From sequence record OK322699.1: a stretch of 64,000 bases of DNA; one strand, 5' to 3'. Shown piece after piece: positions 1 to 64,000 of this stretch; the first letter of the stretch is position 1; the number at the start of each line of letters is the position of its first letter. Source of the DNA: Escherichia phage Sa157lw. The notes beneath the pieces are model-generated. The model saw only the letters and a program-made list of their open reading frames with translations. It ran no database searches and was not told the DNA's origin. The position numbers were made by a program, and so were the translations under genes.

Positions 1-536
1 AAGCGCAAGCCCGTGCTGAAGAAGTTCGCCGTCGTATGCTGGGCACAACCGTTGCTGAAGCAATCGCCGACGTTGAAAATCCGAAGGATGATCAGGCTTT
101 AGCGAACGCGAAGGCGGTTCTGGCCAAGAAATCTTCTGAAATGCGTCCTGCGTCTTCTACTGAAGAACGCAAGCGTCGTCATAACAAACGTGAAGAAATG
201 GTTGAAGCCGCTCGTGCTTCTAACTATGGTCCAATCCTGGCGGCGGTTGAAGCAGGGGTTACTCCTGAAGTATATTTGAGTTATGTGAACCCTGATATGC
301 GCTGGTTCCAGTTCCCTGTCACTGAATTGGCAGACGAAGCCAATCCGCATGCCCGCACTAACACCTATGTTGATCTGGCACCTATCGTTTCCGGCGGCTG
401 GGGTTTCAGTCTGTATGTGAATGGTAAGTCATTCACCAAGCGTCAGAAAATCAAAGAAACTGACGCTGAATCTCTGGTAAAGGCTATCAACGAATGGCTA
501 CCTCAGGCGTTAGCCGAAGCGAAAGCTGCTGCGTAA
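1..536 (+). CDS. hypothetical protein, C-terminal part (ORF enters from upstream of window)
   Basis: Frame open from base 3 to stop at 534-536; followed by hairpin plus T-run; no recognisable motif. Confidence 0.5.
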   Translation, partial: AQARAEEVRRRMLGTTVAEAIADVENPKDDQALANAKAVLAKKSSEMRPASSTEERKRRHNKREEMVEAARASNYGPILAAVEAGVTPEVYLSYVNPDMRWFQFPVTELADEANPHARTNTYVDLAPIVSGGWGFSLYVNGKSFTKRQKIKETDAESLVKAINEWLPQALAEAKAAA

Positions 537-564
537 TTTAACTCAGAAGCATTCAATAGATGAA

Positions 565-597
565 GGGGCTGCTATAATAGCAGCTCCTTTTGTTTAT
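565..597 (+). terminator. rho-independent terminator
   Basis: GGGGCTGCT-ATAAT-AGCAGCTCC stem-loop followed by TTTTGTTTAT. Confidence 0.55.
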
Positions 598-608
598 TGG
601 AGCACACC

Positions 609-1271
609 ATGTCGTATTCGCTCAAAGGGTTGTTGAAGCGCCCCGTACATCTGTTTGTAAAACCACCTGCTGTCGAAGGGGAATATCCGGCACGAGGAGA
701 GTTGTATTACGTTAAAGGCTCCAACGGTAGCGGCAAGTCCACTGTCCCTTCCTATCTGGCGGAGAATGATCCTCAGGCGTATGTCGTGACCTACAATGGC
801 AAGATCATGCTCACAGTTTGCCCTTCCTATAACATTATCTGTATTGGTAAATATGACAAGTCTAAGTCTAAAGGTGTTGATTCCCTGAAAGATACCGAGC
901 AGATGTTGTTCGCCTTGTCCATTGCTGATCAGCCGGAATATCTGAAATATGACGTGTTGTTTGAAGGAATCATCCCTTCAACTTTGCTCAGCTCATGGAT
1001 TCCCCGCCTGACGCGCCCACCGCGCGAATTAGTCGTGCTCTTCATGGACACCCCGCTTGAAACCTGTGTTTCCCGTGTGAAATCACGCAACGGCGGCGCA
1101 GACTTCAATGAAAGCCTGGTTGTCGAAAAGTGGGAGAGAGTTCATGACCACCGCCAACGGCATAAAGGCTTGTTCCCTACCGTTCCCGCAGGTATGATGA
1201 AGTCCAATGGCCTGACTATAGAGCAGGCTGTTTTTGCGTTTCTCAATCGTGATTTTGGGAGTATTGATTGA
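609..1271 (+). CDS. P-loop nucleotide/polynucleotide kinase-like protein
   Basis: Walker A GSNGSGKST near N-terminus (resembles the T4 Pnk kinase P-loop GCPGSGKST); ATG 609 preceded by GGAG; track ORF 597 begins at TTG. Confidence 0.55.
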   Translation: MSYSLKGLLKRPVHLFVKPPAVEGEYPARGELYYVKGSNGSGKSTVPSYLAENDPQAYVVTYNGKIMLTVCPSYNIICIGKYDKSKSKGVDSLKDTEQMLFALSIADQPEYLKYDVLFEGIIPSTLLSSWIPRLTRPPRELVVLFMDTPLETCVSRVKSRNGGADFNESLVVEKWERVHDHRQRHKGLFPTVPAGMMKSNGLTIEQAVFAFLNRDFGSID

Positions 1272-2311
1272 TGGAAATTTTTGCTTTAAACAATAATGAT
1301 ATGCTGAAGAAGGCTGTGTTGGCCATCCGTGAACACGGCATTGAGTCAGATCCTGGCAACGCAGAGATTAACACTGACGGCACTCGTTTCATTGATGGTG
1401 TAACAATTACAGTATCAGATCCACGTGACCGTTGGCTTTCCGTTGAAGGCCGCAACTCGTCGGCAATTGCTGCCATCGGTGAGACATTCTGGGTGTTGTC
1501 CGGACGTAATGATATCCGTTTCCTTTCGAAAGTCTTACCCCGCGCCGCCAACTTCTCTGATGACGGTGTAACCTGGCGAGGCGCGTATGGCCCACGTCTG
1601 TACAATAATGGCCAGTTGGATAGTGTCATCAGCCGTCTGCGTAATAATCCCAACACCCGTCAGGCGTATCTCACCATCTATGATCCGGCGCTGGACTCAG
1701 ATGAAGGTTTGGCCACCCATAGTGAAACTGGAGAAGCCAAGACCAAGGACATGATCTGTAATCTTGCTCTATTGTTCAGTATAACAGAAGGGCGATTGAA
1801 TATCACTGTCATTAACCGCAGCCAAGATGTCTTGTGGGGCATGAGTTCAATCAATTTCATTGAATTCTCTATCCTGCAAGAAGTTCTGGCGAAAGTGCTG
1901 AATGTCGAAGTTGGGTATTACAAACTGTTTTCTAACAATCTTCATTATTACAACAATGAAGTTAGTCGGAAACAACTCGGGGGTATCACTAAGAAGACCA
2001 AAACTTCTTCTGGGATGTACAATTCTTTGCTGGAATTCTCTTCAGAAAAAGTGAAGTCCCAAAAAGATATTTGTAATCTATTCCTCGGCGTGTTACAACA
2101 CTGTGACATCGGCAGTGATTTTGGTAAAATCAGAGAACATCTGAAAGGATATCAAGCAGACACGGGATTGATGATGGATATGTCATATTGCCTGTGGTGT
2201 CGCCTCAATGATACCAAAATTGACAAACGCCGTATCGCTGATGACGGTCTTCGTACTGCATTACTGCATTCCCCTGTTGATCAGAAATTTATGTGGGGGT
2301 ATGGCGAATGA
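1271..2311 (+). CDS. thymidylate synthase-family enzyme (ThyA or dUMP hydroxymethylase)
   Basis: TS-fold motifs RQAYLTIYDP, Cys in DMICNLAL, RSQDVLWGMSSINF with Asn at the pyrimidine-specifying position; about 80-aa C-terminal extension. Confidence 0.7.
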   Translation: MEIFALNNNDMLKKAVLAIREHGIESDPGNAEINTDGTRFIDGVTITVSDPRDRWLSVEGRNSSAIAAIGETFWVLSGRNDIRFLSKVLPRAANFSDDGVTWRGAYGPRLYNNGQLDSVISRLRNNPNTRQAYLTIYDPALDSDEGLATHSETGEAKTKDMICNLALLFSITEGRLNITVINRSQDVLWGMSSINFIEFSILQEVLAKVLNVEVGYYKLFSNNLHYYNNEVSRKQLGGITKKTKTSSGMYNSLLEFSSEKVKSQKDICNLFLGVLQHCDIGSDFGKIREHLKGYQADTGLMMDMSYCLWCRLNDTKIDKRRIADDGLRTALLHSPVDQKFMWGYGE

Positions 2312-2877
2312 TGTACCAGAACCTTGAATTCTTCACGGGGCGCAAGCGCTCCGGCAAGGACTTCTGTTTGGAGTCCCTGATCAGGTTTCATCATATTCAG
2401 GGTGATAAGGATATTCGTCGTCTGTCTTTCTCAGATGAACTGCGACGTGTCGCCAATTTCATCTACCCATGGCTACCAGCGGAGGTGGAGGATGCTGTGA
2501 AGGACGTTCCATTCGTACACCCTGATAACCCCAAGGGCTTAACCCCACGGCAGATCTGGCTTCATCTGGGCAGCGATACGGGCTTGCGTTATGTACAACC
2601 AGACCTGTTCCTGTCATTCTTTAAACGATATCAACTTCCTTTGGTGGAGCAGAACCCACACGTTCATTATATCGTGAGTGATTTGCGTACCCCTCAGGAA
2701 TATGAATGGGCGCTGAGCACTAAATGTCCCATCACCCGCATTTCAAAGGCGGATCGCGGTGGTATCATAGAGGATGACATTGAGGCTTTCATTGATAAGA
2801 TGGAAGTTGATTATGAATTTGTCAATCCGTTTGAAGGTTGGCAACCGTTCGTCAAATTTTATAGGGATCGGAAATGA
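2308..2877 (+). CDS. deoxynucleoside monophosphate kinase (T4 gp1-like)
   Basis: N-terminal FTGRKRSGKD resembles T4 gp1 LSGVKRSGKDT; ATG overlaps upstream stop. Confidence 0.6.
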   Translation: MMYQNLEFFTGRKRSGKDFCLESLIRFHHIQGDKDIRRLSFSDELRRVANFIYPWLPAEVEDAVKDVPFVHPDNPKGLTPRQIWLHLGSDTGLRYVQPDLFLSFFKRYQLPLVEQNPHVHYIVSDLRTPQEYEWALSTKCPITRISKADRGGIIEDDIEAFIDKMEVDYEFVNPFEGWQPFVKFYRDRK

Positions 2878-3431
2878 TCACAGCAGAGCATATTAAAAGT
2901 CTGCTCGAACTTCAAAAGGCCACCAACGTGGCCTATTTTGGGGAAGAGTGGAAGAATGTATGGAGTCAGAACGCCGTCGTCAACTCCATATATCGTGAGT
3001 GGGCAGAGTTTCTTGACGAAACGACCGCCGACTGGAAGGTCTATGGTAACGATATCGGCTTCGACCGCACGAAGGCGGTCTATGAACTGGTGGACGTGGT
3101 TCACTTCATGCTGTGTTTCATCCTCGTCGATCGCACCAAAGGAGAGATCGAGGAAGAATTAGAGGAAATGTCTAAGGATAGTTATGCCATGTCTATCGTT
3201 AACGGCATAGTTGCCCACGGCGGGGTGACCTACCGCTTTGGACAGTTCATGGGCGATCCTTGCGTTCGTTCCCTGATGTATTTCCTGAGCGCGTCTTGCT
3301 CTTACGTGGGGCTGGACGCCGAAACTTACATGCTGGCACACAAACGCAAAAATGATCGCAATCGGCTGCGTGCTGCTGGCGGTGCGAACTACGATAAGTC
3401 CGCAGAAACCCCTCTGACCCTGGAGTTCTAA
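2874..3431 (+). CDS. all-alpha dNTP pyrophosphatase (T4 gp56 dCTPase/dUTPase-like)
   Basis: YELVDVVHFML and acidic EEELEE segments resemble T4 gp56 ELVDIFHFVL region. Confidence 0.45.
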   Translation: MITAEHIKSLLELQKATNVAYFGEEWKNVWSQNAVVNSIYREWAEFLDETTADWKVYGNDIGFDRTKAVYELVDVVHFMLCFILVDRTKGEIEEELEEMSKDSYAMSIVNGIVAHGGVTYRFGQFMGDPCVRSLMYFLSASCSYVGLDAETYMLAHKRKNDRNRLRAAGGANYDKSAETPLTLEF

Positions 3432-3961
3432 TGTTTACAGTTGTCGTATCATATTATGCGGAACATGCCCCGCGCATGGCAGAGAACTTCGCTGAGTTTA
3501 TTAAACCAGGCGGTCATGTCGTTATTGCGACCAATTTCAAGAAAGAGCCAGATGGTGCGGCTACTGTAACACAACATATTACAACCAAAGAGCCGGAAAC
3601 ACTTTTTAAACGCATTGAAGATTTTGCTTTTGGCGGGGAAGAAATTCCAGAGTCATTACAGCATATCTATTTTGAAGATGCGATATATTATGTTCATGCT
3701 ATACCAAAAGATGTTACAACCGAACAACTAATGTATGTTTTGAATATTGCGTTAAATTTGTCATGTGTCAATAGGGCACAGCATAATCGTCTGCGCAATA
3801 TGTATTTAACAGAACGCGGGGGTTCCGGAATCAGTGATGAAAAACTCCCGTCGGTAATGGCAATTCAAGAAGCAATTAACATATTGTCCAAGAAAGTCTT
3901 GGGCACCGATTTATTAATCACGATCAACAAGCAAGAGGAAACGAAATGGCCGATTCATTGA
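3431..3961 (+). CDS. hypothetical protein with SAM-methyltransferase motif II-III-like N-terminus
   Basis: FTVVVSYYAEH...FAEFIKPGGHVVIAT resembles class I MTase motifs II-III but no upstream GxGxG motif. Confidence 0.4.
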   Translation: MFTVVVSYYAEHAPRMAENFAEFIKPGGHVVIATNFKKEPDGAATVTQHITTKEPETLFKRIEDFAFGGEEIPESLQHIYFEDAIYYVHAIPKDVTTEQLMYVLNIALNLSCVNRAQHNRLRNMYLTERGGSGISDEKLPSVMAIQEAINILSKKVLGTDLLITINKQEETKWPIH

Positions 3962-5031
3962 TGGCTCGCATGCTCAAGACAGCAAAGAAATTGGATCCGA
4001 ATGCCGAAGTGCTGTCTAAAACCGATGCGCTGAAGCCTGATATTATTTGTAGCACGGGTATTCCTATCCTGAATTTGGCCTGGTCTGGTCGTATTGATGG
4101 TGGGCTGATATCTGGTATTAAGCAGTTGGTGGGTGATTCTCGTACATTCAAAACCATGTTTGGTCTGGTAGATGTCAAGGCTTACATGGACAAGTTTCCC
4201 GACGCAATTTGTATCTTCGCGGATTCGGAAGGCGGCGCGAATGAAAACTATTGGACGTCCATGGGTATAGACATGGATCGTGTTTTATATCTGCCGATCG
4301 AAAACGTTGAAAAGACGAAGATCAAGCTGACTCAACTTCTGAATGATGCCCAAAAAGGCGATAAAATCATCGTCTTTATTGACTCAATCAGCCAGTTGCC
4401 GTCTACCAAAGAAGTGGATGACGCCATCGCGGGTAAAGATACACAAGATATGACCCGCGCTCGTGCTCTCAATAGTTTTTGGCGTGTCATCACTCCGTTG
4501 GTCACTGAAAAGAAATTCGTTTTGGTGTGGATCAACTCTTATTATGATGAAATCGGGAACCAGTATGCCGAACCAAATATCAAAGGCGGTAAGCAAGGTT
4601 TCCTATCATCTAACCAATTGTGGTTCATCACCCGTTCCCAAGTTAAGGAAGACAAAGATCTTCTGGGTTGGCAATTCACTGTTAACATCATGAAAGGCCG
4701 CTTTGTTCGTGAAAAAGCCAAGTTCCCTGTGACGGTATTGTATGAAGGCGGTATTGACCGTTGGTCTGGCATGTTGGAAATTGCACGCATGCTGGGATAT
4801 GTTGATCTGGTGAGCGGTTCCTGGTATCAGCGTACAGCCAAAGGCGGGTTTGATCCAGAGAAAGAGAAGAAATATCGCAAGTCAGAGCTGGGGGATGACT
4901 TCTGGTATCCACTGCTGGAAAACCCAGATTTTGTTGACGATGTAAACAATATGTTCGGTATCTCTCAGAGTTCGGTTATGCCTGCAGATATGCTGGAGCG
5001 TCTCGATCATGTCATCAAAACAACCGAGTAA
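3946..5031 (+). CDS. uvsX: UvsX recombinase (RecA-like)
   Basis: Collinear similarity to T4 UvsX: GIPILNLAWSGRIDGGL, FKTMFGL, DAICIFADSE, IIVFIDSISQL, DMTRARALNSFWRVITP. Confidence 0.9.
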   Translation: MADSLMARMLKTAKKLDPNAEVLSKTDALKPDIICSTGIPILNLAWSGRIDGGLISGIKQLVGDSRTFKTMFGLVDVKAYMDKFPDAICIFADSEGGANENYWTSMGIDMDRVLYLPIENVEKTKIKLTQLLNDAQKGDKIIVFIDSISQLPSTKEVDDAIAGKDTQDMTRARALNSFWRVITPLVTEKKFVLVWINSYYDEIGNQYAEPNIKGGKQGFLSSNQLWFITRSQVKEDKDLLGWQFTVNIMKGRFVREKAKFPVTVLYEGGIDRWSGMLEIARMLGYVDLVSGSWYQRTAKGGFDPEKEKKYRKSELGDDFWYPLLENPDFVDDVNNMFGISQSSVMPADMLERLDHVIKTTE

Positions 5032-5338
5032 TATTGCAGGGGGAGGAGACTCCCCCGTTAATTACAAAATCATCGACCCTGGTTCTGATCAGTTAGCTAT
5101 TATCGAAATAACGGAAGGCAAGTTCCGCGGTGTTCAATTTCGTATAGGAAAAGTGGGTGTCCATGTAGACAATGGAGAACCTCGGTTATCCTTTACGACG
5201 GATATATTGAAGAAGCCATGGCGTTTGTTATTTGTTAATTTGAAAGAAAATGACTTGTTCACTGTGGTGTCTGGGGATATCTTAGTTGATCTGATACAGC
5301 AAAATGCTCAGGATTACAACAAAATTTTGGTGGGGTGA
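5009..5338 (+). CDS. hypothetical protein
   Basis: 109-aa ORF overlapping uvsX end; no motif recognised. Confidence 0.35.
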   Translation: MSSKQPSNIAGGGDSPVNYKIIDPGSDQLAIIEITEGKFRGVQFRIGKVGVHVDNGEPRLSFTTDILKKPWRLLFVNLKENDLFTVVSGDILVDLIQQNAQDYNKILVG

Positions 5339-5350
5339 GTCTGGAGTCCT

Positions 5351-5833
5351 ATGTTAACACAGCAGTCTCTTAAAGAAATACTACATTATAATGAAGACAC
5401 TGGTTGGTTTACATGGTTGGTGGACCGTGGTGGTACTGCTAAAGCCGGAACTCGAGCGGGTTCTTTGAAACCTGACGGATACAGGGCAATAAGAATCGGA
5501 GATAAGAAATATTTAGAACATAGATTAGCATTTCTCTACAAAACTGGTTCTTGGCCGAAGAAATTAGTTGATCACAAAAACCGGATAAGGGACGACAATC
5601 GTTGGTTGAACTTGAGAGAATCCAATAAAAGTCAGAATGCGGTCAACACAGATTTGTACAGCCATAATACCACAGGTGCGAGAGGCGTGTTTCGATACAA
5701 GGGTAGGTGGTGCGTGCAAATCAGAGTTGACGGGAAATATAGATCGTTCGGGTATTACAATGAATTCGAAGAAGCAAAGGAAATGGCAGACAAGGTCTAC
5801 AAAGATTTGTTCGGAGAATTTTATCAAGGCTAG
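5351..5833 (+). CDS. HNH homing endonuclease with AP2-like DNA-binding domain
   Basis: HKNRIRDDNRWLNLR (HNH core) and GVFRYKGRWCVQIRVDGKYRSFGYY (AP2-like). Confidence 0.7.
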   Translation: MLTQQSLKEILHYNEDTGWFTWLVDRGGTAKAGTRAGSLKPDGYRAIRIGDKKYLEHRLAFLYKTGSWPKKLVDHKNRIRDDNRWLNLRESNKSQNAVNTDLYSHNTTGARGVFRYKGRWCVQIRVDGKYRSFGYYNEFEEAKEMADKVYKDLFGEFYQG

Positions 5834-5873
5834 TGATTGTCCTCTGTCAAACCAAATAATTTAGGAACACAAT

Positions 5874-7298
5874 ATGTTACTCGAATCTGTCGTGCTTTCC
5901 CAATTAATCTACAATGAAGAATATCAAAGAAAGATCCAGCCGTATTTGAAAGCCGATTATTTCGATAACGAAGGCGAGAAGATTATATTTGGTCTTATAG
6001 ACCATTACACTTGCGAATATAATGCTCGTCCTTCGGTTGAAGCGCTGTCTATTATGCTGGAAAAGACTTCGCTCAACGAACACGTATTTGATCAGGCCAT
6101 TTCTGCTCTTGAAAATATTAATGACAATACTTTTCATCAGGACTGGTTAGTAAAAGAAACAGAAAGTTGGGCGCGTCAGAAAGCTGTTCATAACGCAATT
6201 AGACAAGCCGTTAACATATACGGCGATGAGAAACGCAAAGATGAGATGAACAACATCCCTACTTTGCTGCAAGAAGCCCTGGCGATTCAGTTTGATTCAT
6301 ATCTCGGTCACATCTATTGGGAAATGGCTGAGCAACAATACGACCACATGAACTCTAATGAAGCGAAGATCCCTTTCGCCGTAGAGATATTCAACAAAGC
6401 AACTCGTGGTGGTGTTGGCAAGAAGACATTGAACATCGTTACAGGCGCAATCAACGCAGGTAAGACAACAACTCTGATTGATTTGGCTGCTGGTTATGCT
6501 GAGCAGGGGTTGAATGTGTTCGTATTCACCCTCGAAGTGGCCGAGAACGTCTGGCGACACCGCCTTGATGCCCGTATGATGCGCAGGGACTTCGAGTCCT
6601 TAGAGAAGCTCTCACGGCACGAGTATATTGCCACCATACAAAAACTGAGAACCCGTCAAGACGGTTCCATGAAGGGTGATATTGTTATCAAGGAATATCC
6701 TTCGGGCGCGGGGCATACAGGTTTGTATCGTCGCGATATTCTTGATTATGCGACTGCAACAGGAATTACGCCTGATGTTATCATCATTGACTACCTGGGG
6801 GAATCTGCGTCTTCTCGCCTTCCCGCTCACTTGATGCAAAACACCAACGTGTATTATACATCCGTGGCGCGGGAATTCCGTGCTCTTGGGTTTGAGTTTG
6901 ATTGCCCTGTTTGGACAGGCATGCAGTTTAACCGTGAAAAGCAATCAGCAACTGATGGTGATATCAGTGACTTGGCAGACGCTATCGGTATCCCGAAGGT
7001 CGCTGACTTTATCATGGCATTTTATGCCCCAGACGAACTGGCGGCTGTTAAGAAAGCCAGAGCATCAATCTTGAAAAATCGTTATGCCAACAAGCAGAAA
7101 CTCAAATCTTTCTTGTTCGGTATGGACCAAGATAAACAGATATTGTTCGACTTGGACTGGAATGAAGTCAAACGAGACCTGACTGATGAAGAAGCCCGTT
7201 ATGTTGAAAACGTGCATATCAAGCATGACTTGAATAAAACGGGGGACTCAAATGATGTTAAAAAAGCCGAGACCGTCAATAGTTGGAATTTCGGTTAA
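5874..7298 (+). CDS. replicative DNA helicase (T4 gp41 / DnaB-like)
   Basis: Walker A GAINAGKTT, Walker B-like IIIDYLGE, DnaB-like N-terminal domain. Confidence 0.85.
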   Translation: MLLESVVLSQLIYNEEYQRKIQPYLKADYFDNEGEKIIFGLIDHYTCEYNARPSVEALSIMLEKTSLNEHVFDQAISALENINDNTFHQDWLVKETESWARQKAVHNAIRQAVNIYGDEKRKDEMNNIPTLLQEALAIQFDSYLGHIYWEMAEQQYDHMNSNEAKIPFAVEIFNKATRGGVGKKTLNIVTGAINAGKTTTLIDLAAGYAEQGLNVFVFTLEVAENVWRHRLDARMMRRDFESLEKLSRHEYIATIQKLRTRQDGSMKGDIVIKEYPSGAGHTGLYRRDILDYATATGITPDVIIIDYLGESASSRLPAHLMQNTNVYYTSVAREFRALGFEFDCPVWTGMQFNREKQSATDGDISDLADAIGIPKVADFIMAFYAPDELAAVKKARASILKNRYANKQKLKSFLFGMDQDKQILFDLDWNEVKRDLTDEEARYVENVHIKHDLNKTGDSNDVKKAETVNSWNFG

Positions 7299-7327
7299 CT
7301 TCAATAATGGTGGTCATAGGGTATAAT
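7299..7327 (+). promoter_or_regulatory. sigma70-like promoter candidate
   Basis: CTTCAATAA then 16 nt then TATAAT, about 35 nt upstream of ATG 7362. Confidence 0.3.
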
Positions 7328-7361
7328 CTCTATGATCTGAATATTAACCCAGGAGCACATC

Positions 7362-7694
7362 ATGTCGGATGTTGCATTTATAGCTGACCTGATTCAGGCG
7401 GCACAACAGGTGTGCCAGTCTGGACAAACCAGTCTCAGTCTCTCTACAGAGCAGACATTGGAATTTTACAAGAATCGACGGCATTGGGGTAAGGCTGTTA
7501 AGATACATTGCGAACCAGGAGAATTGGTTCAGCTCGATCTTCCATCTTTCCCGTTGCCAGTGCAGACCAATACTCAGGAATATTATAAAGTTGAAGGTGT
7601 CGACATTATTCCTAAGTTTGGTTTCCACAGTATCGTTTATTTCTTCCTGCGCCGTTTGGGGACCAGTATTGGCCCACTCGGTTCTCGTCATTAA
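7362..7694 (+). CDS. hypothetical protein
   Basis: 110-aa ORF in + operon, no motif. Confidence 0.4.
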   Translation: MSDVAFIADLIQAAQQVCQSGQTSLSLSTEQTLEFYKNRRHWGKAVKIHCEPGELVQLDLPSFPLPVQTNTQEYYKVEGVDIIPKFGFHSIVYFFLRRLGTSIGPLGSRH

Positions 7695-7706
7695 TGAGGA
7701 TATGTT

Positions 7707-8018
7707 ATGTCAGTTGAACAAATCGGGTTTTACCAACTTCCTTCTGATCCCAAGCTGCGTCAAAAGATGATGCAGACATTGGAAAATTGCCGCGCCGCCC
7801 AGATCCGTATCAAGTCTGAACAGACATTTGTTACCGAAGCTCTGGCCGAATTGGCAAAAGAAACAGGCATCAAAGCCGTTGATCTGCGCAAAGTCGTTAC
7901 TGACCGCGCTGGCGGAACATACACCAAGACCATCGAGACCAGCGCCAAATACCAAGATCTCTATGAGTCTCTGTATCCTAATGCAGCGCCTGATCGCGCA
8001 GCCGATCCTCAGCCATAA
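7707..8018 (+). CDS. hypothetical protein
   Basis: 103-aa ORF, RBS GAGGA upstream. Confidence 0.4.
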   Translation: MSVEQIGFYQLPSDPKLRQKMMQTLENCRAAQIRIKSEQTFVTEALAELAKETGIKAVDLRKVVTDRAGGTYTKTIETSAKYQDLYESLYPNAAPDRAADPQP

Positions 8019-8030
8019 ATCCCCCAGAAA

Positions 8031-8058
8031 GCCCAACAAATTGTTGGGCTTTTTATTT
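8031..8058 (+). terminator. rho-independent terminator
   Basis: GCCCAACA-AAT-TGTTGGGC stem-loop followed by TTTTTATTT. Confidence 0.55.
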
Positions 8059-8136
8059 GAAACCTTTACTTCAATAAAACATACGGCTATCATTTAACCT
8101 ACTTTGAAAAGTTTCACTATATCATGAGAGGCAAAT

Positions 8137-9330
8137 ATGAAAGCCAAGACCTTCAGTATTCCTATCGACAACATTGGTCGTGTCAAGGAACGTCTGGCCA
8201 AACTTGAAAGAACGGCCAAGCGCCTGAATCTCGAGTTCCCTCTTGTCGAATACAGCGAACCATACAAAACCCAGCATCGCGATTCTATCACTGGTGAAAA
8301 ATTCTATCGGTGGTGGCAGGATTGTACACTCACTGGTGAAGGCATCGACCGCCCTGTTTCCTACGGCGGGTGGAGCATTATTGGACAATTCAATCACCAA
8401 TATCCAAAAGTCATCTTGAATAAATTAGCAGATGACATCCACCCTAATTTCATTCAAAGATTCGAAGCCGAAAACGTGTCTTGGTGTGAGCATTGTAATA
8501 AATCTGTGCGTCGTCATAACACATATGTTGTTCGTAACGAACAATCCGGCGCTCAAATGTTGGTCGGCAGTAGCTGTATGCACCATTACGTTCCTCATCA
8601 GAAATCGCTTGATGCCGTGATGTCTTATTATATGTCGATACATGAAATGTTCTCACCTGATGAAGATGACCCTGAAGGCATCTATCGAGTGAACGAACCT
8701 GATTACGTTGACACTGAAGGTTATTTGCGGAATTGCTTTCAGGTTCTGCTATCTGGTATGAGTATGAAGAGCGATGATTTTGGTCGAGTTCTTGGTCATA
8801 TTTCTAGCGGGACTCGTCCGGAGAAAGGTTCTGACATTGAGATATTCTATAACAAGGCAGTTAAAGCCCGTGAAGATGCTCAATCAGAGATGTACCATAT
8901 GATGCTTTTCATCGCCGCGTTGTCTGAGAACAATGATTTCAACGTTCGTCTGAAACGTATGTGTGAACCTGGATATCACCTCGTTAAGGACTCCACGACA
9001 GTTCGTTGGGGAGCAGCAAAGTATTATGATTATATCCACACCCCCCGCCAAATGCGTTCTGTATCAAATTGGGTGGGGGGAGTCGGTGAAATGTTAGAAG
9101 TGCAAGTCAAATTCGAAGCAAGGATTTTCCTGTATTCATCTGATTATGGTGACACGTATCTGTATACTTTCAAAACCAAAGAAGGCAATACCATTACATG
9201 GAAGACTTCTTATATGGAAACCGAATTCCTGGAAGGTGATATGATCATTCGTGGTCGCGTCAAAGAATTGACCGAATTCAAAGATGTTAAACAAACTCAG
9301 GTAACAAGGGCAAAACTGAGGAAATTATGA
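8137..9330 (+). CDS. hypothetical protein with Cys/His cluster
   Basis: 397 aa; WCEHCNKSVRRH...GSSCMHHY possible zinc site; RBS GAGAGG. Confidence 0.5.
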   Translation: MKAKTFSIPIDNIGRVKERLAKLERTAKRLNLEFPLVEYSEPYKTQHRDSITGEKFYRWWQDCTLTGEGIDRPVSYGGWSIIGQFNHQYPKVILNKLADDIHPNFIQRFEAENVSWCEHCNKSVRRHNTYVVRNEQSGAQMLVGSSCMHHYVPHQKSLDAVMSYYMSIHEMFSPDEDDPEGIYRVNEPDYVDTEGYLRNCFQVLLSGMSMKSDDFGRVLGHISSGTRPEKGSDIEIFYNKAVKAREDAQSEMYHMMLFIAALSENNDFNVRLKRMCEPGYHLVKDSTTVRWGAAKYYDYIHTPRQMRSVSNWVGGVGEMLEVQVKFEARIFLYSSDYGDTYLYTFKTKEGNTITWKTSYMETEFLEGDMIIRGRVKELTEFKDVKQTQVTRAKLRKL

Positions 9331-9443
9331 TTCTTTTACAATTTGTTTTGAAAGCATTTGCATTCGGTCTTATCGCATGCGGAGTGATCACAGCTATGCT
9401 GTTAATCATAGCCCTGATCATCCCCTTTAAGAGGAAGAAATGA

Positions 9444-9644
9444 ATGAAGCGCGAAATTAAGGATGTGTATGATCCTGGATCTTGTTGCCCAGGACACGAC
9501 AAATATCCTTCAGAAAAATATAAAAATCGTCGTTCTGTAGCTAAACGTTCCGAGGGGATAAAGAAAGAACATCGTCACGCTCGCCGTGTTAAGCGCCTTG
9601 CGTTGAAAATCGATATATTCTATTCACCTCAGGAGGATTTTTAA
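9444..9644 (+). CDS. small basic hypothetical protein
   Basis: 66-aa ORF. Confidence 0.3.
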   Translation: MKREIKDVYDPGSCCPGHDKYPSEKYKNRRSVAKRSEGIKKEHRHARRVKRLALKIDIFYSPQEDF

Positions 9645-9853
9645 TGGAATGTTCATGTGGAGGGCAAGGCACAAGTGCATACTTGCCATTTAACACCGTC
9701 AAGGAAGCCGAAGACGCTGGATATGCCGTGGACAAGGCTCCCTGTGTAATTGCCATTAAGGATTGTCCGTGCTGTAAGAGGCACTCTCAGAACGTTTGGT
9801 ATGCCCCAGAAGCAAAGGGCAAAATTAATTTATTGAATATGATGAGGAAGTAA
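9644..9853 (+). CDS. small Cys-rich hypothetical protein
   Basis: CSCGG...CPCCKRH. Confidence 0.3.
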   Translation: MECSCGGQGTSAYLPFNTVKEAEDAGYAVDKAPCVIAIKDCPCCKRHSQNVWYAPEAKGKINLLNMMRK

Positions 9854-9854
9854 T

Positions 9855-10193
9855 ATGACCACACTCGTAGAAACATTATTCCCAGGATGCACCCTTGGGC
9901 GCGGCGGTAGCGAAGCCAACGGGCTGGCAATTGACACCGAACCACAGAACTGCGTTGTTATCGACAAATTCCATGACAATCACTATCCTCTGAGCCATCG
10001 TCGTGATCATTATCTGGTTTCTGTGGGCGAAACATTGGTCTCTCTTCGTATTTGTGAAGCAATGCCTGGTTATGGTTATGACGCATTTGCATATATCCAT
10101 AGCGTTTCCAATGGGGAAATGGAGAAAGAAACCCTGACTGAACAATTCAAAGGATGGAAAGAATCTTTCACTTCTGTCAAGGAAAGAAGTTAG
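9855..10193 (+). CDS. hypothetical protein
   Basis: 112-aa ORF, start overlaps upstream stop. Confidence 0.35.
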   Translation: MTTLVETLFPGCTLGRGGSEANGLAIDTEPQNCVVIDKFHDNHYPLSHRRDHYLVSVGETLVSLRICEAMPGYGYDAFAYIHSVSNGEMEKETLTEQFKGWKESFTSVKERS

Positions 10194-10251
10194 AATAATT
10201 CTATTGAAGTCTCTGGGGTTATAATAACAAGACGAATAACCCTGGAGACAC

Positions 10252-11679
10252 ATGATGCTTCCTCTCTTAGAAATAATCCAAAATCTTCGTGATACCAAAG
10301 GCACTAATGCTAAGAAAGCCGTGTTGACCGAAGCGTTCAGGACCAATCCGGAACTGGTTGATTTCCTTCAATACGTTTATGATCCAATGCGTTCTTATTA
10401 TCGCACCCAATTCAATCTGAATGCATTCCCTCGCATGCTTTCGCGCGGCGTTGTCGGTAGCTGGGATCAGGTTTATGACGTTCTTGATATGATGTCAGAA
10501 CGTCGTATTGGCGGGATGAAGGCCGACCAAGAACTGGCAAAAGCCGCAACGAATATTCACCCTGATTATCACACCCTCATCCAGATCATTCTCGACCGAG
10601 ACATTAAAGCGGGGATTGCTGAGAAAGGTATCAACGCAGCATTCAACGCAGCTGGAGGCACAGGTCGCCTGATTAACATCCTCCCATATCATCGTTATGA
10701 CAACATGACGATTGATTTGTTGAAGACGATGGACTTCAAGCGCGGCGTATTCAGTCAGCTGAAGTCTGACGGGATGTTCGCCAACATCATTTGTCGCTAT
10801 GGAAAAGATCCAGAGATTCGTTCTCGCTCTGGTTCTTTGATTGCGGGTGGTTCCGTTGATAACCTATCATTGGTTTTCAAAGATATCATCTATGACGCTG
10901 GGATTGGGGAAAGCGTTTTTCATGGTGAACTCCTTGTTATCGATCTGAAGACGAATACAGTCCTTCCCAGAGCTATCGGTAACGGTAAACTTAACAGCGT
11001 CATCCAGACTGGTGAACCTCTGGAAGATCGTTATCGAGTGATTTATCGTGTATGGGATGTTGTTCCATACGACAAATGGTTCAACGCAGAGCGGGTTGAC
11101 ACCCCGTATGAACGACGCTTCGATATTATCCAGCAGCTGTTTGATGAAGACGACGGGTTGGTTCAGGTTCAGGAGACCCGTGTTGTTCACTCGTTTGAAG
11201 AGGCGGTTGATCATTTCAAGGACGCGCTGGCCCGTGGTGAAGAAGGAACGATCTGCAAATCGGCTGATATGCCATGGGAAGACGGCACGTCCTCTGAAGG
11301 TCTGAAATTGAAGATGGAAGTGGAATGCGACCTTGAAATTGTGGGATTTAACGAAGGGGATAAGAAAGGCAAACATGCCAAGACTTTTGGTTCTCTGTTA
11401 TGTAAGACTTCCGACGGCCTATTAGTCGTTGGCGTCTCTGGGATCTCAGATGAGCTGAGACTCCGGATGTGGGAAAACCAGGGCGACTACATTGGCATGA
11501 TAGCTGCGGTGCTCTCTAACGGTGTCCAGGATAAAACAGATGACGCCATGAAGTCCTTGTTCCTCCCGCGACTTGTCGAAGTGCGCACAGACAAGAAAGT
11601 TGCCAACACGCTGGCTGAGGTCTATGCTATCCAGAAAGCGTACATTGAAAACATTCTGGTGTTGCTGGAGGCCGCGTGA
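10252..11679 (+). CDS. ATP-dependent DNA ligase
   Basis: KxDG adenylation motif in SQLKSDGMFANI, EGTICKS, N-terminal similarity to T4 ligase; RBS GGAG. Confidence 0.8.
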   Translation: MMLPLLEIIQNLRDTKGTNAKKAVLTEAFRTNPELVDFLQYVYDPMRSYYRTQFNLNAFPRMLSRGVVGSWDQVYDVLDMMSERRIGGMKADQELAKAATNIHPDYHTLIQIILDRDIKAGIAEKGINAAFNAAGGTGRLINILPYHRYDNMTIDLLKTMDFKRGVFSQLKSDGMFANIICRYGKDPEIRSRSGSLIAGGSVDNLSLVFKDIIYDAGIGESVFHGELLVIDLKTNTVLPRAIGNGKLNSVIQTGEPLEDRYRVIYRVWDVVPYDKWFNAERVDTPYERRFDIIQQLFDEDDGLVQVQETRVVHSFEEAVDHFKDALARGEEGTICKSADMPWEDGTSSEGLKLKMEVECDLEIVGFNEGDKKGKHAKTFGSLLCKTSDGLLVVGVSGISDELRLRMWENQGDYIGMIAAVLSNGVQDKTDDAMKSLFLPRLVEVRTDKKVANTLAEVYAIQKAYIENILVLLEAA

Positions 11680-11900
11680 GCAAAGAAACCAGCACGGAAC
11701 TGAAATGGCGTGACCTTGCTCTTCAGTTCGACGGTCATCGTATGCAGTCAATATGCTTCTTGAAACAAATCTTGAGCACATTGCCCGAAACCGAGTTTGT
11801 GGAAGCGCGTGAATTCCTGAAAGCAGGTCCATTGCCTGGAGAGGAAGTATTGCGCCAGCGCCTGGTTGATATGATGAACAAGGAGCCTGACAATGGGTGA
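11676..11900 (+). CDS. hypothetical protein
   Basis: 74-aa ORF overlapping ligase stop. Confidence 0.35.
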   Translation: MSKETSTELKWRDLALQFDGHRMQSICFLKQILSTLPETEFVEAREFLKAGPLPGEEVLRQRLVDMMNKEPDNG

Positions 11901-12141
11901 GTACATGAGTTTCTGGTGGGCGAAGTTCCTTGTTGAACTTCAAATATCCGGCGCGGTGTTTTTGTTACTGTTCTTGATAGCCATGATACCCGTTACACGG
12001 AAAGCGATCAAGCAATGGCGTTGCAAGCACCCCACCTATCGTGAGAACTACGCATGCCAAGCCATCTGCACACATTGCGGGAAGGATATGGGCTTCGTCG
12101 GTATTATTCGCAAAATGAAGAATCACAAAGAGGTGTGGTGA
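11893..12141 (+). CDS. small membrane protein
   Basis: Hydrophobic helix AVFLLLFLIAMIPV plus Cys pairs. Confidence 0.35.
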   Translation: MGEYMSFWWAKFLVELQISGAVFLLLFLIAMIPVTRKAIKQWRCKHPTYRENYACQAICTHCGKDMGFVGIIRKMKNHKEVW

Positions 12142-12347
12142 TGAACCAGATGTGTGAGAGGGTGAAAGAATTCATCCACCGGAACCCCAATTGCTCCTAC
12201 GCGCAGATCGCTGAAGGTGCCAATATCCCCATGAGTATGGTCAGTGGTTGCCTTCGCATTTTGATACGCGATGGTCATGTTGTGAAGTATAACCATAAAG
12301 ATGCTCAGGGTAAAACCCTATCTAATTCGTATGATGTTGTGGGTTAG
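12141..12347 (+). CDS. small winged-helix-like DNA-binding protein
   Basis: MNQMCERVKEF...SYAQIAEGANIPMSMVSGCLRIL; ATG overlaps upstream stop. Confidence 0.35.
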   Translation: MNQMCERVKEFIHRNPNCSYAQIAEGANIPMSMVSGCLRILIRDGHVVKYNHKDAQGKTLSNSYDVVG

Positions 12348-12375
12348 AATTGAATTAAGGGGGCGTAACCCCCCT

Positions 12376-12400
12376 TTCAATAAATCTATGGCAGTATAAT
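12376..12400 (+). promoter_or_regulatory. sigma70-like promoter candidate
   Basis: TTCAAT then 13 nt then TATAAT after a G/C hairpin, upstream of ATG 12429. Confidence 0.3.
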
Positions 12401-12428
12401 TCCAACAAATCATCACAACGGTATTGTT

Positions 12429-12692
12429 ATGAAACTTGTTGACAAACAACCAAGAAAGAATAATGACTCATTACATCTCTTAACCATTATGCGGGAGTTG
12501 GGAGTTTCTGAATTGCAAATGATGAAGTTGATGAATTGCTCTGACGTTGTCTATAATTGGACAAACGGTTATCGTCTTATCCCAAAATCATTCCGTCGTT
12601 TTATTTTGGCATTGGTGTTTATTCATCGCCAAGGAAAAACAGAAGAGTTTCAACGTTTCGTTAAATCAGAGGAGAGATCACGTGGTTGGTAA
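12429..12692 (+). CDS. small HTH (XRE-like) protein
   Basis: LTIMRELGVSELQMMKLMNCSDVVYNWTNG helix-turn-helix pattern. Confidence 0.4.
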   Translation: MKLVDKQPRKNNDSLHLLTIMRELGVSELQMMKLMNCSDVVYNWTNGYRLIPKSFRRFILALVFIHRQGKTEEFQRFVKSEERSRGW

Positions 12693-12846
12693 AAATCCGC
12701 CGTCATATGTAAAAATCGGGATCGCTTTCCGGAACGCAATGCTTTTCATTAAAGAGAAAGGCTTGATGTCGGAGTTCAATCAGTTCTGTTCTGAACGTCA
12801 CAGATTACAGAAACAGAAAAGCAGGGAGAAACGCCATGATAACTGA
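12682..12846 (+). CDS. small hypothetical protein
   Basis: GTG start after GGAGAG; alternative frame to previous ORF. Confidence 0.25.
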   Translation: MVGKNPPSYVKIGIAFRNAMLFIKEKGLMSEFNQFCSERHRLQKQKSREKRHDN

Positions 12847-13498
12847 GTGGGAGAAAATGCAATATGAACGTGCATTTAACGTTTATTGCATATATATGGC
12901 GATCAAGTTGCATTTCACCACCAAAGATTTTGATTATGGTCTGTATGGGCCGATGAACAATTACAAGTTTGAAACATTCTATTCTAAACAGGGCGTGGCA
13001 AAGCAATTTGCTAAACTTGCTCGTCGGTTTGAATCTTCCCAGGGTGAAGTGGTGGAAAATTATATCATCGCCAACTTTGTTAAATCACCCAAAACATGGG
13101 TGACAACATTACTCACCCGTCAGGCTCAAGAAAATTATAATGAATATCGCCGCCTGTACGATAACTTTTCATATAATTTTCTTGACCATTTTGAACGTTA
13201 TATGATTCCGGAAATAAAAGAAAGAGGTGTGAACTTTATCCAGTACATCAAAGGAAATGGGAATGGTCACCCACCGTTACTGACAGACATTATCATCAAA
13301 CGTTATCCGATTTGGTTTTTGGTTGGATTGAATAAAGTGGTGGGATTTATTCATTTATATGATACAATACTCAAGGAAGATATTTATTGGAATTCTGAGT
13401 CGTTCTTATTGAAAAAGACTAATTCTGTGGTTCCGGATGAAAATACAGAATACACGAAAGGAAAACTCCGTGAGCTAATCCTTGCCCACGGAATTTGA
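12836..13498 (+). CDS. helicase loader (T4 gp59-like)
   Basis: Size, position and KLHFTTKDFDYGLYG-type N-terminus resemble gp59. Confidence 0.5.
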   Translation: MITEWEKMQYERAFNVYCIYMAIKLHFTTKDFDYGLYGPMNNYKFETFYSKQGVAKQFAKLARRFESSQGEVVENYIIANFVKSPKTWVTTLLTRQAQENYNEYRRLYDNFSYNFLDHFERYMIPEIKERGVNFIQYIKGNGNGHPPLLTDIIIKRYPIWFLVGLNKVVGFIHLYDTILKEDIYWNSESFLLKKTNSVVPDENTEYTKGKLRELILAHGI

Positions 13499-15439
13499 TT
13501 ACCAATCCCAAAGAATACGACCTGCGTCAGTACGGTTGGACGGCTCCAGTTGTGAACTGTTGAAGTTGTTTGTCGTACTGACTTTCTTCGAGTTATCAAC
13601 ATTTTGTTGTACAGGCATTACCACACTGGCTGGCGGGTTGGCGTAGGAAGATTTAACTTCCTCAATGTTGTTAGCCGCTCTCCCCTGAACCGGATATGCC
13701 CCACCCAGAGTACCTCCCCCGATCCCAGCATATGCATCTTTCAATTGAGAAGTGCGATCTGTTACGTTCACAGCATCCGAAGAAACCCCAGAAGGCATTG
13801 GAGTCAGCGTGCTGATATCTGCATTAGGTTGTGCTGGCGATTGACTGTTCGGTGGTACAGAGGCATTCTCAGGAGCCTTATCGTCTTGGCTTATCAGCAT
13901 AGACTGTCTTGCTTCCGCCATCTTATTCCTGGCCGCTTCACCACCCAACGCATCGGGGATAATACTGACAAACTTATCCACGATATCAAACATCGCATTG
14001 GTGATAGCATTCAACATGTTGAAGAAAGGTTTCTTCACATTTTCAGCAAATCCTTTCTTCATGTCTTCAACGACTTTGTTTGCAGCCGCCATGCCGTCAT
14101 CTAACAGGCCAGTTATTCCACCCGTTACCCAATCAACCAATTTTATCAATTGGCCTTGCAAGTTATCTGCAAGTTTACCAGGTATTTCGGTCAGTGATGT
14201 GCTCTTCCCAATACCCGCAAACAAATCGTTGGTGACCCAATCAACAATCGAGTTCAACCAACGCACGGGCGCTTCGGTCATTTTCAGCACTTGTTCACGG
14301 AACGCCTTTCCAAACCCAGCATTGTTCCATCCGAATATTTCAGCAACCCAATCAGCGAGATCCCCGAAACTACCGACCAGCTCTGTTATCCCTGCCTGAA
14401 CCCGATCAACGATCGATACTTGCGCTTTACCAAGGATTTCTTTAGCATTAAAGAACCCTTTACCGAATTCAAATACAGATGTTATTAACGCCAGAGGTCC
14501 AACTCGAAGCATCTTGGTTGCTGCTTTCAGGGGCGCAAGCAACCCGCCGATCCCAGCACCAAACCCCATGAATAATTTAATGAAGCCACCAACAAGTTTT
14601 AATGGGGACATCAGGAGTTTTAACGCGCCCAGTCCAAGGAGTGCCCCCAGCGCCGCGCCTAACCCAGAAGATTGACCATCTTGTTTAGGCTCAGACGGAG
14701 GGATAGAACCAGCCTCTGGATTGTTCTTGTTTTCTTTACCTTCTTCACCACGACGGAATTTCTCTTCTTCTCTATATTTTTGATCACTTTCATAGATACG
14801 TGTCAGAGTATCATTAAGATCTTCGTTCATGTATCCCAATTTGTCATCAATGCTGTCGAGGCGGGTAACAGTTTCGTTACTGGCATCTTTATTGAAATCT
14901 AGCGTGTCCTTATGCGTTTGAAGCATTATGTCAGTCAGGTTTACGATCTCCCCTCCGACCAACGCCAGCTTATCCTTTAATCCATCAAGGCGTTCAAGAC
15001 TATCTTCGTTGGCCGCGCCCAATTGATCTGATATCATGTCAAGATATTCAACTGACATGTCGTCAACCGGACCATTCGCTGCTTCACCAAATTTTTCGAT
15101 CTTGGTGGCGATACGCATCAGTTCTTCATTGCCATCCTTTGTTAGACTGACGGTGTCTTTCATCCAAGTGCTGTAATCCCTTGTGAAAATGGGACTGACG
15201 CGGACGAACCCACCAACAATATCATTCACCGATGGGAATTTAATTGGCGGTACTTTCTGCTCCTGATTAGACGCCTGTCGTGTCTTCAGAGATTGCAGTT
15301 GTTTGTTGACATCGGCGAGCTGTTTATTCGTCTCGGATTGGGCGCGCAATTGCTTGCGCTCCATCATTTCTTTTTTGATTTTATCCAAAACCTTGACGAT
15401 GTCTTGCTGCCCTGGTGTCGGTTGATTGTTATCTGCCAT
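13499..15439 (-). CDS. tail tape-measure-like protein
   Basis: 646 aa; coiled-coil N-terminus and long Gly/Ala/Leu-rich hydrophobic segment. Confidence 0.55.
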   Translation of the reverse strand: MADNNQPTPGQQDIVKVLDKIKKEMMERKQLRAQSETNKQLADVNKQLQSLKTRQASNQEQKVPPIKFPSVNDIVGGFVRVSPIFTRDYSTWMKDTVSLTKDGNEELMRIATKIEKFGEAANGPVDDMSVEYLDMISDQLGAANEDSLERLDGLKDKLALVGGEIVNLTDIMLQTHKDTLDFNKDASNETVTRLDSIDDKLGYMNEDLNDTLTRIYESDQKYREEEKFRRGEEGKENKNNPEAGSIPPSEPKQDGQSSGLGAALGALLGLGALKLLMSPLKLVGGFIKLFMGFGAGIGGLLAPLKAATKMLRVGPLALITSVFEFGKGFFNAKEILGKAQVSIVDRVQAGITELVGSFGDLADWVAEIFGWNNAGFGKAFREQVLKMTEAPVRWLNSIVDWVTNDLFAGIGKSTSLTEIPGKLADNLQGQLIKLVDWVTGGITGLLDDGMAAANKVVEDMKKGFAENVKKPFFNMLNAITNAMFDIVDKFVSIIPDALGGEAARNKMAEARQSMLISQDDKAPENASVPPNSQSPAQPNADISTLTPMPSGVSSDAVNVTDRTSQLKDAYAGIGGGTLGGAYPVQGRAANNIEEVKSSYANPPASVVMPVQQNVDNSKKVSTTNNFNSSQLEPSNRTDAGRILWDW

Positions 15440-15449
15440 TTGTCACCTC

Positions 15450-16838
15450 TCAGACCTTCTGGGCTTGTCCTTTCTCTATTGGCGTCGGAGTTGGTGTAGA
15501 AGCCACAGTTTGACCAGTCTGAGGTGGTAAGACCTTCTGGATCATACTATCTTTGGCAATCTCGGCGACGCATTGATAATCATTTGTCAGGCGTGAAATC
15601 TTGTGGCGTATCTTTGTGACGATATAATGGCCTGTTGATAACTTACTTAACTCGGCAATGTTTTCATTAGATTTCGGGCGGTTCGACAAATCTTCAATAT
15701 AATAAACCTGCCCAACATTCAGGCGGTTATCCCCCACGACCAGCAAACGCATAACCGTTGACGCAAGGCTGAATTCTATAACGCGGCGAGCATAATCTAT
15801 TTGTTCAGCACCATCGGGTTGCGCTTCAATGTACCTAACATTCTCACGATCAAACTGATCAGAAAATAATGGGAATGGATCAAGGTGAGCAGTGCTGTCA
15901 AACCATTCTGAATAAATGCGTTGGGTCGCTGTCGTGGATTTTGTACTAAAGTCATACACGCGCTCGTTCACTGCCAAGATATCCCGATAATTCGCCATGT
16001 ACTGATCACGCGCCAGTTTCTTTTCAGCCTTGATGATCGTCCGCATAAAACGTTCGGAGTTGAAGTTGTTGTCTTGCATCAACGGGGCATCTTGAGGATC
16101 ACGGAAGAATTTCTTTTCCGCGCTTGCCTCTTGTTTCTCTTCAGCAGTCATGGACTGATTGCCCTGGTTGAACAATGTCGTCATGCTCTTGAAGTGATAG
16201 CCTGTGAAGTCTTCATAGAAAACAAATGGCATAAACAATTCGTCGTATGCGCGGCTGGCCATATAATCGATGGAACGAAGTACAGGCCAAAGAGGAGTTG
16301 CGAATCGTTCTTGCACACCATACGACGGATCTATGTCTTCAAATTTGGTTCGAGAATTTAACTGCTCAAAAATCTTGGCCGCCATTTCTGAATAAGAACC
16401 GCTCAGACCGATAGACTTACGCAGCATGCTGTCACGGTACGCATCTGTTGTCACCAAGTGCAGCCAAAATGCTTTTTTAGATGATGAATTGGATTCATCC
16501 GCAACTCTGCCCACCCGACTCACGCGCAATGAGAGAGTAGTGTAATCAGAAGCCGCTGGTGATTTGAATGACACCACTACTTCTTCACCGCCAAGTATCG
16601 GCATTGTGTCCAATATATCCCAACCTTCTTTTATCAAGATATTGGCTGTCAGTGAAGGAGAAGCATTACCTTCCAAACCAAGATCTTGGTAGACGTTGAA
16701 TTCTTGAAATAAAGAAGACAGGTCATATGGTCTTGGCGTACCACCTTCTGGAGTATGTGGTAGGATCGCCATATACTTCAAATCAAATGTGGTGGACGGT
16801 GTTAAAATACCGTCTTGAGATTCTTTATTTTCGATCAT
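15450..16838 (-). CDS. baseplate/tail-associated structural protein
   Basis: 462-aa ORF overlapping neighbours in a structural operon. Confidence 0.4.
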   Translation of the reverse strand: MIENKESQDGILTPSTTFDLKYMAILPHTPEGGTPRPYDLSSLFQEFNVYQDLGLEGNASPSLTANILIKEGWDILDTMPILGGEEVVVSFKSPAASDYTTLSLRVSRVGRVADESNSSSKKAFWLHLVTTDAYRDSMLRKSIGLSGSYSEMAAKIFEQLNSRTKFEDIDPSYGVQERFATPLWPVLRSIDYMASRAYDELFMPFVFYEDFTGYHFKSMTTLFNQGNQSMTAEEKQEASAEKKFFRDPQDAPLMQDNNFNSERFMRTIIKAEKKLARDQYMANYRDILAVNERVYDFSTKSTTATQRIYSEWFDSTAHLDPFPLFSDQFDRENVRYIEAQPDGAEQIDYARRVIEFSLASTVMRLLVVGDNRLNVGQVYYIEDLSNRPKSNENIAELSKLSTGHYIVTKIRHKISRLTNDYQCVAEIAKDSMIQKVLPPQTGQTVASTPTPTPIEKGQAQKV

Positions 16839-17392
16839 TTGGTCAGCTCCTGTTCCAGCTGATTAACAAAGGAAGAAACATAATCTGGATCGAGCACTTG
16901 GATGTTACGTTTGGCTTCGTTTTTGTTTATTGCATCATCGTGATATGTAATGCCCGTCAGCCCGTAATTCGCGATGATTGTCGCGTCGTCCATAGCGCCA
17001 AGGCCATATGCCAAACGGATAGCGCGGGGATCTGTTTCATTCCCAAATTCGTCAACGTAGTATTTTACGTCCCACATCCCATCGAGTCCATAACGAGCAG
17101 TTAGCTCTTCAATGATTCTGCGTTCTGGTTTTGGCCAGTCTTCTGTGATATCCATGATACCATTGATAAGACATGGTATCCAGAACAACTCGAAGGAACC
17201 ATAGACCCGTTCCGCAAAAGACCTTGGGGTTTCCCCATCGAAAACAGTATAAGGCAGGAGAAGCCCTTCTATGTCCCGAATTTTCTTAACAACCATAACC
17301 CGTCGTGTCAAGTTTTGCAACAGGACTTGGTCATTTTCTTTGACACCAATTAGTTGATGCCATACGAGTGGAAATTTCTCAAAATATTTCAT
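16835..17392 (-). CDS. hypothetical structural-operon protein
   Basis: 185-aa ORF, overlapping stop/start. Confidence 0.4.
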   Translation of the reverse strand: MKYFEKFPLVWHQLIGVKENDQVLLQNLTRRVMVVKKIRDIEGLLLPYTVFDGETPRSFAERVYGSFELFWIPCLINGIMDITEDWPKPERRIIEELTARYGLDGMWDVKYYVDEFGNETDPRAIRLAYGLGAMDDATIIANYGLTGITYHDDAINKNEAKRNIQVLDPDYVSSFVNQLEQELTK

Positions 17393-17404
17393 GGCATCTT
17401 CCCC

Positions 17405-18373
17405 TTAGAAGCTGTCGCCTTCGGTATCAAAGCGGCCTTTGTGCAACGGTTCCAGTTCGATAAATGTCATATCAATCTGGGTTGACACGATGCTGTCATC
17501 TTTGTGGACAGCATATGAAGAATCCGGCGTCTCGTTGACAAACATGTTTGACAAAACACAAGTCGATATTCGATGTAACCATTTATTGCGTTCCCCCTGC
17601 ACCATGAACGTGATATCAAACGTGGATGGATGAAGATAGAATGCGCTGGAATTCTTGTTGTATTTGTATTCTGGATACATATGCATCTTGAACAGACGAA
17701 TGATTTCCCTCACCATTTTCGCCTCTTTTTGCGATCTTGGAGTGAATTTGAATGTGAACGGGATTTCTCGGTTGCGCACCCCTTGGAAAATCATTTCCAC
17801 ATACGGGTTGGTCATCGTACCTGTAAACAATTCTAATGTATCATGAGCATTAATTGTCGGCAAGAAAGGAATTGCTTCCGAAGCAGATTGGATGGCCTTT
17901 GTCGCCGCAAATCTCCCCATTTCTTTCCCAACATTCAAAGCATCCCCAAGTTTGAATTGACTCATATCTTGGGCGGCGCGTGATAAGAATTGGGCACCCA
18001 TACCTGCTAATCCCAACTCGGAGCCGTTCCAGCCAACGCCATAGTTGGTTGTAATAGATTCAGGCATACACAACACTATGGACTCGTTAGAGCGGACATG
18101 ACGTGCCCAAGCATATTTGCTGATAGAACCTGATTTAGAACCATAAACCACAGGAGTTTTTCCCAGTGGGTTTTGAATAGGGTTCTCAACGGTTTGAGTC
18201 GTTGTGTCGCCGTATGACGATCCTGATATGCGGTTAATATTGAATAAAACATAATGACCGAGGGTTTTACCCCCCGTTATATCCAACGGATAGACCAATT
18301 GCTTCTGAGACTTGGCCAAGCCTTTTGTGTTCAGAACTTTGATCTTATCGATGGTCGACTTGAAATTCGCCAT
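17405..18373 (-). CDS. baseplate tail-tube initiator-like protein (gp48/gp54 family?)
   Basis: 322 aa, first gene of the minus-strand structural operon. Confidence 0.45.
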   Translation of the reverse strand: MANFKSTIDKIKVLNTKGLAKSQKQLVYPLDITGGKTLGHYVLFNINRISGSSYGDTTTQTVENPIQNPLGKTPVVYGSKSGSISKYAWARHVRSNESIVLCMPESITTNYGVGWNGSELGLAGMGAQFLSRAAQDMSQFKLGDALNVGKEMGRFAATKAIQSASEAIPFLPTINAHDTLELFTGTMTNPYVEMIFQGVRNREIPFTFKFTPRSQKEAKMVREIIRLFKMHMYPEYKYNKNSSAFYLHPSTFDITFMVQGERNKWLHRISTCVLSNMFVNETPDSSYAVHKDDSIVSTQIDMTFIELEPLHKGRFDTEGDSF

Positions 18374-18408
18374 GGTCTGAAGCCCTTAATTAGAATAGAG
18401 TAATGACA

Positions 18409-18417
18409 CTATTTAGG
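18409..18417 (-). promoter_or_regulatory. late-promoter-like CCTAAATAG motif
   Basis: 36 nt upstream of ATG 18373; resembles T4 late TATAAATA. Confidence 0.35.
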
Positions 18418-18425
18418 ACTAGAAT

Positions 18426-19046
18426 ATGGCTATGTATTTGCAGGGGAAGTATGTTCCCGTAAATCCCAAGAAATATAAAGGCGATGTGAACAAAATAGTT
18501 TTTCGTTCATCACTAGAACTTGTCGCCTTCAAATTCTGTGATATGAATCCTGCTATTGTTTATTGGTCATCCGAAGAAACCGTAATCCCATATATCTCTC
18601 CAGTTGATGGTCGCGCCCACCGCTATTTTATGGATTTGAAAGTATGGACTCGTCGACAAGACTCTGAAGAGTTACAGATAACCCTTATTGAAATAAAACC
18701 CAAAGACCAAATTAAAGAACCCCGAAAAACAAAAACGATGAAGGAATCAACGTTCAATAATTCGATGCGTACATGGCTGGTGAACCAAGCGAAGTGGACC
18801 GCCACCAAAGAGCATTGTGCTAAAGTTGGTTGGAAATTCATTATTTGGACGGAAGAGCATTTGGTACCAGGAGAAGATCCTGAAGTTAAAAAACAATTTG
18901 CGCTACGTTCTAAGAAAAAGCGCGAGGTCGAAATGGAAGATCGACGCCGCGCTCAAAGAATTAATGCGTTGAAAGAGCAGATGAAAAAGGAAACTTCCAA
19001 CAAACAAACGACAAAACCTGAAGATGACGGTTTGTTGTTACCCTGA
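18426..19046 (+). CDS. PD-(D/E)xK nuclease-fold protein (head-completion gp4-like?)
   Basis: FMDLK...LIEIKPKD nuclease signature; SSLELVAF...PYISPVDGRAHRYF. Confidence 0.45.
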   Translation: MAMYLQGKYVPVNPKKYKGDVNKIVFRSSLELVAFKFCDMNPAIVYWSSEETVIPYISPVDGRAHRYFMDLKVWTRRQDSEELQITLIEIKPKDQIKEPRKTKTMKESTFNNSMRTWLVNQAKWTATKEHCAKVGWKFIIWTEEHLVPGEDPEVKKQFALRSKKKREVEMEDRRRAQRINALKEQMKKETSNKQTTKPEDDGLLLP

Positions 19047-19256
19047 TTTCCTTGGATGTCCAGGGGCAAAACAAGTTTGTTTGTCCCTGCATATCACCCA
19101 TCCTTCCGAACGGGCTTGTCTAGCACAATCAGCCCAAGTTTCACCAGCATAAGACTTCATACCGCATCTTGGGTGGTGCTCTTGCCAAGCCCAATCACAA
19201 GATTTGCATTCCACGCATTCACAATACAAATCTAATGTGTATCCTGCGGTAATCAT
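19038..19256 (-). CDS. small Cys-rich protein
   Basis: CECVECKSC...HHPRCG. Confidence 0.35.
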   Translation of the reverse strand: MITAGYTLDLYCECVECKSCDWAWQEHHPRCGMKSYAGETWADCARQARSEGWVICRDKQTCFAPGHPRKSG

Positions 19257-19664
19257 TTAATCCACCAGGCGTTCGTAAATTTTTTGACGGAACTCATTCC
19301 CTTTTGCACAACCTGTGGCCAGCAAACGAGTACCGCCTGTCCCGATGACACTGATCGTTGAAAATCTTAAAATACGGCCTGTGATGGACTGATCCACTTT
19401 GATGGTCTCAACTTTTCCCAGGCGAAGTTCATCAGCATCACGGCGGATAAACCCTCGTTTTACGATAACCCGTTTGTTGGTGACTGCGAATTCTGTGGTC
19501 ATCACATTCAAGATAGTTGGGATCAGGAATAACAAACTGAAACCAAATGTTGGAATAATCGTTAAAGCGACGAGAACATAAATCCAGAATCCACTCCACC
19601 AAGTCGGACGAGTGAATGCAACCACATATTCATTTTCGCTCAGCATACGGTCGACGTAACGCAT
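19257..19664 (-). CDS. membrane protein with bacterial PH-like domain
   Basis: Two TM helices then VTNKRVIVKRGFIRR motif. Confidence 0.45.
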   Translation of the reverse strand: MRYVDRMLSENEYVVAFTRPTWWSGFWIYVLVALTIIPTFGFSLLFLIPTILNVMTTEFAVTNKRVIVKRGFIRRDADELRLGKVETIKVDQSITGRILRFSTISVIGTGGTRLLATGCAKGNEFRQKIYERLVD

Positions 19665-19665
19665 T

Positions 19666-20187
19666 TTAATTCCTTACTTTGTCAGGATTAGATAAGATTT
19701 GTTCGTATCCGACTTCTCCTTGATAGTCGAAAACATGCTGAAGAATCGCCATATCGTCTACCATCCGATAAACTTCAATTCCAGCGTTCATCAATTTTTT
19801 GATTCCATCCATAATACGATATGGCTCACGATAATATACTTTATCGATTTTACCGCTATCTATTATCTTTTGAGTGCAATCAGGGCAAGGACTATGTGTC
19901 ACAAACATAACCAACCCTGTGAAATCATCTGCATTTTCGGGGATACGCATTAGAGCATTTTCCTCCGCATGAACGACACACGGGTTTGTAACAATTTGCC
20001 CGTGTTGTTCCATCTCACAAACATTCGGCATGCCAGGAGGCGTTCCGTTCCATCCTATAGCCACAGGCTGATCAGTTTCAGGGTTTACAATAACACAACC
20101 GACTTGCAGACGCCGAGCATAACTGGTTACACCATATGCTGCAGCTGATCGCATATGAGCAAACATCATACGTGGTTTGATAGCCAT
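19666..20187 (-). CDS. dCMP deaminase
   Basis: Zinc-binding HAEENAL and SPCPDC motifs. Confidence 0.85.
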   Translation of the reverse strand: MAIKPRMMFAHMRSAAAYGVTSYARRLQVGCVIVNPETDQPVAIGWNGTPPGMPNVCEMEQHGQIVTNPCVVHAEENALMRIPENADDFTGLVMFVTHSPCPDCTQKIIDSGKIDKVYYREPYRIMDGIKKLMNAGIEVYRMVDDMAILQHVFDYQGEVGYEQILSNPDKVRN

Positions 20188-20591
20188 TATTCACCTCTCA
20201 GAAGACGAGCGAAGCGTTCAACAATGCGATTGCGCGGCTTCTCGGGAACGATGTCTTCTACCGTAATGGTCAGTGTGTAGTTTGTAGAAAAATCGCAATC
20301 GGACTTTGTGATGATTTTCCGTTCACCAGGCAGCGGATACATCGTTAAAGCCCTATCGACGGAATCTAGAGAAGAACCGACCAAGTCCACCACCCTTTGG
20401 TGCCCGAACGATAATGGACCTACGACATCCTTTTCAAAAATTTCAATCACGTCGGTGACTAACACACCCAATGCAAGTCTTAGTCCAAGGTTCTGATTTT
20501 TATCCCCTAGTGTGTACACAAACTGCCGACGCCACAACTCTTTCCGGTCTTCAGAACGGACGAGAGAATAATTCAAATGGTATTGTTTCAT
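20187..20591 (-). CDS. hypothetical protein
   Basis: 134-aa ORF. Confidence 0.4.
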   Translation of the reverse strand: MKQYHLNYSLVRSEDRKELWRRQFVYTLGDKNQNLGLRLALGVLVTDVIEIFEKDVVGPLSFGHQRVVDLVGSSLDSVDRALTMYPLPGERKIITKSDCDFSTNYTLTITVEDIVPEKPRNRIVERFARLLRGE

Positions 20592-20905
20592 TTCACCAAC
20601 ACCTTTTCAAGTAAAAAGATCATGTCATCCTGGTCGGCGCGGCCAAAGATCTGACCGAGGGATACCATGGAATGAACCTCTTTGACAATCAGGTCTTTGC
20701 CTGTTACACCGCTGTTGTCCAATTCGAGAATTGTAGACATGCGCTCAACCATATGAGGTGGATGATTGATATAACGTTGAAGATACTTTTCACGCAACGC
20801 AATTTTTTCGATAAGATCTGACATTTCTGCATTCTCTTCTGAATACAGACGTTCTTTAGATTTCAGTTCTTCGAGGCGTTCGTGCATTTCTTTTAATGAA
20901 ATCAT
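20588..20905 (-). CDS. hypothetical coiled-coil protein
   Basis: Start moved to internal ATG because the longer N-terminus runs through a terminator hairpin. Confidence 0.4.
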   Translation of the reverse strand: MISLKEMHERLEELKSKERLYSEENAEMSDLIEKIALREKYLQRYINHPPHMVERMSTILELDNSGVTGKDLIVKEVHSMVSLGQIFGRADQDDMIFLLEKVLVK

Positions 20906-20915
20906 GTTTATCTCT

Positions 20916-20947
20916 CCCAATAAATTAAGGGGAAGTATACCTTCCCC
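20916..20947 (-). terminator. hairpin terminator candidate
   Basis: GGGGAAG-TATAC-CTTCCCC stem-loop with A/T-rich flank. Confidence 0.4.
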
Positions 20948-20968
20948 TTTCTTCAATAACCTAAAATA

Positions 20969-21319
20969 TTATTCAGTGCACGCTTTACCGAGGTCTGTAA
21001 GTCTATAGAATGTTACTTCAGACTTCGGCCAATGTTTATATTCTTCAGAGTTGTCATGAACCATTGTAAACGCAGGTTCGATCAGACCTTTAGATAATAA
21101 TGATTGCCCTGAACGTGTATCCCACGGATCACCTTTTACAGAACGAAACCCACCAGCAATCGGAGGGGTATGGAATGTCCATACTGTCTTGCCCTTTTCA
21201 TTCGTCCAAGACTTCGGATTGAAATACCAATGACAAAGGCGTCTGGCTTCACCCTTTTCAAAATTTAACATTCCTAAAAGGACGCAGAGTTGATGTCCTG
21301 TGATGCGTGGCTTTTTCAT
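20969..21319 (-). CDS. hypothetical protein
   Basis: 116-aa ORF. Confidence 0.4.
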   Translation of the reverse strand: MKKPRITGHQLCVLLGMLNFEKGEARRLCHWYFNPKSWTNEKGKTVWTFHTPPIAGGFRSVKGDPWDTRSGQSLLSKGLIEPAFTMVHDNSEEYKHWPKSEVTFYRLTDLGKACTE

Positions 21320-21648
21320 AAGATCCCCAAGTCAGTAAGGTAACGATAAAACAAGATTATAGACAGAAATCCAATTAACATCCAAGACGACAGGATAGGC
21401 TTGCAATTTAGCGTAGTCTTTCCATTGGGTATGTTGGGACTTCCAGTAATAACAACCGAATCCGTTTTAGCTCTCAGCGTCATGACAGAACCCATGAGAA
21501 TGATTGGGCGCACATAATGTCCTTCATTATTGCGCTTTACGATACATGGTGAAGAAAATCGCAGGAACGGATCACCGCTTTTATAACCGAATAACTCGAC
21601 CTTTTGTATTTCTTCGGGTACTTTCTGACCAGGAAAGAATATTTTCAT
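21316..21648 (-). CDS. hypothetical protein
   Basis: 110-aa ORF. Confidence 0.35.
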
Positions 21649-22223
21649 AATACAATTCCTAAATTTGTGTATAACAACTCAGCCAGGGTTACAGGACGCT
21701 TGAATTGTTCCCAACTGCAGTTCAGGTATTCGCGCTCTTCGCGGATATTTTCGTGAAGATGACCATGGATATTATACGCCCAACGGTCTAATTGATAAGG
21801 AACATGTGTTGTCAACACACGGCCAACAGGCGTGTCACGTTCGTACATAGCGCCGAAGGAGCTAATCCAGCCGTCCATATACAAAGACAACAGCATCTTA
21901 AAGCTGTCATGGTTGCCTTGTGCCACCCTGATGATAAAGTTCGGACGCCAGTCATCGGGAACGGGGCGTCGCTTAAACTCATCAATGTTTCGCTTGGCAC
22001 CCTCCCGCATCAGGCGAATGAACCCTTCAGCCCCGATGAAGCATATATCACCAGCCAGTTCAAGAACGTCCCGAGACTTCAACCCCTGAAAGATACTGTC
22101 AATGACCGCAGCGTCATGGGCTTCCTGTGTATCAAATCCACGCGGTTTAAAGACCTTCTTATGCCCAAGATGAGTGTCACCAAGGTGCTTTACAATTCCC
22201 GCCATTATGGTTTCCTCAGCCAT
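21645..22223 (-). CDS. calcineurin-like metallophosphoesterase
   Basis: GDTHLG, GNHD and HGHLH metal-binding motifs. Confidence 0.6.
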
Positions 22224-22546
22224 TCTAAAATTGGTACGTTCACAAACCCTTTGTGCCAGCGGTGAGGTTTATGGCCTCTGTTGTGATCCAGTAAGCACGT
22301 GTCAGGAGGAACACTGAAGTGAATGCCTTCAATGTCATAATAATTCCCATCAATCAGGGTGTATACATGACCTTCAATCTGGCTATAATGGATCTCTGCT
22401 TGGGGATATACGTGCTTCAGAACCAGAGCAACCTGATAGCACTTTCCGTTCTTCCCAACATACTCGACATCGACCTGTTGTGGGAACACGTCTTTGATAA
22501 GATTTATCAATCTCGTGATATCATTTACAACAACCGAACATTTCAT
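22205..22546 (-). CDS. hypothetical protein
   Basis: 113-aa ORF. Confidence 0.35.
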
Positions 22547-22548
22547 CT

Positions 22549-23211
22549 CTATGATAACTCATGGCGATGTCGAACACAGGCAGGGCAATTACAGTCTTTT
22601 CTCAAAATTGGCATTTCACACCACGTCATCAAACCATGTATTGGAGACATGTGGTGATAAAACCATGATTTTTTGAGACTAATCAAAGGATATAAAATTT
22701 CAATTGGCCTTTCCCCGTCTCTTGTCATCATATTGTATCCTTCGATGACCTTATTGAAAGCTGGGATCCAGTGGATCGCGTCGTCCCCGTTGACATATGC
22801 CAATATGTATGTGGGAGGCAAACTCCGGCCTTTAAATTGTGTGTTTAATAACCATATCGGGGATTGTGCTAGACACGCACGAAACCCGCCGTCCGGCACG
22901 TGAATGCTACTAATCGGTTCTTGGTGATGAGTCCAACGATGCATAAGAAGCGGAGCATTCTTGTTGATCCAATTATAAATTTTATTTCGCGCCCAATTTT
23001 CGCGTTTAGATTTAAATTTATTATTTTCGAGGTGGCAATACACAGTATGAACTGAATATCCTTTCGATAACAACCAAATCAACATGTATGTGCTATCCAC
23101 CCCACCAGACCAGAACAACGTCACTTCTTGATTATTCTCCGGCAATGGAGCATCCCCTTGAAGAACACGGTATACAAAATCACAATCAGATATTGAGACA
23201 ACAATTTCCAT
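22549..23211 (-). CDS. PP-loop ATPase, QueC-like
   Basis: SGGVDS PP-loop near N-terminus and C-terminal Cys cluster CNCPAC. Confidence 0.55.
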   Translation of the reverse strand: MEIVVSISDCDFVYRVLQGDAPLPENNQEVTLFWSGGVDSTYMLIWLLSKGYSVHTVYCHLENNKFKSKRENWARNKIYNWINKNAPLLMHRWTHHQEPISSIHVPDGGFRACLAQSPIWLLNTQFKGRSLPPTYILAYVNGDDAIHWIPAFNKVIEGYNMMTRDGERPIEILYPLISLKKSWFYHHMSPIHGLMTWCEMPILRKDCNCPACVRHRHELS

Positions 23212-23507
23212 TAAAATATTCCTCTTAAAGAATCATTTATCCTGCGCAATTCGTTTTCCACTTTTATCTTCATATTTTTATCGTCGTTCACGAAAATCAT
23301 TTTATCTAAATCTTCGCCATTAATCTTTGTATAAAAATAAATGTCATGCTCAAAGAAAATAGTTTTTCCAACAGAACGCATGGCAAAGAACGTTGCGATA
23401 GTTCTTGGTAAAGGTTTGAATTTAATGGCATTGAAACGCAAAGCCTGATAGAGAGGTTTTAATGTTCCTAAGCGAATACAATGCTGGATAATTTCTTGCT
23501 CTTTCAT
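23211..23507 (-). CDS. hypothetical protein
   Basis: 98-aa ORF. Confidence 0.35.
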   Translation of the reverse strand: MKEQEIIQHCIRLGTLKPLYQALRFNAIKFKPLPRTIATFFAMRSVGKTIFFEHDIYFYTKINGEDLDKMIFVNDDKNMKIKVENELRRINDSLRGIF

Positions 23508-23549
23508 TTGTTGTGCGCCATAAAGATATGATGGTGCAATGATAATACA

Positions 23550-23581
23550 TTATACAAATAGAAAAGCCCCTTTCGGGGCTT
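23550..23581 (-). terminator. rho-independent terminator
   Basis: AGCCCC-TTTC-GGGGCT hairpin followed by U-run on minus strand. Confidence 0.5.
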
Positions 23582-23870
23582 ATTTGTCTTCAGATTCATA
23601 CAAACGCCAATTGCCGATGCTAAACCATTCCCCTACATTATTTGAATATCTGGTTGTTCGGACTCCTCCGACTTCATACGCCCATTTGAAGAATTTCCAT
23701 TTGGACGATAAAGAAGGACATTCGCTTCCGGATTTCAGAGAACACGCTGTGAGCCAACGCGTAATACTGAGAGCCTGAAAAATCGGATGGATAAATGAAG
23801 AATACAATATCCAAAGCGTTATGACAACAAAAATAATGGTCGTGATCACCCCGACAATTTGAAAGAACAT
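23580..23870 (-). CDS. small membrane protein
   Basis: N-terminal TM helix; ends at terminator. Confidence 0.35.
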   Translation of the reverse strand: MFFQIVGVITTIIFVVITLWILYSSFIHPIFQALSITRWLTACSLKSGSECPSLSSKWKFFKWAYEVGGVRTTRYSNNVGEWFSIGNWRLYESEDK

Positions 23871-23947
23871 TTAAGAACCTCCAAAATATTGAACACAGAC
23901 TATGAAGAAAACCATGATTGTAAACAACCATGAAAACAAGGAAAGAT

Positions 23948-24580
23948 TCATCCTTCCACCTTCAGTCCCATCAGGTCTTCCATGGTTTTCTGAATGCGTA
24001 GCCAATCAAGCGCCGCATCATAACGAGGATCATGATAGACCATACCTTCCAGTTCCCACGCCTTGATACCAGCATATCGATCCTGCTGCCCAACACCCTT
24101 CAGCCAGCTTACGATGTCAAATGTGTGGTGATAATCCCAAGGTTCGTTGGAATCTTGCTTACACGTCACCTCAATGATGTGCTGAGCCTTGCGGAGGTCA
24201 AACAGATTCCTATCACACCAGTCAACCGAGCGCGGGTCGATCCCAAGGCGATGGCATCCCTTGCGAATTTCATCGGCCAATTCGAAAATAGAAATATCCT
24301 TGTCGGTCGGATATAGACTGATAGCTCGGGCGGCGTCGCACGGGTTGCGTTTACCTGTACCCAGCCACCATTCCACAGTACCCTGGTCTTTCACACGGCC
24401 AAGTTCAATCTGTTCTTTGACATTCAGTTTGATAAATGTCGTGCGCTCTTCAACAAGCTGCTGAAGAGTATAACGCTTTGTCAGGTCGGCGATAGTCTGT
24501 GCCCAAGACAACATGACAGCATCATCCCAACGACCGAGAGTTTCGCTATCAGCGACGGCCAAGAAATTAGATTTATACAT
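23948..24580 (-). CDS. DEDDh-type 3'-5' exonuclease
   Basis: Exo motifs VADSETLG, HHTFD, H..YDAALD. Confidence 0.55.
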   Translation of the reverse strand: MYKSNFLAVADSETLGRWDDAVMLSWAQTIADLTKRYTLQQLVEERTTFIKLNVKEQIELGRVKDQGTVEWWLGTGKRNPCDAARAISLYPTDKDISIFELADEIRKGCHRLGIDPRSVDWCDRNLFDLRKAQHIIEVTCKQDSNEPWDYHHTFDIVSWLKGVGQQDRYAGIKAWELEGMVYHDPRYDAALDWLRIQKTMEDLMGLKVEG

Positions 24581-24917
24581 CAGTTTCCCCTGCTTTCTCT
24601 AAAAGGAGTTTCAAAGGATATGTCCCACAAGCGGTGGCATACTCGACTTTGAAATATGAATTATCGTTCATGGCGAAATTTCGATGTGGGAAATATTCCC
24701 CGTCATCCAACCCGCCTAATCCCCCGCCGACGCGATATTGTTTCAACTCAACTTCGCCGCCATAACGGAGTTGGGCATATAGTCCGATAGGAGCGCGAAC
24801 GTAATGCTCCAGCCATACCCAATTTCCATCGTGTAAACGTGTAGGGATAAATGCAAAACGCACCTTGGGATGAAGAACGGCTTTGGCGAGCATCTCTTCT
24901 GTTATTTCACGCTTCAT
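24573..24917 (-). CDS. hypothetical protein
   Basis: 114-aa ORF. Confidence 0.35.
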   Translation of the reverse strand: MKREITEEMLAKAVLHPKVRFAFIPTRLHDGNWVWLEHYVRAPIGLYAQLRYGGEVELKQYRVGGGLGGLDDGEYFPHRNFAMNDNSYFKVEYATACGTYPLKLLLEKAGETDV

Positions 24918-25534
24918 CCAATACCTTCCTCTTCGATGATATCTTCTTCACTAGAGACGACAGAGATTCCGTAGTCTACCATCTGGGAAAGTTCTTGTAA
25001 ATCTTGTTCAAACCCGTCACCCTTTCGGATATAAAAGACGGGTACGACACGACGCCTGGTATCTTCGAAGATAGTCTCCGCGATTTTATTAATCTGGCTC
25101 ACTACATGAAACAGTTTCAATCCACCGATGCCACAGCCGATGGCGGGTAAACCGACATAGACTGTTTCGTCGGTTTTTGCCTCAATGATATCGTGAACTT
25201 GTTCAAACATAATCTGAACTGAACTGATAATGGAAGGCATGCGTGCGTTAGGACCAGGGTAGAACTGAGTATACAAATTGAATCCCCAGACACCAGTGTC
25301 ATGATCAAACGCATAGGACATGTTCCCCAAACGTTGTTCCGGACCACGTTCATCTAATTGGTCGGCGCGGTAAATCTCTGGGAAATTCAATCGAACGTGA
25401 TTGGCGATACCCGCGCCCATTACAGACCAACAATTTGCGCCGTGAGCAAAGGCATTGATAAGATTGAAACTCGTGGCGGCTTTTAATAAATCGCCATTTG
25501 TGATAATATAAGTGGTCATGCGTAACGTCTCCAT
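24914..25534 (-). CDS. macro-domain (ADP-ribose binding/hydrolase-like) protein
   Basis: NAFAHGAN...MGAGIA and GLPAIGCGIGG resemble macro NAAN...GGGV and PAISTG motifs. Confidence 0.5.
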   Translation of the reverse strand: METLRMTTYIITNGDLLKAATSFNLINAFAHGANCWSVMGAGIANHVRLNFPEIYRADQLDERGPEQRLGNMSYAFDHDTGVWGFNLYTQFYPGPNARMPSIISSVQIMFEQVHDIIEAKTDETVYVGLPAIGCGIGGLKLFHVVSQINKIAETIFEDTRRRVVPVFYIRKGDGFEQDLQELSQMVDYGISVVSSEEDIIEEEGIG

Positions 25535-25752
25535 TGTATAATTTCGTTGTCGACACAGCTAACCTGAATGATACACATATTCTGGCGATGGTCGGTGAGT
25601 GTAATAATAAAACTGTCTGGTTGTGACATGACACGATTAACAGATATCCCGCGCGACATCAAACGAAAGCAAATTTCTTGATACAAACGTTGCATATATC
25701 CTGAAACAGAAGCCGATTCATATGCGCGTTCAAATTCGTATAATTCGTTCAT
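25516..25752 (-). CDS. hypothetical protein
   Basis: 78-aa ORF. Confidence 0.3.
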   Translation of the reverse strand: MNELYEFERAYESASVSGYMQRLYQEICFRLMSRGISVNRVMSQPDSFIITLTDHRQNMCIIQVSCVDNEIIQWRRYA

Positions 25753-25973
25753 TTATTCAGACCATTAATAGCATTTTCAGAGATGTATTCGACGAATTGA
25801 TTGTCAGCCGCCATTTTTAAAAGTTCAAACAATTCAGTTCCAACTGTACTCCCAAACATTCCTTCCAATACGCCTTGGACATCTTCATCTATTTCTTCGA
25901 TGATGAGTCCATAAGATTTCAGGCGTCGCGAAATAGCACGGAACTGGGCAATATCTCCAATTTCATTTGCCAT
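25749..25973 (-). CDS. hypothetical protein
   Basis: 74-aa ORF. Confidence 0.35.
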   Translation of the reverse strand: MANEIGDIAQFRAISRRLKSYGLIIEEIDEDVQGVLEGMFGSTVGTELFELLKMAADNQFVEYISENAINGLNK

Positions 25974-26021
25974 GGTATTATCTCAATATGGGGTTAGGCG
26001 GCAATTATACCGCCATTTTCT

Positions 26022-26435
26022 TCAATAGAGGTCTTCGGAAAAGAGTTCACGGAAAGGAGTGTTCTTCAAACGAACTTGATTGGTTTGTCCAGCTTCACGG
26101 GCTACAATAGCCGCCTCTTCCCTAGACATCCATTGCCCATAGTTATCGATAAACCCTTGTTCACGCGTGCGGGTGTTTTCGATAACACCTGCTTCCTTCA
26201 ATCGTTTCAGTTGCGCATTCATTAATTTGTCGTGGTGACGGGCGCTTACAACGATGACATCACCATATCTGTTGGCAGCGGCCACTACGCGGCGGTCAAA
26301 TTTAGTTGGGTCTGGTATATCCCGAGCATATAGGGCGATATGGGTGTCGTCAACATCCCCTTTGACTTCAGAATATAACTGGCCCCCATTAGGAGATCCA
26401 GTGGGTAAAGAACGAAAATAACCGAGTAATTTCAT
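26022..26435 (-). CDS. hypothetical protein
   Basis: 137-aa ORF. Confidence 0.4.
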   Translation of the reverse strand: MKLLGYFRSLPTGSPNGGQLYSEVKGDVDDTHIALYARDIPDPTKFDRRVVAAANRYGDVIVVSARHHDKLMNAQLKRLKEAGVIENTRTREQGFIDNYGQWMSREEAAIVAREAGQTNQVRLKNTPFRELFSEDLY

Positions 26436-26490
26436 AATCTAGTCTATCCATATTTCAGGTTCGGGGATATCAACCATCTCCATTGACATA

Positions 26491-26802
26491 TTACGCCTCC
26501 ACTTCTTCATCAGGAAAATAAGGGCGTAAATCCCCAATTAATTTAGGGAAGAGGGCAAACCCGAACAGATTAAAAGAACGCATGGTCCCAACCATACCAA
26601 CATCATCCAATTCGGTAACGTCAGAAAGGGCACACAACGGTATCCACACGTCTTCTTGTCCTTCGTAATTTACGAAGGCAACTTCCTCTTTGATGAATCG
26701 AGGACACAGAATATCAAACAGCCAATAGACGTATGCCAGTAATGAGAGACTGCGGAAATATACAAACATGGTGAACCCCTCACAGGTTTGGAGGGAATTC
26801 AC
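26491..26802 (-). CDS. hypothetical protein
   Basis: 103-aa ORF. Confidence 0.35.
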   Translation of the reverse strand: MNSLQTCEGFTMFVYFRSLSLLAYVYWLFDILCPRFIKEEVAFVNYEGQEDVWIPLCALSDVTELDDVGMVGTMRSFNLFGFALFPKLIGDLRPYFPDEEVEA

Positions 26803-26811
26803 CCTCCAGAT

Positions 26812-28143
26812 TTATAGGCTTAATGCCTTTTCAAGATCATCTAAATCATCATTGTAGAGATCAATGTCTTGTTTGTTATTTAATTCTTCTCTTTGTTCTT
26901 CCAGATTCTTTATCTGATTCAACAATCGTTCACGTGCGTCTAACGTGATTGATGATAAAGACATCTTGAATAATTCATCAAGATCACCATCAAAATCCGG
27001 ATAATCCGTTTGAAACAACGCTTTCAGTTCTGTAATGCTGCGACGCATATCCGTAACCACAGCCCAACTGATGAATAATGCACGGTTGTTCAGGCGATGA
27101 ATTTTATCAGTCATCTCCTTTAACAGGTATTGACGACGGTCTTCATAACGGATCAAACGATAGTTGAAGAAGGAAAGCAGCATCTCCTTCCACCCAGAAT
27201 AACGTCGGATGACACCATCTTCATCCCATGCCGTCCAGACGGGTTTGTTCGCAGAGTACAGTTTGAACATCTGCTCGATTTGTGCATCATCCAGCTTAGA
27301 CAATTCACCACGTTTGAACACGACAGTAATGTCCCAGCCGTCTTCGGTCGTGTCATTGGCGTATTCAGTGAGCAAACCCGCCTTATACAACGGCAACAGA
27401 ACTTTGGTCTCATACGATTTAGCGAACCAACCAATTGGGACCTCGGTGATGTGAAGGGTTGTAGCATTGATGCGTTTGAAGATGCCGCGACTGTATGCTC
27501 TTCCTTCCTCAGTATAGCCTGTCTCTCCTTTATATCCATTCCAGTACGGTTTTAAGTCCGTAGGGTCTTCGCCACGGAGAAGTGCTCTCAGAGCGCCGAG
27601 GACTGATTTAACGCAATGGCATGGGGTGTCCGTTGAGTACCCAGATCCGATACCATTAATTCCGTTCACCAAGAACATGGGAATAACAGGCAAAAAGAAC
27701 TTTGGTTCCAATTGTTCTTCACCCAAGTAGTTGTAATCCAAAATCCCCTCATCTTCCTTACGGAATATTTTACGGATAACATCGGATACAGAAACAGAGA
27801 TGTAACGAGCAGACGATGCATCACGTCCCATGATAGAACCAAATTGACCATCACGGTCAAAGTATGGAATATTGTTCGTACCAGGAAACGCCTGAGCCAT
27901 GTTAACAATCGTATTGCCCATGTTCTCACCACCGGACTTGTAGTTGGTACGAGCGGCGGCGAACATACCCAGGCGATCAACAATCTCTTCCTTGCCATAT
28001 TCCAATGCAGTGAAAAGAATTTTGCGCTGACTTGGTTTCAAACTGTCAATCAACTGAGGTATTTGACGGATGCTGTTGAACACAGAAAATGCCTTGTGAT
28101 CATTATTGACATAATCCGTGACATTGATACTTTGAGCGACCAT
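26812..28143 (-). CDS. DNA topoisomerase II medium subunit (T4 gp52 / GyrA-like)
   Basis: GyrA-like N-terminus with PSQRKILF; start at internal ATG abutting upstream stop. Confidence 0.8.
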   Translation of the reverse strand: MVAQSINVTDYVNNDHKAFSVFNSIRQIPQLIDSLKPSQRKILFTALEYGKEEIVDRLGMFAAARTNYKSGGENMGNTIVNMAQAFPGTNNIPYFDRDGQFGSIMGRDASSARYISVSVSDVIRKIFRKEDEGILDYNYLGEEQLEPKFFLPVIPMFLVNGINGIGSGYSTDTPCHCVKSVLGALRALLRGEDPTDLKPYWNGYKGETGYTEEGRAYSRGIFKRINATTLHITEVPIGWFAKSYETKVLLPLYKAGLLTEYANDTTEDGWDITVVFKRGELSKLDDAQIEQMFKLYSANKPVWTAWDEDGVIRRYSGWKEMLLSFFNYRLIRYEDRRQYLLKEMTDKIHRLNNRALFISWAVVTDMRRSITELKALFQTDYPDFDGDLDELFKMSLSSITLDARERLLNQIKNLEEQREELNNKQDIDLYNDDLDDLEKALSL

Positions 28144-28144
28144 C

Positions 28145-30055
28145 TTATTCTCCCTCTGTTTCAAACAAACAAACATCACTAAACCAGGTTTTGCGGTAAT
28201 CGGCGGCCTCATCACCGAAGCCGTTCTTCAGTGATTCTTTGTAGTTGTCATCCAACGTGACCGTCGTAGTATACGCATCCAGATTGTTTAGAATACGTTT
28301 GAAGTCTTCAGTACTGTTACCGCCAAGACCTTTCAGATATTTCTTCTTCGTAATCTTCTTGGCGTCAGGGGTTTTTAAAAATTCTTCATATTCCGTATTG
28401 CTCATAAACTCATACATCGTTTTACCACACCAAATACGCATGTATGGTGTGCGCAGGAGTTTCAGCCTACCCTGACGGACGTACTCCGGCCAATATGTGC
28501 AATACAGAGTAATCAACAAACCACGGATGTGAATGCCATCATCGTCCGCATCGGTGGCTACAACAGTCTGTGGATAGCGGGTGATATCAATCGGCTGACC
28601 TGGGACTGCGCCTCCATGAATCGTGCAAAGATTCTTGAACTCCTCATTATTCATTACCTTTGATCGCGGATTGTTTAAACAATTGATAAATTTACCACGC
28701 AAAGGGAATAATCCGATCTTTTTAGTATCACGGGCGTTCAGGATAGGATTGGACGCGCTGTCACCTTCAGTCAATAACAGAGAGCACCCGCTGCGATCAC
28801 CACGGGCGGTCGCCGGATAATACTTCTCTATCTCACGATAATCCCGTTTGCTAATATCCTTCTTGGCCTTTTCAAATTCAGCATCATCTTGGTCGTTACG
28901 CAAGGCGGCTAATTCTTTACTCAGGCCAGCTGTGACAAACTCCAGAGCCTTCCGGATTAGTTTATCGCTGGGCTTGTAGGTCGTACCAAACTGGCTAACA
29001 GGAGTCGTCATGCGCTCCTTGGTCTGGCTATCAAAACGAGGGTTGTTGATATCAGCCGAGATGAAAAGCATCATATGGTTTTTAATCATAGAAGGCTTCA
29101 GATCAGTCTTAAACTTTTTCACCAATTGTGGGCGAATCGCATTCACGATCTGGTCAGCAACGTAATCCACATGAGGACCACCGATATGGGTGGCAATGCT
29201 GTTCACATATGATGCATGAATAAACGTCCCCTGCGAAGGAGCAACAGCGACAGACCACTCCTCTGTTTCATCAACAGAAGAACCTTGGCAAAAGTAATCC
29301 ACAAAATGGCCAAATCGGTCGATACGGATTTGTTTCCCGTTCAGAATGACTTTCAGGCGCGGGTTACAAGCAGCCACTTCAAATGCTCGGCGATAGATCA
29401 TCAACAAGTTATTTTGATCAAGACCTTTGACACCCAGACGCGCATAATCAGGTATCCATGCGATAGACGTCCCAGGGGCATTCAAATTACTGATCACCGG
29501 ATTAGAACGTTTGCTCAAATTGTCTTCAAATGTTTGAGTGTAAGACTTCTTCCCGTCATTTGTCGTGACACGGAACCATTTTGAAAATACGTTGACCAGT
29601 GAAGCCCCTTCACCGTTCTGACCACCTGATTTTTTGTTATTGTATTCTTCATCGTCGTCGTTGAAGTTGCTACCCGCATAGAGGGAGCCAAATAACATTT
29701 CAGGGAGCCATTCCTTTGTCTCCCCGTGTTTAACAACCGGAATACCCCCATTGTCAGCCACGATGATCTGACCATTCATAGGAGAAACGGTAATGGTGAT
29801 TTCTGTGAGGCTTTTACCTTCTGGCGTTTTGCTATGATCTACAGAGTTGGTGATAATTTCATCAAACTGTTTAATCAATGCAGGAGAATATTCAAAATTA
29901 TCCTTGAATATAACTTGATCTTTTATTGGATCATATATCCAAGTTGTTCCAACGGCTGAACGGATACTGCCCAGATGACGCTCTGGGCGAAGAAGGATAT
30001 GCTCTATGTGAGTGAGCTTTTTGTATTTTCGTTCAATATCAATCATATTAGACAT
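28145..30055 (-). CDS. DNA topoisomerase II large subunit (GyrB-like; T4 gp39+gp60 equivalent in one ORF)
   Basis: ATPase and Toprim motifs EGDSA, PLRGK, DADDDG. Confidence 0.9.
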   Translation of the reverse strand: MSNMIDIERKYKKLTHIEHILLRPERHLGSIRSAVGTTWIYDPIKDQVIFKDNFEYSPALIKQFDEIITNSVDHSKTPEGKSLTEITITVSPMNGQIIVADNGGIPVVKHGETKEWLPEMLFGSLYAGSNFNDDDEEYNNKKSGGQNGEGASLVNVFSKWFRVTTNDGKKSYTQTFEDNLSKRSNPVISNLNAPGTSIAWIPDYARLGVKGLDQNNLLMIYRRAFEVAACNPRLKVILNGKQIRIDRFGHFVDYFCQGSSVDETEEWSVAVAPSQGTFIHASYVNSIATHIGGPHVDYVADQIVNAIRPQLVKKFKTDLKPSMIKNHMMLFISADINNPRFDSQTKERMTTPVSQFGTTYKPSDKLIRKALEFVTAGLSKELAALRNDQDDAEFEKAKKDISKRDYREIEKYYPATARGDRSGCSLLLTEGDSASNPILNARDTKKIGLFPLRGKFINCLNNPRSKVMNNEEFKNLCTIHGGAVPGQPIDITRYPQTVVATDADDDGIHIRGLLITLYCTYWPEYVRQGRLKLLRTPYMRIWCGKTMYEFMSNTEYEEFLKTPDAKKITKKKYLKGLGGNSTEDFKRILNNLDAYTTTVTLDDNYKESLKNGFGDEAADYRKTWFSDVCLFETEGE

Positions 30056-30102
30056 CGGCCTATCCCGTCAATGGTAAACACAAGATTATGTATGGGGTCG
30101 GC

Positions 30103-30681
30103 TTATAGACCAAATTTACCGCGCCATTTCTGTACTTTGTGTTCAATGGCATGCTCAACTTTGACTATGGTGCTTTTTAGATTATGGTTGTGATCACAAG
30201 CCAGTTTGGCAGTGTGTCGGATGACACCATTTACCAAATCGGCCAGATTATCATCTGTTCTTTGTGGTTGGTTGAGTAATCTGGTAATGCGACCTTTGTA
30301 GTGGTTGATCATCGCTAGTTGCTCGTCCAAACTATCAACCCCACCACAGAACCAATAATCTTCTAAGGTGTGTTGTGTGAGGTCACTTGTACAGTTGGCC
30401 CGAGACAGAGAGAACACGATCGAATCAAATATCTCGTCTTTGTTCATAGAGCCGTATTGTTGAATATGCTGATATTCACAAACATACAACAAGTCCAGTG
30501 CTGAAATAATAACGTCTGCCACTTCACCATTCAGAGGTTCTGAAGCAGAAATTTCATATAACACGTCAGACAATTCGCAAGTTTCTTCAACAAGTTTACA
30601 GAACACAAATACAGATGGGCGATTCGGTTCTTTCTGGCTGAGTTCATAAGATGTTTCTAAGATGCGACGAATAAATTTCAT
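30103..30681 (-). CDS. hypothetical protein
   Basis: 192-aa ORF. Confidence 0.4.
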   Translation of the reverse strand: MKFIRRILETSYELSQKEPNRPSVFVFCKLVEETCELSDVLYEISASEPLNGEVADVIISALDLLYVCEYQHIQQYGSMNKDEIFDSIVFSLSRANCTSDLTQHTLEDYWFCGGVDSLDEQLAMINHYKGRITRLLNQPQRTDDNLADLVNGVIRHTAKLACDHNHNLKSTIVKVEHAIEHKVQKWRGKFGL

Positions 30682-31130
30682 TTCAAATATCCTTCTAAGC
30701 GAAAGCGGTTAATATGATGGATTATAAAATCCATAGAAGATTGAAAACTATATTTCCCCTGATGCTCATATGCATGAATAAGGGGAAGTCGGCTGTGAGC
30801 CAATTGGAATCGCAGTCTTGGTGGCATAGACAACAACTTGGCTGATGTCGCCGCAATAATACGAGAACGCAATATGGGGGAATCTGAATCAACGAGAGGG
30901 ATTTGTATTTTACCCAAATCCAATCCATACTTCTTGGCTTCATAACCACTCAGATGCCGAAGAGCATCATCGCGATATTTTATCCAGTACCAATAACCCT
31001 CGATAGAATCGAAGTGCCCGTCCAGGGTTTCAATCGGATGATGGGTAAAATGCGATAGGAATTTTCCCAGATCAGTCCGGCTTTGGCTGTATATGTTGTA
31101 ATGATTGACACCCTCAGTTATAGGCGTCAT
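30678..31130 (-). CDS. hypothetical protein
   Basis: Start placed at internal ATG (MTPITEG). Confidence 0.35.
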   Translation of the reverse strand: MTPITEGVNHYNIYSQSRTDLGKFLSHFTHHPIETLDGHFDSIEGYWYWIKYRDDALRHLSGYEAKKYGLDLGKIQIPLVDSDSPILRSRIIAATSAKLLSMPPRLRFQLAHSRLPLIHAYEHQGKYSFQSSMDFIIHHINRFRLEGYLK

Positions 31131-31203
31131 CGCTTTCTTTGAAACATTCAGTAATATAAGCATGATATAGAGTCTCAAATCAAAATTGCTGTGTGTAATC
31201 AGG

Positions 31204-31395
31204 TCAAATCTTTTTATATGCTTTCAGGGTACAGATAATAGAGACGCCGCCAAATAGAACGAGCAATATGAATCGTTCCATCCTAAAATCAGGAAGGGAA
31301 AGCAGTCCCACAAGGCTGTCTAAAGCAATCATGAACGTTACTCCAGTCAGCATGCCCAACTTAAAGGAGTTGGAACCTCTTTTGCAACGTAGCAT
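31204..31395 (-). CDS. small membrane protein
   Basis: 63 aa, two hydrophobic helices. Confidence 0.3.
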   Translation of the reverse strand: MLRCKRGSNSFKLGMLTGVTFMIALDSLVGLLSLPDFRMERFILLVLFGGVSIICTLKAYKKI

Positions 31396-31442
31396 AAATC
31401 ACCTCCGATTCAAATGGGGAGTTTCCTCCCCATACAAATTAT

Positions 31443-31946
31443 CTAGCCCAGAAACACTACTAAAGTCAAATTTGTAAAGCAGCTGCGATTATCTTTTAAC
31501 ATTTGATGGGCAGCGGAAAGGCGCTTAGCATCATGCAGAGTATCTGAAAACACGATGATATTGGCCTTGTCGATTTTGGTTCCCATAAAATTGGCCATGG
31601 TCGACGTTTTCTCTTTTCGATCAAATTTTTCATACTGCTCCCCTGTGGTTACATTTTTCGATTGAGTGAAAAACGTATCACGTTCACGAGCAGTGTGAAA
31701 TACACCGAATACGTCGATTTCATTTTCAATTTGGAATTTTTCAGAAAGGAGTTTCTTTAACGCCGCAGTGTGACCAGTCTGGCGAAGCATTCGATAGTAG
31801 AGCATACTCCCACTGTCTGCGGGATCAAGGTCGTGACGAATCCGGCGATCTTTTTGAATTTCATACGCATCTAGAACCAATTGTTGTAGCATTTCAATAT
31901 GCGCATTAAGGGATACTTCTACTTTTCGTTTAACTAAAGATTTCAT
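31443..31946 (-). CDS. hypothetical protein
   Basis: 167-aa ORF. Confidence 0.4.
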   Translation of the reverse strand: MKSLVKRKVEVSLNAHIEMLQQLVLDAYEIQKDRRIRHDLDPADSGSMLYYRMLRQTGHTAALKKLLSEKFQIENEIDVFGVFHTARERDTFFTQSKNVTTGEQYEKFDRKEKTSTMANFMGTKIDKANIIVFSDTLHDAKRLSAAHQMLKDNRSCFTNLTLVVFLG

Positions 31947-32009
31947 TGTTGGAGCCTCGAATTTACGTTCCGCTCATGGGGAACATAAAAATTATACCCT
32001 TAGACACAA

Positions 32010-32034
32010 CAATGAAAAAGAGGCCGAAGCCTCT
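32010..32034 (-). terminator. rho-independent terminator
   Basis: AGAGGC-CGAA-GCCTCT hairpin plus U-run on minus strand. Confidence 0.5.
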
Positions 32035-32256
32035 TTAATCGTCATATTTGCCTGTCCTGAAATTCCATTTCCTGGCCTTGGATAGGTCAAGATCTTTGAA
32101 TATATTACCGAAGATCTTTTTAAACCCTGACTCTTCTTCAAGATCTTTCGGTCTCTTGACAGGTTCTTGAACCATACCGCCTTCGGGTTTCCCCACATCA
32201 GCGGTAGTGGTGGCCGGAGCCGAAGAGTCTTCTAGGTAATCCTGGAAGCTCTTCAT
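32035..32256 (-). CDS. hypothetical protein
   Basis: 73-aa ORF. Confidence 0.3.
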   Translation of the reverse strand: MKSFQDYLEDSSAPATTTADVGKPEGGMVQEPVKRPKDLEEESGFKKIFGNIFKDLDLSKARKWNFRTGKYDD

Positions 32257-32259
32257 AGA

Positions 32260-33081
32260 TTACACCACAGCCAGTTCACAACGGGCGGAAGTTACAGAAT
32301 GGCCGTCCGCGTCTTCTACAACACACCAGTACTCACCCTCAGAAGCAGCGGTGACAGCGTGGTTGACCAGAGACGCAGTCGCTGCTGTTGGGTTAACACC
32401 AGCATCAATCACCACACCTTCGCCGCCAGGGGTGTCAGAGAAATACCACACATAAGAGTACGGCGCGGTGCCGCCAGCAGCAACGATAGTGAATGTCGCA
32501 TCAGCGCCGTCGGCCACGTCCTGAGAAGCAGCCAGATCGGTTGTCAACGACAACAGTCCTGCGATGGTAATGACGGTAGAATCGGTGTGATTTCCTTCTA
32601 CAGTAACACCATAAACTGTAACAGAACCAGACTGAAGCAGTTTGAATTTACCACCGCCGATATGGATCGCCTTCGTCAGGTCGCCAGAATACCAGTTCAC
32701 TCCTTGATATGTTGCGTTCACAGGAGCAACAGTGGCCAGCAATTCAACGATTTGGCCTATTTCCCCGCTGGCCGTAGCCGGAGTAATGGTCAGACCTGTG
32801 GTAAGAACAGCAGTCGGATCATGGATTTCATAAGAAACCTGGAAACCTACTGGCTTGGTCGGATCAACTTTGGTGACACCGTCCGCTTGCAGATTACTTT
32901 TGGTCAGCAACGCATCAAGACCTTTACATTCGGTCAGGATCTCATCAGGATCTTGATTTAGGCTGGTTTTTTGCCAACCCTTTGCAACACCCGTCACGAC
33001 ATGATTGCGTTCGGTTTCCGGTTTGTTGCGGACAACTTCCGGCGCGACTAATACTGTGATTGTTGGCATGGTTTCCTCCAC
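32260..33081 (-). CDS. Ig-like domain protein (Hoc-like capsid decoration?)
   Basis: Tandem Ig-like signatures ending EGEYWCVVEDADGHSVTSARCELAV. Confidence 0.5.
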   Translation of the reverse strand: MEETMPTITVLVAPEVVRNKPETERNHVVTGVAKGWQKTSLNQDPDEILTECKGLDALLTKSNLQADGVTKVDPTKPVGFQVSYEIHDPTAVLTTGLTITPATASGEIGQIVELLATVAPVNATYQGVNWYSGDLTKAIHIGGGKFKLLQSGSVTVYGVTVEGNHTDSTVITIAGLLSLTTDLAASQDVADGADATFTIVAAGGTAPYSYVWYFSDTPGGEGVVIDAGVNPTAATASLVNHAVTAASEGEYWCVVEDADGHSVTSARCELAVV

Positions 33082-33440
33082 TCATCCAAATCGTTGTTCA
33101 GAGCCATCATCAGCTCGTTATCTGGTTCGTATGAACCGGAACATAAATCATCTCTCCAAACTCCTAACGTCAACAGCGCTGCCTTTAGACGAGGATGTTG
33201 GTTCTTATCCGTTTTCAACACCAGCATTCGACACACAGCTTCAGTTTCGAAAGTATTGAAAAGAATAATCAATTGATTGATAAGCACACGAGGACTTTTC
33301 CCTGGCACAAATCTCTTCAATGATTGATTAATTAGCGAAATTCGCTGAATGTCTACCATCAAATCATCCCGTGAGACACCAGCAGTGATATAGTGTCTCA
33401 GGGCATATTCCATCAAATTGCTTTCGTCAACGATAGCCAT
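33048..33440 (-). CDS. hypothetical protein
   Basis: 130-aa ORF. Confidence 0.35.
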   Translation of the reverse strand: MAIVDESNLMEYALRHYITAGVSRDDLMVDIQRISLINQSLKRFVPGKSPRVLINQLIILFNTFETEAVCRMLVLKTDKNQHPRLKAALLTLGVWRDDLCSGSYEPDNELMMALNNDLDEWRKPCQQSQY

Positions 33441-33472
33441 ATTGAATTATAATCAGCAGTTATACACTGGGA

Positions 33473-33886
33473 TTATTTAATCTGGAGTTTTTCAGTCAAT
33501 TGAGAAATAATTTCATTCCGGTCGGTAGAAACAATCCCCAAAGGTTCGGCCAATGTTTTAAGATCATTGATGTCGAGCAAAAGAAGGACTTCAACCGTAA
33601 TATCTGTCGATACCACAGTGCCTGGTTTCATAGGCTTACCGAACTTGTCTAGCCCATATCGACGTAAAGTACCCGCCAGCCCCGTAAGTTCCGCGAGAAG
33701 CTCTTTCGTGCCGTCTTTGTATTCACAGACCCAACCGTAGTCACCAGCATAAACAATGCCGCCGTCGCCACCCTGAGGGATGTTATCCACCACACGCTGA
33801 AGATAACTTGGAAGTTTGTTTTCTTCCTGGGCGGTGATTTCCTGGGACGTTTGGGTATTTTCAATTTTCTTTGGTGTCTTCGCCAT
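33473..33886 (-). CDS. hypothetical protein
   Basis: Start at MAKTPKK with AGGAG RBS. Confidence 0.4.
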   Translation of the reverse strand: MAKTPKKIENTQTSQEITAQEENKLPSYLQRVVDNIPQGGDGGIVYAGDYGWVCEYKDGTKELLAELTGLAGTLRRYGLDKFGKPMKPGTVVSTDITVEVLLLLDINDLKTLAEPLGIVSTDRNEIISQLTEKLQIK

Positions 33887-34160
33887 GATCAGTTCTCCTA
33901 TAGACTGTAATGTATTTACCACAGCAATTGCAGCAATAAACGTGCATGGAATATCCGTCGTCATTGAAATCACACCCACCACAACGACAGAACAATTTCA
34001 CAAACTGGTCACCACTGACTTCTCTTGGAGGAAAATTCTTAAACGAGTATTCTCTGAGTTCACCCTCAAATTGGAATGAATCAACAAGGAACTTTGTTTT
34101 TCGGCGCAGTGATCCAAATGCCTGTTGCTCATACACGAAGTAAACATCTCTGGTTTCCAT
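33861..34160 (-). CDS. Cys-rich zinc-finger-like protein
   Basis: CRCGGC...CCNCCGK. Confidence 0.4.
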   Translation of the reverse strand: METRDVYFVYEQQAFGSLRRKTKFLVDSFQFEGELREYSFKNFPPREVSGDQFVKLFCRCGGCDFNDDGYSMHVYCCNCCGKYITVYRRTDHGEDTKEN

Positions 34161-34164
34161 ATTA

Positions 34165-34195
34165 ACCTCAAAGAAAAGGAGGCCGAAGCCCCCTC
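34165..34195 (-). terminator. hairpin terminator candidate
   Basis: GGAGGC-CGAA-GCCCCC imperfect hairpin plus U-run downstream of rIIB. Confidence 0.4.
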
Positions 34196-34213
34196 TTTTA
34201 TGTCAGTTCGCGG

Positions 34214-35797
34214 TTACTTGTACAGACCGTCAACGTCAATAGATTTATGTTGGCGGTTGTATTCCGTGGTGTAGTCATCCAACACGAGATATTCACAGCA
34301 GCGGATTTTACTAGAACCGTAATCATCAGTGATAGACACGATGTCTTTCGGGTTCAGCTTACAACGCACAACCCGCTGGCCCAGGCTACCGAAACATTGT
34401 TTCAGATACGCCAGAGAACAAACGTGAAGACCATAGGAGCACAGGTCTTTGTTGTTATCGTTCACGAATGAGCGAGCCATCCGGACGATAGTGCCAGGTG
34501 CGTTACTGACTTTACCTGTGCGCTTATCCATATAATTTCCGCGAACGGATTTGTATAGAATAATGTCGCCGTCTTCATGAATCTCAATGTCTGAGTATGC
34601 CATGAATTCATAGATCCGACCAGACTGAACCAGCGCGGCGCTCGGGTTTTGGAACATCTTGTCAAGGAAACGGCCCAAGCGTTCCAAGTTCGGATAATCG
34701 CCTTTTAATGCCAAAGCCAAAATGCGTTTGGCAACGGAAGTTCCGGTGATATCATAGCCACCCCAGCGAACACGGTTGTCTGAAAGATCAACCATGCCTG
34801 TAGTGAATTGTTTGATGGCTTCACGCGGTTTCATCAGAGTGTAAGCTGTTTTGACGTCACGATTTTTAATCGCTTCAACAATACGGTCATACGCCTGGTG
34901 GCTCGTTGTGATCGTTTCCGGTTTACCATCGACCACAATCACGATACTTTCCGGCAAAATCATGATCTGGTGTTCGTTCAGGAACACAGACAGTTCTTTT
35001 TCATTAAATGAATTCTGAGTTTGCTTGTCGCCTGTTTCTTCAACAACTGCAACCGTCTTGACCACGAATAATACGGATGACAATGCCAGACGAAGTGTAC
35101 GGCCTAAAATTGCATCAAAGTAACCCACGCGCCGACGGGCATCAAGGGAACCGCGCATCGGATATGTTTCACCGTCATGCTGTACGCTGATTTTCACACC
35201 ATCATTGACTTTAACCACGCCATCAACCAATGCAGTAGCCAGTTCTGCTAACGGCGAAATATTTTCTTCATTGAAGCGGCTTGACCGAGTTTCTAACGGT
35301 TTCAGTTCTTCGCTTCTGAAAAGTTTGGCCTGAATAGCAGCAGAGCTATCATAACGCATACAGATAAACACTGTTTGGTTTTCCAGGAAACGGCCAACAT
35401 ACCATTCTTCGCCTTCAGAATCGACAGACACCGAACCTTCCAGAACTTCATAGGTGTCGGGGATTTTGCCTTCTTCAGTCAATTCTTTAATTGGCGAAAT
35501 CACGACCACGTTATTAGATTCTTTGATGATACGAACCATCAGGGCACGGGCAATTGTTTTGGCACTGACACCATAAACTGATGCCAGAGAAGAATTGCTT
35601 TCACCTTTGCTGCTCTTGGTTTGTATTTCTTGAATCTGTTCAGTGGTCAGAGACTTAATCGAAGCCGGATCCACTCCCAGTTCTTTATCCGACACGCGTT
35701 GTATCATTGAGCGCGGTACGCCCAATTCACTGGCTATTGAACTTTGACTTCTGTTCTCATTCAACAGCTTGAGAATACGTTTTTCTATAGCATTCAT
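34214..35797 (-). CDS. rIIB: rIIB protein
   Basis: C-terminus CSYGLHVCSLAYLKQCFGSLGQRVVRCKLNPKDIVSI matches T4 rIIB CSRGLHVCSKSYIRHFGSSTSRVVKVKVHPRDVVSI; N-terminal HTH. Confidence 0.85.
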   Translation of the reverse strand: MNAIEKRILKLLNENRSQSSIASELGVPRSMIQRVSDKELGVDPASIKSLTTEQIQEIQTKSSKGESNSSLASVYGVSAKTIARALMVRIIKESNNVVVISPIKELTEEGKIPDTYEVLEGSVSVDSEGEEWYVGRFLENQTVFICMRYDSSAAIQAKLFRSEELKPLETRSSRFNEENISPLAELATALVDGVVKVNDGVKISVQHDGETYPMRGSLDARRRVGYFDAILGRTLRLALSSVLFVVKTVAVVEETGDKQTQNSFNEKELSVFLNEHQIMILPESIVIVVDGKPETITTSHQAYDRIVEAIKNRDVKTAYTLMKPREAIKQFTTGMVDLSDNRVRWGGYDITGTSVAKRILALALKGDYPNLERLGRFLDKMFQNPSAALVQSGRIYEFMAYSDIEIHEDGDIILYKSVRGNYMDKRTGKVSNAPGTIVRMARSFVNDNNKDLCSYGLHVCSLAYLKQCFGSLGQRVVRCKLNPKDIVSITDDYGSSKIRCCEYLVLDDYTTEYNRQHKSIDVDGLYK

Positions 35798-35829
35798 CTT
35801 GTAGTTCTCACTATGGGGTAATGGGGCTA

Positions 35830-38571
35830 TTATGCCCCGAGAATACGTTTTGAAATAGCCTTCACAAATCTAGTGGCATCTTCAATCGCATTATGCGCCG
35901 TTGGCTGATATTTTGACATCATGAATTTCACCAAACGATGACATTCAACTCGGTATCGGTTTTTGGCCTTTTGCTTTTGAGATATAGTGCTAGTGACCTT
36001 TATCTCATCAAATCCTTCAGCAGTTAATTTTTCATTCAATAAATCAACAACTTGAGTTAACTGGTTACAGGCGCGGAAAAATCTCGTAGTTGAGAAAGGC
36101 ATTTCTATACGATAATGTAATTCCTCAACAGCCTTGCGGAAATAACCGTACCCCGATCCAGACGGGTTTCGTTTGGCCAGCATACGAACAACCTTCCATT
36201 CTTCTTCAGTGATTTGTTGTTTCGCATAACCGATGATTGCTTTTGCCCTGTGTTGATGATGAGCATAGCCATCCGTAACTTCTCCATGGGAATCAATCAA
36301 CAGCTTGGCACCATAATCAATGCGATGAGACATGATGTTTATGCCCTTGCGAAGTTTCAGGAGTTTCTTAGATTCAAGCGCCTGAAATTCATCTTTATAA
36401 TGCTCAAGCAACATATCAAACACTGCGTCAATGGGGATGAATACTTCTGGGAATTTCTTCATCATCGGAACAGATTTACGACGCGCAAGAACGATTGTTG
36501 GATGCGCTCCCAGCAAATCAAACATGTTTTCGTTTCCATTCTCGCCGAACTTCGTTCTTTCCATCGCTTCACGCAAATGTCCAGCCGTGGATTGTCGTAA
36601 GGTATTACCATGAATTTTATGGATACCTTCTCGGCCAGATACTTCGATATATACGATCTTTTTGCCTGAATCAATAATATCTGAAACGGTTTTTCCATCC
36701 AATTCATAAACGCTGTCGAAGTTAAATGAATTGTAATGGAAACTAAACATCCCAGGATCTTTTTCAACGGTCGGGCGAACATATTCCATTTCATGCATGA
36801 AATAAACTTCATCCGGATTGAATAAATCGCCAAAAACCTCGATCAGTTTATCGGCAAAGACCAGGTAGTCCGGTGTTGTTTCTTGTACACCGATCCATGA
36901 TTCAAAATAAGACTTCAATTCCTCATGGTTGGTGAATGATTCTTTATGTGCCGCCAGCTGATTCCGATTACTGAAATAATTTTCATTCGGCTTGACGACG
37001 ATAACGACATTGAAGTTATTGCGTGCTGTTTGTATCTTCAGGTTTCGAGCACGATTCGAGTTATCAATAATAACAGCAATTTTTGATTTAGATTTCAACC
37101 AATTTCCGACAGAGTTCACATAAATGCTGTCGTGTACTACACCGTCGTCGTGTACTTCAATTTCGTAAGGACTACCAATAGACCGGAAAGGTGCATCCAC
37201 AGAGTAATCGCGCACGACGTCCGGCGCTCCGATATAACGGAACGTGCCTTTGTAGAAACGGTTATCTGCAGGAAATTCTCGCTCCACTAATTTACGGAAA
37301 CCACTACCGAACATATCGGTCAATTGAGCCTTCTTCATATAAAGCATAAGAGGACCCATAGATTCGGCCTGGCGAAGTTCATACATCTTCGCCTGCATAA
37401 TATTGTCAGCCACATATTTGAACACTCGGTTCAGGCTTTCACGGGTGAACTCGTCATATGACAAGTCTTCACGTGATGGAGGAACATTCAATTCTCCAAG
37501 TTCAAAGAATGTATAGGAACTCGGGAATTTCTCCAGCACCGAACGTATTTCAGAATCCAATTGCTCAAGATCTATCGGATAAGAAACCCCGCCCATAACG
37601 GCATAGTGGGTATTATCAGAATCAGACTTCGGCTGAATATACGTGTTGCCCACACGGTTTTCAAAATTGATGTCCTGCCAGCGGAAAGAATAACTGGCAT
37701 TTTCAACCTTCGGGCGCATTGATGGGCGCATAACTCGACCCAGACGGACCAGTTCTTGTTCAAATGCGGTAAATCGCTGATTCTTTACAGGCACTTTAAC
37801 AGTCAGACCATTGAACTCATCAGTGTCTTCTGGTTTCGGATCACGGGTATCCAAATCCTTGGTGATCAGGTCCACAGTAGGAATCCTGTCCGCATTCAGA
37901 TACATAAGAAAGCGATACAGTTTACCTTCATAACGACTTTCTACAGTAAATGAGTCCGACACTGCAAATGGGGATTTAGAACCCAGCCCGAACGCGCCGA
38001 TCTGCCCGTCGTCGTCCTCTTTGGTGCTGTGGAAGAGTGTGGTGTACAAACCAGGTCCACGGATGATCTCGCCATCCTCAGCGCGGAATACCAACACCCC
38101 ATTGTAATAACCAGGCGTCCCAATAACAGCAGTGCTGTCAGGGATTTCATCTTCCTTCACAACAATGTTGCCTTCGACAAGCACTTCATCTTCCCGCGCT
38201 GCGATAGGTTCCCCGATAATCATTTCTAACGGAAGGCCAATCCCATAATCCTTGATTTCCAACCATGGTTCCATAACATCAGGTAAATGGACCACAACGG
38301 GCGTCCCTTTGGGAGCAAGATGCTTGCTGTATCTTTGGGGCATAGGGGTAAGAGGGGCATAATGGGACGGCAACCAACGCTGTTGGCGATCACGCATATT
38401 ATGCGAGTCTATACCGTTACATAACGTCTCACGCAAAGATGCGGCCTCTTTATATTTGTAGAGACTTGAAAATAATGTTTCAAATAATTTATCCGTCATC
38501 TTGACATTAAATGTCTGTCCGACGATAGTGGAAGAAGAGCGCACGAAATGCTCAGACTTGCGCATTTTCAT
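35830..38571 (-). CDS. rIIA: rIIA protein
   Basis: GHKL-like ATPase motifs; GAFGLGSKSPFAVSDSF matches T4 rIIA GGFGLGSKSPFSYTDTF. Confidence 0.85.
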   Translation of the reverse strand: MKMRKSEHFVRSSSTIVGQTFNVKMTDKLFETLFSSLYKYKEAASLRETLCNGIDSHNMRDRQQRWLPSHYAPLTPMPQRYSKHLAPKGTPVVVHLPDVMEPWLEIKDYGIGLPLEMIIGEPIAAREDEVLVEGNIVVKEDEIPDSTAVIGTPGYYNGVLVFRAEDGEIIRGPGLYTTLFHSTKEDDDGQIGAFGLGSKSPFAVSDSFTVESRYEGKLYRFLMYLNADRIPTVDLITKDLDTRDPKPEDTDEFNGLTVKVPVKNQRFTAFEQELVRLGRVMRPSMRPKVENASYSFRWQDINFENRVGNTYIQPKSDSDNTHYAVMGGVSYPIDLEQLDSEIRSVLEKFPSSYTFFELGELNVPPSREDLSYDEFTRESLNRVFKYVADNIMQAKMYELRQAESMGPLMLYMKKAQLTDMFGSGFRKLVEREFPADNRFYKGTFRYIGAPDVVRDYSVDAPFRSIGSPYEIEVHDDGVVHDSIYVNSVGNWLKSKSKIAVIIDNSNRARNLKIQTARNNFNVVIVVKPNENYFSNRNQLAAHKESFTNHEELKSYFESWIGVQETTPDYLVFADKLIEVFGDLFNPDEVYFMHEMEYVRPTVEKDPGMFSFHYNSFNFDSVYELDGKTVSDIIDSGKKIVYIEVSGREGIHKIHGNTLRQSTAGHLREAMERTKFGENGNENMFDLLGAHPTIVLARRKSVPMMKKFPEVFIPIDAVFDMLLEHYKDEFQALESKKLLKLRKGINIMSHRIDYGAKLLIDSHGEVTDGYAHHQHRAKAIIGYAKQQITEEEWKVVRMLAKRNPSGSGYGYFRKAVEELHYRIEMPFSTTRFFRACNQLTQVVDLLNEKLTAEGFDEIKVTSTISQKQKAKNRYRVECHRLVKFMMSKYQPTAHNAIEDATRFVKAISKRILGA

Positions 38572-38642
38572 AGTATAGAATTCCTATTCAGTTTCAAAGG
38601 GAACACATTATTGGGGTATGGGTATGATACTAGCGGGGGACT

Positions 38643-38670
38643 CAATAGAAAAAGCCTCCAAAAGGAGGCT
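38643..38670 (-). terminator. rho-independent terminator
   Basis: AGCCTCC-AAAA-GGAGGCT hairpin plus U-run on minus strand. Confidence 0.5.
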
Positions 38671-38679
38671 TAATCAGGT

Positions 38680-39033
38680 TTAACTCTGGTCTACATTTAC
38701 AACGGCAGCGTTAAAGTTGAATGTCGGATGGGTAGCGCCTGGCTCTAACGTTTCTTCCAGATAACCTGCGATATTCCGCACCACGGTTTTAGGCTCAGAA
38801 CGTGAAGGCTTCGTTGCTCCAAGTTCAATGATACTGGAAGTAACTTGTTCGACTTGGGTGTGAGCCACAACAAAATGGTAACGACTACCAAACGCCGCCA
38901 CTTCAACTTCTGTAATTTCCAAACCACTCAATTCAGAGCTGCTCAACTGCTTCACATTCAGTTGTGAACGAAGGTGTTCCACAATGTTGCTGTAAACATA
39001 TTGTGGCGTGATCAGCTGTTCAATAGAACTCAT
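38680..39033 (-). CDS. hypothetical protein
   Basis: 117-aa ORF. Confidence 0.4.
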   Translation of the reverse strand: MSSIEQLITPQYVYSNIVEHLRSQLNVKQLSSSELSGLEITEVEVAAFGSRYHFVVAHTQVEQVTSSIIELGATKPSRSEPKTVVRNIAGYLEETLEPGATHPTFNFNAAVVNVDQS

Positions 39034-39233
39034 GACATATCCTCATTTCTTTGGGGGTTATTGTTACTTAACCGGACGACCTCTGCTCGAAGGAAAAGGA
39101 TTTCATCGGCCATTATCTTTCCCTCTTCAAACATCACATGGCAACGTGATAATCTGGGTTCGCCTTCAGATAATGCGTGAAGACGATATTCAGGGATGAC
39201 ATCATTTACGGCGTTTCTTTTTGTTCTTTCCAT
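39030..39233 (-). CDS. small hypothetical protein
   Basis: Internal ATG chosen to limit overlap. Confidence 0.3.
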   Translation of the reverse strand: MERTKRNAVNDVIPEYRLHALSEGEPRLSRCHVMFEEGKIMADEILFLRAEVVRLSNNNPQRNEDMS

Positions 39234-39429
39234 GCGTCTTGGCCTTTTTATGACGACTAACGGAAGGACGGGCATGCCCAGGCTCCCCAGGGGTACAACC
39301 TTGGGCATAACGTTGGTCATCCCAGAGGCGTCCTTTGTAAGACATATCTTCAGCCATCGCGGACAAGGCGAGGGTTGCTACAGCCGCAGCAGATAATGGT
39401 TTAGACATCTGTTTCTCCTTTTGCTGCAT
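39202..39429 (-). CDS. small secreted basic protein
   Basis: Signal-peptide-like SAAAVATLALSAMA and Lys/Arg-rich tail. Confidence 0.3.
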   Translation of the reverse strand: MQQKEKQMSKPLSAAAVATLALSAMAEDMSYKGRLWDDQRYAQGCTPGEPGHARPSVSRHKKAKTHGKNKKKRRK

Positions 39430-39847
39430 ATGCCAGTGCTTTTACAATCATCACGGCCAATCCGATTGGGTCGCACGTACCTTCGAATTCTTGTTCTAAA
39501 ATCTCACGTATTTCATCAGAAGATTGTACTTCGGAGCAGTTCTTGCTCTGTCGACGTTGTTCTTGCTCAACGAGGTCTTTGAACAGAAGGTCTTTGAAAG
39601 AATACTCATCGAAGTTTTCCAGATACTGCTGGATACTTGGTTGTTTCGCATCCATCGTTCTACGCAGATTGCTGATAGTTGAACTCGCCTGTTCGCGGTG
39701 TTTGTTCATAACGGAAAAGTTCACGGGTTTCCCCCAAGCGTTCGTCACTGTGTTGGAACACACTTGTCCGAAGAGATCTTGGAAGGCGTCATCCAGATGA
39801 ATCAGCGCGGCGGCCAGTTCATCATAAGTTGGTTTTTGAGCAGTCAT
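39401..39847 (-). CDS. hypothetical protein
   Basis: 148-aa ORF. Confidence 0.4.
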   Translation of the reverse strand: MTAQKPTYDELAAALIHLDDAFQDLFGQVCSNTVTNAWGKPVNFSVMNKHREQASSTISNLRRTMDAKQPSIQQYLENFDEYSFKDLLFKDLVEQEQRRQSKNCSEVQSSDEIREILEQEFEGTCDPIGLAVMIVKALAYAAKGETDV

Positions 39848-40215
39848 TTTCGTTTATTCCTATTTTTAGATTTCTTGGCTTGACGTTTATGCTGAGCGGC
39901 TCCATACAAGCGCGGAGGCTTTTGATAACGCTGTGAGGCAATTATATCCCTGTAGTCGGCTTCGGCTTCACAGCAAGAAACATCCGTTCTTCGTAATTGC
40001 GCGACCGCTTGTGACACCAGCATTTTACGTTCGCTTTCTACCAGGTCATCACAAATTATCATGCGCTCGCCTGGTTCACAACGACGTTTGGGAATGTCGT
40101 CAACACTGATGCATTCCACCTCAACGCCTTTCAATTTTTCTTGAAGGATGATGGCCATAGTACGAGCGCCCACCCCTCCTCCAATAATTGCAATCTTTCT
40201 TGGCTTGTCAGACAT
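39844..40215 (-). CDS. hypothetical protein with glycine-rich dinucleotide-binding-like motif
   Basis: IAIIGGGVGART; start at internal ATG because the longer N-terminus overlaps a hairpin. Confidence 0.35.
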   Translation of the reverse strand: MSDKPRKIAIIGGGVGARTMAIILQEKLKGVEVECISVDDIPKRRCEPGERMIICDDLVESERKMLVSQAVAQLRRTDVSCCEAEADYRDIIASQRYQKPPRLYGAAQHKRQAKKSKNRNKRK

Positions 40216-40221
40216 ATTACA

Positions 40222-40260
40222 TTCCATAAAAAGAGGATAGAGCAATAATACCCTATCCCC
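40222..40260 (-). terminator. hairpin terminator candidate
   Basis: GGATAG...CTATCC stem with U-run on minus strand. Confidence 0.4.
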
Positions 40261-40276
40261 CTTTATTGAAGAACGA

Positions 40277-40702
40277 TTAGTCTTTGGATTCTACTTTATC
40301 ACCGCGCAGATCCTGGACGGGTTTGCCATCCGGCGACATGATGTAGATGGTGTTAATTGTCTCAAACCAAGACAATTCATCAACTCCTTCAGTGTATGGA
40401 GTTACCGGAACTGAAGTTTTGATATGATCACCAACGTTATTTGGGGCACCATCAGACTTCAGCACTGGCTCCAGGAAGGCGAAACGGCCATTTGGATAAA
40501 TCACCCCGCCTTTGAACATGCGAATCTTCTTACGAGGATTATTCGCCTCACCAAGGCACACCACCAGATGATGGATCATCTCAGGACGGGTAAGCAACGT
40601 GTCGTCACGGATGATCCCCTGTTTGATAGCGGAGATCACCACTTCATCCAACAAAGCCTGTTGCTGTTCCAGAGTCAAAGATTCAGTAAGTTTCACGCTC
40701 AT
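40277..40702 (-). CDS. hypothetical protein
   Basis: 141-aa ORF. Confidence 0.4.
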   Translation of the reverse strand: MSVKLTESLTLEQQQALLDEVVISAIKQGIIRDDTLLTRPEMIHHLVVCLGEANNPRKKIRMFKGGVIYPNGRFAFLEPVLKSDGAPNNVGDHIKTSVPVTPYTEGVDELSWFETINTIYIMSPDGKPVQDLRGDKVESKD

Positions 40703-40705
40703 GGT

Positions 40706-41275
40706 CTAACCTTTGAAATTAATTGGGTTCTGAACCCCAGAGTCAAACGCGGCCTGGGTACGGGTATCGCTCACCACCTGACAGGTCTTGTCAAGATCGA
40801 TGCGAGGGTATCCAAAGATGCCAGCAATGACAGATCCAGGGAACTGGCCGAGTTTGGTTTCATAGATAGCACACGCGTCCAATTTCTTTGTCTGGCTGAT
40901 ACGGAATTCATCACGTCCTGAACTGATGACCACCTGAATTTCTTTGTACAGGCTTGAATCAAACTGGATGTTCTGTTCCTGGATCCATTGCATAACCGCC
41001 TTTGAACCATCAGCACCATAACGACCCTGGAAAGTATCTTTGATCACTTCTTTCAGACCGTCTTTGTACAGGCCAGGTATCTGAGCCGTCTCTTGTACTT
41101 TGTTTGTATAGTTGCTCAGATGGTTTTCAGAATCTTTATTGAACTTTTTGACTTGCTGTTCAATACGATTGAAATCATTGAAATAACTGACGAAACTACC
41201 AACACCGATTACAACAAAAGCCAGAATCGCCAAACCGATGATCCAACCAATTGAAATACCTTTACGCTGCGACAT
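40706..41275 (-). CDS. membrane-anchored hypothetical protein
   Basis: N-terminal TM helix ISIGWIIGLAILAFVVIGV. Confidence 0.45.
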   Translation of the reverse strand: MSQRKGISIGWIIGLAILAFVVIGVGSFVSYFNDFNRIEQQVKKFNKDSENHLSNYTNKVQETAQIPGLYKDGLKEVIKDTFQGRYGADGSKAVMQWIQEQNIQFDSSLYKEIQVVISSGRDEFRISQTKKLDACAIYETKLGQFPGSVIAGIFGYPRIDLDKTCQVVSDTRTQAAFDSGVQNPINFKG

Positions 41276-41290
41276 CTTTACTTCCTCTTG

Positions 41291-42400
41291 TTAAAACAAA
41301 CGTTTGTAAGTGCGACCATTGTACTGCATATGGCCTAATATGAAAATTGCGGTAAACGGAACACAACCTAATAAAACGACGATAATCACTTCCCATGTCT
41401 TGAGGTCACGCCATTTCAGATACTCCATTTCCTTCATTTCAACGCGGTTATAGCCTTTGCTGATATTGACTGCAACTTCTTGGAATACTGATATCCCCAT
41501 GGGTTTGCCAGTCAATGAAAGACCGTTTCGGGAATGGAGTTCCATGTTATTCATCCCATCAGCAAATGACGTGGATTTACCCCAATTGATTTTCATATCC
41601 TTCGATATGTCAGTAACCACAATGACATCGTTCTTTTTACCACCGGACCATGCATATAGCAGCCCCTGAAAATATTCCACAGGCTGGCCAGAAGTCACTA
41701 CCCACACGATATTGACCTGACGTGATGCCCCCAATGTTTTCAAAGTGTTGTTCAGATAATCATTCCAATAATCAACGGGAATATCCATCCCTGACATATT
41801 CAGAACACGAGTCACCCGATAATAATCATACACCCTTGGATATGACGGGATATGGTCTTTGAACTTCTCAGCGAATTGTTGGTCAGATTTGGAGAATAAA
41901 GAATCCTTGTTCCCCAGAACATAGTTCATATATGCATGTTCACGAGCTGCAGGTTCTCCGATTTTAACTTGCGCCCAACGCGGAGGCTCTGTAGTACCCT
42001 GACGATCAATACGGTCAATGCTCAGATCACCGACGGTTGTTAATACGTCCCAATCAACGTCATAAGAGTGCTCATAGCACGTGCTGCAATGACGCGTTTG
42101 TGTACAAGATCGGTTATTTCCTGAACCAGAGCAAGAAGTTGTGTAATAGCACATACATTCATAAGAATGACTACAGCTTACCTTGTTTCGTTGCTTATCG
42201 GTAACGTATCCATTCAAAATTTCAACATCTCCCGAACTACCCAGGGAAAATGCAGCGTATGCTCCCGCCTGGATAAGACAGGATAATACAACCACTATCG
42301 CAGTAGCAATTAGCGTTTCTTTTGGTTCATGGGTTTTGCGATGGTAAACCACGAACAATATGGCTAAAATAATAGGGACCACAAACAGAAGGTAAATCAT
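41291..42400 (-). CDS. membrane protein with Cys-rich segment
   Basis: TM helices at both ends; CSHSYECMCYYTTSCSG...CSTCYEH. Confidence 0.45.
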   Translation of the reverse strand: MIYLLFVVPIILAILFVVYHRKTHEPKETLIATAIVVVLSCLIQAGAYAAFSLGSSGDVEILNGYVTDKQRNKVSCSHSYECMCYYTTSCSGSGNNRSCTQTRHCSTCYEHSYDVDWDVLTTVGDLSIDRIDRQGTTEPPRWAQVKIGEPAAREHAYMNYVLGNKDSLFSKSDQQFAEKFKDHIPSYPRVYDYYRVTRVLNMSGMDIPVDYWNDYLNNTLKTLGASRQVNIVWVVTSGQPVEYFQGLLYAWSGGKKNDVIVVTDISKDMKINWGKSTSFADGMNNMELHSRNGLSLTGKPMGISVFQEVAVNISKGYNRVEMKEMEYLKWRDLKTWEVIIVVLLGCVPFTAIFILGHMQYNGRTYKRLF

Positions 42401-42783
42401 AACACACCATCCACGAGTTGTTCCTTCGTCATACCAAGAAGTTGATTTTTATGACCTGATTCAGCTCCATTTTTCAACAACAGATCCCAACGTTCTTCAT
42501 GATACTGTGGAGTCATTGCATCGTCAAAAGAAACATGGTGGCGATGCATAATTGTTGCAACGGTATGAAGAACGATTGCTGTCGCTCTTTTTAAAGCACG
42601 TGTATCAGTGATATGGTCTTCATATTCAATACCCATCAAATCGAGTTCTTTCCGAATATATGCAATAGACAAATCACCTTCAGAATGCAATTTAACAATA
42701 GTCGCTTTCTTAGGATGTAACACGCCGTCTGTTTCTTTCATGAACAGATCGTACAAATATTGTTTGTATTCGGGGCGCATCAT
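42397..42783 (-). CDS. hypothetical protein
   Basis: 128-aa ORF. Confidence 0.4.
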   Translation of the reverse strand: MMRPEYKQYLYDLFMKETDGVLHPKKATIVKLHSEGDLSIAYIRKELDLMGIEYEDHITDTRALKRATAIVLHTVATIMHRHHVSFDDAMTPQYHEERWDLLLKNGAESGHKNQLLGMTKEQLVDGVL

Positions 42784-43034
42784 CTCGTAATCCCTCCGGC
42801 ACAGATAATATTCAGTTCACCGCGACGGAAACCGCCTTGCCCCTCGCCATGTAGTAGACCAAACGCACTCTTGCCGGAATTTTTGTTGCCGTTCAGTATA
42901 TTCCAAAGAGCATCAGCATCGCCTAACTCAGTCATCTGGTATTTTGTTGGATTTTTATGATCTTCTTCCAGAATCACCGATACCATAGATTCAATATCGA
43001 GGGAGTCCATATCTTCAATTCGTTGCATTGCCAT
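42780..43034 (-). CDS. hypothetical protein
   Basis: 84-aa ORF with AGGAAA RBS. Confidence 0.4.
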   Translation of the reverse strand: MAMQRIEDMDSLDIESMVSVILEEDHKNPTKYQMTELGDADALWNILNGNKNSGKSAFGLLHGEGQGGFRRGELNIICAGGITR

Positions 43035-43046
43035 GATGTATTTCCT

Positions 43047-43087
43047 TGTAAAAGAAAGGGGAACGGGCTAATAATAACCCATTCCCC
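43047..43087 (-). terminator. rho-independent terminator
   Basis: GGGGAACGGG...CCCATTCCCC hairpin followed by U-run on minus strand. Confidence 0.5.
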
Positions 43088-43115
43088 TTTATTGAAGAAC
43101 GCAATCGCAGTCAGA

Positions 43116-43283
43116 TTACTTTTTCTTCAGCTCTTCCAGCTTGGCTTCAATTTGGTCCAGAATCTCTTTACCTTTCTGGACGATGGCTTCACCGTCTTGC
43201 GCGTGTTTACGAAAAACCAGAGCGCCAGCAATGAAACCAACAACCACGCCTGGGAGCGCATACACCAACAGATCTTGTAACAT
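43116..43283 (-). CDS. small membrane protein (55 aa, not in ORF track)
   Basis: MLQDLLVYALPGVVVGFIAGALVF..., GAGGA RBS 8 nt upstream. Confidence 0.4.
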   Translation of the reverse strand: MLQDLLVYALPGVVVGFIAGALVFRKHAQDGEAIVQKGKEILDQIEAKLEELKKK

Positions 43284-43321
43284 GATTTATATCCTCACTT
43301 TTATAAGCAAGGATATTTATA

Positions 43322-44557
43322 TCATCGTTTCAACAAAGACATGAGGTTTACACTGGTCGACTTCGGATTGTCCTCTATCTTCCGGACGGGCATTTTCAGA
43401 TTAGTGTAAACCTCAGATGGTTCCCAACGCGTACCCTGCTGCAGGTGCCATATATGTAGAGGAACACCTGTCTCAAAGAACACAGGCATCTTCCACTTCT
43501 GGACGCCAGGAACGTGCCCTGCAGGAGCTTTTTCGCATAACAGGGTATCTGGTAGCCAGAGGGAACGGGCTTCCCATAATGCCTTACAGGAGTACTCAGG
43601 CCAGATGCGTTCCATGTAGTCGATCTCATCCCAAGTACGCTCGGCATCCCACCCGATGTAACGAGTGTTTTTCAGACGGAAGAATTTCTTAAGCCAACAA
43701 GCACCGGAAGTCTCAAAGTTCAAACGATTGATGAACGTGATGTGACCAAACTCGGCGACACAATCTTTGAATGCCTGTTCAAGATCAGCCTCAAGGATGT
43801 CGCATTCTTCATCGGTGATAGGACAGCCGTTGATCTTTTTCTTTCCGTGCTTGGTCACCCAGTCGTCACGGTTTGACAAGAATGCCGCGCCGTTGCGGTT
43901 GGACTCACTACCATCACGGTCACGCAACATGAACCCAGGGACGTCGATCTGATACATGTTGCCGAATACCATGTTCAGGGCTTCCAGGAAGTTCCAGGCG
44001 CTCAGGCGACCGAAGTATTTCCACCCCATAGCCGTGTCCCATAGCTTAACGAATTGATCACTTTGCAGTTTAGTCTCCAACAACGGACGGAAAGCATCCA
44101 TCTGAGTACGACCAGCCAGCCAATCAATGTAGGACTGAACACACGGGATCATCTTCGATTTGCGATAGCGGCAATCAGTATCGAATCGCATACGCTCGAA
44201 GTTCAGGTTATACCAATCACAGAATCGCTTGAACTCTTGTGGTGACTGAGGCGGTACAGGAAACTCACTATAAATCGTCCATGGGCCAATCCCATTATAA
44301 CAACAGCCCCAAAGGAACGCCATCCAGATCTTGCGCTCGATCTTCTCAAGCTGCGTAATGCCTTCAGTGACTTCAATCGCATAATCCATCAGACGAACTT
44401 GTTGGTTGTGTTCTTCCGTATACGACAGCGCCTCCACCCATGCTTTGAGCAGATACATCCGATTCTCTGGCTTACGATAATCGATTGACAAATCAATTGG
44501 GTACTTCCATTCAGCCGGAGGCGTATAACCTGTCGGCATTTTAGATAGATGCGTCAT
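43322..44557 (-). CDS. large Trp-rich protein of unknown function (candidate DNA-modification enzyme)
   Basis: 411 aa, no motif recognised; sits beside an orphan P-loop kinase. Confidence 0.45.
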   Translation of the reverse strand: MTHLSKMPTGYTPPAEWKYPIDLSIDYRKPENRMYLLKAWVEALSYTEEHNQQVRLMDYAIEVTEGITQLEKIERKIWMAFLWGCCYNGIGPWTIYSEFPVPPQSPQEFKRFCDWYNLNFERMRFDTDCRYRKSKMIPCVQSYIDWLAGRTQMDAFRPLLETKLQSDQFVKLWDTAMGWKYFGRLSAWNFLEALNMVFGNMYQIDVPGFMLRDRDGSESNRNGAAFLSNRDDWVTKHGKKKINGCPITDEECDILEADLEQAFKDCVAEFGHITFINRLNFETSGACWLKKFFRLKNTRYIGWDAERTWDEIDYMERIWPEYSCKALWEARSLWLPDTLLCEKAPAGHVPGVQKWKMPVFFETGVPLHIWHLQQGTRWEPSEVYTNLKMPVRKIEDNPKSTSVNLMSLLKR

Positions 44558-44915
44558 CCTTCACCTCGGCTTCGAGTTGGATATCTTCAGGGTTTAAAAC
44601 GGGCTGGCCCAAAGACCAAATTGGAAGGAACCGACGGTCATTGGATACTACCCAGATTTGCTTGGCGGTTTTCGTTTTTTCAGAAATATAATGCTGGGCA
44701 TTAACCTGAGTCCGTGCCAGCCCAATTTGCCGCCATGCACCGAAATCTTTAGAAGATGGATTGGTGTTCAGCTGGAATTGGGGAATGATTTTATTCTGTT
44801 CCGGATAATATCGGACAGCGTTAATCATATTGGCATCGCCACGATAGTCAACAGCAATAGCAATGGCATTGCGTGGAATAAGAATTTTCATTTTAATTCC
44901 TTTTGAAACTTTCAA
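44541..44915 (-). CDS. hypothetical protein
   Basis: 124-aa ORF. Confidence 0.4.
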   Translation of the reverse strand: MKVSKGIKMKILIPRNAIAIAVDYRGDANMINAVRYYPEQNKIIPQFQLNTNPSSKDFGAWRQIGLARTQVNAQHYISEKTKTAKQIWVVSNDRRFLPIWSLGQPVLNPEDIQLEAEVKDDASI

Positions 44916-45096
44916 TTATGTTGTAAACGAACGGCGTTAATAAAGCAACACCGCCCGAATAATATAACGCGTAAACATTCAATATTTCGGTTGAGTCTAA
45001 TTCAACGATGCCCAAATATTTCATAACACCGACAAGCATAGCTGAAAAGCACATCACCAGACCGACGAACACAAAATATTTAGACATCTTTTTCAT
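44893..45096 (-). CDS. small membrane protein
   Basis: 67 aa, hydrophobic. Confidence 0.3.
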   Translation of the reverse strand: MKKMSKYFVFVGLVMCFSAMLVGVMKYLGIVELDSTEILNVYALYYSGGVALLTPFVYNIIESFKRN

Positions 45097-45099
45097 TAT

Positions 45100-46014
45100 C
45101 TACACCTTACGCATTAGCCCCAGAAGGGACACGGATGAGGTCTTTGGTTCTTCCTTGGCGACGGCCTTGTTTTTAGTTTTGGATGCCTTCTGCGGCTTCT
45201 CAGGCACTCTGTGAGCCAAAGGATCCTGACCGCCGACTTCACGCGTCATCGGATTGGTTTCGCAATAGCCGTAGAAGTCTTTCGACATCAGATTGTTAGC
45301 GCGGCAAACTGTGCCAAGCTGATGATAGATAGCATTACCCACCACCCACAACGGGGCGTCGAACGGCAACATAGCCAATTCGCTATCATTCCCAGTCTTG
45401 AATTCTTGGGTGTTCGTAACCGTTTGGTGGTACAAAACGTCTTGCCCACTGTAATCATCCACGGCAACATTCCAGCCCAGCGCCAGCATTTCAGATTTCG
45501 ACTTCTCGAACTCCTTGGAGTAAGATTCGTTGCGCGACCAGCCGGAATCCCCCGCTTCTTTACCAGAGCGTCCACGGATGCGGGCATCGTACTGATAGCG
45601 ATCAGGATACGCAAAGTACAGCAGCGCCAAAGAATCAATCGGATAGTTCTTGAACATCCATTCAGGACGCCACTTGTCCGACAGCATCAGGGGTTCGCCC
45701 TCACACACCAGGGTATATCCCTGAGCCAGCCAACCCTTGATGAGGTCGCGAGCAATATCCCCAGAGCCTGTGGCAGCATGAATGGCGTCCATAGAGGTCC
45801 AAGACGCCAGGCCGGATTTATTGGACACTGTGTATTGGCCGACGAAGATTAACTTCAGCTCTTCAAATTTCAGGCCGAAGGGGCGCGTCTTATCCCCAAC
45901 AGTGTACGACAATTCAGTCGGCTTCAGCTTAGTGCGGAGCCACTCGATGAACTGTACGACACGAGTGCCTTTACCCGTGCCGCTGGTTCCTTTGATTACA
46001 ATGATCTTTGCCAT
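45100..46014 (-). CDS. P-loop kinase of unknown substrate
   Basis: Walker A GTSGTGKGT at residues 9-17. Confidence 0.55.
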   Translation of the reverse strand: MAKIIVIKGTSGTGKGTRVVQFIEWLRTKLKPTELSYTVGDKTRPFGLKFEELKLIFVGQYTVSNKSGLASWTSMDAIHAATGSGDIARDLIKGWLAQGYTLVCEGEPLMLSDKWRPEWMFKNYPIDSLALLYFAYPDRYQYDARIRGRSGKEAGDSGWSRNESYSKEFEKSKSEMLALGWNVAVDDYSGQDVLYHQTVTNTQEFKTGNDSELAMLPFDAPLWVVGNAIYHQLGTVCRANNLMSKDFYGYCETNPMTREVGGQDPLAHRVPEKPQKASKTKNKAVAKEEPKTSSVSLLGLMRKV

Positions 46015-46319
46015 TATGCAGCATCCTCAATGCGCCAACTCACTCCACCCAACCAAGGTGCCCAAAACACGGCAACTTGCGGATGACCATTCTCAACAAA
46101 CTTCACTTTATACTGGTCATCAAAGTTATAGAAAATTTCGTCGTCATCAGGTGCCATACCGTTTTCAATCAGAACTCGTTTTAATTCCAACGCTGCGCCA
46201 ACGGAAGTTGGTGGATTCTGATTACGGATGAAGTTGTTTACATGGATAATGATACCATCCATATCACTGTCACCGGAACGCTTGTCAGGGCTTTCTACAA
46301 CTTTATTTTGTTCTTGCAC
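46014..46319 (-). CDS. hypothetical protein
   Basis: 101-aa ORF. Confidence 0.4.
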   Translation of the reverse strand: MQEQNKVVESPDKRSGDSDMDGIIIHVNNFIRNQNPPTSVGAALELKRVLIENGMAPDDDEIFYNFDDQYKVKFVENGHPQVAVFWAPWLGGVSWRIEDAA

Positions 46320-46328
46320 GATGTGCTC

Positions 46329-47111
46329 CTATCGGACATATTGATAATGAGAAACCAGGCGATTCACCACTTCATCGAGGTTACGATTTAAGAAGTCAAA
46401 GTGGTTTTGGCCTTCTACATGCTTAATATAAAGCATATCCTCGCAATTCGAAAGATCCAGTTTTTCATAATTGCCCTGAGGGACGAAGATGACGAAGATG
46501 TTATTCAGGGCACACGGCTCAACATACTTCGGATTGTCGTCGATCAGGACATCGCCAGCAAGCAGATGCTTTTCATCCGTGCTCACGAACCCATTAATCA
46601 ACGATTCAAAGTGATGGTATATGAACTGACGCTTGCTGCGTTCGTGTTCCGGTTCGCATTTTGTAACTGCCACCATTTCCACTTGCTCAAACTTCTGAAG
46701 GAGAGCGGCCTTTAAATTCGTAAGGAATTCAACAGCCCCTGGCAGTGGTGACATTCTGGAATACAGATCAGGCATACGCCACCAATCCATCGGATCACGT
46801 CCTGTTGGCGAATCCATCCACTGACCAGCAACGAATACACGGCGCGTTAACCAGGCCGGATGCGCGCGTTCACGCATGAGGATCGCCAGATCACCAGCGT
46901 GTGACATATAACACTCTTTGGTGATTGGTTGAAATTCAGATGGGTAGTCGTGACATCCCATATTTTCCGCAGCGGCTTTAGAATTAGAAATATTGAACCA
47001 TTCAACCCACGGCGATAGGGAATCAACCAGAGTCAAATCCACATCCACCAGAACGCGATATAACCCGCCAATTTTAGAACATGCGTCATACAGACCAACG
47101 TGATTATTCAT
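46329..47111 (-). CDS. HAD-superfamily phosphatase / 5'(3')-deoxyribonucleotidase-like
   Basis: VLVDVDLTLVD (DxD motif I) and C-terminal GDVLIDDNP; start at internal ATG. Confidence 0.45.
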   Translation of the reverse strand: MNNHVGLYDACSKIGGLYRVLVDVDLTLVDSLSPWVEWFNISNSKAAAENMGCHDYPSEFQPITKECYMSHAGDLAILMRERAHPAWLTRRVFVAGQWMDSPTGRDPMDWWRMPDLYSRMSPLPGAVEFLTNLKAALLQKFEQVEMVAVTKCEPEHERSKRQFIYHHFESLINGFVSTDEKHLLAGDVLIDDNPKYVEPCALNNIFVIFVPQGNYEKLDLSNCEDMLYIKHVEGQNHFDFLNRNLDEVVNRLVSHYQYVR

Positions 47112-47448
47112 CAGATTTCTCCACATTGTCATAACCAGTTGCGGTGCATTGCTCTTCGGTGCAATCGGCATACAGAACCACAGAAGATTCCTTCACGTAA
47201 GTGGTGCAGTGATAGGTTTCATCTTCCTGGATGGAATCATCATAATTGCAAACAGTTTGCAACGGACCAGGAGTCGTGTTGTCCAAAGCTGCATGTGCCT
47301 TGATGGTGTCTTCCATCTTATTCACCGCTTGCTGATTGGTGAACGTCGGCGCATCGAGGTCAACAGTAGACGCAACGTCCAGAAGGGTAGAGCATGCAGT
47401 GGTAGAGAAAGCCAGAGCACACACCAGAAGAATCTTATTGAGTTTCAT
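47104..47448 (-). CDS. putative lipoprotein
   Basis: Signal peptide MKLNKILLVCALAFSTTACS with Cys. Confidence 0.45.
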   Translation of the reverse strand: MKLNKILLVCALAFSTTACSTLLDVASTVDLDAPTFTNQQAVNKMEDTIKAHAALDNTTPGPLQTVCNYDDSIQEDETYHCTTYVKESSVVLYADCTEEQCTATGYDNVEKSDE

Positions 47449-47508
47449 AACAATACCTGTTGTCAAAGGGATAACAGGGGGAATTATATCCCCCTTTGTT
47501 TTATTGAA

Positions 47509-50505
47509 TCAACCTTTCTTGCCCATCATGGACAACAGATTAACTCGACGTTTGTGAGACCAACCAACCACGTCTAGAATAGATTGAATCGGCTCTATGA
47601 AGGTCTTTTCAAACGTGGTGTGATAATCTACCCACTTATCCAGCCCCAACTCCGGAGGGAGGAAGTCAGGGAAGGCTATGCGGTCGTTCCCCACAGGGTT
47701 CCCAGGTTTCAGGTTAATGATTTTAACCTTATCGCCAGATTCTATCGGCGGGAGACCGAGGTCTTCATGCTTGTCTATCAGCTTGTTGTACATAATACAA
47801 GCCTTGGCAGCAAAGTGTGTGCCACTGATATAATTTCCGTTGCCGTCTAACCACTTCTCAATATCACTAACGCCAGAGGCTTGAGCAATATCATCCACGG
47901 TTAATTCCATATATTCCTTCTTATAACCCGCGATCAATTCCTGAACTTCAGCCTCCGTCCCCAGAAGAACTTTCTCATAGCATTTAACCAGACGCTCACG
48001 ACACCATTCCGGCGTTGTAGATTTACGCGCTTCCAGACCTTTGAATTTGATCTTTGGCTTCTCATACTTGATGCCTTCGCTATCGTATACCGCCATGCAA
48101 TACATCTTCTTGGCTCGCCATACAGCAGACGATGCGATGACCTCACGTTCCCAGACCATGCGCTGCTCAAACCCGTTCATGGTATTACATAACAACTGCG
48201 CCCATTCGCTGGTTTTTGGCTGGTAATTCTCTTTGATCCATTGGTCAATGTTATCAACGAGTTTGTGATGGTCCTTTTCTTCAGGCCACAATTGCTTGAC
48301 CAGGCGTTCAATGCAAATGTAGTTGGAGTCAGTATCACCCGCGATAACAAAATCCTGACCAGTAGTGCCGCAAAGTTTGTTCAGATAATCATCGGTGTGG
48401 CGTTTGTTCCATTTGTTGATCAGCTGGCCGGAAGTGGTGATTGCTTCAGCGATGTTGATGTTGAAGTATTCTTTAAACCAGACGTTGGAGATTGCGCCAT
48501 AACCTGCGTTCATCAAGATCTTCAGACCTTGTTGTAACGTGTCTTGAGCAACCCCCAGATCTTCCCATTTATGCATGACTTCAGTCAGGTGATCAAGATC
48601 GATATGCTTGTGTTCTTCATACCATTCAGGATCGTAGAAACGAGACTTCATGGCAGACTCAAGGTGGAAATCACCTTTAGACATTTCCTTACACCAACCA
48701 GCCCATTGCTCATACTTCAGGCCAGTTGCTTTCTCTCCTTTACGGTCAGCGTATATGCCTCGCATAATTTCGGAAAGGAAGGACATCTTCTCATTACTGA
48801 AGAACTGAACGTTCGGGGTAAACGAAACGTTATATCGGCGTAGTGTTTCAAAATGGAATTCGCCCAGCGCGACCAATTCATCAACAACTTGTATGCGTTC
48901 ATCAATAGCACGCTGCAACTTGTCGTGAAGATTTTTGAGATGACGACGTTTATTCATCGGCGTTGTCATATCATTCATCGCTTTGGTCAATTCCTCACAC
49001 ATGGCCTCAATAATATCACGGCGTGTGTGCTTATCAGAAACGATAGTCTCTGGACCAAGGTTGTATTGCTGTATGATGTGGGGATACAGGGAGTTTAAGT
49101 CCTCAGAGAAGACCCAGAAATATATCCCTGGTGCAACCTCCATGACATATGCGCCTTCAAAATCTGTTGGCCCATCATAGACGCGCTGGATTTTCGGGAC
49201 AATCCCCTTCTCATAAAGACGATAATAGCACATCGCCAGCCACGGTGCTACAGTGCCGAGACCGTCTTCATAGTTGGATTTAGTGCGATAAGCCAATACA
49301 AACATCAGCTGTATCAAACGCAGTTTTTGTTCTAAGCGCCACACCAGCTTGACGTCTTTGATACCATATCGCGTATGCTTGCAATAATCATTGAAATAAA
49401 GGTCATACAATGATTTGCTTTCACTATAATCCAACTTCTTCTCACCGAGTTCACAATAAGCGATCCAGTCCAGTGAGTATTTTTCGCGGGTGGTGTAAGT
49501 GTGTTTCTTGTACACTTGCATGTAGTCCATCATTGGACAACCCACAAACTGATAAGACGTGACGTCGCCTTTACGGTCTTTGATGAAACGTTTCTTCAGT
49601 TTACCCCAAGGACTGAGACGCTGGGCTTCGGATTCACCAAGAACCTGCGTAATTCGTTCAACCAAATAGGGGCTATCGAACGTTTCAATGTTCCACCCCG
49701 TCCAACCGTCAAATTGACGCTGCGACCAGTAGTTAAGGAATGAACGCAGCAGATCCTGCTCGGTGACGAACTCCATATACTCAACCTGAAGCCCACCGAT
49801 TTCAGGATCGTTCTCATCATACCTGAACTTCGCGCGATCCTTGGAACACGGCATGCCCCAGACATAGAATTTATTGGTATTCATATCTTGGAGCTGTATC
49901 AGCGTAATAGGGAACGCCGCATTCATGTTCTGTGTGATTTTACCGTTACTGTCAATTATAGGGAATTGGTCAGTCACGTTGTTGGAAATAAAGGAACCAG
50001 GGAAATGCTCCCGAACGAAGTCATGGTTGGCCAGTACTTGCTTATGGAAACGACGAACCCGCGCCTCGCTGCCTTTAAACGTGTGAGATTCGATCGTTGC
50101 GTGTGGGAATGGACCTTTAGTCATTTCTCCGTCACGCCAACCAGCCGAGAACACTTCGATATCCACGTTGGCGATGTGGATATTTGAATAATCAGGTGTG
50201 ATCATCCCAGGAAAACTATGGGCGATGAATTGATATGCATAATCCGTTTGTCCATACACCGCAGCGCCTTCGACCTCCTTGTACTCCTCAAGATAGTTGT
50301 CAGCGTCGCGCATTGATGCAAACTTTTTAGACACCAACGGTTCGTTGAGGAGGCCAATCTTTTCAACTTTGGAATAATCAGCTGTGGGTAAATACAAGGT
50401 GGGTTCGAATTTCTTACGCAACATGCGGCGATTGCCGTTGTCGTCTGCGATACGAATCAGAAGGTCGTTACCCTGTCGGGCAACGTTCGTATAGAAAACA
50501 GTCAT
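47509..50505 (-). CDS. family B DNA polymerase (T4 gp43-like)
   Basis: Pol motif IAGDTDSNYI, exonuclease domain; start at MTVFYTN with GGAG RBS. Confidence 0.9.
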   Translation of the reverse strand: MTVFYTNVARQGNDLLIRIADDNGNRRMLRKKFEPTLYLPTADYSKVEKIGLLNEPLVSKKFASMRDADNYLEEYKEVEGAAVYGQTDYAYQFIAHSFPGMITPDYSNIHIANVDIEVFSAGWRDGEMTKGPFPHATIESHTFKGSEARVRRFHKQVLANHDFVREHFPGSFISNNVTDQFPIIDSNGKITQNMNAAFPITLIQLQDMNTNKFYVWGMPCSKDRAKFRYDENDPEIGGLQVEYMEFVTEQDLLRSFLNYWSQRQFDGWTGWNIETFDSPYLVERITQVLGESEAQRLSPWGKLKKRFIKDRKGDVTSYQFVGCPMMDYMQVYKKHTYTTREKYSLDWIAYCELGEKKLDYSESKSLYDLYFNDYCKHTRYGIKDVKLVWRLEQKLRLIQLMFVLAYRTKSNYEDGLGTVAPWLAMCYYRLYEKGIVPKIQRVYDGPTDFEGAYVMEVAPGIYFWVFSEDLNSLYPHIIQQYNLGPETIVSDKHTRRDIIEAMCEELTKAMNDMTTPMNKRRHLKNLHDKLQRAIDERIQVVDELVALGEFHFETLRRYNVSFTPNVQFFSNEKMSFLSEIMRGIYADRKGEKATGLKYEQWAGWCKEMSKGDFHLESAMKSRFYDPEWYEEHKHIDLDHLTEVMHKWEDLGVAQDTLQQGLKILMNAGYGAISNVWFKEYFNINIAEAITTSGQLINKWNKRHTDDYLNKLCGTTGQDFVIAGDTDSNYICIERLVKQLWPEEKDHHKLVDNIDQWIKENYQPKTSEWAQLLCNTMNGFEQRMVWEREVIASSAVWRAKKMYCMAVYDSEGIKYEKPKIKFKGLEARKSTTPEWCRERLVKCYEKVLLGTEAEVQELIAGYKKEYMELTVDDIAQASGVSDIEKWLDGNGNYISGTHFAAKACIMYNKLIDKHEDLGLPPIESGDKVKIINLKPGNPVGNDRIAFPDFLPPELGLDKWVDYHTTFEKTFIEPIQSILDVVGWSHKRRVNLLSMMGKKG

Positions 50506-50584
50506 TGTTTGTCTCCGGTTAACCGTGCCGTCAGCACGTCCCCGTAATTTAACCGAGGAACGTTCAATGACCAAGGAGTTTAAA

Positions 50585-58720: not shown

Positions 58721-61289
58721 AAAATTGGCGGGGTCTGAGGCTTTTCACCTCACCTGCTGGATTGGCCTCCAGCTGTTCTCTCTGGGGACTCGCTGTCCGG
58801 ACAGCTATCCCTTAAACTATCGCCCCTTAATTCATATTGCTGTGGGTAATACCAAAGCGGAGGTTTGGAATCTCTCGCCCTATAGCGACCTTTAAACCGT
58901 TTGATCAGTCCGATCCAAAGGACTACCCACAGCAATATGAATTTGTTGTGTCCAATCAAGGACTGTCAACCTTTTATCCCGTTTGTGCATGATCAGTTCA
59001 TGCAGGCCTCTTTGTGCGCCTCACAGCAACGCGCTTCTGTAGGTCATTGACTTGCACCGTAGTCTCACCACAGGCGTTTATTTTTCCAGGGCTTTCCACT
59101 TACAAGTCTTAACCAGATCGGGATACGGGCTTGTAAGATCAGATTGGACACAACTTTGATGGCTCTAGGACTAAAGATCCCGCGTCACCCATAGACTTGG
59201 TTTATAAAATCTAGAGCCATCAAAGTTGCAACCAATGTCGCAACTCGCACTTCAGCGTCTTCGTCTCGCTTCAGCACTTGTCCTCTACGCTCGGACCAAA
59301 CGAGGCTGGCCGACAGAAACATGACACCACTCATCACTAGAGCGAGGATGTGGTTGATAGCCACGATGTTACATCTCTGTCGCAGAGTGATCACACTTGT
59401 CAGGATGATCACTGTTTTGCGAACTTGAAAATACTGCGCCTGTCTCGGGTTTCCCCTTAGTTCGGCCTCTCATTGTTCGTCTAGTCAGGGAGCTACCCTT
59501 GATGACCAGCTTATTTTGAGATCTTCGCCAGCACCCACTAGTGTCTAGAATATGTAGGTGTCGAGGTCTGCAAGGCATTGCCCTATTTCATACAACGCTC
59601 TCTCAAGTACGCAAATCGAAGTTCTCTGGGCTTAACAGGTTCGACCCAACATGTTGTATATCGCCTAACTTGCTCATGGGACGGACACATCTGTGTACAG
59701 ACCTTGAGGGTTAAAAGATATACCCAAAGAACTTCGATTTGCGTTGTGGGGGCAAACCCCCACACGGCTACTTCTTTGACAGGGATTGCTAGCCCTGGGG
59801 ATTCCACTGTTTAAGGCTTTATCCCATAACGCCTGAGGCGCGTTTTAACTTATTGAGCTTGCATAACTGCAAACTGATGCGCTGTGAGACACATCTTTGA
59901 GGGCACTCAGTGTACAACAGGCTCCGATATTTCATAGGGCATTACTGCCTCGGATTTAAGTTGCCTTTCTCCTGAAACTCCATGCAGTCTCGCGTCTGAC
60001 GCGGAATGCCCTCAAAGATGTGGAGCCGTTTTAGGGAGTCGAACCCAAATGCTTGGCCAGCGCTGACCTTACATCCCATCTGACTTAGGCAACCCACCTC
60101 TGCTTACTCAGGAGCTTATCCCCTTTGGACAGTCAGATATAACGGCTTTGGGATTGGAGGAAGGACTCGAACCTTCTCATGTACGCTCCTGATTTCTCAG
60201 AAGTAGCCTGCTCCCATCGACCTATTAAGTACACGCTCCGCTCATTGTTCGGCGGGAGCTTATTAATCACACCCTCCCGCCTATTGTTAGTGCGCCGAAT
60301 TTTGTTATGAGGAATCGGAAGACCTCACTGGTGTATGGCTATTAAGCTACTGCCAGGAACGTGTTATCATTAGCGATTATTTTTGTGGTCAGTTTCTAAA
60401 AACCCGCAAAGTCACGCACAACGAAAACGAAAACCTGTTTGAGTCCTAAACCTACCTGTCTTGGTCTCACATCGCTATGAGTGGCCAGGACTCAAACAGC
60501 TTGCCGTTCAGTGAGTTAACTATACTTTGTAACCCGTTATTGATAAAACCTTTTATTTTTGTTGACGAGGGTGTGGAATCGAACCACACTTCTGAGCGCT
60601 GCCCCGTGTCACCAATGCACCACCTCACCATCGATTTGCCGGAACTTACGCATCCGGCCTCGCCTGTTGGTGATCCTTCGAATCCGGGAAGATTAGTAGG
60701 AACTATGAATCAAGTTAATTCGACCAACAGGAATCCTCGTGTTGCCCTTTGACGCAACATTATGAACCCTCTATGAAGACTCATAATGTTGTCGGCGTGA
60801 TGGAGATTAGCGCCCCCGACCTCCCCTTATATGTTGGTGTCGACTTGCCAACGGGGTGCTCTCATTCTTCTGAGCTAATCACGCTACAACAGGGAGTTTC
60901 GTTCTCCGACGGTCAAGTGCGTCCACTGACACCAGCGAGGTGGATGTGACGCCTCTATTCACACAAGCCCCAGAGACTAGGGGTTCACTGTTTTCGGTTT
61001 CAAGCCTACTCACACTGTGCTGTTTCCCTCATGTTTGATACTTTACTGCAAGCCAGCCAATTTGAAAAATCCTCTCCCCTTTGAATTACACTGCCCACAG
61101 CAGTGCGGACGAACCTTCATTCAAAACCGGATGCGCCGAAATGGGCGACTGTGTACCGGACTGATCAGGTCGACCCAGGAGAGAGCAGGTAATCCCGATC
61201 AGGAGGATGAGGAGTAACATCATGTAAAACATAGTGTTCCCTCCCTTCCATGCAACTAACTTTACCGCATTTATTTATTGAATAAAGCG

Positions 61290-61859
61290 TTATTTTATCA
61301 ATTCTAACTTCACAACGCGGCGCAGAAGATAAACATATTCACCAGACGCTTCATGCGACATATAATGTGTAGAAGGGGTGGAATGGTTGTTCTGGGTTTC
61401 TTTTAACCCAACGCGTTCAGCCCAACCATTAATGGAGTTCCCGTAAAACCCGATAATCGCGCCGAAATAAATGCGCTGGCTTTCTGGTTCTAAAATATAG
61501 TTGACAGTGAAGCAGATGTCAGAACGAATAGATTCTAATTTTATACCAACCCGACCTTCAGAGAATTCGTTGCGAACATACAAATGACGAAAACGATCGC
61601 GCCGCGCTTGTGATGACTCTTCCAATTCTTGGCGAAGTGAGGATGTTGCATCGATATTAAATGAAAATGTCGGGTTTTGTAGATCGGTACGGGCTAACTC
61701 TAATGCTGATTCAACAACACGGCGGTAATTAATATTTTTGCCAGTCAGACGTTTCACTTCTTCTGTAATTGTTCCGAAAGGAATTTTTGTAGCACGTTCC
61801 CCTTCGTATTTTGCTAACAAAGGAATGATGTGTTTCATTATTGCTGTATTAATGTGCAT
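61290..61859 (-). CDS. hypothetical protein
   Basis: 189-aa ORF. Confidence 0.4.
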   Translation of the reverse strand: MHINTAIMKHIIPLLAKYEGERATKIPFGTITEEVKRLTGKNINYRRVVESALELARTDLQNPTFSFNIDATSSLRQELEESSQARRDRFRHLYVRNEFSEGRVGIKLESIRSDICFTVNYILEPESQRIYFGAIIGFYGNSINGWAERVGLKETQNNHSTPSTHYMSHEASGEYVYLLRRVVKLELIK

Positions 61860-62174
61860 TTCCTGAGCCTCGTCAAATTAATTAAATGTCCCCACTATTA
61901 TATTGGGAATATGTTTATTGAATATAACCCCAAGAAAGGCCAATAAAATAATGACAGCGATTATTAATAGGTAAAAACTACTTTTCTACAACATCAAGAA
62001 ACTGTATCTTAACGCGGTGCCCTTCGAGTTGTGAGTGTTAACGAACAACGAGAAGCAGCCTCCATGGCTGCGGAATGGGACTGCCTGTCAAGGCGGTGTT
62101 ACGAGCGAGGGCGTCAGCCCCCTCGCGAGTATATTCGAATAAATTAACGCGCGAGAGCGTTTTGATTCCCTTTG

Positions 62175-62183
62175 GCTAAATAT
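62175..62183 (+). promoter_or_regulatory. late-promoter-like GCTAAATAT motif
   Basis: About 40 nt upstream of ATG 62223. Confidence 0.3.
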
Positions 62184-62222
62184 CTTCAACACCATATTCA
62201 AACTCAGGTGATGGAGATTATC

Positions 62223-64000
62223 ATGGCCACGCAAACAGTTCCTTCACTCGACGTCAGAGCCTTTGAGTACATTATCAAACAGCGAATGAAAGCTGATCCC
62301 ACCTTTAAAGATTATGACTTTGAAGGTTCTGGTCTTAGTGCTATTATTCGTTTGTTGGCATCTGATGCGAACGCCATAGCCTTTATGCAGAACATGCTTA
62401 ATGGTGAAGGCCATTTAAAAACAGCAAATCAACGTTCTAATGTTGGTTTGTCTGCTGCTTTTCTTTCTTATACCCCCGACAACTATCGGGCGGCATACAT
62501 GTATGCCAACATCAAAGTAACGCCGTATGACGCCAGTACAGCTCCTAATGAGATCATTATGGACCGCCGTGTGATGTTCGTTGGGGCGAAGGATGGGAGT
62601 TCCTACAACTTTACTGTTGAAAAACCCGTGTCCGCCACGTTGACAACAGACGGTTATTACATGTTCAACAACGTGAAACTGATTCAGGGTAACTGGTTGT
62701 ACAAGACATATGATGTTGAAGGAAGCGCGATTTCGACTTATACGATACCTTCGGAAAATGTTGATATCAATCATCTGGTCGTACAGGTACAGGAATCAGA
62801 GTCCTCTGATGTTTCAACGACATACCAGAGATACAACAGTCCGTTCGACCTGAATCAATATGCATATCTCTATTTTGTGGAATTAGGGATAGATGGCCTG
62901 TATGTGTTTGAGTTCGGAGATGGTTATCTGTCTCGCCGAGTAGAAGATGGCAACGTTATTTTCCTCCAGTATTTAGAAACTTCTGGTGCTGAAGGTAATG
63001 ACATCACTAGTTTATCTTCCGCATCTTCGATAGGCGGGTTTAACCAGGTTGATATAGAATTGGTTTCCGAACGCAGTGCGGGTGGGGGAGATCCGGAATC
63101 TATTGAAGATACGAAGCGTCTGGCACCTTTGGCTTATCAGGCTGATGGCGCTGCCGTTACGGAAACCGATTACGGTGTTTTAACTGAACGCTTGTTTTCT
63201 AACGTTGCCCGTGCTAAATCATATGGGGGTGATACGCTTTCCCCTCCGGATTCTGGTTACGTTTATATCGCTGTGATACCATCTGTTGGGGAGACTCTTT
63301 CAGACGCAGAGAAGGCTGATATCGTTGCCGCGTTGGACAAATACAACGTTGGGTCCATCACCCCCAAAGTGGTAGATTCTGAGATCACATATATCCAAGT
63401 CACCACGACTATATTTTGGGATCCGACTTCGACAGTTTATGTTGAAGAACAGATGAAAGTCGTAGTTGGCAACAGTATTGTCAAATGGGGCGAAAACAAT
63501 CTCGGTGGATTTGATCAGTTGTTCGACAAAGAGATATTGCAGGAAGCAATTACGAAAATGGAACGTTCCATTAACTCAAATATCACGTCTGTCGGTTATA
63601 AACGTCATTTCAAACCCGATTATGGTGTGTTGGATAGCTTTACTTTCAGTTATGGGAGAAGCATTAAACCTGGTTCTGTGAAAATAACAGGGTTTAAACC
63701 GCTTCCGGCCGAAGTTGATTTCACATATTATATGCGCGATGACAATGGCGATTTGAACATGTATAAAGTGAACAACAACGACACCACTAAAGAATTTTTG
63801 GTTCAAAAGACTGGTGTTGTGGATTACGCCAACGGCGTCGTAGATCTTCAGCAGATTACGGTTTCAAACTATAATACTGAAGGAGTAACGATCGTTGTGC
63901 TACCAGATGGCCTGAATCAGAATATACAGGCTTCACAAAACCAGGTATTCAAAATCGGTGATGTGGTTGTTACGCCAGAGGTGCGCTATGTCCAAAGATC
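62223..64000 (+). CDS. baseplate wedge subunit, T4 gp6-like (N-terminal part; ORF runs past window end)
   Basis: Not in ORF track (no stop in window); DYDFEGSGLSA matches T4 gp6 DYDFEGSRLN and SAGGGDPESIEDTKRL matches GADGGGDPEDIERIREL; GGAG RBS. Confidence 0.7.
   Translation, partial: MATQTVPSLDVRAFEYIIKQRMKADPTFKDYDFEGSGLSAIIRLLASDANAIAFMQNMLNGEGHLKTANQRSNVGLSAAFLSYTPDNYRAAYMYANIKVTPYDASTAPNEIIMDRRVMFVGAKDGSSYNFTVEKPVSATLTTDGYYMFNNVKLIQGNWLYKTYDVEGSAISTYTIPSENVDINHLVVQVQESESSDVSTTYQRYNSPFDLNQYAYLYFVELGIDGLYVFEFGDGYLSRRVEDGNVIFLQYLETSGAEGNDITSLSSASSIGGFNQVDIELVSERSAGGGDPESIEDTKRLAPLAYQADGAAVTETDYGVLTERLFSNVARAKSYGGDTLSPPDSGYVYIAVIPSVGETLSDAEKADIVAALDKYNVGSITPKVVDSEITYIQVTTTIFWDPTSTVYVEEQMKVVVGNSIVKWGENNLGGFDQLFDKEILQEAITKMERSINSNITSVGYKRHFKPDYGVLDSFTFSYGRSIKPGSVKITGFKPLPAEVDFTYYMRDDNGDLNMYKVNNNDTTKEFLVQKTGVVDYANGVVDLQQITVSNYNTEGVTIVVLPDGLNQNIQASQNQVFKIGDVVVTPEVRYVQR

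Follow-up and report, generated by a model that had tools for sequence, protein, structure and literature searches.

A Kuttervirus gene cluster with the very probable role of a ViI-type thymidine-hypermodification core

In virions of Salmonella phage ViI (Vi01, NC_015296), 5-(2-aminoethoxy)methyl-dU (5-NeOmdU) was found at about 40% of the thymidine positions by LC-MS and NMR, about 60% of T is plain thymidine, and HPLC of the DNA revealed canonical dC and modified T (PMC5889632). The same base replaces about 40% of T in CBA120, CBA6 and 1.255.O as well (PMC5889632), and a substitution of 16% was reported for phiHS2, another phage of the Ackermannviridae (bioRxiv 10.64898/2026.05.19.726188). 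5-NeOmdU was reconstituted from the ViI proteins gp67, gp160, gp226, gp243 and gp247 (PMC5889632), the individual steps were shown with purified enzymes (PMC8989533), and the hypermodification genes are conserved family-wide (PMC11721090). In this pathway, gp67 phosphorylates 5-hydroxymethyl-dU (5-hmdU) in replicated DNA to 5-PmdU (PMC5889632, PMC8989533), gp247 transfers serine onto 5-PmdU to yield O-serinyl-T, and gp226, for which K92 was proposed as the Schiff-base lysine, converts O-serinyl-T to 5-NeOmdU (PMC8989533). The published reconstitutions began with DNA already containing 5-hmdU, and the thymidylate synthase (TS) homologue of the Ackermannviridae was labelled 'dU hmt' in the same papers, where its hydroxymethylase activity was inferred (PMC5889632, PMC8989533). 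The pre-replicative 5-hmdUTP pathway of thymidine-hypermodifying phages is laid out in the introduction of PMC8989533.

Two further phages offer a comparison. Bacillus phage SPO1 encodes a dUMP hydroxymethylase, gp29 (Wilhelm & Ruger 1992, as cited in PMC8989533). In SPO1 DNA, 5-hmdU undergoes no further modification, and the gp29 gene lies by itself ahead of the replication genes, without an adjoining kinase or pyrophosphatase. Phage T4 applies the same logic as the locus described here, with a TS-fold hydroxymethylase (gp42), a dNMP kinase (gp1) and an NTP pyrophosphatase (gp56) reshaping the pyrimidine pool, but it makes hm-dC, to which glucose is subsequently added. The preliminary description had likened our locus to an operon of T-even phages; this analogy fails in that genes 42, 1 and 56 are dispersed in T4, whereas their counterparts are clustered here.

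The stretch analysed, referred to as the window, comprises 64,000 nucleotides of Escherichia phage Sa157lw (OK322699.1). Its segment 500-3500 is 99.7% identical at the nucleotide level to several Kuttervirus phages and matches 269 phage records, and the window aligns collinearly with the ViI genome when the latter is read on its reverse strand; it comes from the genome of a ViI-like Kuttervirus (Ackermannviridae). Four overlapping plus-strand genes at positions 609-3431 encode a P-loop kinase, a TS-fold protein, a gp1-family dNMP kinase and a gp56-family NTP pyrophosphatase (Table 1). The gene positions given in the preliminary description agree with the junctions read from the sequence, i.e. 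ATG starts at 609, 1271, 2308, 2874 and 3431 and stop/start overlaps TGATG (1269-1273), ATGA (2308-2311), ATGA (2874-2877) and TAATG (3429-3433). The first ATG is preceded, at a distance of 6 nt, by a GGAG ribosome-binding site. A terminator-like hairpin closes the upstream gene and forms the 5' boundary of the cluster, and at the other end, a phage ACT-like domain protein is translationally coupled to the upstream pyrophosphatase. We are highly confident that this cluster is the core of a ViI-type thymidine-hypermodification pathway. The family assignments (TS fold, kinases, pyrophosphatase and deaminase) are far beyond chance.

Table 1 Features of the hypermodification pathway and its surroundings in the window.
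Feature	Position	Strand	Evidence
Terminator-like hairpin	562..590	+	13-bp stem, TATAAT in loop, T-rich tail; consensus scan and sequence reading
5-hmdU DNA kinase (5-HMUDK), orthologue of ViI gp67 (YP_004327432)	609..1271	+	Pfam PF18748 HMUDK_HMUD1, E=1.7e-116
TS-fold protein of 346 aa, predicted dUMP 5-hydroxymethylase (ViI orthologue: Vi01_060c 'thyA')	1271..2311	+	Pfam PF00303; identity to ViI; residues
dNMP kinase, T4 gp1 family, 189 aa	2308..2877	+	phrog_139, E=6e-48; P-loop GRKRSGKD
All-alpha NTP pyrophosphohydrolase (dimeric dUTPase / T4 gp56 family)	2874..3431	+	Pfam dUTPase_2, E=8e-08; phrog_173, E=1.1e-40
Phage ACT-like domain protein	3431..3961	+	Pfam PF24021, E=2.9e-89; TAATG overlap with pyrophosphatase gene
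dCMP deaminase, which would supply dUMP	19666..20187	-	Pfam dCMP_cyt_deam_1, E=1.9e-17; phrog_174, E=4.6e-64
Amino acid:DNA transferase (aGPT-Pplase2, clade 2), orthologue of ViI gp247	43322..44557	-	Pfam PF18724 ADDT, E=3.2e-58
5-hmdU DNA kinase 2, orthologue of ViI gp243	45100..46014	-	Pfam PF18747 HMUD2, E=2.4e-168
NT5C-like deoxypyrimidine 5'-nucleotidase homologue	46329..47171	-	Pfam NT5C, E=7e-08, 33 bits (cut-off 24.8); phrog_420
Family B DNA polymerase	47509..50607	-	Pfam DNA_pol_B_exo1 and DNA_pol_B; collinear with ViI Vi01_190
PLP-dependent decarboxylase, orthologue of ViI gp226	54184..55611	-	Identity to ViI gp226

The TS-fold protein is identical to ViI Vi01_060c at 344 of 346 residues and matches phrog_3676 with E=1.5e-182 and the Pfam family Thymidylat_synt (PF00303) with E=1.3e-14 (54.4 bits, cut-off 24.3). 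Counted from ATG 1271 it has 346 residues, as annotated for the ViI orthologue, and the 347 residues given earlier are reached only from TTG 1268 or with the stop codon counted. Its best characterised sequence relative is SPO1 gp29 with 34.6% identity over the catalytic core (E=1.4e-31), compared to 21-22% for E. coli ThyA (E=3.6e-11); T4 gp42 gave no tblastn match to the gene at E<=1. SPO1 gp29 belongs to PHROG family 5131, and the two families are reciprocal second-best matches for the two proteins. The best PDB sequence match (E=1.2e-17) is MilA (PDB 5jnh, 5b6d), a CMP 5-hydroxymethylase from Streptomyces rimofaciens, which is also the best fold match of the AF2 model (pLDDT 94) and aligns with it from end to end, C-terminal helical domain included (TMq 0.75, TMt 0.82), whereas ThyA structures match over the core alone (TMq about 0.55). 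Altogether, 396 PDB chains match the model at E<=0.001, and among those listed, all have the TS fold: MilA, thymidylate synthases and a designed hydrolase on an E. coli TS scaffold. MilA shares 19% identity with the phage protein, and its substrate is a cytosine ribonucleotide used to make an antibiotic, rather than dUMP destined for DNA. Among characterised proteins, the TS-fold protein is most closely related to MilA and the SPO1 dUMP hydroxymethylase.

The active site was assessed in an alignment of the TS-fold protein with E. coli ThyA, T4 gp42 and SPO1 gp29, using the numbering of the 346-residue form, and in 52 relatives. The catalytic Cys and the RSxD motif, described as kept before, are indeed present: Cys163 corresponds to ThyA Cys146 and gp42 Cys148, R183-S184-Q-D186 corresponds to ThyA R166-S-C-D169, and both are invariant in the 52 relatives. 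The Asn of 'SSINF', already contrasted with the Asp of gp42 in the preliminary description, is Asn195, at the position that decides between uracil and cytosine; it aligns with ThyA Asn177, an Asn in SPO1 gp29 and Asp179 in T4 gp42, and of the 52 relatives, 48 have Asn in this column and 4 have Asp. With ThyA the phage protein shares the core fold and the dUMP-binding Cys, Arg, Ser, Asp, Asn, His and Tyr. The position three residues before the catalytic Cys (D160-M-I-C163) differs: it is Asp in all 52 relatives as well as in SPO1 gp29 and T4 gp42, but Leu143 in ThyA, and an Asp there was proposed as a water-activating hydroxymethylase signature (PMC6400193). The other half of this published signature, proposed for dCMP hydroxymethylases, is a Ser/Thr two residues before a conserved Tyr (PMC6400193), and it is absent both from the TS-fold protein (G104-A-Y106) and from SPO1 gp29 (A-P-Y). 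As the motif is missing even from SPO1 gp29, which is a genuine dUMP hydroxymethylase, S-x-Y looks specific for dCMP hydroxymethylases rather than general. Furthermore, ThyA Trp80 has no counterpart, ThyA Trp83 is replaced by Phe95, and a C-terminal helical domain of about 120 residues follows H225-x-Y227 in place of the ThyA tail; the roles of the ThyA Leu, of Trp80/Trp83 as a solvent shield and of the tail closing over the pterin are described in PMC6400193. SPO1 gp29 resembles the phage protein in its TS fold, catalytic Cys, RSxD, uracil-specifying Asn and Asp at Cys-3, and also in a long C-terminal extension and in having 'RQ' where ThyA has 'RR', whereas T4 gp42, which shares the Asp at Cys-3, has 246 residues and lacks the C-terminal domain. 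With respect to dTMP versus 5-hmdUMP as the product, Asp160, the lost ThyA tail and the MilA-like fold of the model favour the predicted hydroxymethylation.

The kinase encoded upstream had been taken for a P-loop kinase in a nucleotide-precursor operon. Its P-loop (GSNGSGKST) is readily seen in the translation, but its role is not in the nucleotide pool, as it is the orthologue of the 5-hmdU DNA kinase gp67 (219 of 220 residues identical). Since this kinase acts on 5-hmdU already within DNA, the cluster combines pre- and post-replicative steps. The other post-replicative genes lie elsewhere in the window. The transferase differs from ViI gp247 at one of 411 residues (E395D, outside the Pfam domain), the second DNA kinase is identical to gp243 at 300 of 304 residues, and the PLP enzyme is 92% identical to gp226 over 394 aa and keeps the proposed PLP lysine (ViI K92, 'GSKLRQ'), with a weak Pfam PALP match (E=3.6e-07) below the cut-off. 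Because the N-terminal 80 or so residues of the PLP enzyme are unlike those of ViI gp226, its true start codon is uncertain. A tblastn search of the window for gp160 (clade-1 aGPT-Pplase, aGPT-Pplase1) gave no match; in ViI, this gene is located at 87.4 kb, outside the segment that the window covers.

The downstream members of the cluster were confirmed as relatives of T4 gp1 and gp56, as had been suggested, by shared PHROG families (T4 gp1 in phrog_139, E=1.8e-65; T4 gp56 in phrog_173, E=5.8e-39), although T4 gp1 gave no direct BLAST or phmmer match to the dNMP kinase. The latter is identical to ViI Vi01_059c at 188 of 189 residues and would phosphorylate 5-hmdUMP to 5-hmdUDP. The pyrophosphatase is a mosaic allele, 64% identical to that of ViI with its middle section replaced, and matches the C. 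jejuni dUTPase 1w2y with E=0.0026; it probably acts as a dUTPase that supplies dUMP and keeps U out of DNA, and possibly also as a dTTPase keeping T out of DNA. The dCMP deaminase likewise stands as previously assigned, with the zinc motifs HAE and PCxxC in its translation. The NT5C-like gene, located between those for the DNA polymerase and the second kinase, encodes a candidate dTMPase.

Homology and the paradigm of SPO1, PhiW-14 and SP10 suggest the following pre-replicative part of the pathway. The dCMP deaminase and the gp56-family pyrophosphatase would provide dUMP, whose C6 would be attacked by Cys163 of the TS-fold enzyme, with methylene-tetrahydrofolate as the likely source of the one-carbon unit. 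Water, not hydride, would then be added to the exocyclic methylene to give 5-hmdUMP, which the gp1-family dNMP kinase and the host NDP kinase would convert to 5-hmdUTP. Incorporation into DNA would be carried out by the phage family B polymerase, which must accept 5-hmdUTP. The post-replicative part has been demonstrated experimentally for the ViI proteins, which are 92-99.8% identical to those encoded in the window. Here, 5-hmdU in DNA would be phosphorylated by the kinase of the cluster, with its paralogue encoded at 45100-46014, the transferase would swap the phosphate for the serine side-chain oxygen, and the PLP enzyme would decarboxylate the product to 5-NeOmdU. In virions of the ViI-like type, 5-NeOmdU takes the place of about 40% of T, the remainder being plain T, and many restriction endonucleases are blocked by the modification. 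The published ViI pathway applies to this genome because the genes in the window are 99% identical to those of ViI, for which the virion base was shown. The proposal of a uracil-directed enzyme and a thymine-derived modification is therefore supported by the genes for ViI-type 5-NeOmdU, with a correction of the end product, which would be 5-NeOmdU together with T rather than 5-hmdU or plain T only. The original inference was right but not new, as the gene set had already been published (Lee et al. 2018, PMC5889632; Lee et al. 2021, PMC8989533).

An ordinary thymidylate synthase, forming dTMP from dUMP by reductive methylation in a cluster that just raises the dTTP supply, is a very unlikely identity for the TS-fold protein. 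The Pfam match, the annotation as 'thymidylate synthase' in nearly all related GenBank records and the residues Glu71, Tyr106, Arg183, Asp186 and Asn195, all common to ThyA, would agree with it, as would the predominance of plain thymidine in ViI virions and our failure to find a second ThyA homologue in the window. However, the protein scores 32-53 bits (best 52.8) with the NCBIfam thymidylate-synthase equivalog models, far below their cut-offs of 108-405 bits, its similarity to the SPO1 dUMP hydroxymethylase exceeds that to any ThyA, and both the invariant Asp160 in place of ThyA Leu143 and the helical domain replacing the ThyA tail, as in MilA and SPO1 gp29, speak against this assignment. 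In addition, the gene is translationally coupled to that of a kinase whose sole known substrate is 5-hmdU in DNA, and the downstream enzymes require 5-hmdU DNA. That the protein hydroxymethylates dCMP or CMP, as T4 gp42 or MilA does, with cytosine as the modified base, is effectively refuted and carries next to no probability: MilA is the best PDB match in sequence and fold, and 4 of the 52 relatives have Asp at the specificity position, but the phage protein itself has Asn195, its gene is not matched by gp42 in tblastn at E<=1, dCMP would be lost to the phage's own deaminase, and the modified base in ViI DNA is T, next to canonical dC.

The plain T fraction (about 60-84%) might also be set in the nucleotide pool and not by turning 5-hmdU into T after replication, which we consider improbable; either the TS homologue would split its reaction between water addition and hydride transfer, or the pyrophosphatase allele would tune the pools, in which case a mosaic, fast-evolving gp56-family allele would adjust dTTP, dUTP and 5-hmdUTP. 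Quite improbable is the more specific case of a bifunctional or leaky TS-fold enzyme that forms 5-hmdUMP as well as dTMP, so that the ratio of about 40:60 of modified to plain T would be fixed before rather than after replication. The partial substitution in ViI (about 40%) and phiHS2 (16%) would be in line with it, how such phages get from 5-hmdU to T is described as unknown (PMC5889632), and the S-x-Y hydroxymethylase motif is without its Ser. On the other hand, according to the literature on PhiW-14 and SP10, 5-hmdU is turned in situ, within the DNA, into T or into the hypermodified base (PMC5889632), water addition is indicated by the invariant Asp160 and by the open, MilA-like architecture, and dual products are supported by no data. 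We therefore favour a dUMP hydroxymethylase acting ahead of the 5-hmdU DNA kinase.

Compared to ViI, the gene set, order and orientation are the same in the window. Apart from the pyrophosphatase allele and the N-terminus of the PLP enzyme, the window differs by an extra HNH/AP2-type ORF at 5351-5833, and all of these differences leave the catalytic residues known from ViI unchanged.

The TS-fold protein was aligned with E. coli ThyA, the T4 dCMP hydroxymethylase gp42 and the SPO1 dUMP hydroxymethylase gp29, all three taken from annotated records. In this alignment, Cys163 corresponds to the catalytic Cys, R183-S-Q-D186 to ThyA R166-S-C-D169, and Asn195, located in the motif SSINF, to ThyA Asn177, to the Asn of SPO1 gp29 and to Asp179 of T4 gp42. 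The central observation of the preliminary description, an Asn where T4 gp42 has an Asp, was thus borne out, and so were the catalytic Cys and the RSxD motif reported there. A reading of the protein as dCMP hydroxymethylase was rejected, as it carries Asn195 and lacks the Asp of gp42. Among 52 relatives from public data, the position of Asn195 is occupied by Asn in 48 and by Asp in four.

The uracil-directed part of the earlier prediction held, and the product, which had been left open between dTMP and 5-hydroxymethyl-dUMP, was narrowed down by four results which, at the level of sequence and structural model, favour hydroxymethylation rather than methylation. Asp160, three residues before Cys163, is invariant (52/52 relatives); the same position is Asp in SPO1 gp29 and T4 gp42 but Leu143 in ThyA. 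In the ternary complex of T4 dCMP hydroxymethylase, the Asp at Cys-3 activates the substrate water, the D145N variant is inactive, and this Asp was proposed as a signature telling hydroxymethylases from thymidylate synthases (PMC6400193). In place of the C-terminal tail of ThyA, the protein has a helical domain of ~120 residues, and its AlphaFold model (pLDDT 94) can be superposed from end to end on MilA, a CMP hydroxymethylase (TMq 0.75), whereas ThyA structures match the core only (TMq ~0.55). The best characterised sequence relative is the SPO1 enzyme (34.6% identity, E=1.4e-31), compared to 22% identity and E=3.6e-11 for E. coli ThyA; SPO1 gp29 and the TS-fold protein each have the other's PHROG family as second-best match, and a search of the window with T4 gp42 gave no match on the TS-fold gene. 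Finally, the NCBIfam thymidylate-synthase equivalog models scored 32-53 bits against cut-offs of 108-405 bits. A plain ThyA was rejected on the grounds of Asp160, the C-terminal domain, the kinship with SPO1 gp29 and these sub-cut-off scores. A further element of the published hydroxymethylase signature, Ser or Thr at the second position ahead of the conserved Tyr, is absent; since SPO1 gp29 also lacks it, we regard this element as specific to cytosine enzymes. We infer that the TS-fold protein acts catalytically as a dUMP hydroxymethylase.

The gene belongs to a cluster of five tightly packed genes on the plus strand (609-3961) with overlapping start and stop signals, i.e. TGATG at 1269-1273, ATGA at 2308-2311 and 2874-2877, and TAATG at 3429-3433. 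The open reading frames and junctions read from the sequence agree with the gene coordinates of the preliminary description; the TS-fold protein comprises 346 residues from ATG 1271, and the 347 residues given earlier are reached only from TTG 1268 or by counting the stop codon. ATG 609 is preceded by a GGAG ribosome-binding site. A strong hairpin at 562-590 with a 13-bp stem, TATAAT exactly in the loop and a T-run behind it lies 19 nt 5' of this start codon and, judged by its sequence, may be a terminator for the upstream gene. A scan for sigma-70-like promoters yielded 19 sites versus 13.5 +/- 3.6 expected from shuffled sequence, which is no excess, and no promoter was assigned. The ACT-like domain protein at the end of the cluster is translationally coupled to the pyrophosphatase, with uvsX next downstream, and might regulate the nucleotide operon by binding a small molecule.

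Features of the hydroxymethylation and hypermodification pathway and neighbouring genes; positions refer to the window except where a locus is named
Feature	Position	Strand	Evidence
5-hmdU DNA kinase	609-1271	+	Pfam PF18748 HMUDK_HMUD1, E=1.7e-116
TS-fold protein	1271-2311	+	Pfam Thymidylat_synt, E=1.3e-14, above cut-off; phrog_3676, E=1.5e-182
dNMP kinase	2308-2877	+	phrog_139, E=6e-48; T4 gp1 in same family
NTP pyrophosphatase	2874-3431	+	Pfam dUTPase_2, phrog_173; T4 gp56 in same family
Phage ACT-like domain protein	3431-3961	+	Pfam PF24021, E=2.9e-89
ORF, candidate homing endonuclease	5351-5833		160 aa; HNH/AP2-type by eye
dCMP deaminase	19666-20187	-	Pfam dCMP_cyt_deam_1, phrog_174; HAE and PCxxC motifs
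Serine:DNA transferase, ViI gp247 orthologue	43322-44557	-	410/411 identical; Pfam ADDT
Second kinase, ViI gp243 orthologue	45100-46014	-	300/304 identical; Pfam HMUD2
NT5C-like deoxypyrimidine 5'-nucleotidase homologue	46329-47171	-	Pfam E=7e-08, above cut-off; PHROG 'unknown function'
Family B DNA polymerase	47509-50607	-	
PLP decarboxylase, ViI gp226 orthologue	54184-55611	-	92% identity; proposed PLP lysine conserved
Four tRNA genes	57598-58720	-	Ser-GCT, Ile-GAT, Asn-GTT, Met-CAT
TS homologue of note, L008	8001-8984		
TS homologue of note, L009 and L010	1144-2130		
TS homologue of note, L012	10001-10999		

The first gene of the cluster had been described as that of a P-loop kinase in a nucleotide-precursor operon. 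It is indeed a kinase, but one acting on DNA: the protein matches the 5-hmdU DNA kinase (5-HMUDK) family PF18748 and is identical at 219 of 220 positions to YP_004327432 of Salmonella phage ViI, the gp67 of Lee et al. The designation 'terminase small subunit' (phrog_800, RefSeq) was rejected because gp67 is a demonstrated DNA kinase and because the real small terminase of ViI (Vi01_162c) adjoins the large terminase; for this characterised enzyme, the label is a propagating misannotation. GenBank records also call the gene 'thymidylate kinase', 'baseplate hub' or 'hypothetical'. A PDB search with the kinase returned nothing meaningful (best E=0.056), and neither the two kinases nor the transferase nor the PLP enzyme is represented among the NCBIfam models.

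The dNMP kinase and the pyrophosphatase are linked to T4 proteins through their families. T4 gp1 gave no match to the dNMP kinase at E<=1 in tblastn or phmmer, and a PDB search with the window kinase found only a dTMP kinase (E=0.67); the label 'gp1-like' is based on common membership in phrog_139. Likewise, BLASTP aligned T4 gp56 and the pyrophosphatase only over the motif ELVDxxHF (E=0.002), and the family link rests on phrog_173 and Pfam dUTPase_2. The notion of a corresponding T-even operon did not hold, as genes 42, 1 and 56 are dispersed in the T4 record, whereas their counterparts in the window are clustered. The pyrophosphatase is a mosaic, 64% identical to that of ViI overall, with nearly ViI-identical N- and C-terminal thirds and a replaced middle (~residues 85-135). 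Precisely this allele is present in 18 phage records; the versions of Agtrevirus, Limestonevirus and Klebsiella Ackermannviridae are ~80% identical to it, most of those from Kuttervirus only ~65%.

Over its whole length, the window runs collinear with the ViI genome (Vi01, NC_015296) read on the reverse strand, window positions 1-13644 corresponding to ViI 39473-25000 and 38572-64000 to ViI 157061-131916. Many Kuttervirus phages share 99.5-99.7% identity with the 3-kb cluster region, which has matches in 269 phage records; the TS homologue shares 344 of 346 residues with Vi01_060c and the dNMP kinase 188 of 189 with its ViI counterpart. In ViI, CBA120, CBA6 and 1.255.O, 5-(2-aminoethoxy)methyl-dU (5-NeOmdU) was found by HPLC, MS and NMR at ~40% of thymidines (Lee et al. 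2018, PMC5889632). The same paper noted the co-occurrence of 5-HMUDK with a TS-superfamily 'dUMP hydroxymethyltransferase' and reconstituted the modification on 5-hmdU DNA, using lysates in which gp67, gp160, gp226, gp243 and gp247 had been expressed. The individual steps are phosphorylation of 5-hmdU to 5-PmdU by the kinase, addition of serine via its hydroxyl by gp247 and decarboxylation by gp226 (Lee et al. 2021, PMC8989533). Of these five proteins, gp160 has no match in the window; its ViI gene, at 87.4 kb, lies outside the segment that the window covers.

These results confirm the initial observation and support its interpretation, for a system that is already known. The pre-replicative scheme proposed from the window is that of the introduction of PMC8989533, where a dCMP deaminase, a dUMP hydroxymethylase and a dNMP kinase are joined by a dTTPase and a dTMPase. 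The reasoning from sequence alone, which relied on gene context and on the Asn/Asp difference at the specificity position, led to the correct answer. The expected thymine-derived modification of virion DNA agrees with the ViI literature, except that the final base described there is 5-NeOmdU beside plain T instead of 5-hmdU. As a discovery this carries little weight: papers of 2018-2021 already describe the pathway, its product and its Ackermannviridae-wide conservation, and reviews deal with them, among these one from 2024 on the conservation of the hypermodification genes across the family (PMC11721090), and a 2026 preprint reports 5-NeOmdU at 16% of T in another member (bioRxiv 10.64898/2026.05.19.726188). 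Most database records still list the hydroxymethylase as 'thymidylate synthase' and the 5-hmdU DNA kinase as 'terminase small subunit', 'thymidylate kinase' or 'hypothetical', and annotation-based screens will therefore miss the pathway.

The NT5C-like gene, unannotated in ViI, sits between the genes for the DNA polymerase and the second 5-hmdU kinase, and its product is a candidate dTMPase of the kind found in the classical scheme for hmU phages. A stretch of ~520 bp (55329-55850) lacks a nucleotide-level counterpart in ViI, where the matching interval measures ~360 bp. It takes in the initial ~80-90 codons of the PLP decarboxylase frame and reaches across the junction to the gene upstream; the encoded protein has 475 residues in the window versus 424 in ViI, and the true start codon is uncertain. 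The four long-form TS homologues with Asp at the specificity position (4/52) include P0105 (L008), which adjoins GCV_T-like, HAD, DCD, two UDG-like, DNA-methylase-like and radical-SAM genes, and P0114 (L009/L010), with Thymidylate_kin, HMUDK_hel, Peptidase_C1/M78 and ACPS genes nearby; the Asn variant P0052 (L012) has a similar, cellular-looking locus. These loci may represent pathway analogues that either are directed at cytosine or are cellular. The tRNA genes lie in a stretch of the window without long open reading frames. The candidate homing endonuclease gene is an insertion relative to ViI; it is flanked by the homologue of Vi01_055c on one side and the gp41-type helicase on the other (537 bp versus ~8 bp in ViI).

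Follow-up and report, generated by a model that had tools for sequence, protein, structure and literature searches.

The QueC-like gene and its family

The window analyzed here (the whole stretch of 64,000 nt from Escherichia phage Sa157lw, OK322699.1) belongs to a Kuttervirus, that is, to a ViI/CBA120-like member of the Ackermannviridae. It contains a gene for a QueC-like protein, a single domain of 220 aa, whose features are collected in Table 1. The start codon of this gene overlaps the stop codon of an upstream 98-aa gene in the sequence TAATG. The neighbours within the window encode a YunG-like protein, a phosphoesterase, DexA and small proteins without assigned function, and in the Ackermannviridae the gene lies in a leftward early/middle block together with the DexA exonuclease, a metallophosphoesterase, dCMP deaminase and topoisomerase II.

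The sequence-only reading of this DNA had described an SGGVDS PP-loop and a C-terminal Cys cluster in the ORF, and both were confirmed, the cluster being C198-x8-C207-x-C209-xx-C212. We also found 196 phage records that match the 4-kb stretch around the gene, the best of them with 96.5% identity. At the protein level, the aa identity is 93–97% in approximately 165 Salmonella and E. coli phages, and one peptide of the Sajous1 homologue has been detected by mass spectrometry (PMC10892097). Given this conservation and the profile matches described below, the ORF is real and clearly under purifying selection.

Table 1. Features of the QueC-like gene, in coordinates of the window.
Feature	Position	Strand	Remarks
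220-aa ORF, ATG start	22549..23211	minus	virus-specific QueC/Cap9-superfamily PP-loop ATP pyrophosphatase, phrog_1550
AAGAGG ribosome-binding site, 9 nt 5' of the ATG	23221..23226	minus	read from the sequence
PP-loop SGGVDS, aa 35-40	23092..23109	minus	G37, D39 and S40 in 170/170 members
N63-N64-x2-K67-x3-E71 block	22999..23025	minus	stands at the place of canonical YxQxHxxE
Y139-V-N-G-D143-D144-A145-I-H-W148 block	22768..22797	minus	stands at the canonical YPDC region; without P-D-C
K181 of P175-L-x4-K181	22669..22671	minus	equivalent to K165 of QueC and to PF(x)4K of Cap9
Putative Zn site C198-E199-x7-C207-x-C209-xx-C212	22576..22620	minus	QueC-type four-Cys cluster

The protein matched the phrog_1550 profile with an E-value of 1.8e-78 over aa 1–219, and all residues of the signature of this clade (WSGGxDST / NN..K...E / Q...W / Y...DDA..[YFW] / PLx4K / CE..CxxCxxC) are found in it. 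It also has the defining properties of a PP-loop (N-type) ATP pyrophosphatase, namely an SGGxDS loop at the end of beta-1 and a Rossmann-like alpha/beta fold. The Pfam QueC model (PF06508) gave 23.9 bits against a gathering score of 22, with a coverage of aa 33–64 only, and the QueC equivalog TIGR00364 gave 17.7 bits, far below its cutoff of 150.3, with a coverage of aa 33–58 only. However, when the phrog_1550 family profile was aligned with canonical QueC by hhalign, the probability was 97.6% (E-value, 3e-12) over 177 columns. Judged from its sequence, the protein is therefore homologous to QueC across its full length, at the superfamily level only. In other words, the name 'QueC-like' given to it earlier holds for the PP-loop ATPase, the QueC-type putative Zn cluster and the full-length superfamily homology, but it does not extend to the equivalog, whose cutoff is missed and whose YxQxHxxE, VPxRN and YPDC motifs are missing.

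The top structural and profile matches of the protein were QueC and Cap9 (the QueC-family enzyme of type IV CBASS; PDB 9NTO), at about equal rank, and a structural search of BFVD returned only phage homologues that are unannotated or automatically annotated. We found no domain fusions, as the C-terminal tails of the ten longest family members contain no Pfam domain. The tail of family member P0038 shows a weak HTH_23 match of 20.1 bits, which is below the gathering score of 24.6.

We also compared the protein with other PP-loop families. The NCBIfam equivalogs of tRNA enzymes (ThiI, MnmA, TilS and TtuA/NcsA) scored 13–20 bits versus cutoffs of 94–284, and the Pfam models of ThiI (19.5 bits; gathering score, 20.5) and MnmA (17.1 bits; gathering score, 20.6) were both below threshold. 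These matches are limited to the generic PP-loop region. The protein also lacks any RNA-binding domain, such as THUMP, PRC-barrel or the TilS C-terminal domain, as well as an Fe-S Cys triad of the TtuA type in its catalytic domain, and its closest relatives are QueC and Cap9. In addition, the phage context consists of DNA replication genes rather than tRNA clusters, and the tRNAs of the window lie 35 kb away. It is thus highly improbable that the protein modifies phage or host tRNAs, by thiolation or by a lysidine-like activation of C2/C4. None of the unrelated PP-loop families whose substrate is known and is not a nucleobase claimed the protein, and on this point the QueC-type assignment of the sequence-only reading stood.

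The same family has been described before. The phrog_1550 proteins annotated as 'QueC-like queuosine biosynthesis' and the 'singleton QueC-like' proteins of Hutinet et al. 2019 belong to one family with the window gene. In that report the QueC-like gene was flagged as a singleton that probably represents another ATP-pyrophosphatase subfamily, and the singletons of Kutterviruses were unconnected to the QueC and Gat-QueC clusters in similarity networks (PMC6884629). We found no functional study of phage QueC-like singletons in the literature, and a 2026 survey of PF06508 does not treat the viral clade.

A probably rebuilt pocket on a conserved catalytic frame

Conservation was counted over 170 family members, comprising 25 Ackermannviridae-like proteins and 145 distant representatives. 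Five residues are invariant (G37, D39, S40, D143 and C198, each in 170/170), K181 is present in 169/170 and E71 in 168/170. Y139 and E199 each occur in 166/170 members, and C207, C209 and C212 each in at least 165/170. The residues N64 (161/170), Q116 (160/170) and N63 (157/170) are also well kept, and an aromatic residue stands at position 148 in 160/170. The loop that binds ATP/PPi thus appears to be intact, and so do the conserved Asp and Lys and the putative Zn site of four Cys. The Zn cluster differs from that of canonical QueC in two details: the spacing is CxC in the window protein versus CxxC in QueC and in distant family members, and the first Cys is followed by Glu (E199) where canonical QueC has Tyr.

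Canonical QueC is defined by SGGxDS, YxQxHxxE, VPxRN, YPDC, K165 and C(x)8CxxCxxC, and mutagenesis has shown that Y35, R99, Y131 and Y189 are essential for the formation of Q (Libby et al. 2026, PMC13329287). As shown by Gao et al. for both Cap9 and QueC, two residues of the YPDC region contact the 7-deazaguanine: the Tyr stacks on it, and the Asp reads its Watson-Crick edge. We looked at each of these positions in the window protein. At the place of YxQxHxxE it reads Y58-CHLE-N63-N64-KF-K67-SKR-E71, and the essential Y35 aligns with N63 in hhalign. VPxRN is also missing, with the canonical R99 opposite Q116 in the HMMER alignment or F110 in that of hhalign. A nearby R111, situated 1–5 residues from the canonical Arg, is Arg in 23 of the 25 Ackermannviridae members; in distant members this position is not Arg, the commonest residue being Asn (40/145). 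In the YPDC region the protein reads N141-G-D143-D144-A-I-H-W148-I-P, so that AIHW stands in the place of YPDC; the invariant D143 and a conserved aromatic residue are present, but their order and spacing differ from those of YPDC. Finally, the four Cys of the C(x)8CxxCxxC motif are retained with the spacing given above, and Y189 is replaced by Glu. In short, YxQxHxxE, VPxRN, YPDC and the C-Y of the Zn region, all four of which characterize canonical QueC, are not kept.

These replacements are conserved over the 170 family members compared and are therefore not a sign of decay. On the evidence of this conservation, the CDG pocket of QueC and Cap9 has been rebuilt in the window protein to the clade-wide signature Y..NN..K...E, Q...W, Y...DDA..[YFW] and CE. 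Such a rebuilt pocket suggests that the first substrate is most likely not CDG, and that the protein is very probably not a preQ0 synthase. On the other hand, D143 and W148 are placed differently by HMMER against 3bl5, by HMMER against Cap9 and by hhalign, and R111 lies near the canonical Arg; thus, the Asp/aromatic pair may still hold a purine-like base.

Canonical QueC is marked by linkage to, or co-occurrence with, queD, queE and folE (and DpdA/TGT in phages), and the sequence-only reading had reported that no such partner genes were visible in the window. Our searches agreed with that report. [quoted passage not shown] The Gat-QueC of phage 9g misses the window ORF even at an E-value of 10, whereas the same query, as a positive control, finds the canonical QueC of a viral locus (L021) at 2e-13. 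The PHROG-style annotation of OR710291 also lists no other queuosine or deazaguanine gene. Linkage of the QueC-like gene to queD, queE, folE or DpdA/TGT was therefore found neither in the window nor in the whole genome of OR710291, which leaves the earlier suggestion of partners outside the window without a candidate in this closest relative.

The idea that the phage enzyme uses a host intermediate, which had also been raised, can be stated as a true preQ0/ADG synthase acting on host-made CDG, either boosting queuosine in the tRNA of host or phage or feeding an undetected route of insertion into DNA. Several observations are in line with it: the full-length homology to QueC including the Zn cluster, the Pfam QueC match slightly above the gathering score, the fact that the host makes CDG, and a tRNA-Asn(GTT), a tRNA type of the Q family, encoded in the window. 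However, the host has its own QueC, the equivalog score is far too low, the residues equivalent to Y35, R99 and Y189, which are essential by mutagenesis, are replaced, and YPDC is not kept. A DpdA or TGT is missing from the window and from the closest whole genome, the Kuttervirus singletons lie outside the QueC and Gat-QueC network clusters (Hutinet et al. 2019), and the similarly remodelled QatC does not complement delta-queC. Furthermore, in two of the viral loci analyzed (L021 and L037), a canonical QueC with the YPDCR motif is encoded 6–7 kb upstream of the QueC-like gene, and this co-occurrence argues against redundancy of the two. Given the rebuilt pocket, the use of host CDG is unlikely, and we regard a preQ0/ADG synthase as the least credible of the readings considered here.

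Enzymes of the QueC fold are known to have roles beyond preQ0, as ligands are joined to the N-termini of proteins by Cap9, and probably by QatC, in immunity against phages. The window protein was compared with both. Cap9 keeps the CDG-binding core Y/FxQ(x)5E, RN and H(x)4YxDCxxxF, which is absent from the window protein and its family. The Zn motif of Cap9 is CE(x)6CxxCxxCxD, whereas in the window protein C198-E199 is followed by x7 and CxC without a trailing D, and the PF(x)4K of Cap9 corresponds to P175-L-x4-K181. The 'CE' at the start of the Zn region is common to Cap9 and the window protein and differs from the C-Y of canonical QueC. The PADLOC model for Cap9-type proteins gave 25.1 bits with the window protein, over aa 26–82 only. 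Their surroundings differ as well: Cap9 is encoded in defence islands beside its CD-NTase substrate (and Cap10, a TGT-like protein), whereas phrog_1550 proteins are encoded by viruses, and neither a CD-NTase or Cap10 nor a fixed neighbour accompanies the window gene. The annotation of the closest genome, OR710291, lists no CD-NTase either.

QatC resembles the window protein in that it is an enzyme of the QueC superfamily in which the CDG-recognition residues are remodelled and the ATP and Zn sites are kept. However, it is a protein of approximately 400 aa with N- and C-terminal extensions and motifs of its own that forms an obligate complex with QatB, and the window protein has only 220 aa. 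The QatC model gave no match at E<=1 in the window protein, and genes for QatA, QatB and QatD were not found.

Distribution and genomic context

Among cultured phages, the gene is carried by several genera of the Ackermannviridae and by jumbo phages of Ralstonia, Pseudomonas (Noxifer, BRkr and PS119XW) and Burkholderia. Outside the closely related Salmonella and E. coli phages, the aa identity is 54–64% in members from Klebsiella and Enterobacter phages, 37% in Erwinia phiEa2809, 29% in Serratia Kevin and 24% in a Vibrio member. The gene is absent from Dickeya phages and is found in only 7 Klebsiella records. Its loss from the Dickeya and most of the Klebsiella Ackermannviridae indicates that it is not needed for core replication.

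A word-indexed protein search returned 20 clusters, all of which were Ackermannviridae-like. When 1.84 billion cluster representatives (clusters at 50% identity) were searched exhaustively with the profile, 1423 proteins were found at E<=1e-3, 637 of them at E<=1e-10; among the 150 of these 1423 matches that were listed, most have approximately 180–300 aa and align end to end. All 62 sampled members belong to phrog_1550, and 59 of the 62 touch the Pfam QueC model weakly, the best E-value being 1.2e-10. A scan of 185,579 bacterial and archaeal species (one genome each) detected one full-length relative, a count that is a lower bound because the scan used one peptide pattern only. This sole relative is flanked by IS elements, and its context is uninformative. 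The phrog_1550 clade is thus large and essentially restricted to viruses.

We also analyzed the gene context in a sample of 65 diverse loci from IMG/VR, in which ORFs were called and clustered; many of these loci are interrelated and do not count as independent observations. In this sample, the QueC-like gene shares its strand with an SNF2 helicase (on either side), a PolB or a DnaB-like helicase, from which it is separated by a few bases. Three arrangements were seen. In the first, an SNF2 helicase, sometimes a 120-aa protein, the QueC-like protein and a family-B DNA polymerase of approximately 1220 aa are encoded in this order, with a NUDIX gene approximately 5 kb beyond the polymerase. The second runs from a 150-aa protein through the QueC-like gene to an SNF2 helicase, and the third from a DnaB-like helicase, sometimes followed by a small HAD-like protein, to the QueC-like gene. 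The adjacency to helicases across rearranged gene orders is suggestive. However, shared descent in a few lineages, and not function, may explain the replication-module context, as the early regions of phages are densely packed.

No conserved adjacent partner was found across the Ackermannviridae genera in an all-versus-all BLAST of the neighbours in Erwinia, Serratia and Vibrio phages, where synteny with the phosphoesterase and dCMP deaminase was all that was conserved. The neighbouring genes also have distributions different from that of the QueC-like gene: the upstream 98-aa gene occurs in 99 records only, the YunG-like gene in 227 (including Vibrio and Pseudomonas phages) and the phosphoesterase gene in 641. 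In Vibrio phage YC, Pseudomonas phage Noxifer and Ralstonia phage FLC4-11C, the gene is flanked by hypothetical proteins.

In 27 uncultivated-phage loci, the QueC-like gene is coupled to the 120-aa protein, whose most conserved feature is the N-terminal sequence M-[G/A]-x-x-Y-x-W-x-x-NPF. This raises the question of whether the phage enzyme is a protein modifier of the Cap9/QatC type, in which a small carboxylate would be adenylated and ligated to the amine at the N-terminus of a partner protein that belongs either to the phage or to the defence of the host. The enzyme would then be a phage-side counterpart, or an antagonist, of deazaguanylation-type immunity. Cap9 is the closest structure, and it has the 'CE' and P-x5-K features in common with the window protein. 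In addition, the M-[G/A] start of the 120-aa protein recalls the N-terminal Gly of CdnD and the N-terminal MGTS of QatB (Gao et al.). However, no homologue of the 120-aa protein was found in the window (best HMM E-value, 0.19), and many loci of the same uncultivated lineage do not have it. The CDG motifs of Cap9 (YxQ, RN and YxDC) are not kept, CD-NTase, Cap10/TGT and QatB-like genes are all missing, and in the Ackermannviridae no neighbour is conserved, the 98-aa gene included. A protein modifier of this type is therefore unlikely, although it is the strongest of the rival readings, and the counterpart or antagonist role that would follow from it is unlikely as well.

The position of the gene among those for DNA metabolism also bears on thymidine hypermodification. 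In Kutterviruses, approximately 40% of T is replaced by 5-NeOmdU, which has been reconstituted on 5-hmdU DNA with five ViI proteins only, gp67, gp160, gp226, gp243 and gp247 (PMC8989533). The QueC-like protein is none of these five. Its length of 220 aa and the gene numbers are similar to those of gp67, the 5-hmdU DNA kinase, and we considered whether the two are identical. This identification was rejected: gp67 (YP_004327432) is a P-loop kinase encoded beside a thyA-like gene, and its homologue lies at 609–1271 of the window. In RefSeq, YP_004327432 is mis-annotated as 'terminase small subunit'.

A role in the pathway from 5-hmdU to 5-NeOmdU, such as adenylation of the O-serinyl-thymidine carboxylate, or in the modification of another DNA base, would fit several observations. 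The phage encodes the pathway, with the gp67 kinase homologue adjoining a thymidylate-synthase-like gene, the QueC-like gene sits among DNA metabolism genes, and the free carboxylate of O-SerT is a typical type of PP-loop substrate. A parallel may be drawn with Bacillus phage SP-15, which has hypermodified thymidine. SP-15 is also one of the phages named as carriers of a QueC singleton (Hutinet et al. 2019). However, 5-NeOmdU was reconstituted without the QueC-like protein, and the distributions of the kinase and the QueC-like gene differ. The kinase was found in 402 phage records, including 19 from Dickeya, 45 from Klebsiella and 54 from Pseudomonas, whereas the QueC-like gene is absent or rare in the first two of these groups; conversely, the jumbo phages of Ralstonia and Burkholderia and Noxifer carry the QueC-like gene, and their genera are not among the kinase carriers listed. 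ViI DNA is not known to contain a further base. A role in hypermodification is thus very unlikely. The differing phyletic distributions and the reconstitution without this protein indicate instead that the QueC-like gene is an accessory gene in the Ackermannviridae, uncoupled from the 5-NeOmdU pathway.

Proposed function and its meaning

In the reaction of PP-loop ATP pyrophosphatases, as given in a review cited in PMC13376578, a first substrate is adenylated on a carboxyl or carbonyl oxygen with release of PPi, after which an N or S nucleophile displaces AMP. Since all of the catalytic elements are conserved, we infer that the window protein uses the chemistry of its family. It would thus adenylate, at the expense of ATP, a carboxyl or carbonyl oxygen of a first substrate other than CDG, with release of PPi, and the adenylate would be attacked by a nitrogen nucleophile. 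An adenylate-forming ligase or an amidotransferase that acts on a substrate other than CDG is the most likely identity of the protein. Of the three options named in the sequence-only reading, partners outside the window, a host intermediate or a different ATP-dependent amidation, the last is the best supported. That reading also considered that the amidation may take place on a modified base, an idea that finds no support as far as the known 5-NeOmdU pathway is concerned. The enzyme would act as a stand-alone accessory enzyme of the early/middle block of DNA replication and nucleotide metabolism.

Taken together, we propose that the window gene encodes a functional, strongly diverged and virus-specific PP-loop enzyme of the QueC/Cap9 branch, with a non-CDG substrate and an accessory role in the replication block, and we assign this reading a probability of roughly 0.5. 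As for the substrate, the conserved pocket, which is rich in Asn, Gln, Asp and Glu, and the replication-module context lead us to favour, as a guess, a small molecule that resembles a nucleobase or a nucleotide, or else a group on replicating DNA.

A broader speculation, which we find rather doubtful, is that these proteins form a very large, virus-exclusive third branch of QueC-like enzymes besides Cap9 and QatC, devoted to the ATP-dependent conjugation of a non-CDG ligand to a protein N-terminus or to replicating DNA. The former target is suggested by the coupled, M-G/A-initiated 120-aa partner in uncultivated phages, and the latter by the recurrent adjacency of SNF2 and DnaB helicases and PolB. 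If this speculation is true, the chemistry behind deazaguanylation-type immunity in bacteria is also used by phages, possibly as a means of counter-defence.

Hutinet et al. 2019 had already reported the gene as an orphan and suspected that it does not encode a true QueC. The present analysis shows explicitly that the signatures of canonical QueC and of Cap9 are not matched, and it adds the clade-wide signature that replaces them, the size and virus-exclusivity of the clade, its association with replication modules and its decoupling from the thymidine pathway. The label 'QueC-like queuosine biosynthesis', which is borne by well over 100 genomes of candidate therapeutic phages, among them CBA120, ViI, Det7 and SFP10, is probably misleading, and the gene should not count as evidence for 7-deazaguanine modification of DNA. 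The clade, which is the third of its kind besides Cap9 and QatC, spans the Ackermannviridae, jumbo phages and abundant uncultivated phages with at least 637 clusters at 50% identity. Given that enzymes of the QueC fold conjugate ligands to proteins in immunity, such a huge phage clade with a rebuilt pocket is worth testing, and identification of the substrate would give the gene a function and could reveal a new nucleotide, DNA or protein modification in phages.

Neighbouring genes and tRNAs

Three genes lie downstream of the QueC-like gene, encoding a 'Phage YunG-like protein', a metallophosphoesterase and a DUF7618 protein; the first two overlap by 19 nt. Another gene of the window encodes a 206-aa putative phosphatase that matched no Pfam family, and whose relatives are variously annotated as phosphatase or serine/threonine phosphatase. 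The window also carries a cluster of four tRNA genes, against six annotated in the corresponding region of its closest complete relative, Salmonella phage vB_Sen_ST2 (OR710291).

Coordinates of the features discussed
Feature	Location	Strand	Remarks
5-hmdU DNA kinase homologue (ViI gp67)	window 609-1271	+	P-loop GSNGSGKST
Thymidylate-synthase-like, 347 aa	window 1268-2311	+	directly downstream of gp67 homologue
DUF7618 protein	window 21316-21648	-	E 1e-53
Metallophosphoesterase	window 21645-22223	-	phrog_547
'Phage YunG-like protein'	window 22205-22546	-	PF24591, E 3e-44
Putative phosphatase, 206 aa	window 24914-25534	-	phrog_335 'phosphatase', E 1e-74
tRNAs Ser(GCT), Ile(GAT), Asn(GTT), Met/Ile2-type(CAT)	window 57598-58720	-
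Small terminase	OR710291 101383-102063
Canonical QueC	L021 2423-3220; L037 3428-4231
QueC-like, phrog_1550 type	L021 10004-10759; L037 9998-10708
QueC-like, cellular genome	L085 7896-8582		OW818669.1
~120-aa protein, examples	L043 4514-4876; L063 7434-7796

Relatives of the QueC-like gene and their possible partners

In 27 IMG/VR loci, the gene just upstream of the QueC-like one, and frequently overlapping it, encodes a member of a family of ~120-aa proteins. The family matched nothing in Pfam or PHROG, and the N-terminus M-[G/A]-x-x-Y-x-W-x-x-N-P-F-[RQ]-D is strikingly conserved (25 of the 27 proteins). By analogy with CdnD and QatB, the partner proteins of Cap9 and QatC, this protein may be a protein substrate. 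The window encodes no homologue of it.

In each of two related contigs of uncultivated T4-like phages (L021 and L037), one replication module holds a QueC-like gene of the phrog_1550 type together with a canonical QueC, which has a YPDCR motif. Searches with phage 9g queries found no QueD, QueE, FolE or DpdA near these QueC genes, and therefore the canonical QueC also looks like a singleton.

Among cellular genomes, one peptide pattern was searched in one genome for each of 185,579 bacterial and archaeal species, which gives a lower bound, and the only full-length relative found was L085, on a chromosome-level metagenome assembly. Its product is 43% identical to a family member on a jumbo-phage contig. 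No phage genes lie within 8 kb of this solitary gene, which adjoins an IS3-type transposase pair present in two copies.

Thymidine hypermodification genes and distribution in Ackermannviridae

ViI gp67 (YP_004327432), whose homologue is encoded in the window, has been identified experimentally as a 5-hydroxymethyluracil DNA kinase (PMC8989533). RefSeq and pharokka-annotated relatives label this kinase 'terminase small subunit', a mis-annotation, as the true small terminase is encoded elsewhere. The thymidylate-synthase-like product is a candidate dUMP hydroxymethylase.

In the phage collection, the QueC-like gene is patchily distributed within Ackermannviridae, being found in none of the 19 Dickeya (Limestonevirus) records and missing from most Klebsiella records. 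The 5-hmdU DNA kinase is present in all of the Dickeya and Klebsiella records without the QueC-like gene. This implies that the QueC-like gene is an accessory gene, lost more than once in Ackermannviridae.

Follow-up and report, generated by a model that had tools for sequence, protein, structure and literature searches.

Candidate nested terminator-promoter cassettes with a conserved -30 box in Escherichia phage Sa157lw and related Ackermannviridae

The DNA analyzed here (the window) comprises 64,000 nt of Escherichia phage Sa157lw, a Kuttervirus (sequence record OK322699.1), and is 99.6% identical to Salmonella phage Vi01. Two cassettes, A and B, each occupy the entire gap between co-directional genes, and on the minus strand both have the same order of elements: a stop codon, a TTCAATAA box, 12 nt, a TATTAT hexamer within a hairpin loop, a U-run, and a ribosome-binding site with an ATG (Table 1). 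The upstream gene (40277-40702) ends in a stop codon at 40277-40279, box A begins 6 nt past it, and a weak ribosome-binding site separates U-run A from the ATG (40213-40215) of the gene at 39844-40215. Box B lies downstream of the stop codon (43116-43118) of the gene at 43116-43283, and the ribosome-binding site AAGGAA lies between U-run B and the ATG (43032-43034) of the gene at 42780-43034. Ahead of the box lies the end of the preceding coding sequence, which is not AT-rich. Both cassettes show the hallmarks of an intrinsic terminator, namely, a GC-rich hairpin with an immediate U-run, located downstream of a stop codon; in hairpin A, the minimum-energy helix continues through AAA/UUU. Transcription would be expected to start near position 40238 in cassette A (an A, 7 nt after the hexamer) and near position 43064 in cassette B (a G). 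A sigma70 -35 element is absent from both cassettes, and a consensus scan (a TTGACA-like hexamer 16 to 18 bp from a TATAAT-like hexamer) called neither of them.

A first-pass annotation of this DNA had described an exactly duplicated 18-mer, each copy of which lay beside a terminator-like hairpin and upstream of a minus-strand gene start, and these observations were borne out: CCCCTTTATTGAAGAACG is exact in both cassettes, the adjacent hairpins are stable (Table 1), and the hairpin and U-run are followed by start codons at 40215 and 43034. On the gene (minus) strand, both copies read CGTTC-TTCAATAA-AGGGG. No further copies of the 18-mer were found, even when 3 mismatches were allowed (0.07 expected). 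The 9-mer CTTCAATAA has six exact occurrences (0.85 expected), at 7299, 8069, 20951, and 51437 on the plus strand and at 40263 and 43089 on the minus strand, and the conserved core is the 8-mer TTCAATAA. The list of core copies given earlier needs revision. Copies near 7299 and 8069 are indeed exact 9-mers, whereas the one placed at 20941 lies at 20951 and is antisense to the local genes; the sequence at 12376 is TTTCAATAA, with the 8-mer exact at 12376-12383; and 47485 is the position of a TATAAT hexamer, the box itself (ATTCAATAA) being located at 47501-47509 on the minus strand. The exact copy at 51437, which lies in a different promoter context, had been overlooked. Between the end of the box and TATAAT or TATTAT there are 11 to 14 nt, with a mode of 12, rather than the 13 to 17 nt given earlier.

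Table 1. Positions of cassette elements and related sites in the window
Feature	Position	Strand	Details
18-mer copy A	40258..40275	-	TTCAATAA box at 40263-40270
Cassette A -10-like hexamer TATTAT	40245..40250	-	12 nt downstream of box, in apical hairpin loop
Hairpin A	40233..40261	-	5' arm GGGGGATAGGG, 40251-40261; 3' arm CTCTATCCTC, 40233-40242; -23.9 kcal/mol, z -6.3
U-run A, TTTTTAT (terminator tail)	40226..40232	-	After hairpin A
18-mer copy B	43084..43101	-	TTCAATAA box at 43089-43096
Cassette B -10-like hexamer TATTAT	43071..43076	-	12 nt after box, in hairpin loop
Hairpin B	43058..43087	-	5' arm GGGGAATGGGT; 3' arm AGCCCGTTCCCC; -26.8 kcal/mol, z -5.8
U-run B, TTTCTTTT (RNA UUUCUUUU)	43050..43057	-	After hairpin B
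Cassette directly 3' of DNA polymerase gene (47509-50505)	47483..47508	-	TTCAATAA-N12-TATAAT; loop of GGGGGA/TCCCCC
Same cassette type	552..578	+	TTCAATAG-N13-TATAAT in loop of -26 kcal/mol hairpin, then U-run
Same promoter type	7300..7327	+	TTCAATAA-N14-TATAAT; hexamer in loop of 10-bp stem, without U-run
Tandem arrangement	12376..12400	+	Terminator hairpin directly upstream; its T-run enters TTCAATAA-N11-TATAAT
Tandem arrangement, degenerate box	31991..32016	-	Terminator, then TTCATTGT-N12-TATAAT
Box and hexamer, partly within hairpin	56424..56449	-	TTCAATGA-N12-TAAAAT; upstream of gene 55681-56382
Box and hexamer without hairpin, tRNA cluster	58523..58548	-	TTCAATAA-N12-TATGAT between tRNA-Met and tRNA-Asn
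Box and hexamer upstream of tRNA cluster	60519..60544	-	ATCAATAA-N12-TATAGT
Divergent intergenic region	61897..61922	-	TTCAATAA-N12-TATAAT; without co-directional upstream gene
Candidate T4-early-like promoter, second 9-mer context	51417..51457	+	-35 TTTACT, 51430-51435; -10 TATACT, 51452-51457

Sites of the promoter type number at least 17 in Vi01 and 11 in the window, and most of them precede small uncharacterized genes. The cassette that follows the DNA polymerase gene is the only one to pass the sigma70 consensus scan (TTGATT-18-TATAAT at 47512-47483). The site at 7300 heads a two-gene unit that ends in a gene for a Vi01_052c-like putative regulator (7707-8018). The box and -10 hexamer also occur together without a strong hairpin, including in the divergent region at 61897-61922, where a promoter must exist; there, the ATG at 61859 comes 63 nt after the start of the box, and only a weak stem flanks the hexamer. 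At 51417-51457, the TTCAATAA box (51438-51445) sits within a 16-nt spacer, and the AT-rich upstream region carries a reversed box, TTATTGAA, at 51417-51424.

Genome-wide statistics on the box were computed on Vi01, in which intergenic DNA makes up 7.8% of the genome. There are 25 fully intergenic copies of TTCAATAA, compared to 1.5 expected (17-fold enrichment), and in 21 of the 25 the orientation of the box matches that of the downstream gene. A TAnnnT sequence follows the box at N11-13 in 12 of these 25 cases, against a background of 5.7% (p 3e-9). The late structural block contains no fully intergenic box. For alignment, 17 Vi01 promoter-type sites were picked by pattern, so their near-perfect consensus is partly circular. 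These sites are G-rich at -15 to -13, with G common at -14; the predicted start has C at -1 in 11 of the 17 and a purine at +1 in 14 of the 17. The hexamer is enclosed by a stem of at least 5 bp in 9 of the 17, as opposed to 6.5% of other intergenic -10-like hexamers (p 3e-7). The distance from the start of the box to the ATG is roughly constant, at 54 to 63 nt. Terminators lacking a box, as found by a hairpin scan, mostly have tetraloop-type loops (e.g., cttcgg, ttcgg, and gaaa) rather than AT-rich, -10-like ones.

Cassettes A and B, with an invariant box, are kept in the 19 related loci compared, which include Limestonevirus, with marker-protein identities as low as 71-73%. The 12-nt spacing and the hairpin are retained in all of them except cassette B of one relative (L008), in which the stem-loop is inverted and carries AATAAT. 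A variant of hairpin B that is one base shorter was misaligned by MAFFT, and cassette B was therefore compared by eye only; point variants of its loop (TATTAT, TAATAT, and TATATT) all fit TAnnnT. The helix of hairpin A is kept across relatives, with 96.7% of alignment cells paired, and covariation is weak (2 of 12 pairs changed on both sides) because the sequences vary little. In Dickeya phages, cassette B is 96-97.5% identical, compared to 74-84% for the flanking DNA. The same cassette architecture is found in Miltonvirus; in phiMAM1, it also occurs directly after the polymerase gene. In L007-type relatives, the U-run of cassette B is directly followed by an inserted 63-codon gene of unknown function, and the gene after that has a mosaic body. 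In Vibrio phage K395, a distant relative, the box is missing, and a canonical TTGTCA-N17-TATAAT promoter is present instead. When viral contigs were scanned for TTCAATAA-N12-TATAAT, only scattered chance matches were among those listed, and an Rfam search of the cassette region returned only subthreshold chance matches, with no family reaching the threshold. The TTCAATAA box is phage family specific.

The closest known counterparts are the PeSL cassettes of phages RB49 and phi1, which combine a promoter with a polyG/polyC stem-loop located between the -35 and -10 elements or overlapping the -10 element (PMC2839356) and for which both promoter and terminator activities were shown experimentally (Arbiol et al. 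2010, PMC2839356). The cassettes described here likewise join a candidate promoter to a polyG/polyC terminator stem-loop, often between the upstream element and the -10 element or over the -10 element, are found repeatedly ahead of small uncharacterized genes, and show gene content differences at their borders; the DNA polymerase gene is flanked by PeSLs in RB49 and phi1 and followed by a Vi01-type cassette in the window. The present cassettes differ in that a TTCAATAA box, located 12 bp from the -10 element, takes the place of the sigma70 -35 element and AT-rich upstream region of PeSLs, in that they belong to the Ackermannviridae, and in that their copies share far less sequence. Copies of PeSLs recombine, which leads to insertions, deletions, or replacements and to minicircles. 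The spacing of the box recalls the T4 MotA box, for which the distance to the -10 element is 12±1 bp (Hinton 2010, PMC2988021). As in T4 middle promoters, the box is centered near -30, 12±1 bp from an excellent sigma70 -10 element and without a -35 element, and sites lie upstream of replication, nucleotide metabolism, and tRNA genes and downstream of early terminators. In contrast to the T4 consensus, (a/t)(a/t)(a/t)TGCTTtA, the box reads TTCAATAA and is near invariant, and no MotA or AsiA homologue was detected in the annotation or among ten scanned candidates. To our knowledge, no T4 middle promoter has been reported to carry its -10 element inside a terminator loop.

The second context of the 9-mer (an AT-rich upstream region, a TTTACT -35 element, a 16-nt spacer, and a TATACT -10 element) is one that we take to resemble the T4 early promoter consensus, T4 early promoters having UP, -35, and -10 elements with a GTTTAC-type -35. 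It differs in that TTCAATAA lies in the spacer and the -35 element is preceded by another box, which may face either way; we know of no description of such boxes for T4. Compared with ordinary intrinsic terminators, which they resemble in having a GC-rich hairpin and an immediate U-run just past a stop codon, the cassettes have unusually long loops (7 to 10 nt) that are AT-rich and held to a -10-like hexamer, and a conserved 8-mer precedes the stem. We considered N4-type hairpin promoters, whose loops are 3 nt long and which depend on a virion RNA polymerase, and dropped them, as no phage-encoded RNA polymerase is present in the Vi01 annotation.

The earlier proposal of a reused terminator-promoter module agrees with the enrichment and orientation of the box, the fixed spacing, the bases at the predicted start, the near-constant distance to the ATG, the lack of fully intergenic boxes in the late structural block, and the conservation across genera, and that reading fits every sequence-level test run. 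We would refine it: with the -10 hexamer inside the terminator loop, the two elements are nested rather than side by side, and we have good confidence that the cassettes combine an intrinsic terminator with a promoter bearing a phage-specific -30 box. RNA from the upstream gene would fold into the G-rich/C-rich hairpin, followed by the U-run, and act as an intrinsic terminator. As DNA, the same bases would form a promoter, with the 8-bp box at about -32 to -25 and, 12 (±1) bp further on, an excellent sigma70 -10 hexamer (TATAAT or TATTAT) in the hairpin loop. The predicted pyrimidine-purine start lies 7 nt past the hexamer, in the 3' arm; a transcript begun there would not include the 5' arm and so would not fold the terminator, and it would cross a leader of about 22 to 30 nt into the next gene. 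A spacer of some 60 bases thus probably both stops upstream transcription and restarts it. The -10 element would most likely be read by the host sigma70 holoenzyme, and the box, standing in for the missing -35 element, most likely by a putative factor encoded by the phage, much as at T4 middle promoters, or, less likely, through an unusual direct contact with RNA polymerase. We infer promoter and terminator activity, start sites, expression timing, and the existence of a box reader from these features, and the promoters are best read as early/middle. The phage DNA reportedly contains hypermodified thymidine, which could change how a protein recognizes the box. The literature searched contained no transcription start or 3'-end mapping and no transcriptome for Ackermannviridae. 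It yielded no description of the motif either, although it did not include the Viunalikevirus genus proposal (Arch Virol 2012, PMC4174289), and a prior in silico description is possible.

The cassettes could instead be intrinsic terminators only, possibly bidirectional, the box being an A-rich tract (a T-run on the antisense strand) and the -10-like loop having arisen by chance. The strong hairpins followed by U-runs fit this account, the plus strand has TTTATTG after the hairpin, and one GenBank record annotates the hairpins as terminators, on the opposite strand. We nevertheless regard it as quite unlikely, since the box is a specific 8-mer rather than a generic A-tract, points the same way as the downstream gene in 21 of 25 cases while keeping a fixed distance to the ATG, and recurs 12±1 nt from TAnnnT without a strong hairpin; moreover, point variants of the loop retain TAnnnT, box-less terminators mostly have loops of another kind, and no plus-strand gene converges on the cassettes. 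Still less probable is a role at the RNA level, as a processing or stability site or as the operator of an RNA-binding protein such as a RegA-like translational repressor. The box is transcribed within the 3' end of the upstream mRNA, the hairpins are stable, and Vi01 encodes a RegA homologue; against this, the box also occurs in a divergent region without an upstream co-directional transcript and inside the spacer of sigma70-type promoters, is coupled to a DNA-type -10 hexamer with a pyrimidine-purine start, and is accompanied by hairpin arms that differ in sequence among cassettes, while no Rfam family was matched at threshold.

Two further explanations touch on the nested promoter without replacing it. 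In a variant of that reading that we consider doubtful, host sigma70 RNA polymerase would act alone, and the box would be a weak, offset -35-like element (nnTTCA, 16-bp spacer). The -10 element is perfect, with G common at -14, the PeSL promoters are plain sigma70 promoters, some sites have a TTG-containing hexamer at 16 to 18 bp (such as the postpolymerase site), and no activator was found among the scanned candidates. However, eight near-invariant positions reach 4 bp into the would-be spacer, where sigma70 does not read them, and the hexamer aligned with -35 matches TTGACA at only 2 or 3 positions in most sites; the consensus scan does not pick up cassettes A and B, the geometry is that of MotA box promoters, and K395, without the box, uses a canonical promoter. 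It is somewhat less doubtful, and compatible with the nested terminator and promoter, that the repeats serve mainly as recombination substrates, i.e., as mobile cassettes that shuffle small genes as PeSLs do. The precise insertion next to a mosaic gene in L007-type relatives, the inverted stem-loop in L008, and the cassette located after the polymerase gene all point in this direction, whereas cassettes A and B share only ~18 to 32 nt, which is short for homologous exchange, the inserted gene has no second flanking cassette, and no cassette-to-cassette exchange was seen.

Our search for a reader of the box covered 10 Vi01 proteins with Pfam and PHROGs, 5 of them with NCBIfam, and 2 against solved structures. 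Neither MotA, AsiA, nor an extra sigma factor was found among the ten candidates or in the record annotation, and the CBA120 authors likewise report no MotA/AsiA (PMC3184105). A phage-encoded sigma factor was rejected, as the one in Vibrio phage K395 has no homologue in Vi01; Vi01_042c, a small winged-helix protein, was rejected as a general factor, being present in only 51 phage records and absent from the window. Homologues of Vi01_052c occur family-wide, and we found no link between this protein and the box; the homologue in the window, itself encoded behind a candidate promoter of this type, is a circumstantial candidate regulator. We tentatively propose, as a possibility that we do not favor, that in the sampled Vi01-like phages (Kuttervirus, Limestonevirus, and Miltonvirus) a sigma appropriation-like system unrelated to MotA/AsiA drives pre-late genes and that the same factor provides an early-to-middle switch. 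A putative phage protein would bind TTCAATAA at -30 and activate -35-less promoters, many of them in terminator loops, and where the box lies within the spacer and upstream of the strong T4-early-like promoters, the same protein could shut them off.

ViI-like phages are widely used in biocontrol, diagnostics, and engineering. Papers describing their genomes report that informatics failed to identify early and middle promoters and that MotA/AsiA-type regulators are lacking (PMC3184105, PMC3121705). A promoter at cassette B is annotated in none of 60 sampled records that carry it, and one other record, outside these 60, places a terminator on the wrong strand. The motif TTCAATAA-N12-TATAAT, with its mapped candidate sites, makes the transcription program of these phages directly testable, would improve genome annotation, and provides a bait sequence for the missing regulator. 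With a -10 element placed inside a terminator loop, the nested design would combine insulation and restart in a very compact part that may serve synthetic biology. On the best reading, the cassettes are of the same kind as the PeSLs of RB49 and phi1, the difference being a -30 box with T4 middle promoter geometry that would replace the -35 element, and PeSL-type cassettes would thereby extend from T4-type phages to a second family, the Ackermannviridae.

The 5-kb stretch around the cassettes shares 99.6% identity with Salmonella phage Vi01 (a Kuttervirus of the Ackermannviridae) and matches 274 phage records. The complete Vi01 genome and its annotation were used as the basis of a genome-wide motif study. 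The exact duplication of an 18-mer claimed in the first-pass annotation was confirmed (0.07 expected), and the repeated feature is real and nonrandom. A 9-mer shared by the copies, CTTCAATAA, occurs six times in the window versus 0.85 expected. Some of the other coordinates previously listed need small corrections: 20941 should read 20951, the copies listed at 12376 and 47485 are each one mismatch away from the 9-mer, and a copy at 51437 had been left out. The true conserved core is the 8-mer TTCAATAA, referred to here as the box.

Cassettes A and B lie on the minus strand, which is the coding strand of the surrounding genes. In both, the box is followed by a hairpin whose 5′ arm is rich in G, whose 3′ arm is rich in C, and whose loop is the site of a TATTAT hexamer; a U-run comes directly after the hairpin. 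Predicted energies are −23.9 (A) and −26.8 (B) kcal/mol, with z scores of about −6. The cassettes are identical at 29 of 32 positions across the 5′ arm and loop, and their 3′ arms change in step with their 5′ arms. Judged by sequence, the cassettes would have both promoter and terminator functions, and the earlier description of a terminator-promoter module was essentially right, with the refinements given here.

Locations of the cassettes, related motifs, and neighboring features
Feature	Record	Coordinates (strand)	Details
Cassette A	Window	40213-40279 (−)	Gene strand, stop codon to ATG: TAA-tcgttc-TTCAATAA-agggggataggg-TATTAT-tgctctatcctc-tttttat-ggaatgtaat-ATG
Cassette B	Window	43032-43118 (−)	Gene strand, stop codon to ATG: TAA-(n19)-TTCAATAA-aggggaatgggt-TATTAT-tagcccgttcccc-tttctttt-acaaggaaatacatc-ATG
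Exact 18-mer	Window	40258-40275; 43084-43101	One copy per cassette
Gene after cassette B	Window	42780-43034	Mosaic in relatives
63-codon insert	L007 (related phage locus)	3190-3393	Versus window 43043-43040
Inverted stem-loop	L008 (related phage locus)	About 3330-3400	GGGGAACGGGTTAATAATAACCCATTCCCC in place of GGGGAATGGGTTATTATTAGCCCGTTCCCC
Exact 21-mer, AAGGAAATACATCATGGCAAT	Window	43027-43047 (−); 51494-51514 (+)	
Box with weak −10 candidate	Window	8070-8077 (+)	TATCAT at N10
Box opposing local genes	Window	20952-20959 (+)	Local genes on − strand
Reversed boxes	Vi01	12542; 18078; 28144	TTATTGAA or CTATTGAA
Terminator upstream of box	Window	12376; 32016	T-run running into box
Box and hexamer, tRNA cluster	Window	58523-58548	
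Box and hexamer, divergent region	Window	61897-61922	
Early-type promoter	Window	51417-51457 (+)	TTTACT, 16-nt spacer, TATACT
TTTACT/TATACT promoters	Vi01	58249; 63959; 99209; 144189	
CTAAATA	Window	62176-62182 (+); 54171-54177 (−); 18410-18416 (−)	
Vi01_052c homologue	Window	7707-8018	
Vi01_183	L005	41852-42301	
Sigma70-family factor	L146 (Vibrio phage K395)	17650-19452	600 amino acids
Record-annotation comparison	L001	2727-2762; 5552-5589	

In the genome-wide motif search that had been proposed as a check, the box was found 44 times in Vi01 versus 13.6 expected. Fully intergenic boxes numbered 25 versus 1.5 expected, intergenic DNA making up 7.8% of the genome, and none was found within the 33-kb structural block in the Vi01 scan. 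The orientation of these boxes is that of the downstream gene in 21 of the 25, the distance from box start to start codon is usually 54 to 63 nt, and 12 are followed 11 to 13 nt later by TAnnnT (background, 5.7%; p = 3e-9). Genes downstream of the sites include those for replication, nucleotide metabolism, and tRNA as well as small genes without assigned functions. Alignment of 17 Vi01 sites carrying a box and hexamer revealed a near-invariant box, TATAAT or TATTAT at −10, an abundance of G from −15 to −13, C at −1 (11 sites), and a purine at +1 (14 sites), but these sites were selected by pattern, so the consensus is partly circular.

Some boxes depart from this arrangement. One exact box, situated after a terminator and downstream of a Vi01_052c-like gene, has only a weak −10 candidate; its Vi01 counterpart is mutated to TGCAATAA, and its membership in the promoter set is uncertain. 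Another lies on the strand opposite to the local genes. At three promoter-like Vi01 sites the box is reversed, and TATAAT or TATACT is found in the gene direction in the hairpin loop, 11 to 12 nt on. The box may function in either orientation or may be recognized only in part.

Hairpins and hexamers are associated beyond the two cassettes. At 9 of the 17 Vi01 sites the −10-like hexamer is enclosed by a stem of 5 bp or more, compared to 6.5% of other intergenic −10-like hexamers (p = 3e-7). Box-less terminators recovered by a hairpin scan mostly have loops that include tetraloop-type sequences (e.g., cttcgg, ttcgg, gaaa); thus, the long AT-rich loops look constrained by the hexamer. At two sites, a second arrangement was seen, with the terminator just upstream of the box. 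Finally, box and hexamer occur without a strong hairpin within the tRNA cluster and in a divergent region that has no co-directional gene upstream and where a promoter is needed. Taken together, the stem enrichment, constrained loops, tandem arrangement, and hairpin-free sites argue that the box and hexamer would constitute a promoter acting at the DNA level. The hairpin would then be a terminator added where transcription from upstream must be halted.

The main alternative concerning recognition is that sigma70 RNA polymerase uses the cassettes directly, with no phage factor. However, a sigma70 consensus scan did not call cassette A or B, the hexamer aligned to −35 is a poor match to TTGACA, and conserved box positions reach into the would-be spacer. 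The geometry is also that of T4 middle promoters, in which 12±1 bp separate the MotA box from an excellent −10 element (PMC2988021), although the box sequence here is different. For these reasons, recognition is most likely divided between sigma70 RNA polymerase, at the −10 element, and a phage factor, at the box. No homologue of MotA or AsiA was detected in the Vi01 annotation or among the candidate proteins scanned. Vi01_052c, a small, family-wide putative regulator, is a circumstantial candidate for the box reader. Vibrio phage K395 encodes a sigma70-family factor beside its DNA polymerase region, and no homologue of this factor was found in Vi01.

The box also occurs in a second context. 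An early-type promoter, which resembles T4 early promoters, has an AT-rich region upstream, one box within its spacer, and another box, in reverse orientation, upstream of −35; Vi01 has four such promoters. The presence of two boxes suggests that a protein binds such sites in two different promoter contexts. An exact 21-mer (no chance matches expected) spans the ribosome-binding site, start codon, and first two codons of two different genes, one of which follows cassette B and the other the early-type promoter. Vi01 also contains 23 copies of a separate motif, CTAAATA, often with CCCC after it. All 16 intergenic copies share the orientation of the next gene annotated downstream; 14 of them precede a start codon by 28 to 49 nt, most of these start codons belonging to structural genes, and the motif holds this position within the 33-kb structural block. 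By analogy with T4 TATAAATA, CTAAATA is likely a late promoter read by a gp55-type sigma factor; the late motif was called unidentified in the CBA120 paper, which also described ViI-like phages as lacking Alt/ModA (PMC3184105). Vi01_183, which has no counterpart in the window phage, matches the ADP-ribosyltransferase family ART-PolyVal (E = 9e-11) and may be functionally analogous to T4 Alt/ModA.

Both cassettes were found in 19 related loci whose marker protein is 71 to 99% identical to that of the window. The box is invariant across these loci, and the 12-nt spacing and hairpin are retained in all but one. In loop B, the point variants TATTAT, TAATAT, and TATATT all fit TAnnnT; hairpin A is 96.7% paired across relatives, with variation too low for strong covariation. 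In 216 phage records, the 80-nt cassette B is conserved at 90% identity or more; in Dickeya phages it is 96 to 97.5% identical versus 74 to 84% for flanking DNA. Serratia phage phiMAM1 (polymerase 69% identical) has the same architecture, also directly after the polymerase gene. In K395 (polymerase 50% identical), the one 43-kb stretch searched had no box and no intergenic enrichment of TTCAATAA, and canonical TTGTCA-N17-TATAAT promoters follow its terminators. On the basis of this stretch from one Vibrio phage, the box therefore looks lineage specific rather than a universal host signal.

In a sample of 60 phage records, no promoter is marked at cassette B; another record, OR122688.1, labels each of the two hairpins a terminator, placed on the opposite strand from the genes. 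Records for Enterococcus phage Efm 3-10 and Pseudomonas phage Pa-sanjiao contain the cassette at about 96% identity and so may be mislabelled Kuttervirus sequences. In the exceptional locus, L008, the cassette B stem-loop is inverted as DNA, which changes a G-U pair to a C-A mismatch and the loop hexamer to AATAAT and indicates recombination across the inverted repeat.

The closest known system is the PeSL (promoter-early stem-loop) cassettes of RB49 and phi1, in which an early promoter is paired with a stem-loop terminator; these cassettes extend from stop codon to ribosome-binding site, precede genes without assigned functions, and flank the polymerase gene. Their stem-loop, often polyG then polyC, is positioned between −35 and −10 or overlaps the −10 element, and promoter, terminator, and recombination activities were demonstrated experimentally (PMC2839356). 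The likeness is in cassette architecture and genomic context. In contrast with PeSLs, a −30 box here replaces the consensus −35 element, the phage family is different, and the present copies have little sequence in common. Many relatives, those of the L007 type, carry a 63-codon gene without assigned function (MTPQYKILV...) inserted exactly between the cassette B U-run and the next gene's ribosome-binding site, and the body of that next gene is swapped for unrelated sequence in relatives, with the first ~13 codons and the C terminus kept. Together with the inverted stem-loop, the insert and the mosaic gene hint at PeSL-like plasticity at these cassettes.

Follow-up and report, generated by a model that had tools for sequence, protein, structure and literature searches.

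In phage ViI, 5-(2-aminoethoxy)methyl-dU (5-NeOmdU) stands in place of about 40% of T, and many restriction endonucleases are blocked. The modified nucleoside is made by gp243, gp247 and the PLP decarboxylase gp226 (Lee et al. 2018 PNAS; Lee et al. 2021 NAR), and the biochemistry of these three proteins, together with Cys and Glu mutants, has been published (PMC8989533, PMC5889632). Purified gp247 is a serine:DNA transferase, gp243 generates 5-PmdU on DNA in vitro, gp226 decarboxylates O-serinyl-thymidine to 5-NeOmdU, and gp67 is active on hmdU DNA; the proteins that rebuilt the modification in vitro did not include gp239 (PMC8989533). The siphovirus proteins PaMx11 gp46 (PUGT; PDB 8z2n) and M6 gp51 are glycine:DNA transferases, and Cys247 of PUGT is catalytic (PMC11472151). 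Phage T4 has clamp-binding motifs at the C-termini of gp43, gp33 and gp55 that can be exchanged for one another (PMC2988020), and the T4 alpha-glucosyltransferase binds gp45, a precedent for a DNA-modifying enzyme on the clamp.

Organization of the locus and its relation to ViI

The window, which is the whole 64,000-nucleotide stretch of Escherichia phage Sa157lw (OK322699.1) analysed here, is the genome of a Kuttervirus (ViI-like Ackermannviridae), and positions 43322–47171 are 99.6% identical in nucleotide sequence to Salmonella phage Vi01 over 3850 nt. An earlier note on this DNA had placed open reading frames of 411, 304 and 260 aa on the minus strand (43322–44557, 45100–46014 and 46329–47111), and all three are present, the longest form of the last extending to 47171. 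Judged by their sequences they are genuine genes and not chance ORFs, because each lies far above the threshold for a curated family and has dozens of homologues. From the DNA polymerase gene through the 411-aa gene all genes are on a single strand, with neighbouring ends overlapping or 1–9 nt apart, the exception being a 60-nt gap after the polymerase gene. Kuttervirus, Vibrio phage K493 and the metagenomic L013 all keep the order polymerase–HAD–(small gene)–kinase–ADDT, despite polymerases that are at most 49% identical; in K493 the kinase and ADDT genes adjoin with no gene between them, whereas here they are separated by the gp244 and gp245 orthologues.

The genes, their order and their strand are all the same as in ViI, with the gp243, gp247 and gp239 orthologues 98.7–100% identical, and the accessory genes for gp67, the ThyA-like enzyme and the dCMP deaminase are shared as well. 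With the dUTPase and the PLP enzyme these make up most of the other pathway genes, all within the window (Table 1). The thymidylate-synthase homologue falls far under the NCBIfam thymidylate synthase equivalog cut-offs, and the PLP enzyme matches Pfam PALP at 30 bits, under the cut-off of 35. The phage differs from ViI in being a mosaic relative, with several segments merely 84–91% identical in DNA, and in its gp226 orthologue, which has another N-terminus and is 92% identical elsewhere. The locus is very probably the post-replicative core of the ViI 5-NeOmdU pathway, joined by a capped HAD deoxyribonucleotidase that would act on free dNMPs, and with putative clamp-type tails on the kinase and the transferase.

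Table 1. Features of the modification locus, other pathway genes and C-terminal tails in the window.
Feature	Coordinates	Strand	Evidence
HMUD1 kinase (ViI gp67 counterpart)	609..1271	+	Pfam PF18748, E 1.7e-116; 99.5% identical to Vi01_061c
Thymidylate-synthase homologue, putative dUMP hydroxymethylase supplying 5-hmdUMP	1271..2311	+	Pfam Thymidylat_synt, 54 bits; 99.4% identical to Vi01_060c; role per PMC8989533
dNMP kinase (Vi01 'dnk' orthologue), pre-replicative leg	2308..2877	+	Vi01_059c annotation; collinear with Vi01, 98.9% nt identity; Pfam match weak
dUTPase_2 / NTP pyrophosphohydrolase	2874..3431	+	Pfam PF08761, E 8e-8; Vi01_058c annotation
70-aa Cys-rich protein, Vi01_049c orthologue, ending ...GKINLLNMMRK	9644..9853	+	Rank 1/374, closest window match to polymerase tail
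dCMP deaminase, dUMP supply	19666..20187	-	Pfam dCMP_cyt_deam_1, E 1.9e-17; Vi01_030 annotation
Serine:DNA transferase (ADDT = aGPT-Pplase clade 2), ViI gp247 orthologue	43322..44557	-	Pfam PF18724, E 3.2e-58, 197.6 bits; 410/411 identical to Vi01_199 / YP_004327568 (99.8%)
Transferase tail ...KSTSVNLMSLLKR, proposed sliding-clamp docking peptide	43325..43360	-	Rank 2/374 window ORF tails vs polymerase last 12 residues
Small protein, ViI gp245 orthologue, 116 aa	44541..44891	-	116/116 identical to Vi01_198; phrog_4163 (without assigned function); Pfam search, no match
Small hydrophobic protein, ViI gp244 orthologue, 67 aa	44893..45096	-	67/67 identical to Vi01_197; phrog_4514 (without assigned function)
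5-hmdU DNA kinase (HMUD2), ViI gp243 orthologue	45100..46014	-	Pfam PF18747, E 2.4e-168, 559.3 bits, full length; 300/304 identical to Vi01_196 / YP_004327565 (98.7%)
Kinase tail ...KTSSVSLLGLMRKV, proposed sliding-clamp docking peptide	45103..45138	-	After Lys/Pro/Ala-rich linker; rank 3/374 window ORF tails
DUF7254 protein, ViI gp240 orthologue, 101 aa	46014..46319	-	Pfam PF23912, E 3.3e-47; 100/101 identical to Vi01_195
HAD-superfamily NT5C-like 5'(3')-deoxyribonucleotidase, ViI gp239 orthologue	46329..47111	-	Pfam NT5C, 33 bits (cut-off 24.8); 260/260 identical to Vi01_194
DUF7292 putative lipoprotein, ViI gp237 orthologue	47104..47448	-	Pfam PF23964, E 1.9e-53; 114/114 identical to Vi01_193
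Family-B replicative DNA polymerase	47509..50505	-	Pfam DNA_pol_B_exo1 + DNA_pol_B; phrog_262; annotated Vi01_190; heads same-strand gene run
Polymerase C-terminal tail ...KRRVNLLSMMGKKG	47512-47547	-	Last 12 residues are the query for tail ranking
PLP-dependent enzyme, ViI gp226 orthologue, start codon uncertain	54184..55611	-	92% aa identity to gp226 over 394 residues; N-terminus differs

The DNA kinase and the serine:DNA transferase

The 304-aa protein begins MAKIIVIKGTSGTGKGTRV and has the Walker A reported at residues 9–17, where the P-loop GTSGTGKGT is a G-x4-G-K-G-T variant kept in nearly all full-length members among 87 kinase homologues; the 411-aa protein is indeed Trp-rich, with 20 Trp (4.9%). 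The proposals that these are a 5-hmdU DNA kinase and a phosphate-displacing transferase agree with HMM searches against the corresponding families, which matched HMUD2 ('5-hmdU DNA kinase 2') at 559 bits and ADDT ('amino acid:DNA transferase') at 198 bits, and with the identity to the assayed ViI gp243 (98.7%) and gp247 (99.8%). The labels 'orphan' for the kinase and 'unknown' for the 411-aa protein do not hold, as the two are the published ViI enzymes gp243 (300/304) and gp247 (410/411), and the system is already known. That the 304-aa protein is an ordinary guanylate or thymidylate kinase working on free nucleotides, as in many GenBank records and PHROGs (phrog_4409 and the RefSeq name of Vi01_196 both read 'guanylate kinase', and one UniRef entry is named 'thymidylate kinase'), is extremely improbable given the full-length Pfam match to HMUD2 (E 2e-168), with zero matches to nucleotide-kinase families, and the phosphorylation of hmdU in DNA by ViI gp243 in vitro (PMC8989533). 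NCBIfam and PDB sequence searches with the protein gave no connection to guanylate kinase, and the nucleotide-kinase labels on this family appear to be inherited automated names.

Residues E282, T283, C287 and W288 are invariant across 24 transferase homologues. The best fold match of the transferase AF2 model (pLDDT 88.7) is PUGT (8z2n; Foldseek probability 1.00, TM 0.61 on target), a member of the same Pfam family, and C287, E282 and D213 align with C247, E243 and D175 of PUGT, with a Glu-Thr pair common to both; the Asp aligned with D213 contacts the target nucleoside in PUGT. The 411-aa protein differs from PaMx11 gp46 and M6 gp51 in being about 120 residues longer and only ~16–22% identical, and the nucleophile is a serine hydroxyl (O-C bond) in the ViI type versus a glycine amine (N-C bond) in the PaMx11 and M6 enzymes.

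By this pathway, thymidine positions would be converted to 5-(2-aminoethoxy)methyl-2'-deoxyuridine, beginning with hmdU incorporated at replication. The P-loop kinase would transfer the ATP gamma-phosphate to the 5-hydroxymethyl of hmdU in DNA, yielding 5-PmdU, and the catalytic cysteine of the transferase (C287 here, with E282) would attack base C6 and expel the phosphate to leave an exocyclic methylene. Addition of the hydroxyl of free L-serine would then give O-serinyl-thymidine, the 5-PmdU phosphate being replaced by the serine side-chain oxygen, and removal of CO2 by the PLP enzyme would give 5-NeOmdU. The literature shows this route for ViI, from hmdU incorporation through to decarboxylation, with a kinase and a transferase 98.7–99.8% identical to those here.

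The HAD-superfamily protein

The HAD motifs are as the earlier note described, with D23-V-D25 (VDVDLTLVD) and GDVLIDD at residues 186–192 (260-aa numbering), and D23/D25/T27, T/S150, K181 and D191/D192 are conserved across 22 homologues. The AF2 model (pLDDT 87.5) best matches the deoxyribonucleotidases 3bwv, 1q92 and 1z4i. The protein resembles human mdN and cdN and S. epidermidis 3bwv in its HAD core, helical cap and DxDxT, S/T, K and DD motifs (Foldseek E ~1e-7), but is only 16–20% identical, has a larger cap insertion that includes a beta-hairpin at about residues 89–102, and carries an invariant KCEPEHE motif. In the HAD superfamily, capped members work on small molecules. A HAD homologue is also found beside ADDT and kinase genes in the Tet_JBP-type locus L011.

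The HAD protein had been counted in the post-replicative cluster, where it might, for example, dephosphorylate 5-PmdU in DNA and so reverse or proof-read the kinase step, setting modification at ~40%. The gene order common to Kuttervirus, K493 and L013 and the L011 homologue would fit such a role, which we nevertheless consider unlikely: the nearest folds to the model are all capped small-molecule deoxyribonucleotidases, the C-terminus lacks the polymerase-like tail of the tailed DNA-acting enzymes, the protein is outside the ViI in vitro reconstitution set, no HAD homologue is present in the ParB-TetJBP-kinase-ADDT minimal modules examined, and distant NT5C-domain relatives (~30% identity, partial length) occur in other large phages. 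Because it is absent from minimal kinase and transferase modules, the likeliest role of the protein is in shaping dNMP pools, not in working on DNA. It would bias the nucleotide pools by dephosphorylating free dNMPs, with dTMP or dUMP as the most plausible substrates; a dTMPase role is uncertain because L011 is Tet_JBP-type and dTMP depletion would be counter-productive there.

C-terminal tails shared with the DNA polymerase

The kinase and the transferase, and in ViI also gp160, share their C-terminal peptide with the DNA polymerase. In an unbiased ranking of all ORF tails against the last 12 polymerase residues (374 ORFs in the window, 872 in Vi01 and 703 in K493), the modification enzymes fall within the top 3–4 in each. 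The 70-aa protein that ranks first in the window is homologous to K493_0077, which ends in ...KTKRLW, the K493-lineage tail. In the transferase model a disordered stretch (residues 387–408) leads into a short helix (405–410), and the tail differs by lineage among transferase homologues; kinase homologues retain the tail after a linker of variable length (e.g. 285-aa versus 301–305-aa forms). In every lineage examined the replicative polymerase ends in this tail, and across at least five phage lineages (K493, L013, L012, L011 and L008) the tail changes in concert in the polymerase and the modification enzymes. No polymerase-type tail was found on gp67 and gp226, which are also DNA-acting, or on the PaMx11 and M6 glycine:DNA transferases.

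These common tails suggest, from sequence comparison, that the modification enzymes dock on the sliding clamp. As in the gp43, gp33 and gp55 clamp peptides of T4 and RB69, a flexible linker leads to a short peptide at the very C-terminal end, and, as with the alpha-glucosyltransferase and gp45, the replicative polymerase has this peptide in common with other proteins that track DNA, a DNA-modifying enzyme among them; DNMT1-PCNA may be a further analogy. The differences are that the proposed carriers here are the HMUD2 kinase, ADDT and HMUDK_hel, and that the motifs in Kuttervirus and the Vibrio phage are basic as well as hydrophobic, where those of T4 are acidic and hydrophobic. This last difference, and the lack of a clear copy of the Kuttervirus motif in ViI gp33 and gp55, would also suit tails that dock on another hub (SSB, a helicase loader, or a phage compartment or targeting factor), or tags for DNA binding or degradation. 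We regard that as having some chance of being correct, if doubtful, given that the extreme polymerase C-terminus is the site of clamp binding in the T4 and RB69 polymerases, that K493 gp33 bears the K493 tail, that the T4-like L011 tails are of the T4 acidic/hydrophobic type (SLFDF, LEFFDIFH, SLEDFFS), and that the alpha-glucosyltransferase provides a precedent. A tail common to the polymerase and thymidine-hypermodification enzymes looks to be previously unreported; with clamp docking, this polymerase-type peptide would recruit to new DNA the kinase, the transferase and also gp160, a ViI paralogue whose gene lies outside the window.

Gene organization and relationship to Vi01

The genes for the 411-aa, 304-aa and HAD proteins belong to an unbroken run of minus-strand genes, in the order family-B DNA polymerase, DUF7292 lipoprotein, HAD protein, DUF7254 protein, 304-aa protein, two small genes, and the 411-aa protein. 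The ends overlap or are 1-9 nt apart, the exception being a gap of 60 nt behind the polymerase gene, where a perfect 7-bp G+C-rich stem-loop (AGGGGGA-ATTATA-TCCCCCT, 47476-47495) overlaps a sigma-70-like promoter match on the minus strand. A scan of 42700-51000 for promoters and terminators gave counts near those of shuffled controls (16 versus 13.5; 11 versus 7.2) and is uninformative on operon structure.

Coordinates of the genes discussed, and of the C-terminal tails where a gene encodes one
Feature	Coordinates	Strand	Tail
411-aa ORF, ADDT transferase	43322-44557	minus	43325-43360
304-aa ORF, HMUD2 kinase	45100-46014	minus	45103-45138
HAD ORF, 260 aa	46329-47111 (longest ORF reaches 47171)	minus
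Family-B DNA polymerase	47509-50505	minus	47512-47547
70-aa Cys-rich ORF	9644-9853	plus	9815-9850
HMUD1 kinase, gp67-type	609-1271
Thymidylate-synthase homologue, putative dUMP hydroxymethylase	1271-2311
dNMP kinase	2308-2877
dUTPase_2	2874-3431
dCMP deaminase	19666-20187
PLP enzyme, gp226-type	54184-55611	minus

By megablast, the segment 43322-47171 matches 275 phage records, all of them ViI-like Ackermannviridae, and is 99.6% identical over its full length to Salmonella phage ViI (Vi01). The window and Vi01 are collinear, also across the start point of the Vi01 record, and for the most part 96-99.5% identical; a few segments have diverged or been replaced, which makes the window a mosaic. 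These segments are at 3021-3311, 3312-5340, 5341-5873, 10194-11682, 11683-12370, 20602-22205 and 52801-53175; several are just 84-91% identical to Vi01 and others drew no megablast match. The 411-aa protein corresponds to Vi01_199 (orf00247, gp247; 410 of 411 residues identical, the single change being E395D), the 304-aa protein to Vi01_196 (orf00243, gp243; 300 of 304 identical), and the HAD protein to Vi01_194 (orf00239, gp239; all 260 identical). The kinase and transferase system is already known, down to its enzymology and mutagenesis, as part of the published ViI pathway to 5-(2-aminoethoxy)methyl-dU (5-NeOmdU), and its recognition here is a rediscovery of that pathway from raw sequence that adds nothing new to it.

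The 5-hmdU DNA kinase and the serine:DNA transferase

The earlier note proposed that the 304-aa protein is a 5-hmdU DNA kinase and the 411-aa protein a transferase that displaces the phosphate, but saw no homology by eye; both assignments are borne out, and the homology is unambiguous in Pfam. The kinase matches HMUD2 (PF18747; E = 2.4e-168; 559.3 bits against a cut-off of 25) from end to end, with residues 1-303 aligned to profile positions 1-298 of 298. The Walker A motif, GTSGTGKGT, is at residues 9-17 as the note had placed it, and among 87 kinase homologues the P-loop pattern KG[TSP]S[GA]xGKG[TS]R is kept in nearly all full-length members. ViI gp243 and gp67 each produce 5-phosphomethyl-dU (PMC8989533), and the ATP-dependent phosphorylation of hmdU in DNA shown for gp243 would be expected of its near-identical Sa157lw counterpart. 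The transferase (ADDT) gene is 0.5 kb downstream of the kinase gene, the ThyA-like gene listed in the table is the putative source of hmdU, and the pairing of kinase and ADDT recurs in Vibrio phage K493 and in the metagenomic loci L012 and L013.

The 411-aa protein, Trp-rich as described (20 Trp, 4.9%), matches ADDT (aGPT-Pplase clade 2, PF18724; E = 3.2e-58; 197.6 bits against a cut-off of 26.2) over residues 49-292, which align to profile positions 2-228 of 232. Residues E282, T283, C287 and W288, and also D126, D128 and C129, are invariant among 24 homologues of 39-75% identity. The AF2 model (pLDDT 88.7) has an all-helical, DNA-glycosylase-like fold, and its sole credible PDB match, also the top one, is 8z2n (probability 1.00, target TM 0.61, though E only 0.04), the glycine:DNA transferase PUGT (PaMx11 gp46), with AGOG glycosylases lower in the list. 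In an hhalign profile alignment, C287, E282 and D213 fall on PUGT Cys247, Glu243 and Asp175, of which Cys247 is the nucleophile and Asp175 touches the target nucleoside (PMC11472151). The predicted structure and profile alignment were required for this link, since phmmer searches with the ADDT and the kinase gave no matches among PDB sequences. Comparing gp247 with M6 gp51 and gp55, by pairwise BLASTP or in a four-sequence MAFFT alignment, yielded nothing useful, these proteins being too distant. No NCBIfam models match the ADDT, the kinase or the HAD protein. ViI gp247 is killed by mutating a conserved Cys or the adjacent Glu (PMC8989533), residues that we provisionally assign to C287 and E282 by conservation and the PUGT alignment. 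With purified gp247, L-serine is joined through the oxygen of its side chain and the product is O-serinyl-thymidine (PMC8989533); the 411-aa protein, one residue removed, very probably shares this amino-acid transfer to 5-PmdU in DNA.

5-NeOmdU has been rebuilt on hmdU DNA from five ViI lysates, containing gp67, gp160, gp226, gp243 and gp247 (PMC5889632). Lysate mixes without gp226 accumulate a nucleoside of +44 u relative to 5-NeOmdU and purified gp226 contains PLP, and gp226 was assigned as the decarboxylase for these reasons (PMC8989533). The window includes genes of the gp67 and gp226 types; those for gp160 (an HMUDK_hel protein) and the gp45 sliding clamp (Vi01_135c) lie beyond it. The gp226-type region is 86.7% identical to Vi01 DNA (53176-55326 compared) between flanks of ~99%, and protein identity is 92% over 394 aa, with ~80 differing residues at the N-terminus of the ORF and an uncertain start codon. 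In the T4-like myovirus contig L011 (logan ERR12510853_90671), a module at 8616-16927 has the order Tet_JBP, ADDT, P-loop kinase, two small genes, NT5C, one further gene and a split family-B polymerase, and appears to represent dioxygenase-fed thymidine hypermodification in a clamp-encoding phage.

Some HMUD2 kinases are long, at ~495-532 aa (P0185, P0186, P0189-P0191; phrog_15209), and most of these have an N-terminal extension starting ...YxYRITHxPTxRFYVG that resembles GIY-YIG homing endonucleases. One Dickeya phage homologue is recorded as a 'putative homing endonuclease', and in K493 a homing endonuclease is encoded by a gene of its own in the same place. In public records (Vi01 L001/L002, M6 L005, PaMx11 L017), 'terminase small subunit' is the name given to the HMUD1 kinases ViI gp67, M6 gp54 and PaMx11 gp49, 'guanylate kinase' that of the HMUD2 kinase and 'hypothetical' that of the ADDT. 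Many GenBank records still mislabel the kinases and the transferase, and the practical value of the assignments is in correcting such annotation.

The HAD protein

The DxD and GDVLIDD motifs reported previously are at D23-x-D25 and residues 186-192. Across 22 homologues, HAD motifs I-IV are conserved (D23, D25, T27, K181, D191 and D192 never vary, and either S or T occupies position 150 in every case), and the protein is therefore predicted to be an active phosphatase. It matches NT5C (PF06941; 33 bits against a cut-off of 24.8) partially, over residues 130-220 of the 280-aa ORF, and mdN, the human mitochondrial 5'(3')-deoxyribonucleotidase, by phmmer at E = 0.011. The model (pLDDT 87.5) has a Rossmann-like core and a helical cap, as do mdN and its cytosolic counterpart cdN, and its best Foldseek matches are 3bwv, 1q92, 1z4i and 2jao (E 1e-7 to 1e-6, target TM 0.58-0.82), which places the predicted structure closest to the capped 5'(3')-deoxyribonucleotidases 3bwv, mdN and cdN.

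The capped fold argues against the post-replicative role in which the earlier note had cast this protein. Capped members of the HAD superfamily use small-molecule substrates, and we rank low the possibility that it is a DNA phosphatase. It also has no place in the set used for ViI reconstitution in vitro, and siphovirus-like contigs lack it in their compact modules (ParB - Tet_JBP - kinase - ADDT). Its membership of the post-replicative cluster is not supported. Its association with the modification genes is nonetheless real: in K493, L013 and L011 a homologue either separates the polymerase gene from the kinase/ADDT pair or adjoins them, and in L012 one lies a few kb off. We prefer a predicted dNMP nucleotidase in the pre-replicative, pool-shaping leg of the pathway, for which the dTMPases of hmdU phages are a precedent (PMC8989533). 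Confidence in this role is only moderate, because L011 appears to obtain its hmdU through Tet/JBP, and depletion of dTMP would be unhelpful there. gp239 is not mentioned in PMC5889632 or PMC8989533, and nucleotidase, dTMP and dTTP are absent from the text of PMC5889632.

A C-terminal tail shared with the DNA polymerase

The polymerase ends in ...RRVNLLSMMGKKG, the kinase in ...SSVSLLGLMRKV, the transferase in ...TSVNLMSLLKR, and a 70-aa Cys-rich ORF in ...GKINLLNMMRK. When the last 12 residues of all stop-to-stop ORFs of at least 60 aa were ranked against the last 12 of the polymerase, the Cys-rich ORF, the transferase and the kinase were the top three of 374 in the window; the top four of 872 in Vi01 were Vi01_049c, gp247, gp243 and gp160, and in K493, whose polymerase is 49% identical to that of the window, the top four of 703 were the ADDT, the HMUDK_hel protein, K493_0077 and the kinase. 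The gp67, gp226 and HAD proteins are without the tail, and none of the siphovirus-type ADDTs has a polymerase-type tail. A repeated DNA element was considered as the origin of the tails and rejected, the codons differing at nearly every position.

The tail varies among lineages (the window, L004, L013, L012, L011 and L008), and does so in step across all of the proteins that carry it. It is VNLLxLM plus basic residues in Kuttervirus, [KR][KR]LW in K493 (...KARKLW in the polymerase, ...KTKKLW in the kinase, ...KTRKLW in the ADDT and ...KSTKRLW in the gp160-type HMUDK_hel protein), and xLW in L013, where the LW ending is common to all five of the polymerase, two HMUD2 kinases, ADDT and HMUDK_hel and is absent from the 14 other genes. 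Tails are acidic or aromatic and T4-like in L011 (...ELSLFDF, ...LEFFDIFH and ...SLEDFFS) and L012 (...SLSGFFGN, ...NLNAFFS and ...KSVFDI), and in L008 they are ...ARPLFD, ...ASVFDLI and ...AKPLF. Kinase and ADDT homologues from contigs of equal length have tails that match pairwise. The kinase tail sits behind a K/P/A-rich linker of variable length, the tail itself being retained, and in the ADDT model residues 387-408 have pLDDT <50, as in a disordered linker, followed by a helix at 405-410.

The arrangement resembles the clamp peptides of T4, in which a short motif at the extreme C-terminus, behind a flexible linker, is the same as that of the phage's own polymerase. The C-termini of T4 polymerase gp43 and the late-transcription proteins gp33 and gp55 are interchangeable clamp-binding motifs (PMC2988020), and T4 alpha-glucosyltransferase binds gp45 (PMC13216743). 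The shared peptide is probably a sliding-clamp docking motif, and the simplest interpretation would have the tailed hypermodification enzymes dock on the clamp. We lean slightly towards the fuller proposal that, in large clamp-encoding myoviruses, HMUD2 kinase, ADDT and HMUDK_hel share their polymerase's lineage-specific docking peptide for loading onto gp45, with modification behind the fork. The tailed enzymes would then modify DNA immediately behind the fork, a phage counterpart of DNMT1-PCNA, and the untailed gp67 kinase and gp226 decarboxylase would act distributively. No mention of clamp docking by hypermodification enzymes was found in the thymidine-hypermodification papers or by full-text search of the open literature.

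One reservation about the docking reading is that gp33 and gp55, which share the tail in T4, have no obvious Kuttervirus motif in ViI, where gp33 (Vi01 44283-44525) ends in ...ELKSKKLI and gp55 has no clear motif. In the K493 lineage, gp33 and the small Cys-rich protein also bear the peptide, the gp33 homologue ending in ...KTRKLF, similar to its own polymerase, kinase and ADDT. Beyond the window, Vi01_144c (Vi01 97862-98284) ends in ...KPKTKRLL, and this ending and that of ViI gp33 are closer to the Vibrio-phage K[TS][KR][KR]L[WF] than to Kuttervirus VNLL, which hints at two tail flavours inside one phage. The 70-aa Cys-rich protein (CxCGG...CPCC), an orthologue of Vi01_049c, has the best copy of the polymerase-type tail; its homologue K493_0077, encoded directly upstream of the K493 DNA ligase gene, has the K493-lineage tail. 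It may be a small zinc-binding clamp client.

We regard the co-variation of the tails as a side lead of moderate interest. If the docking proposal is true, it would account for the ability of post-replicative hypermodification to keep up with replication, and would give ViI-like phages a reason to retain a pair of kinases and a pair of aGPT-Pplase-type proteins (tailed versus untailed); a match to the polymerase C-terminus would also provide a simple signature for other clamp clients in phage genomes.
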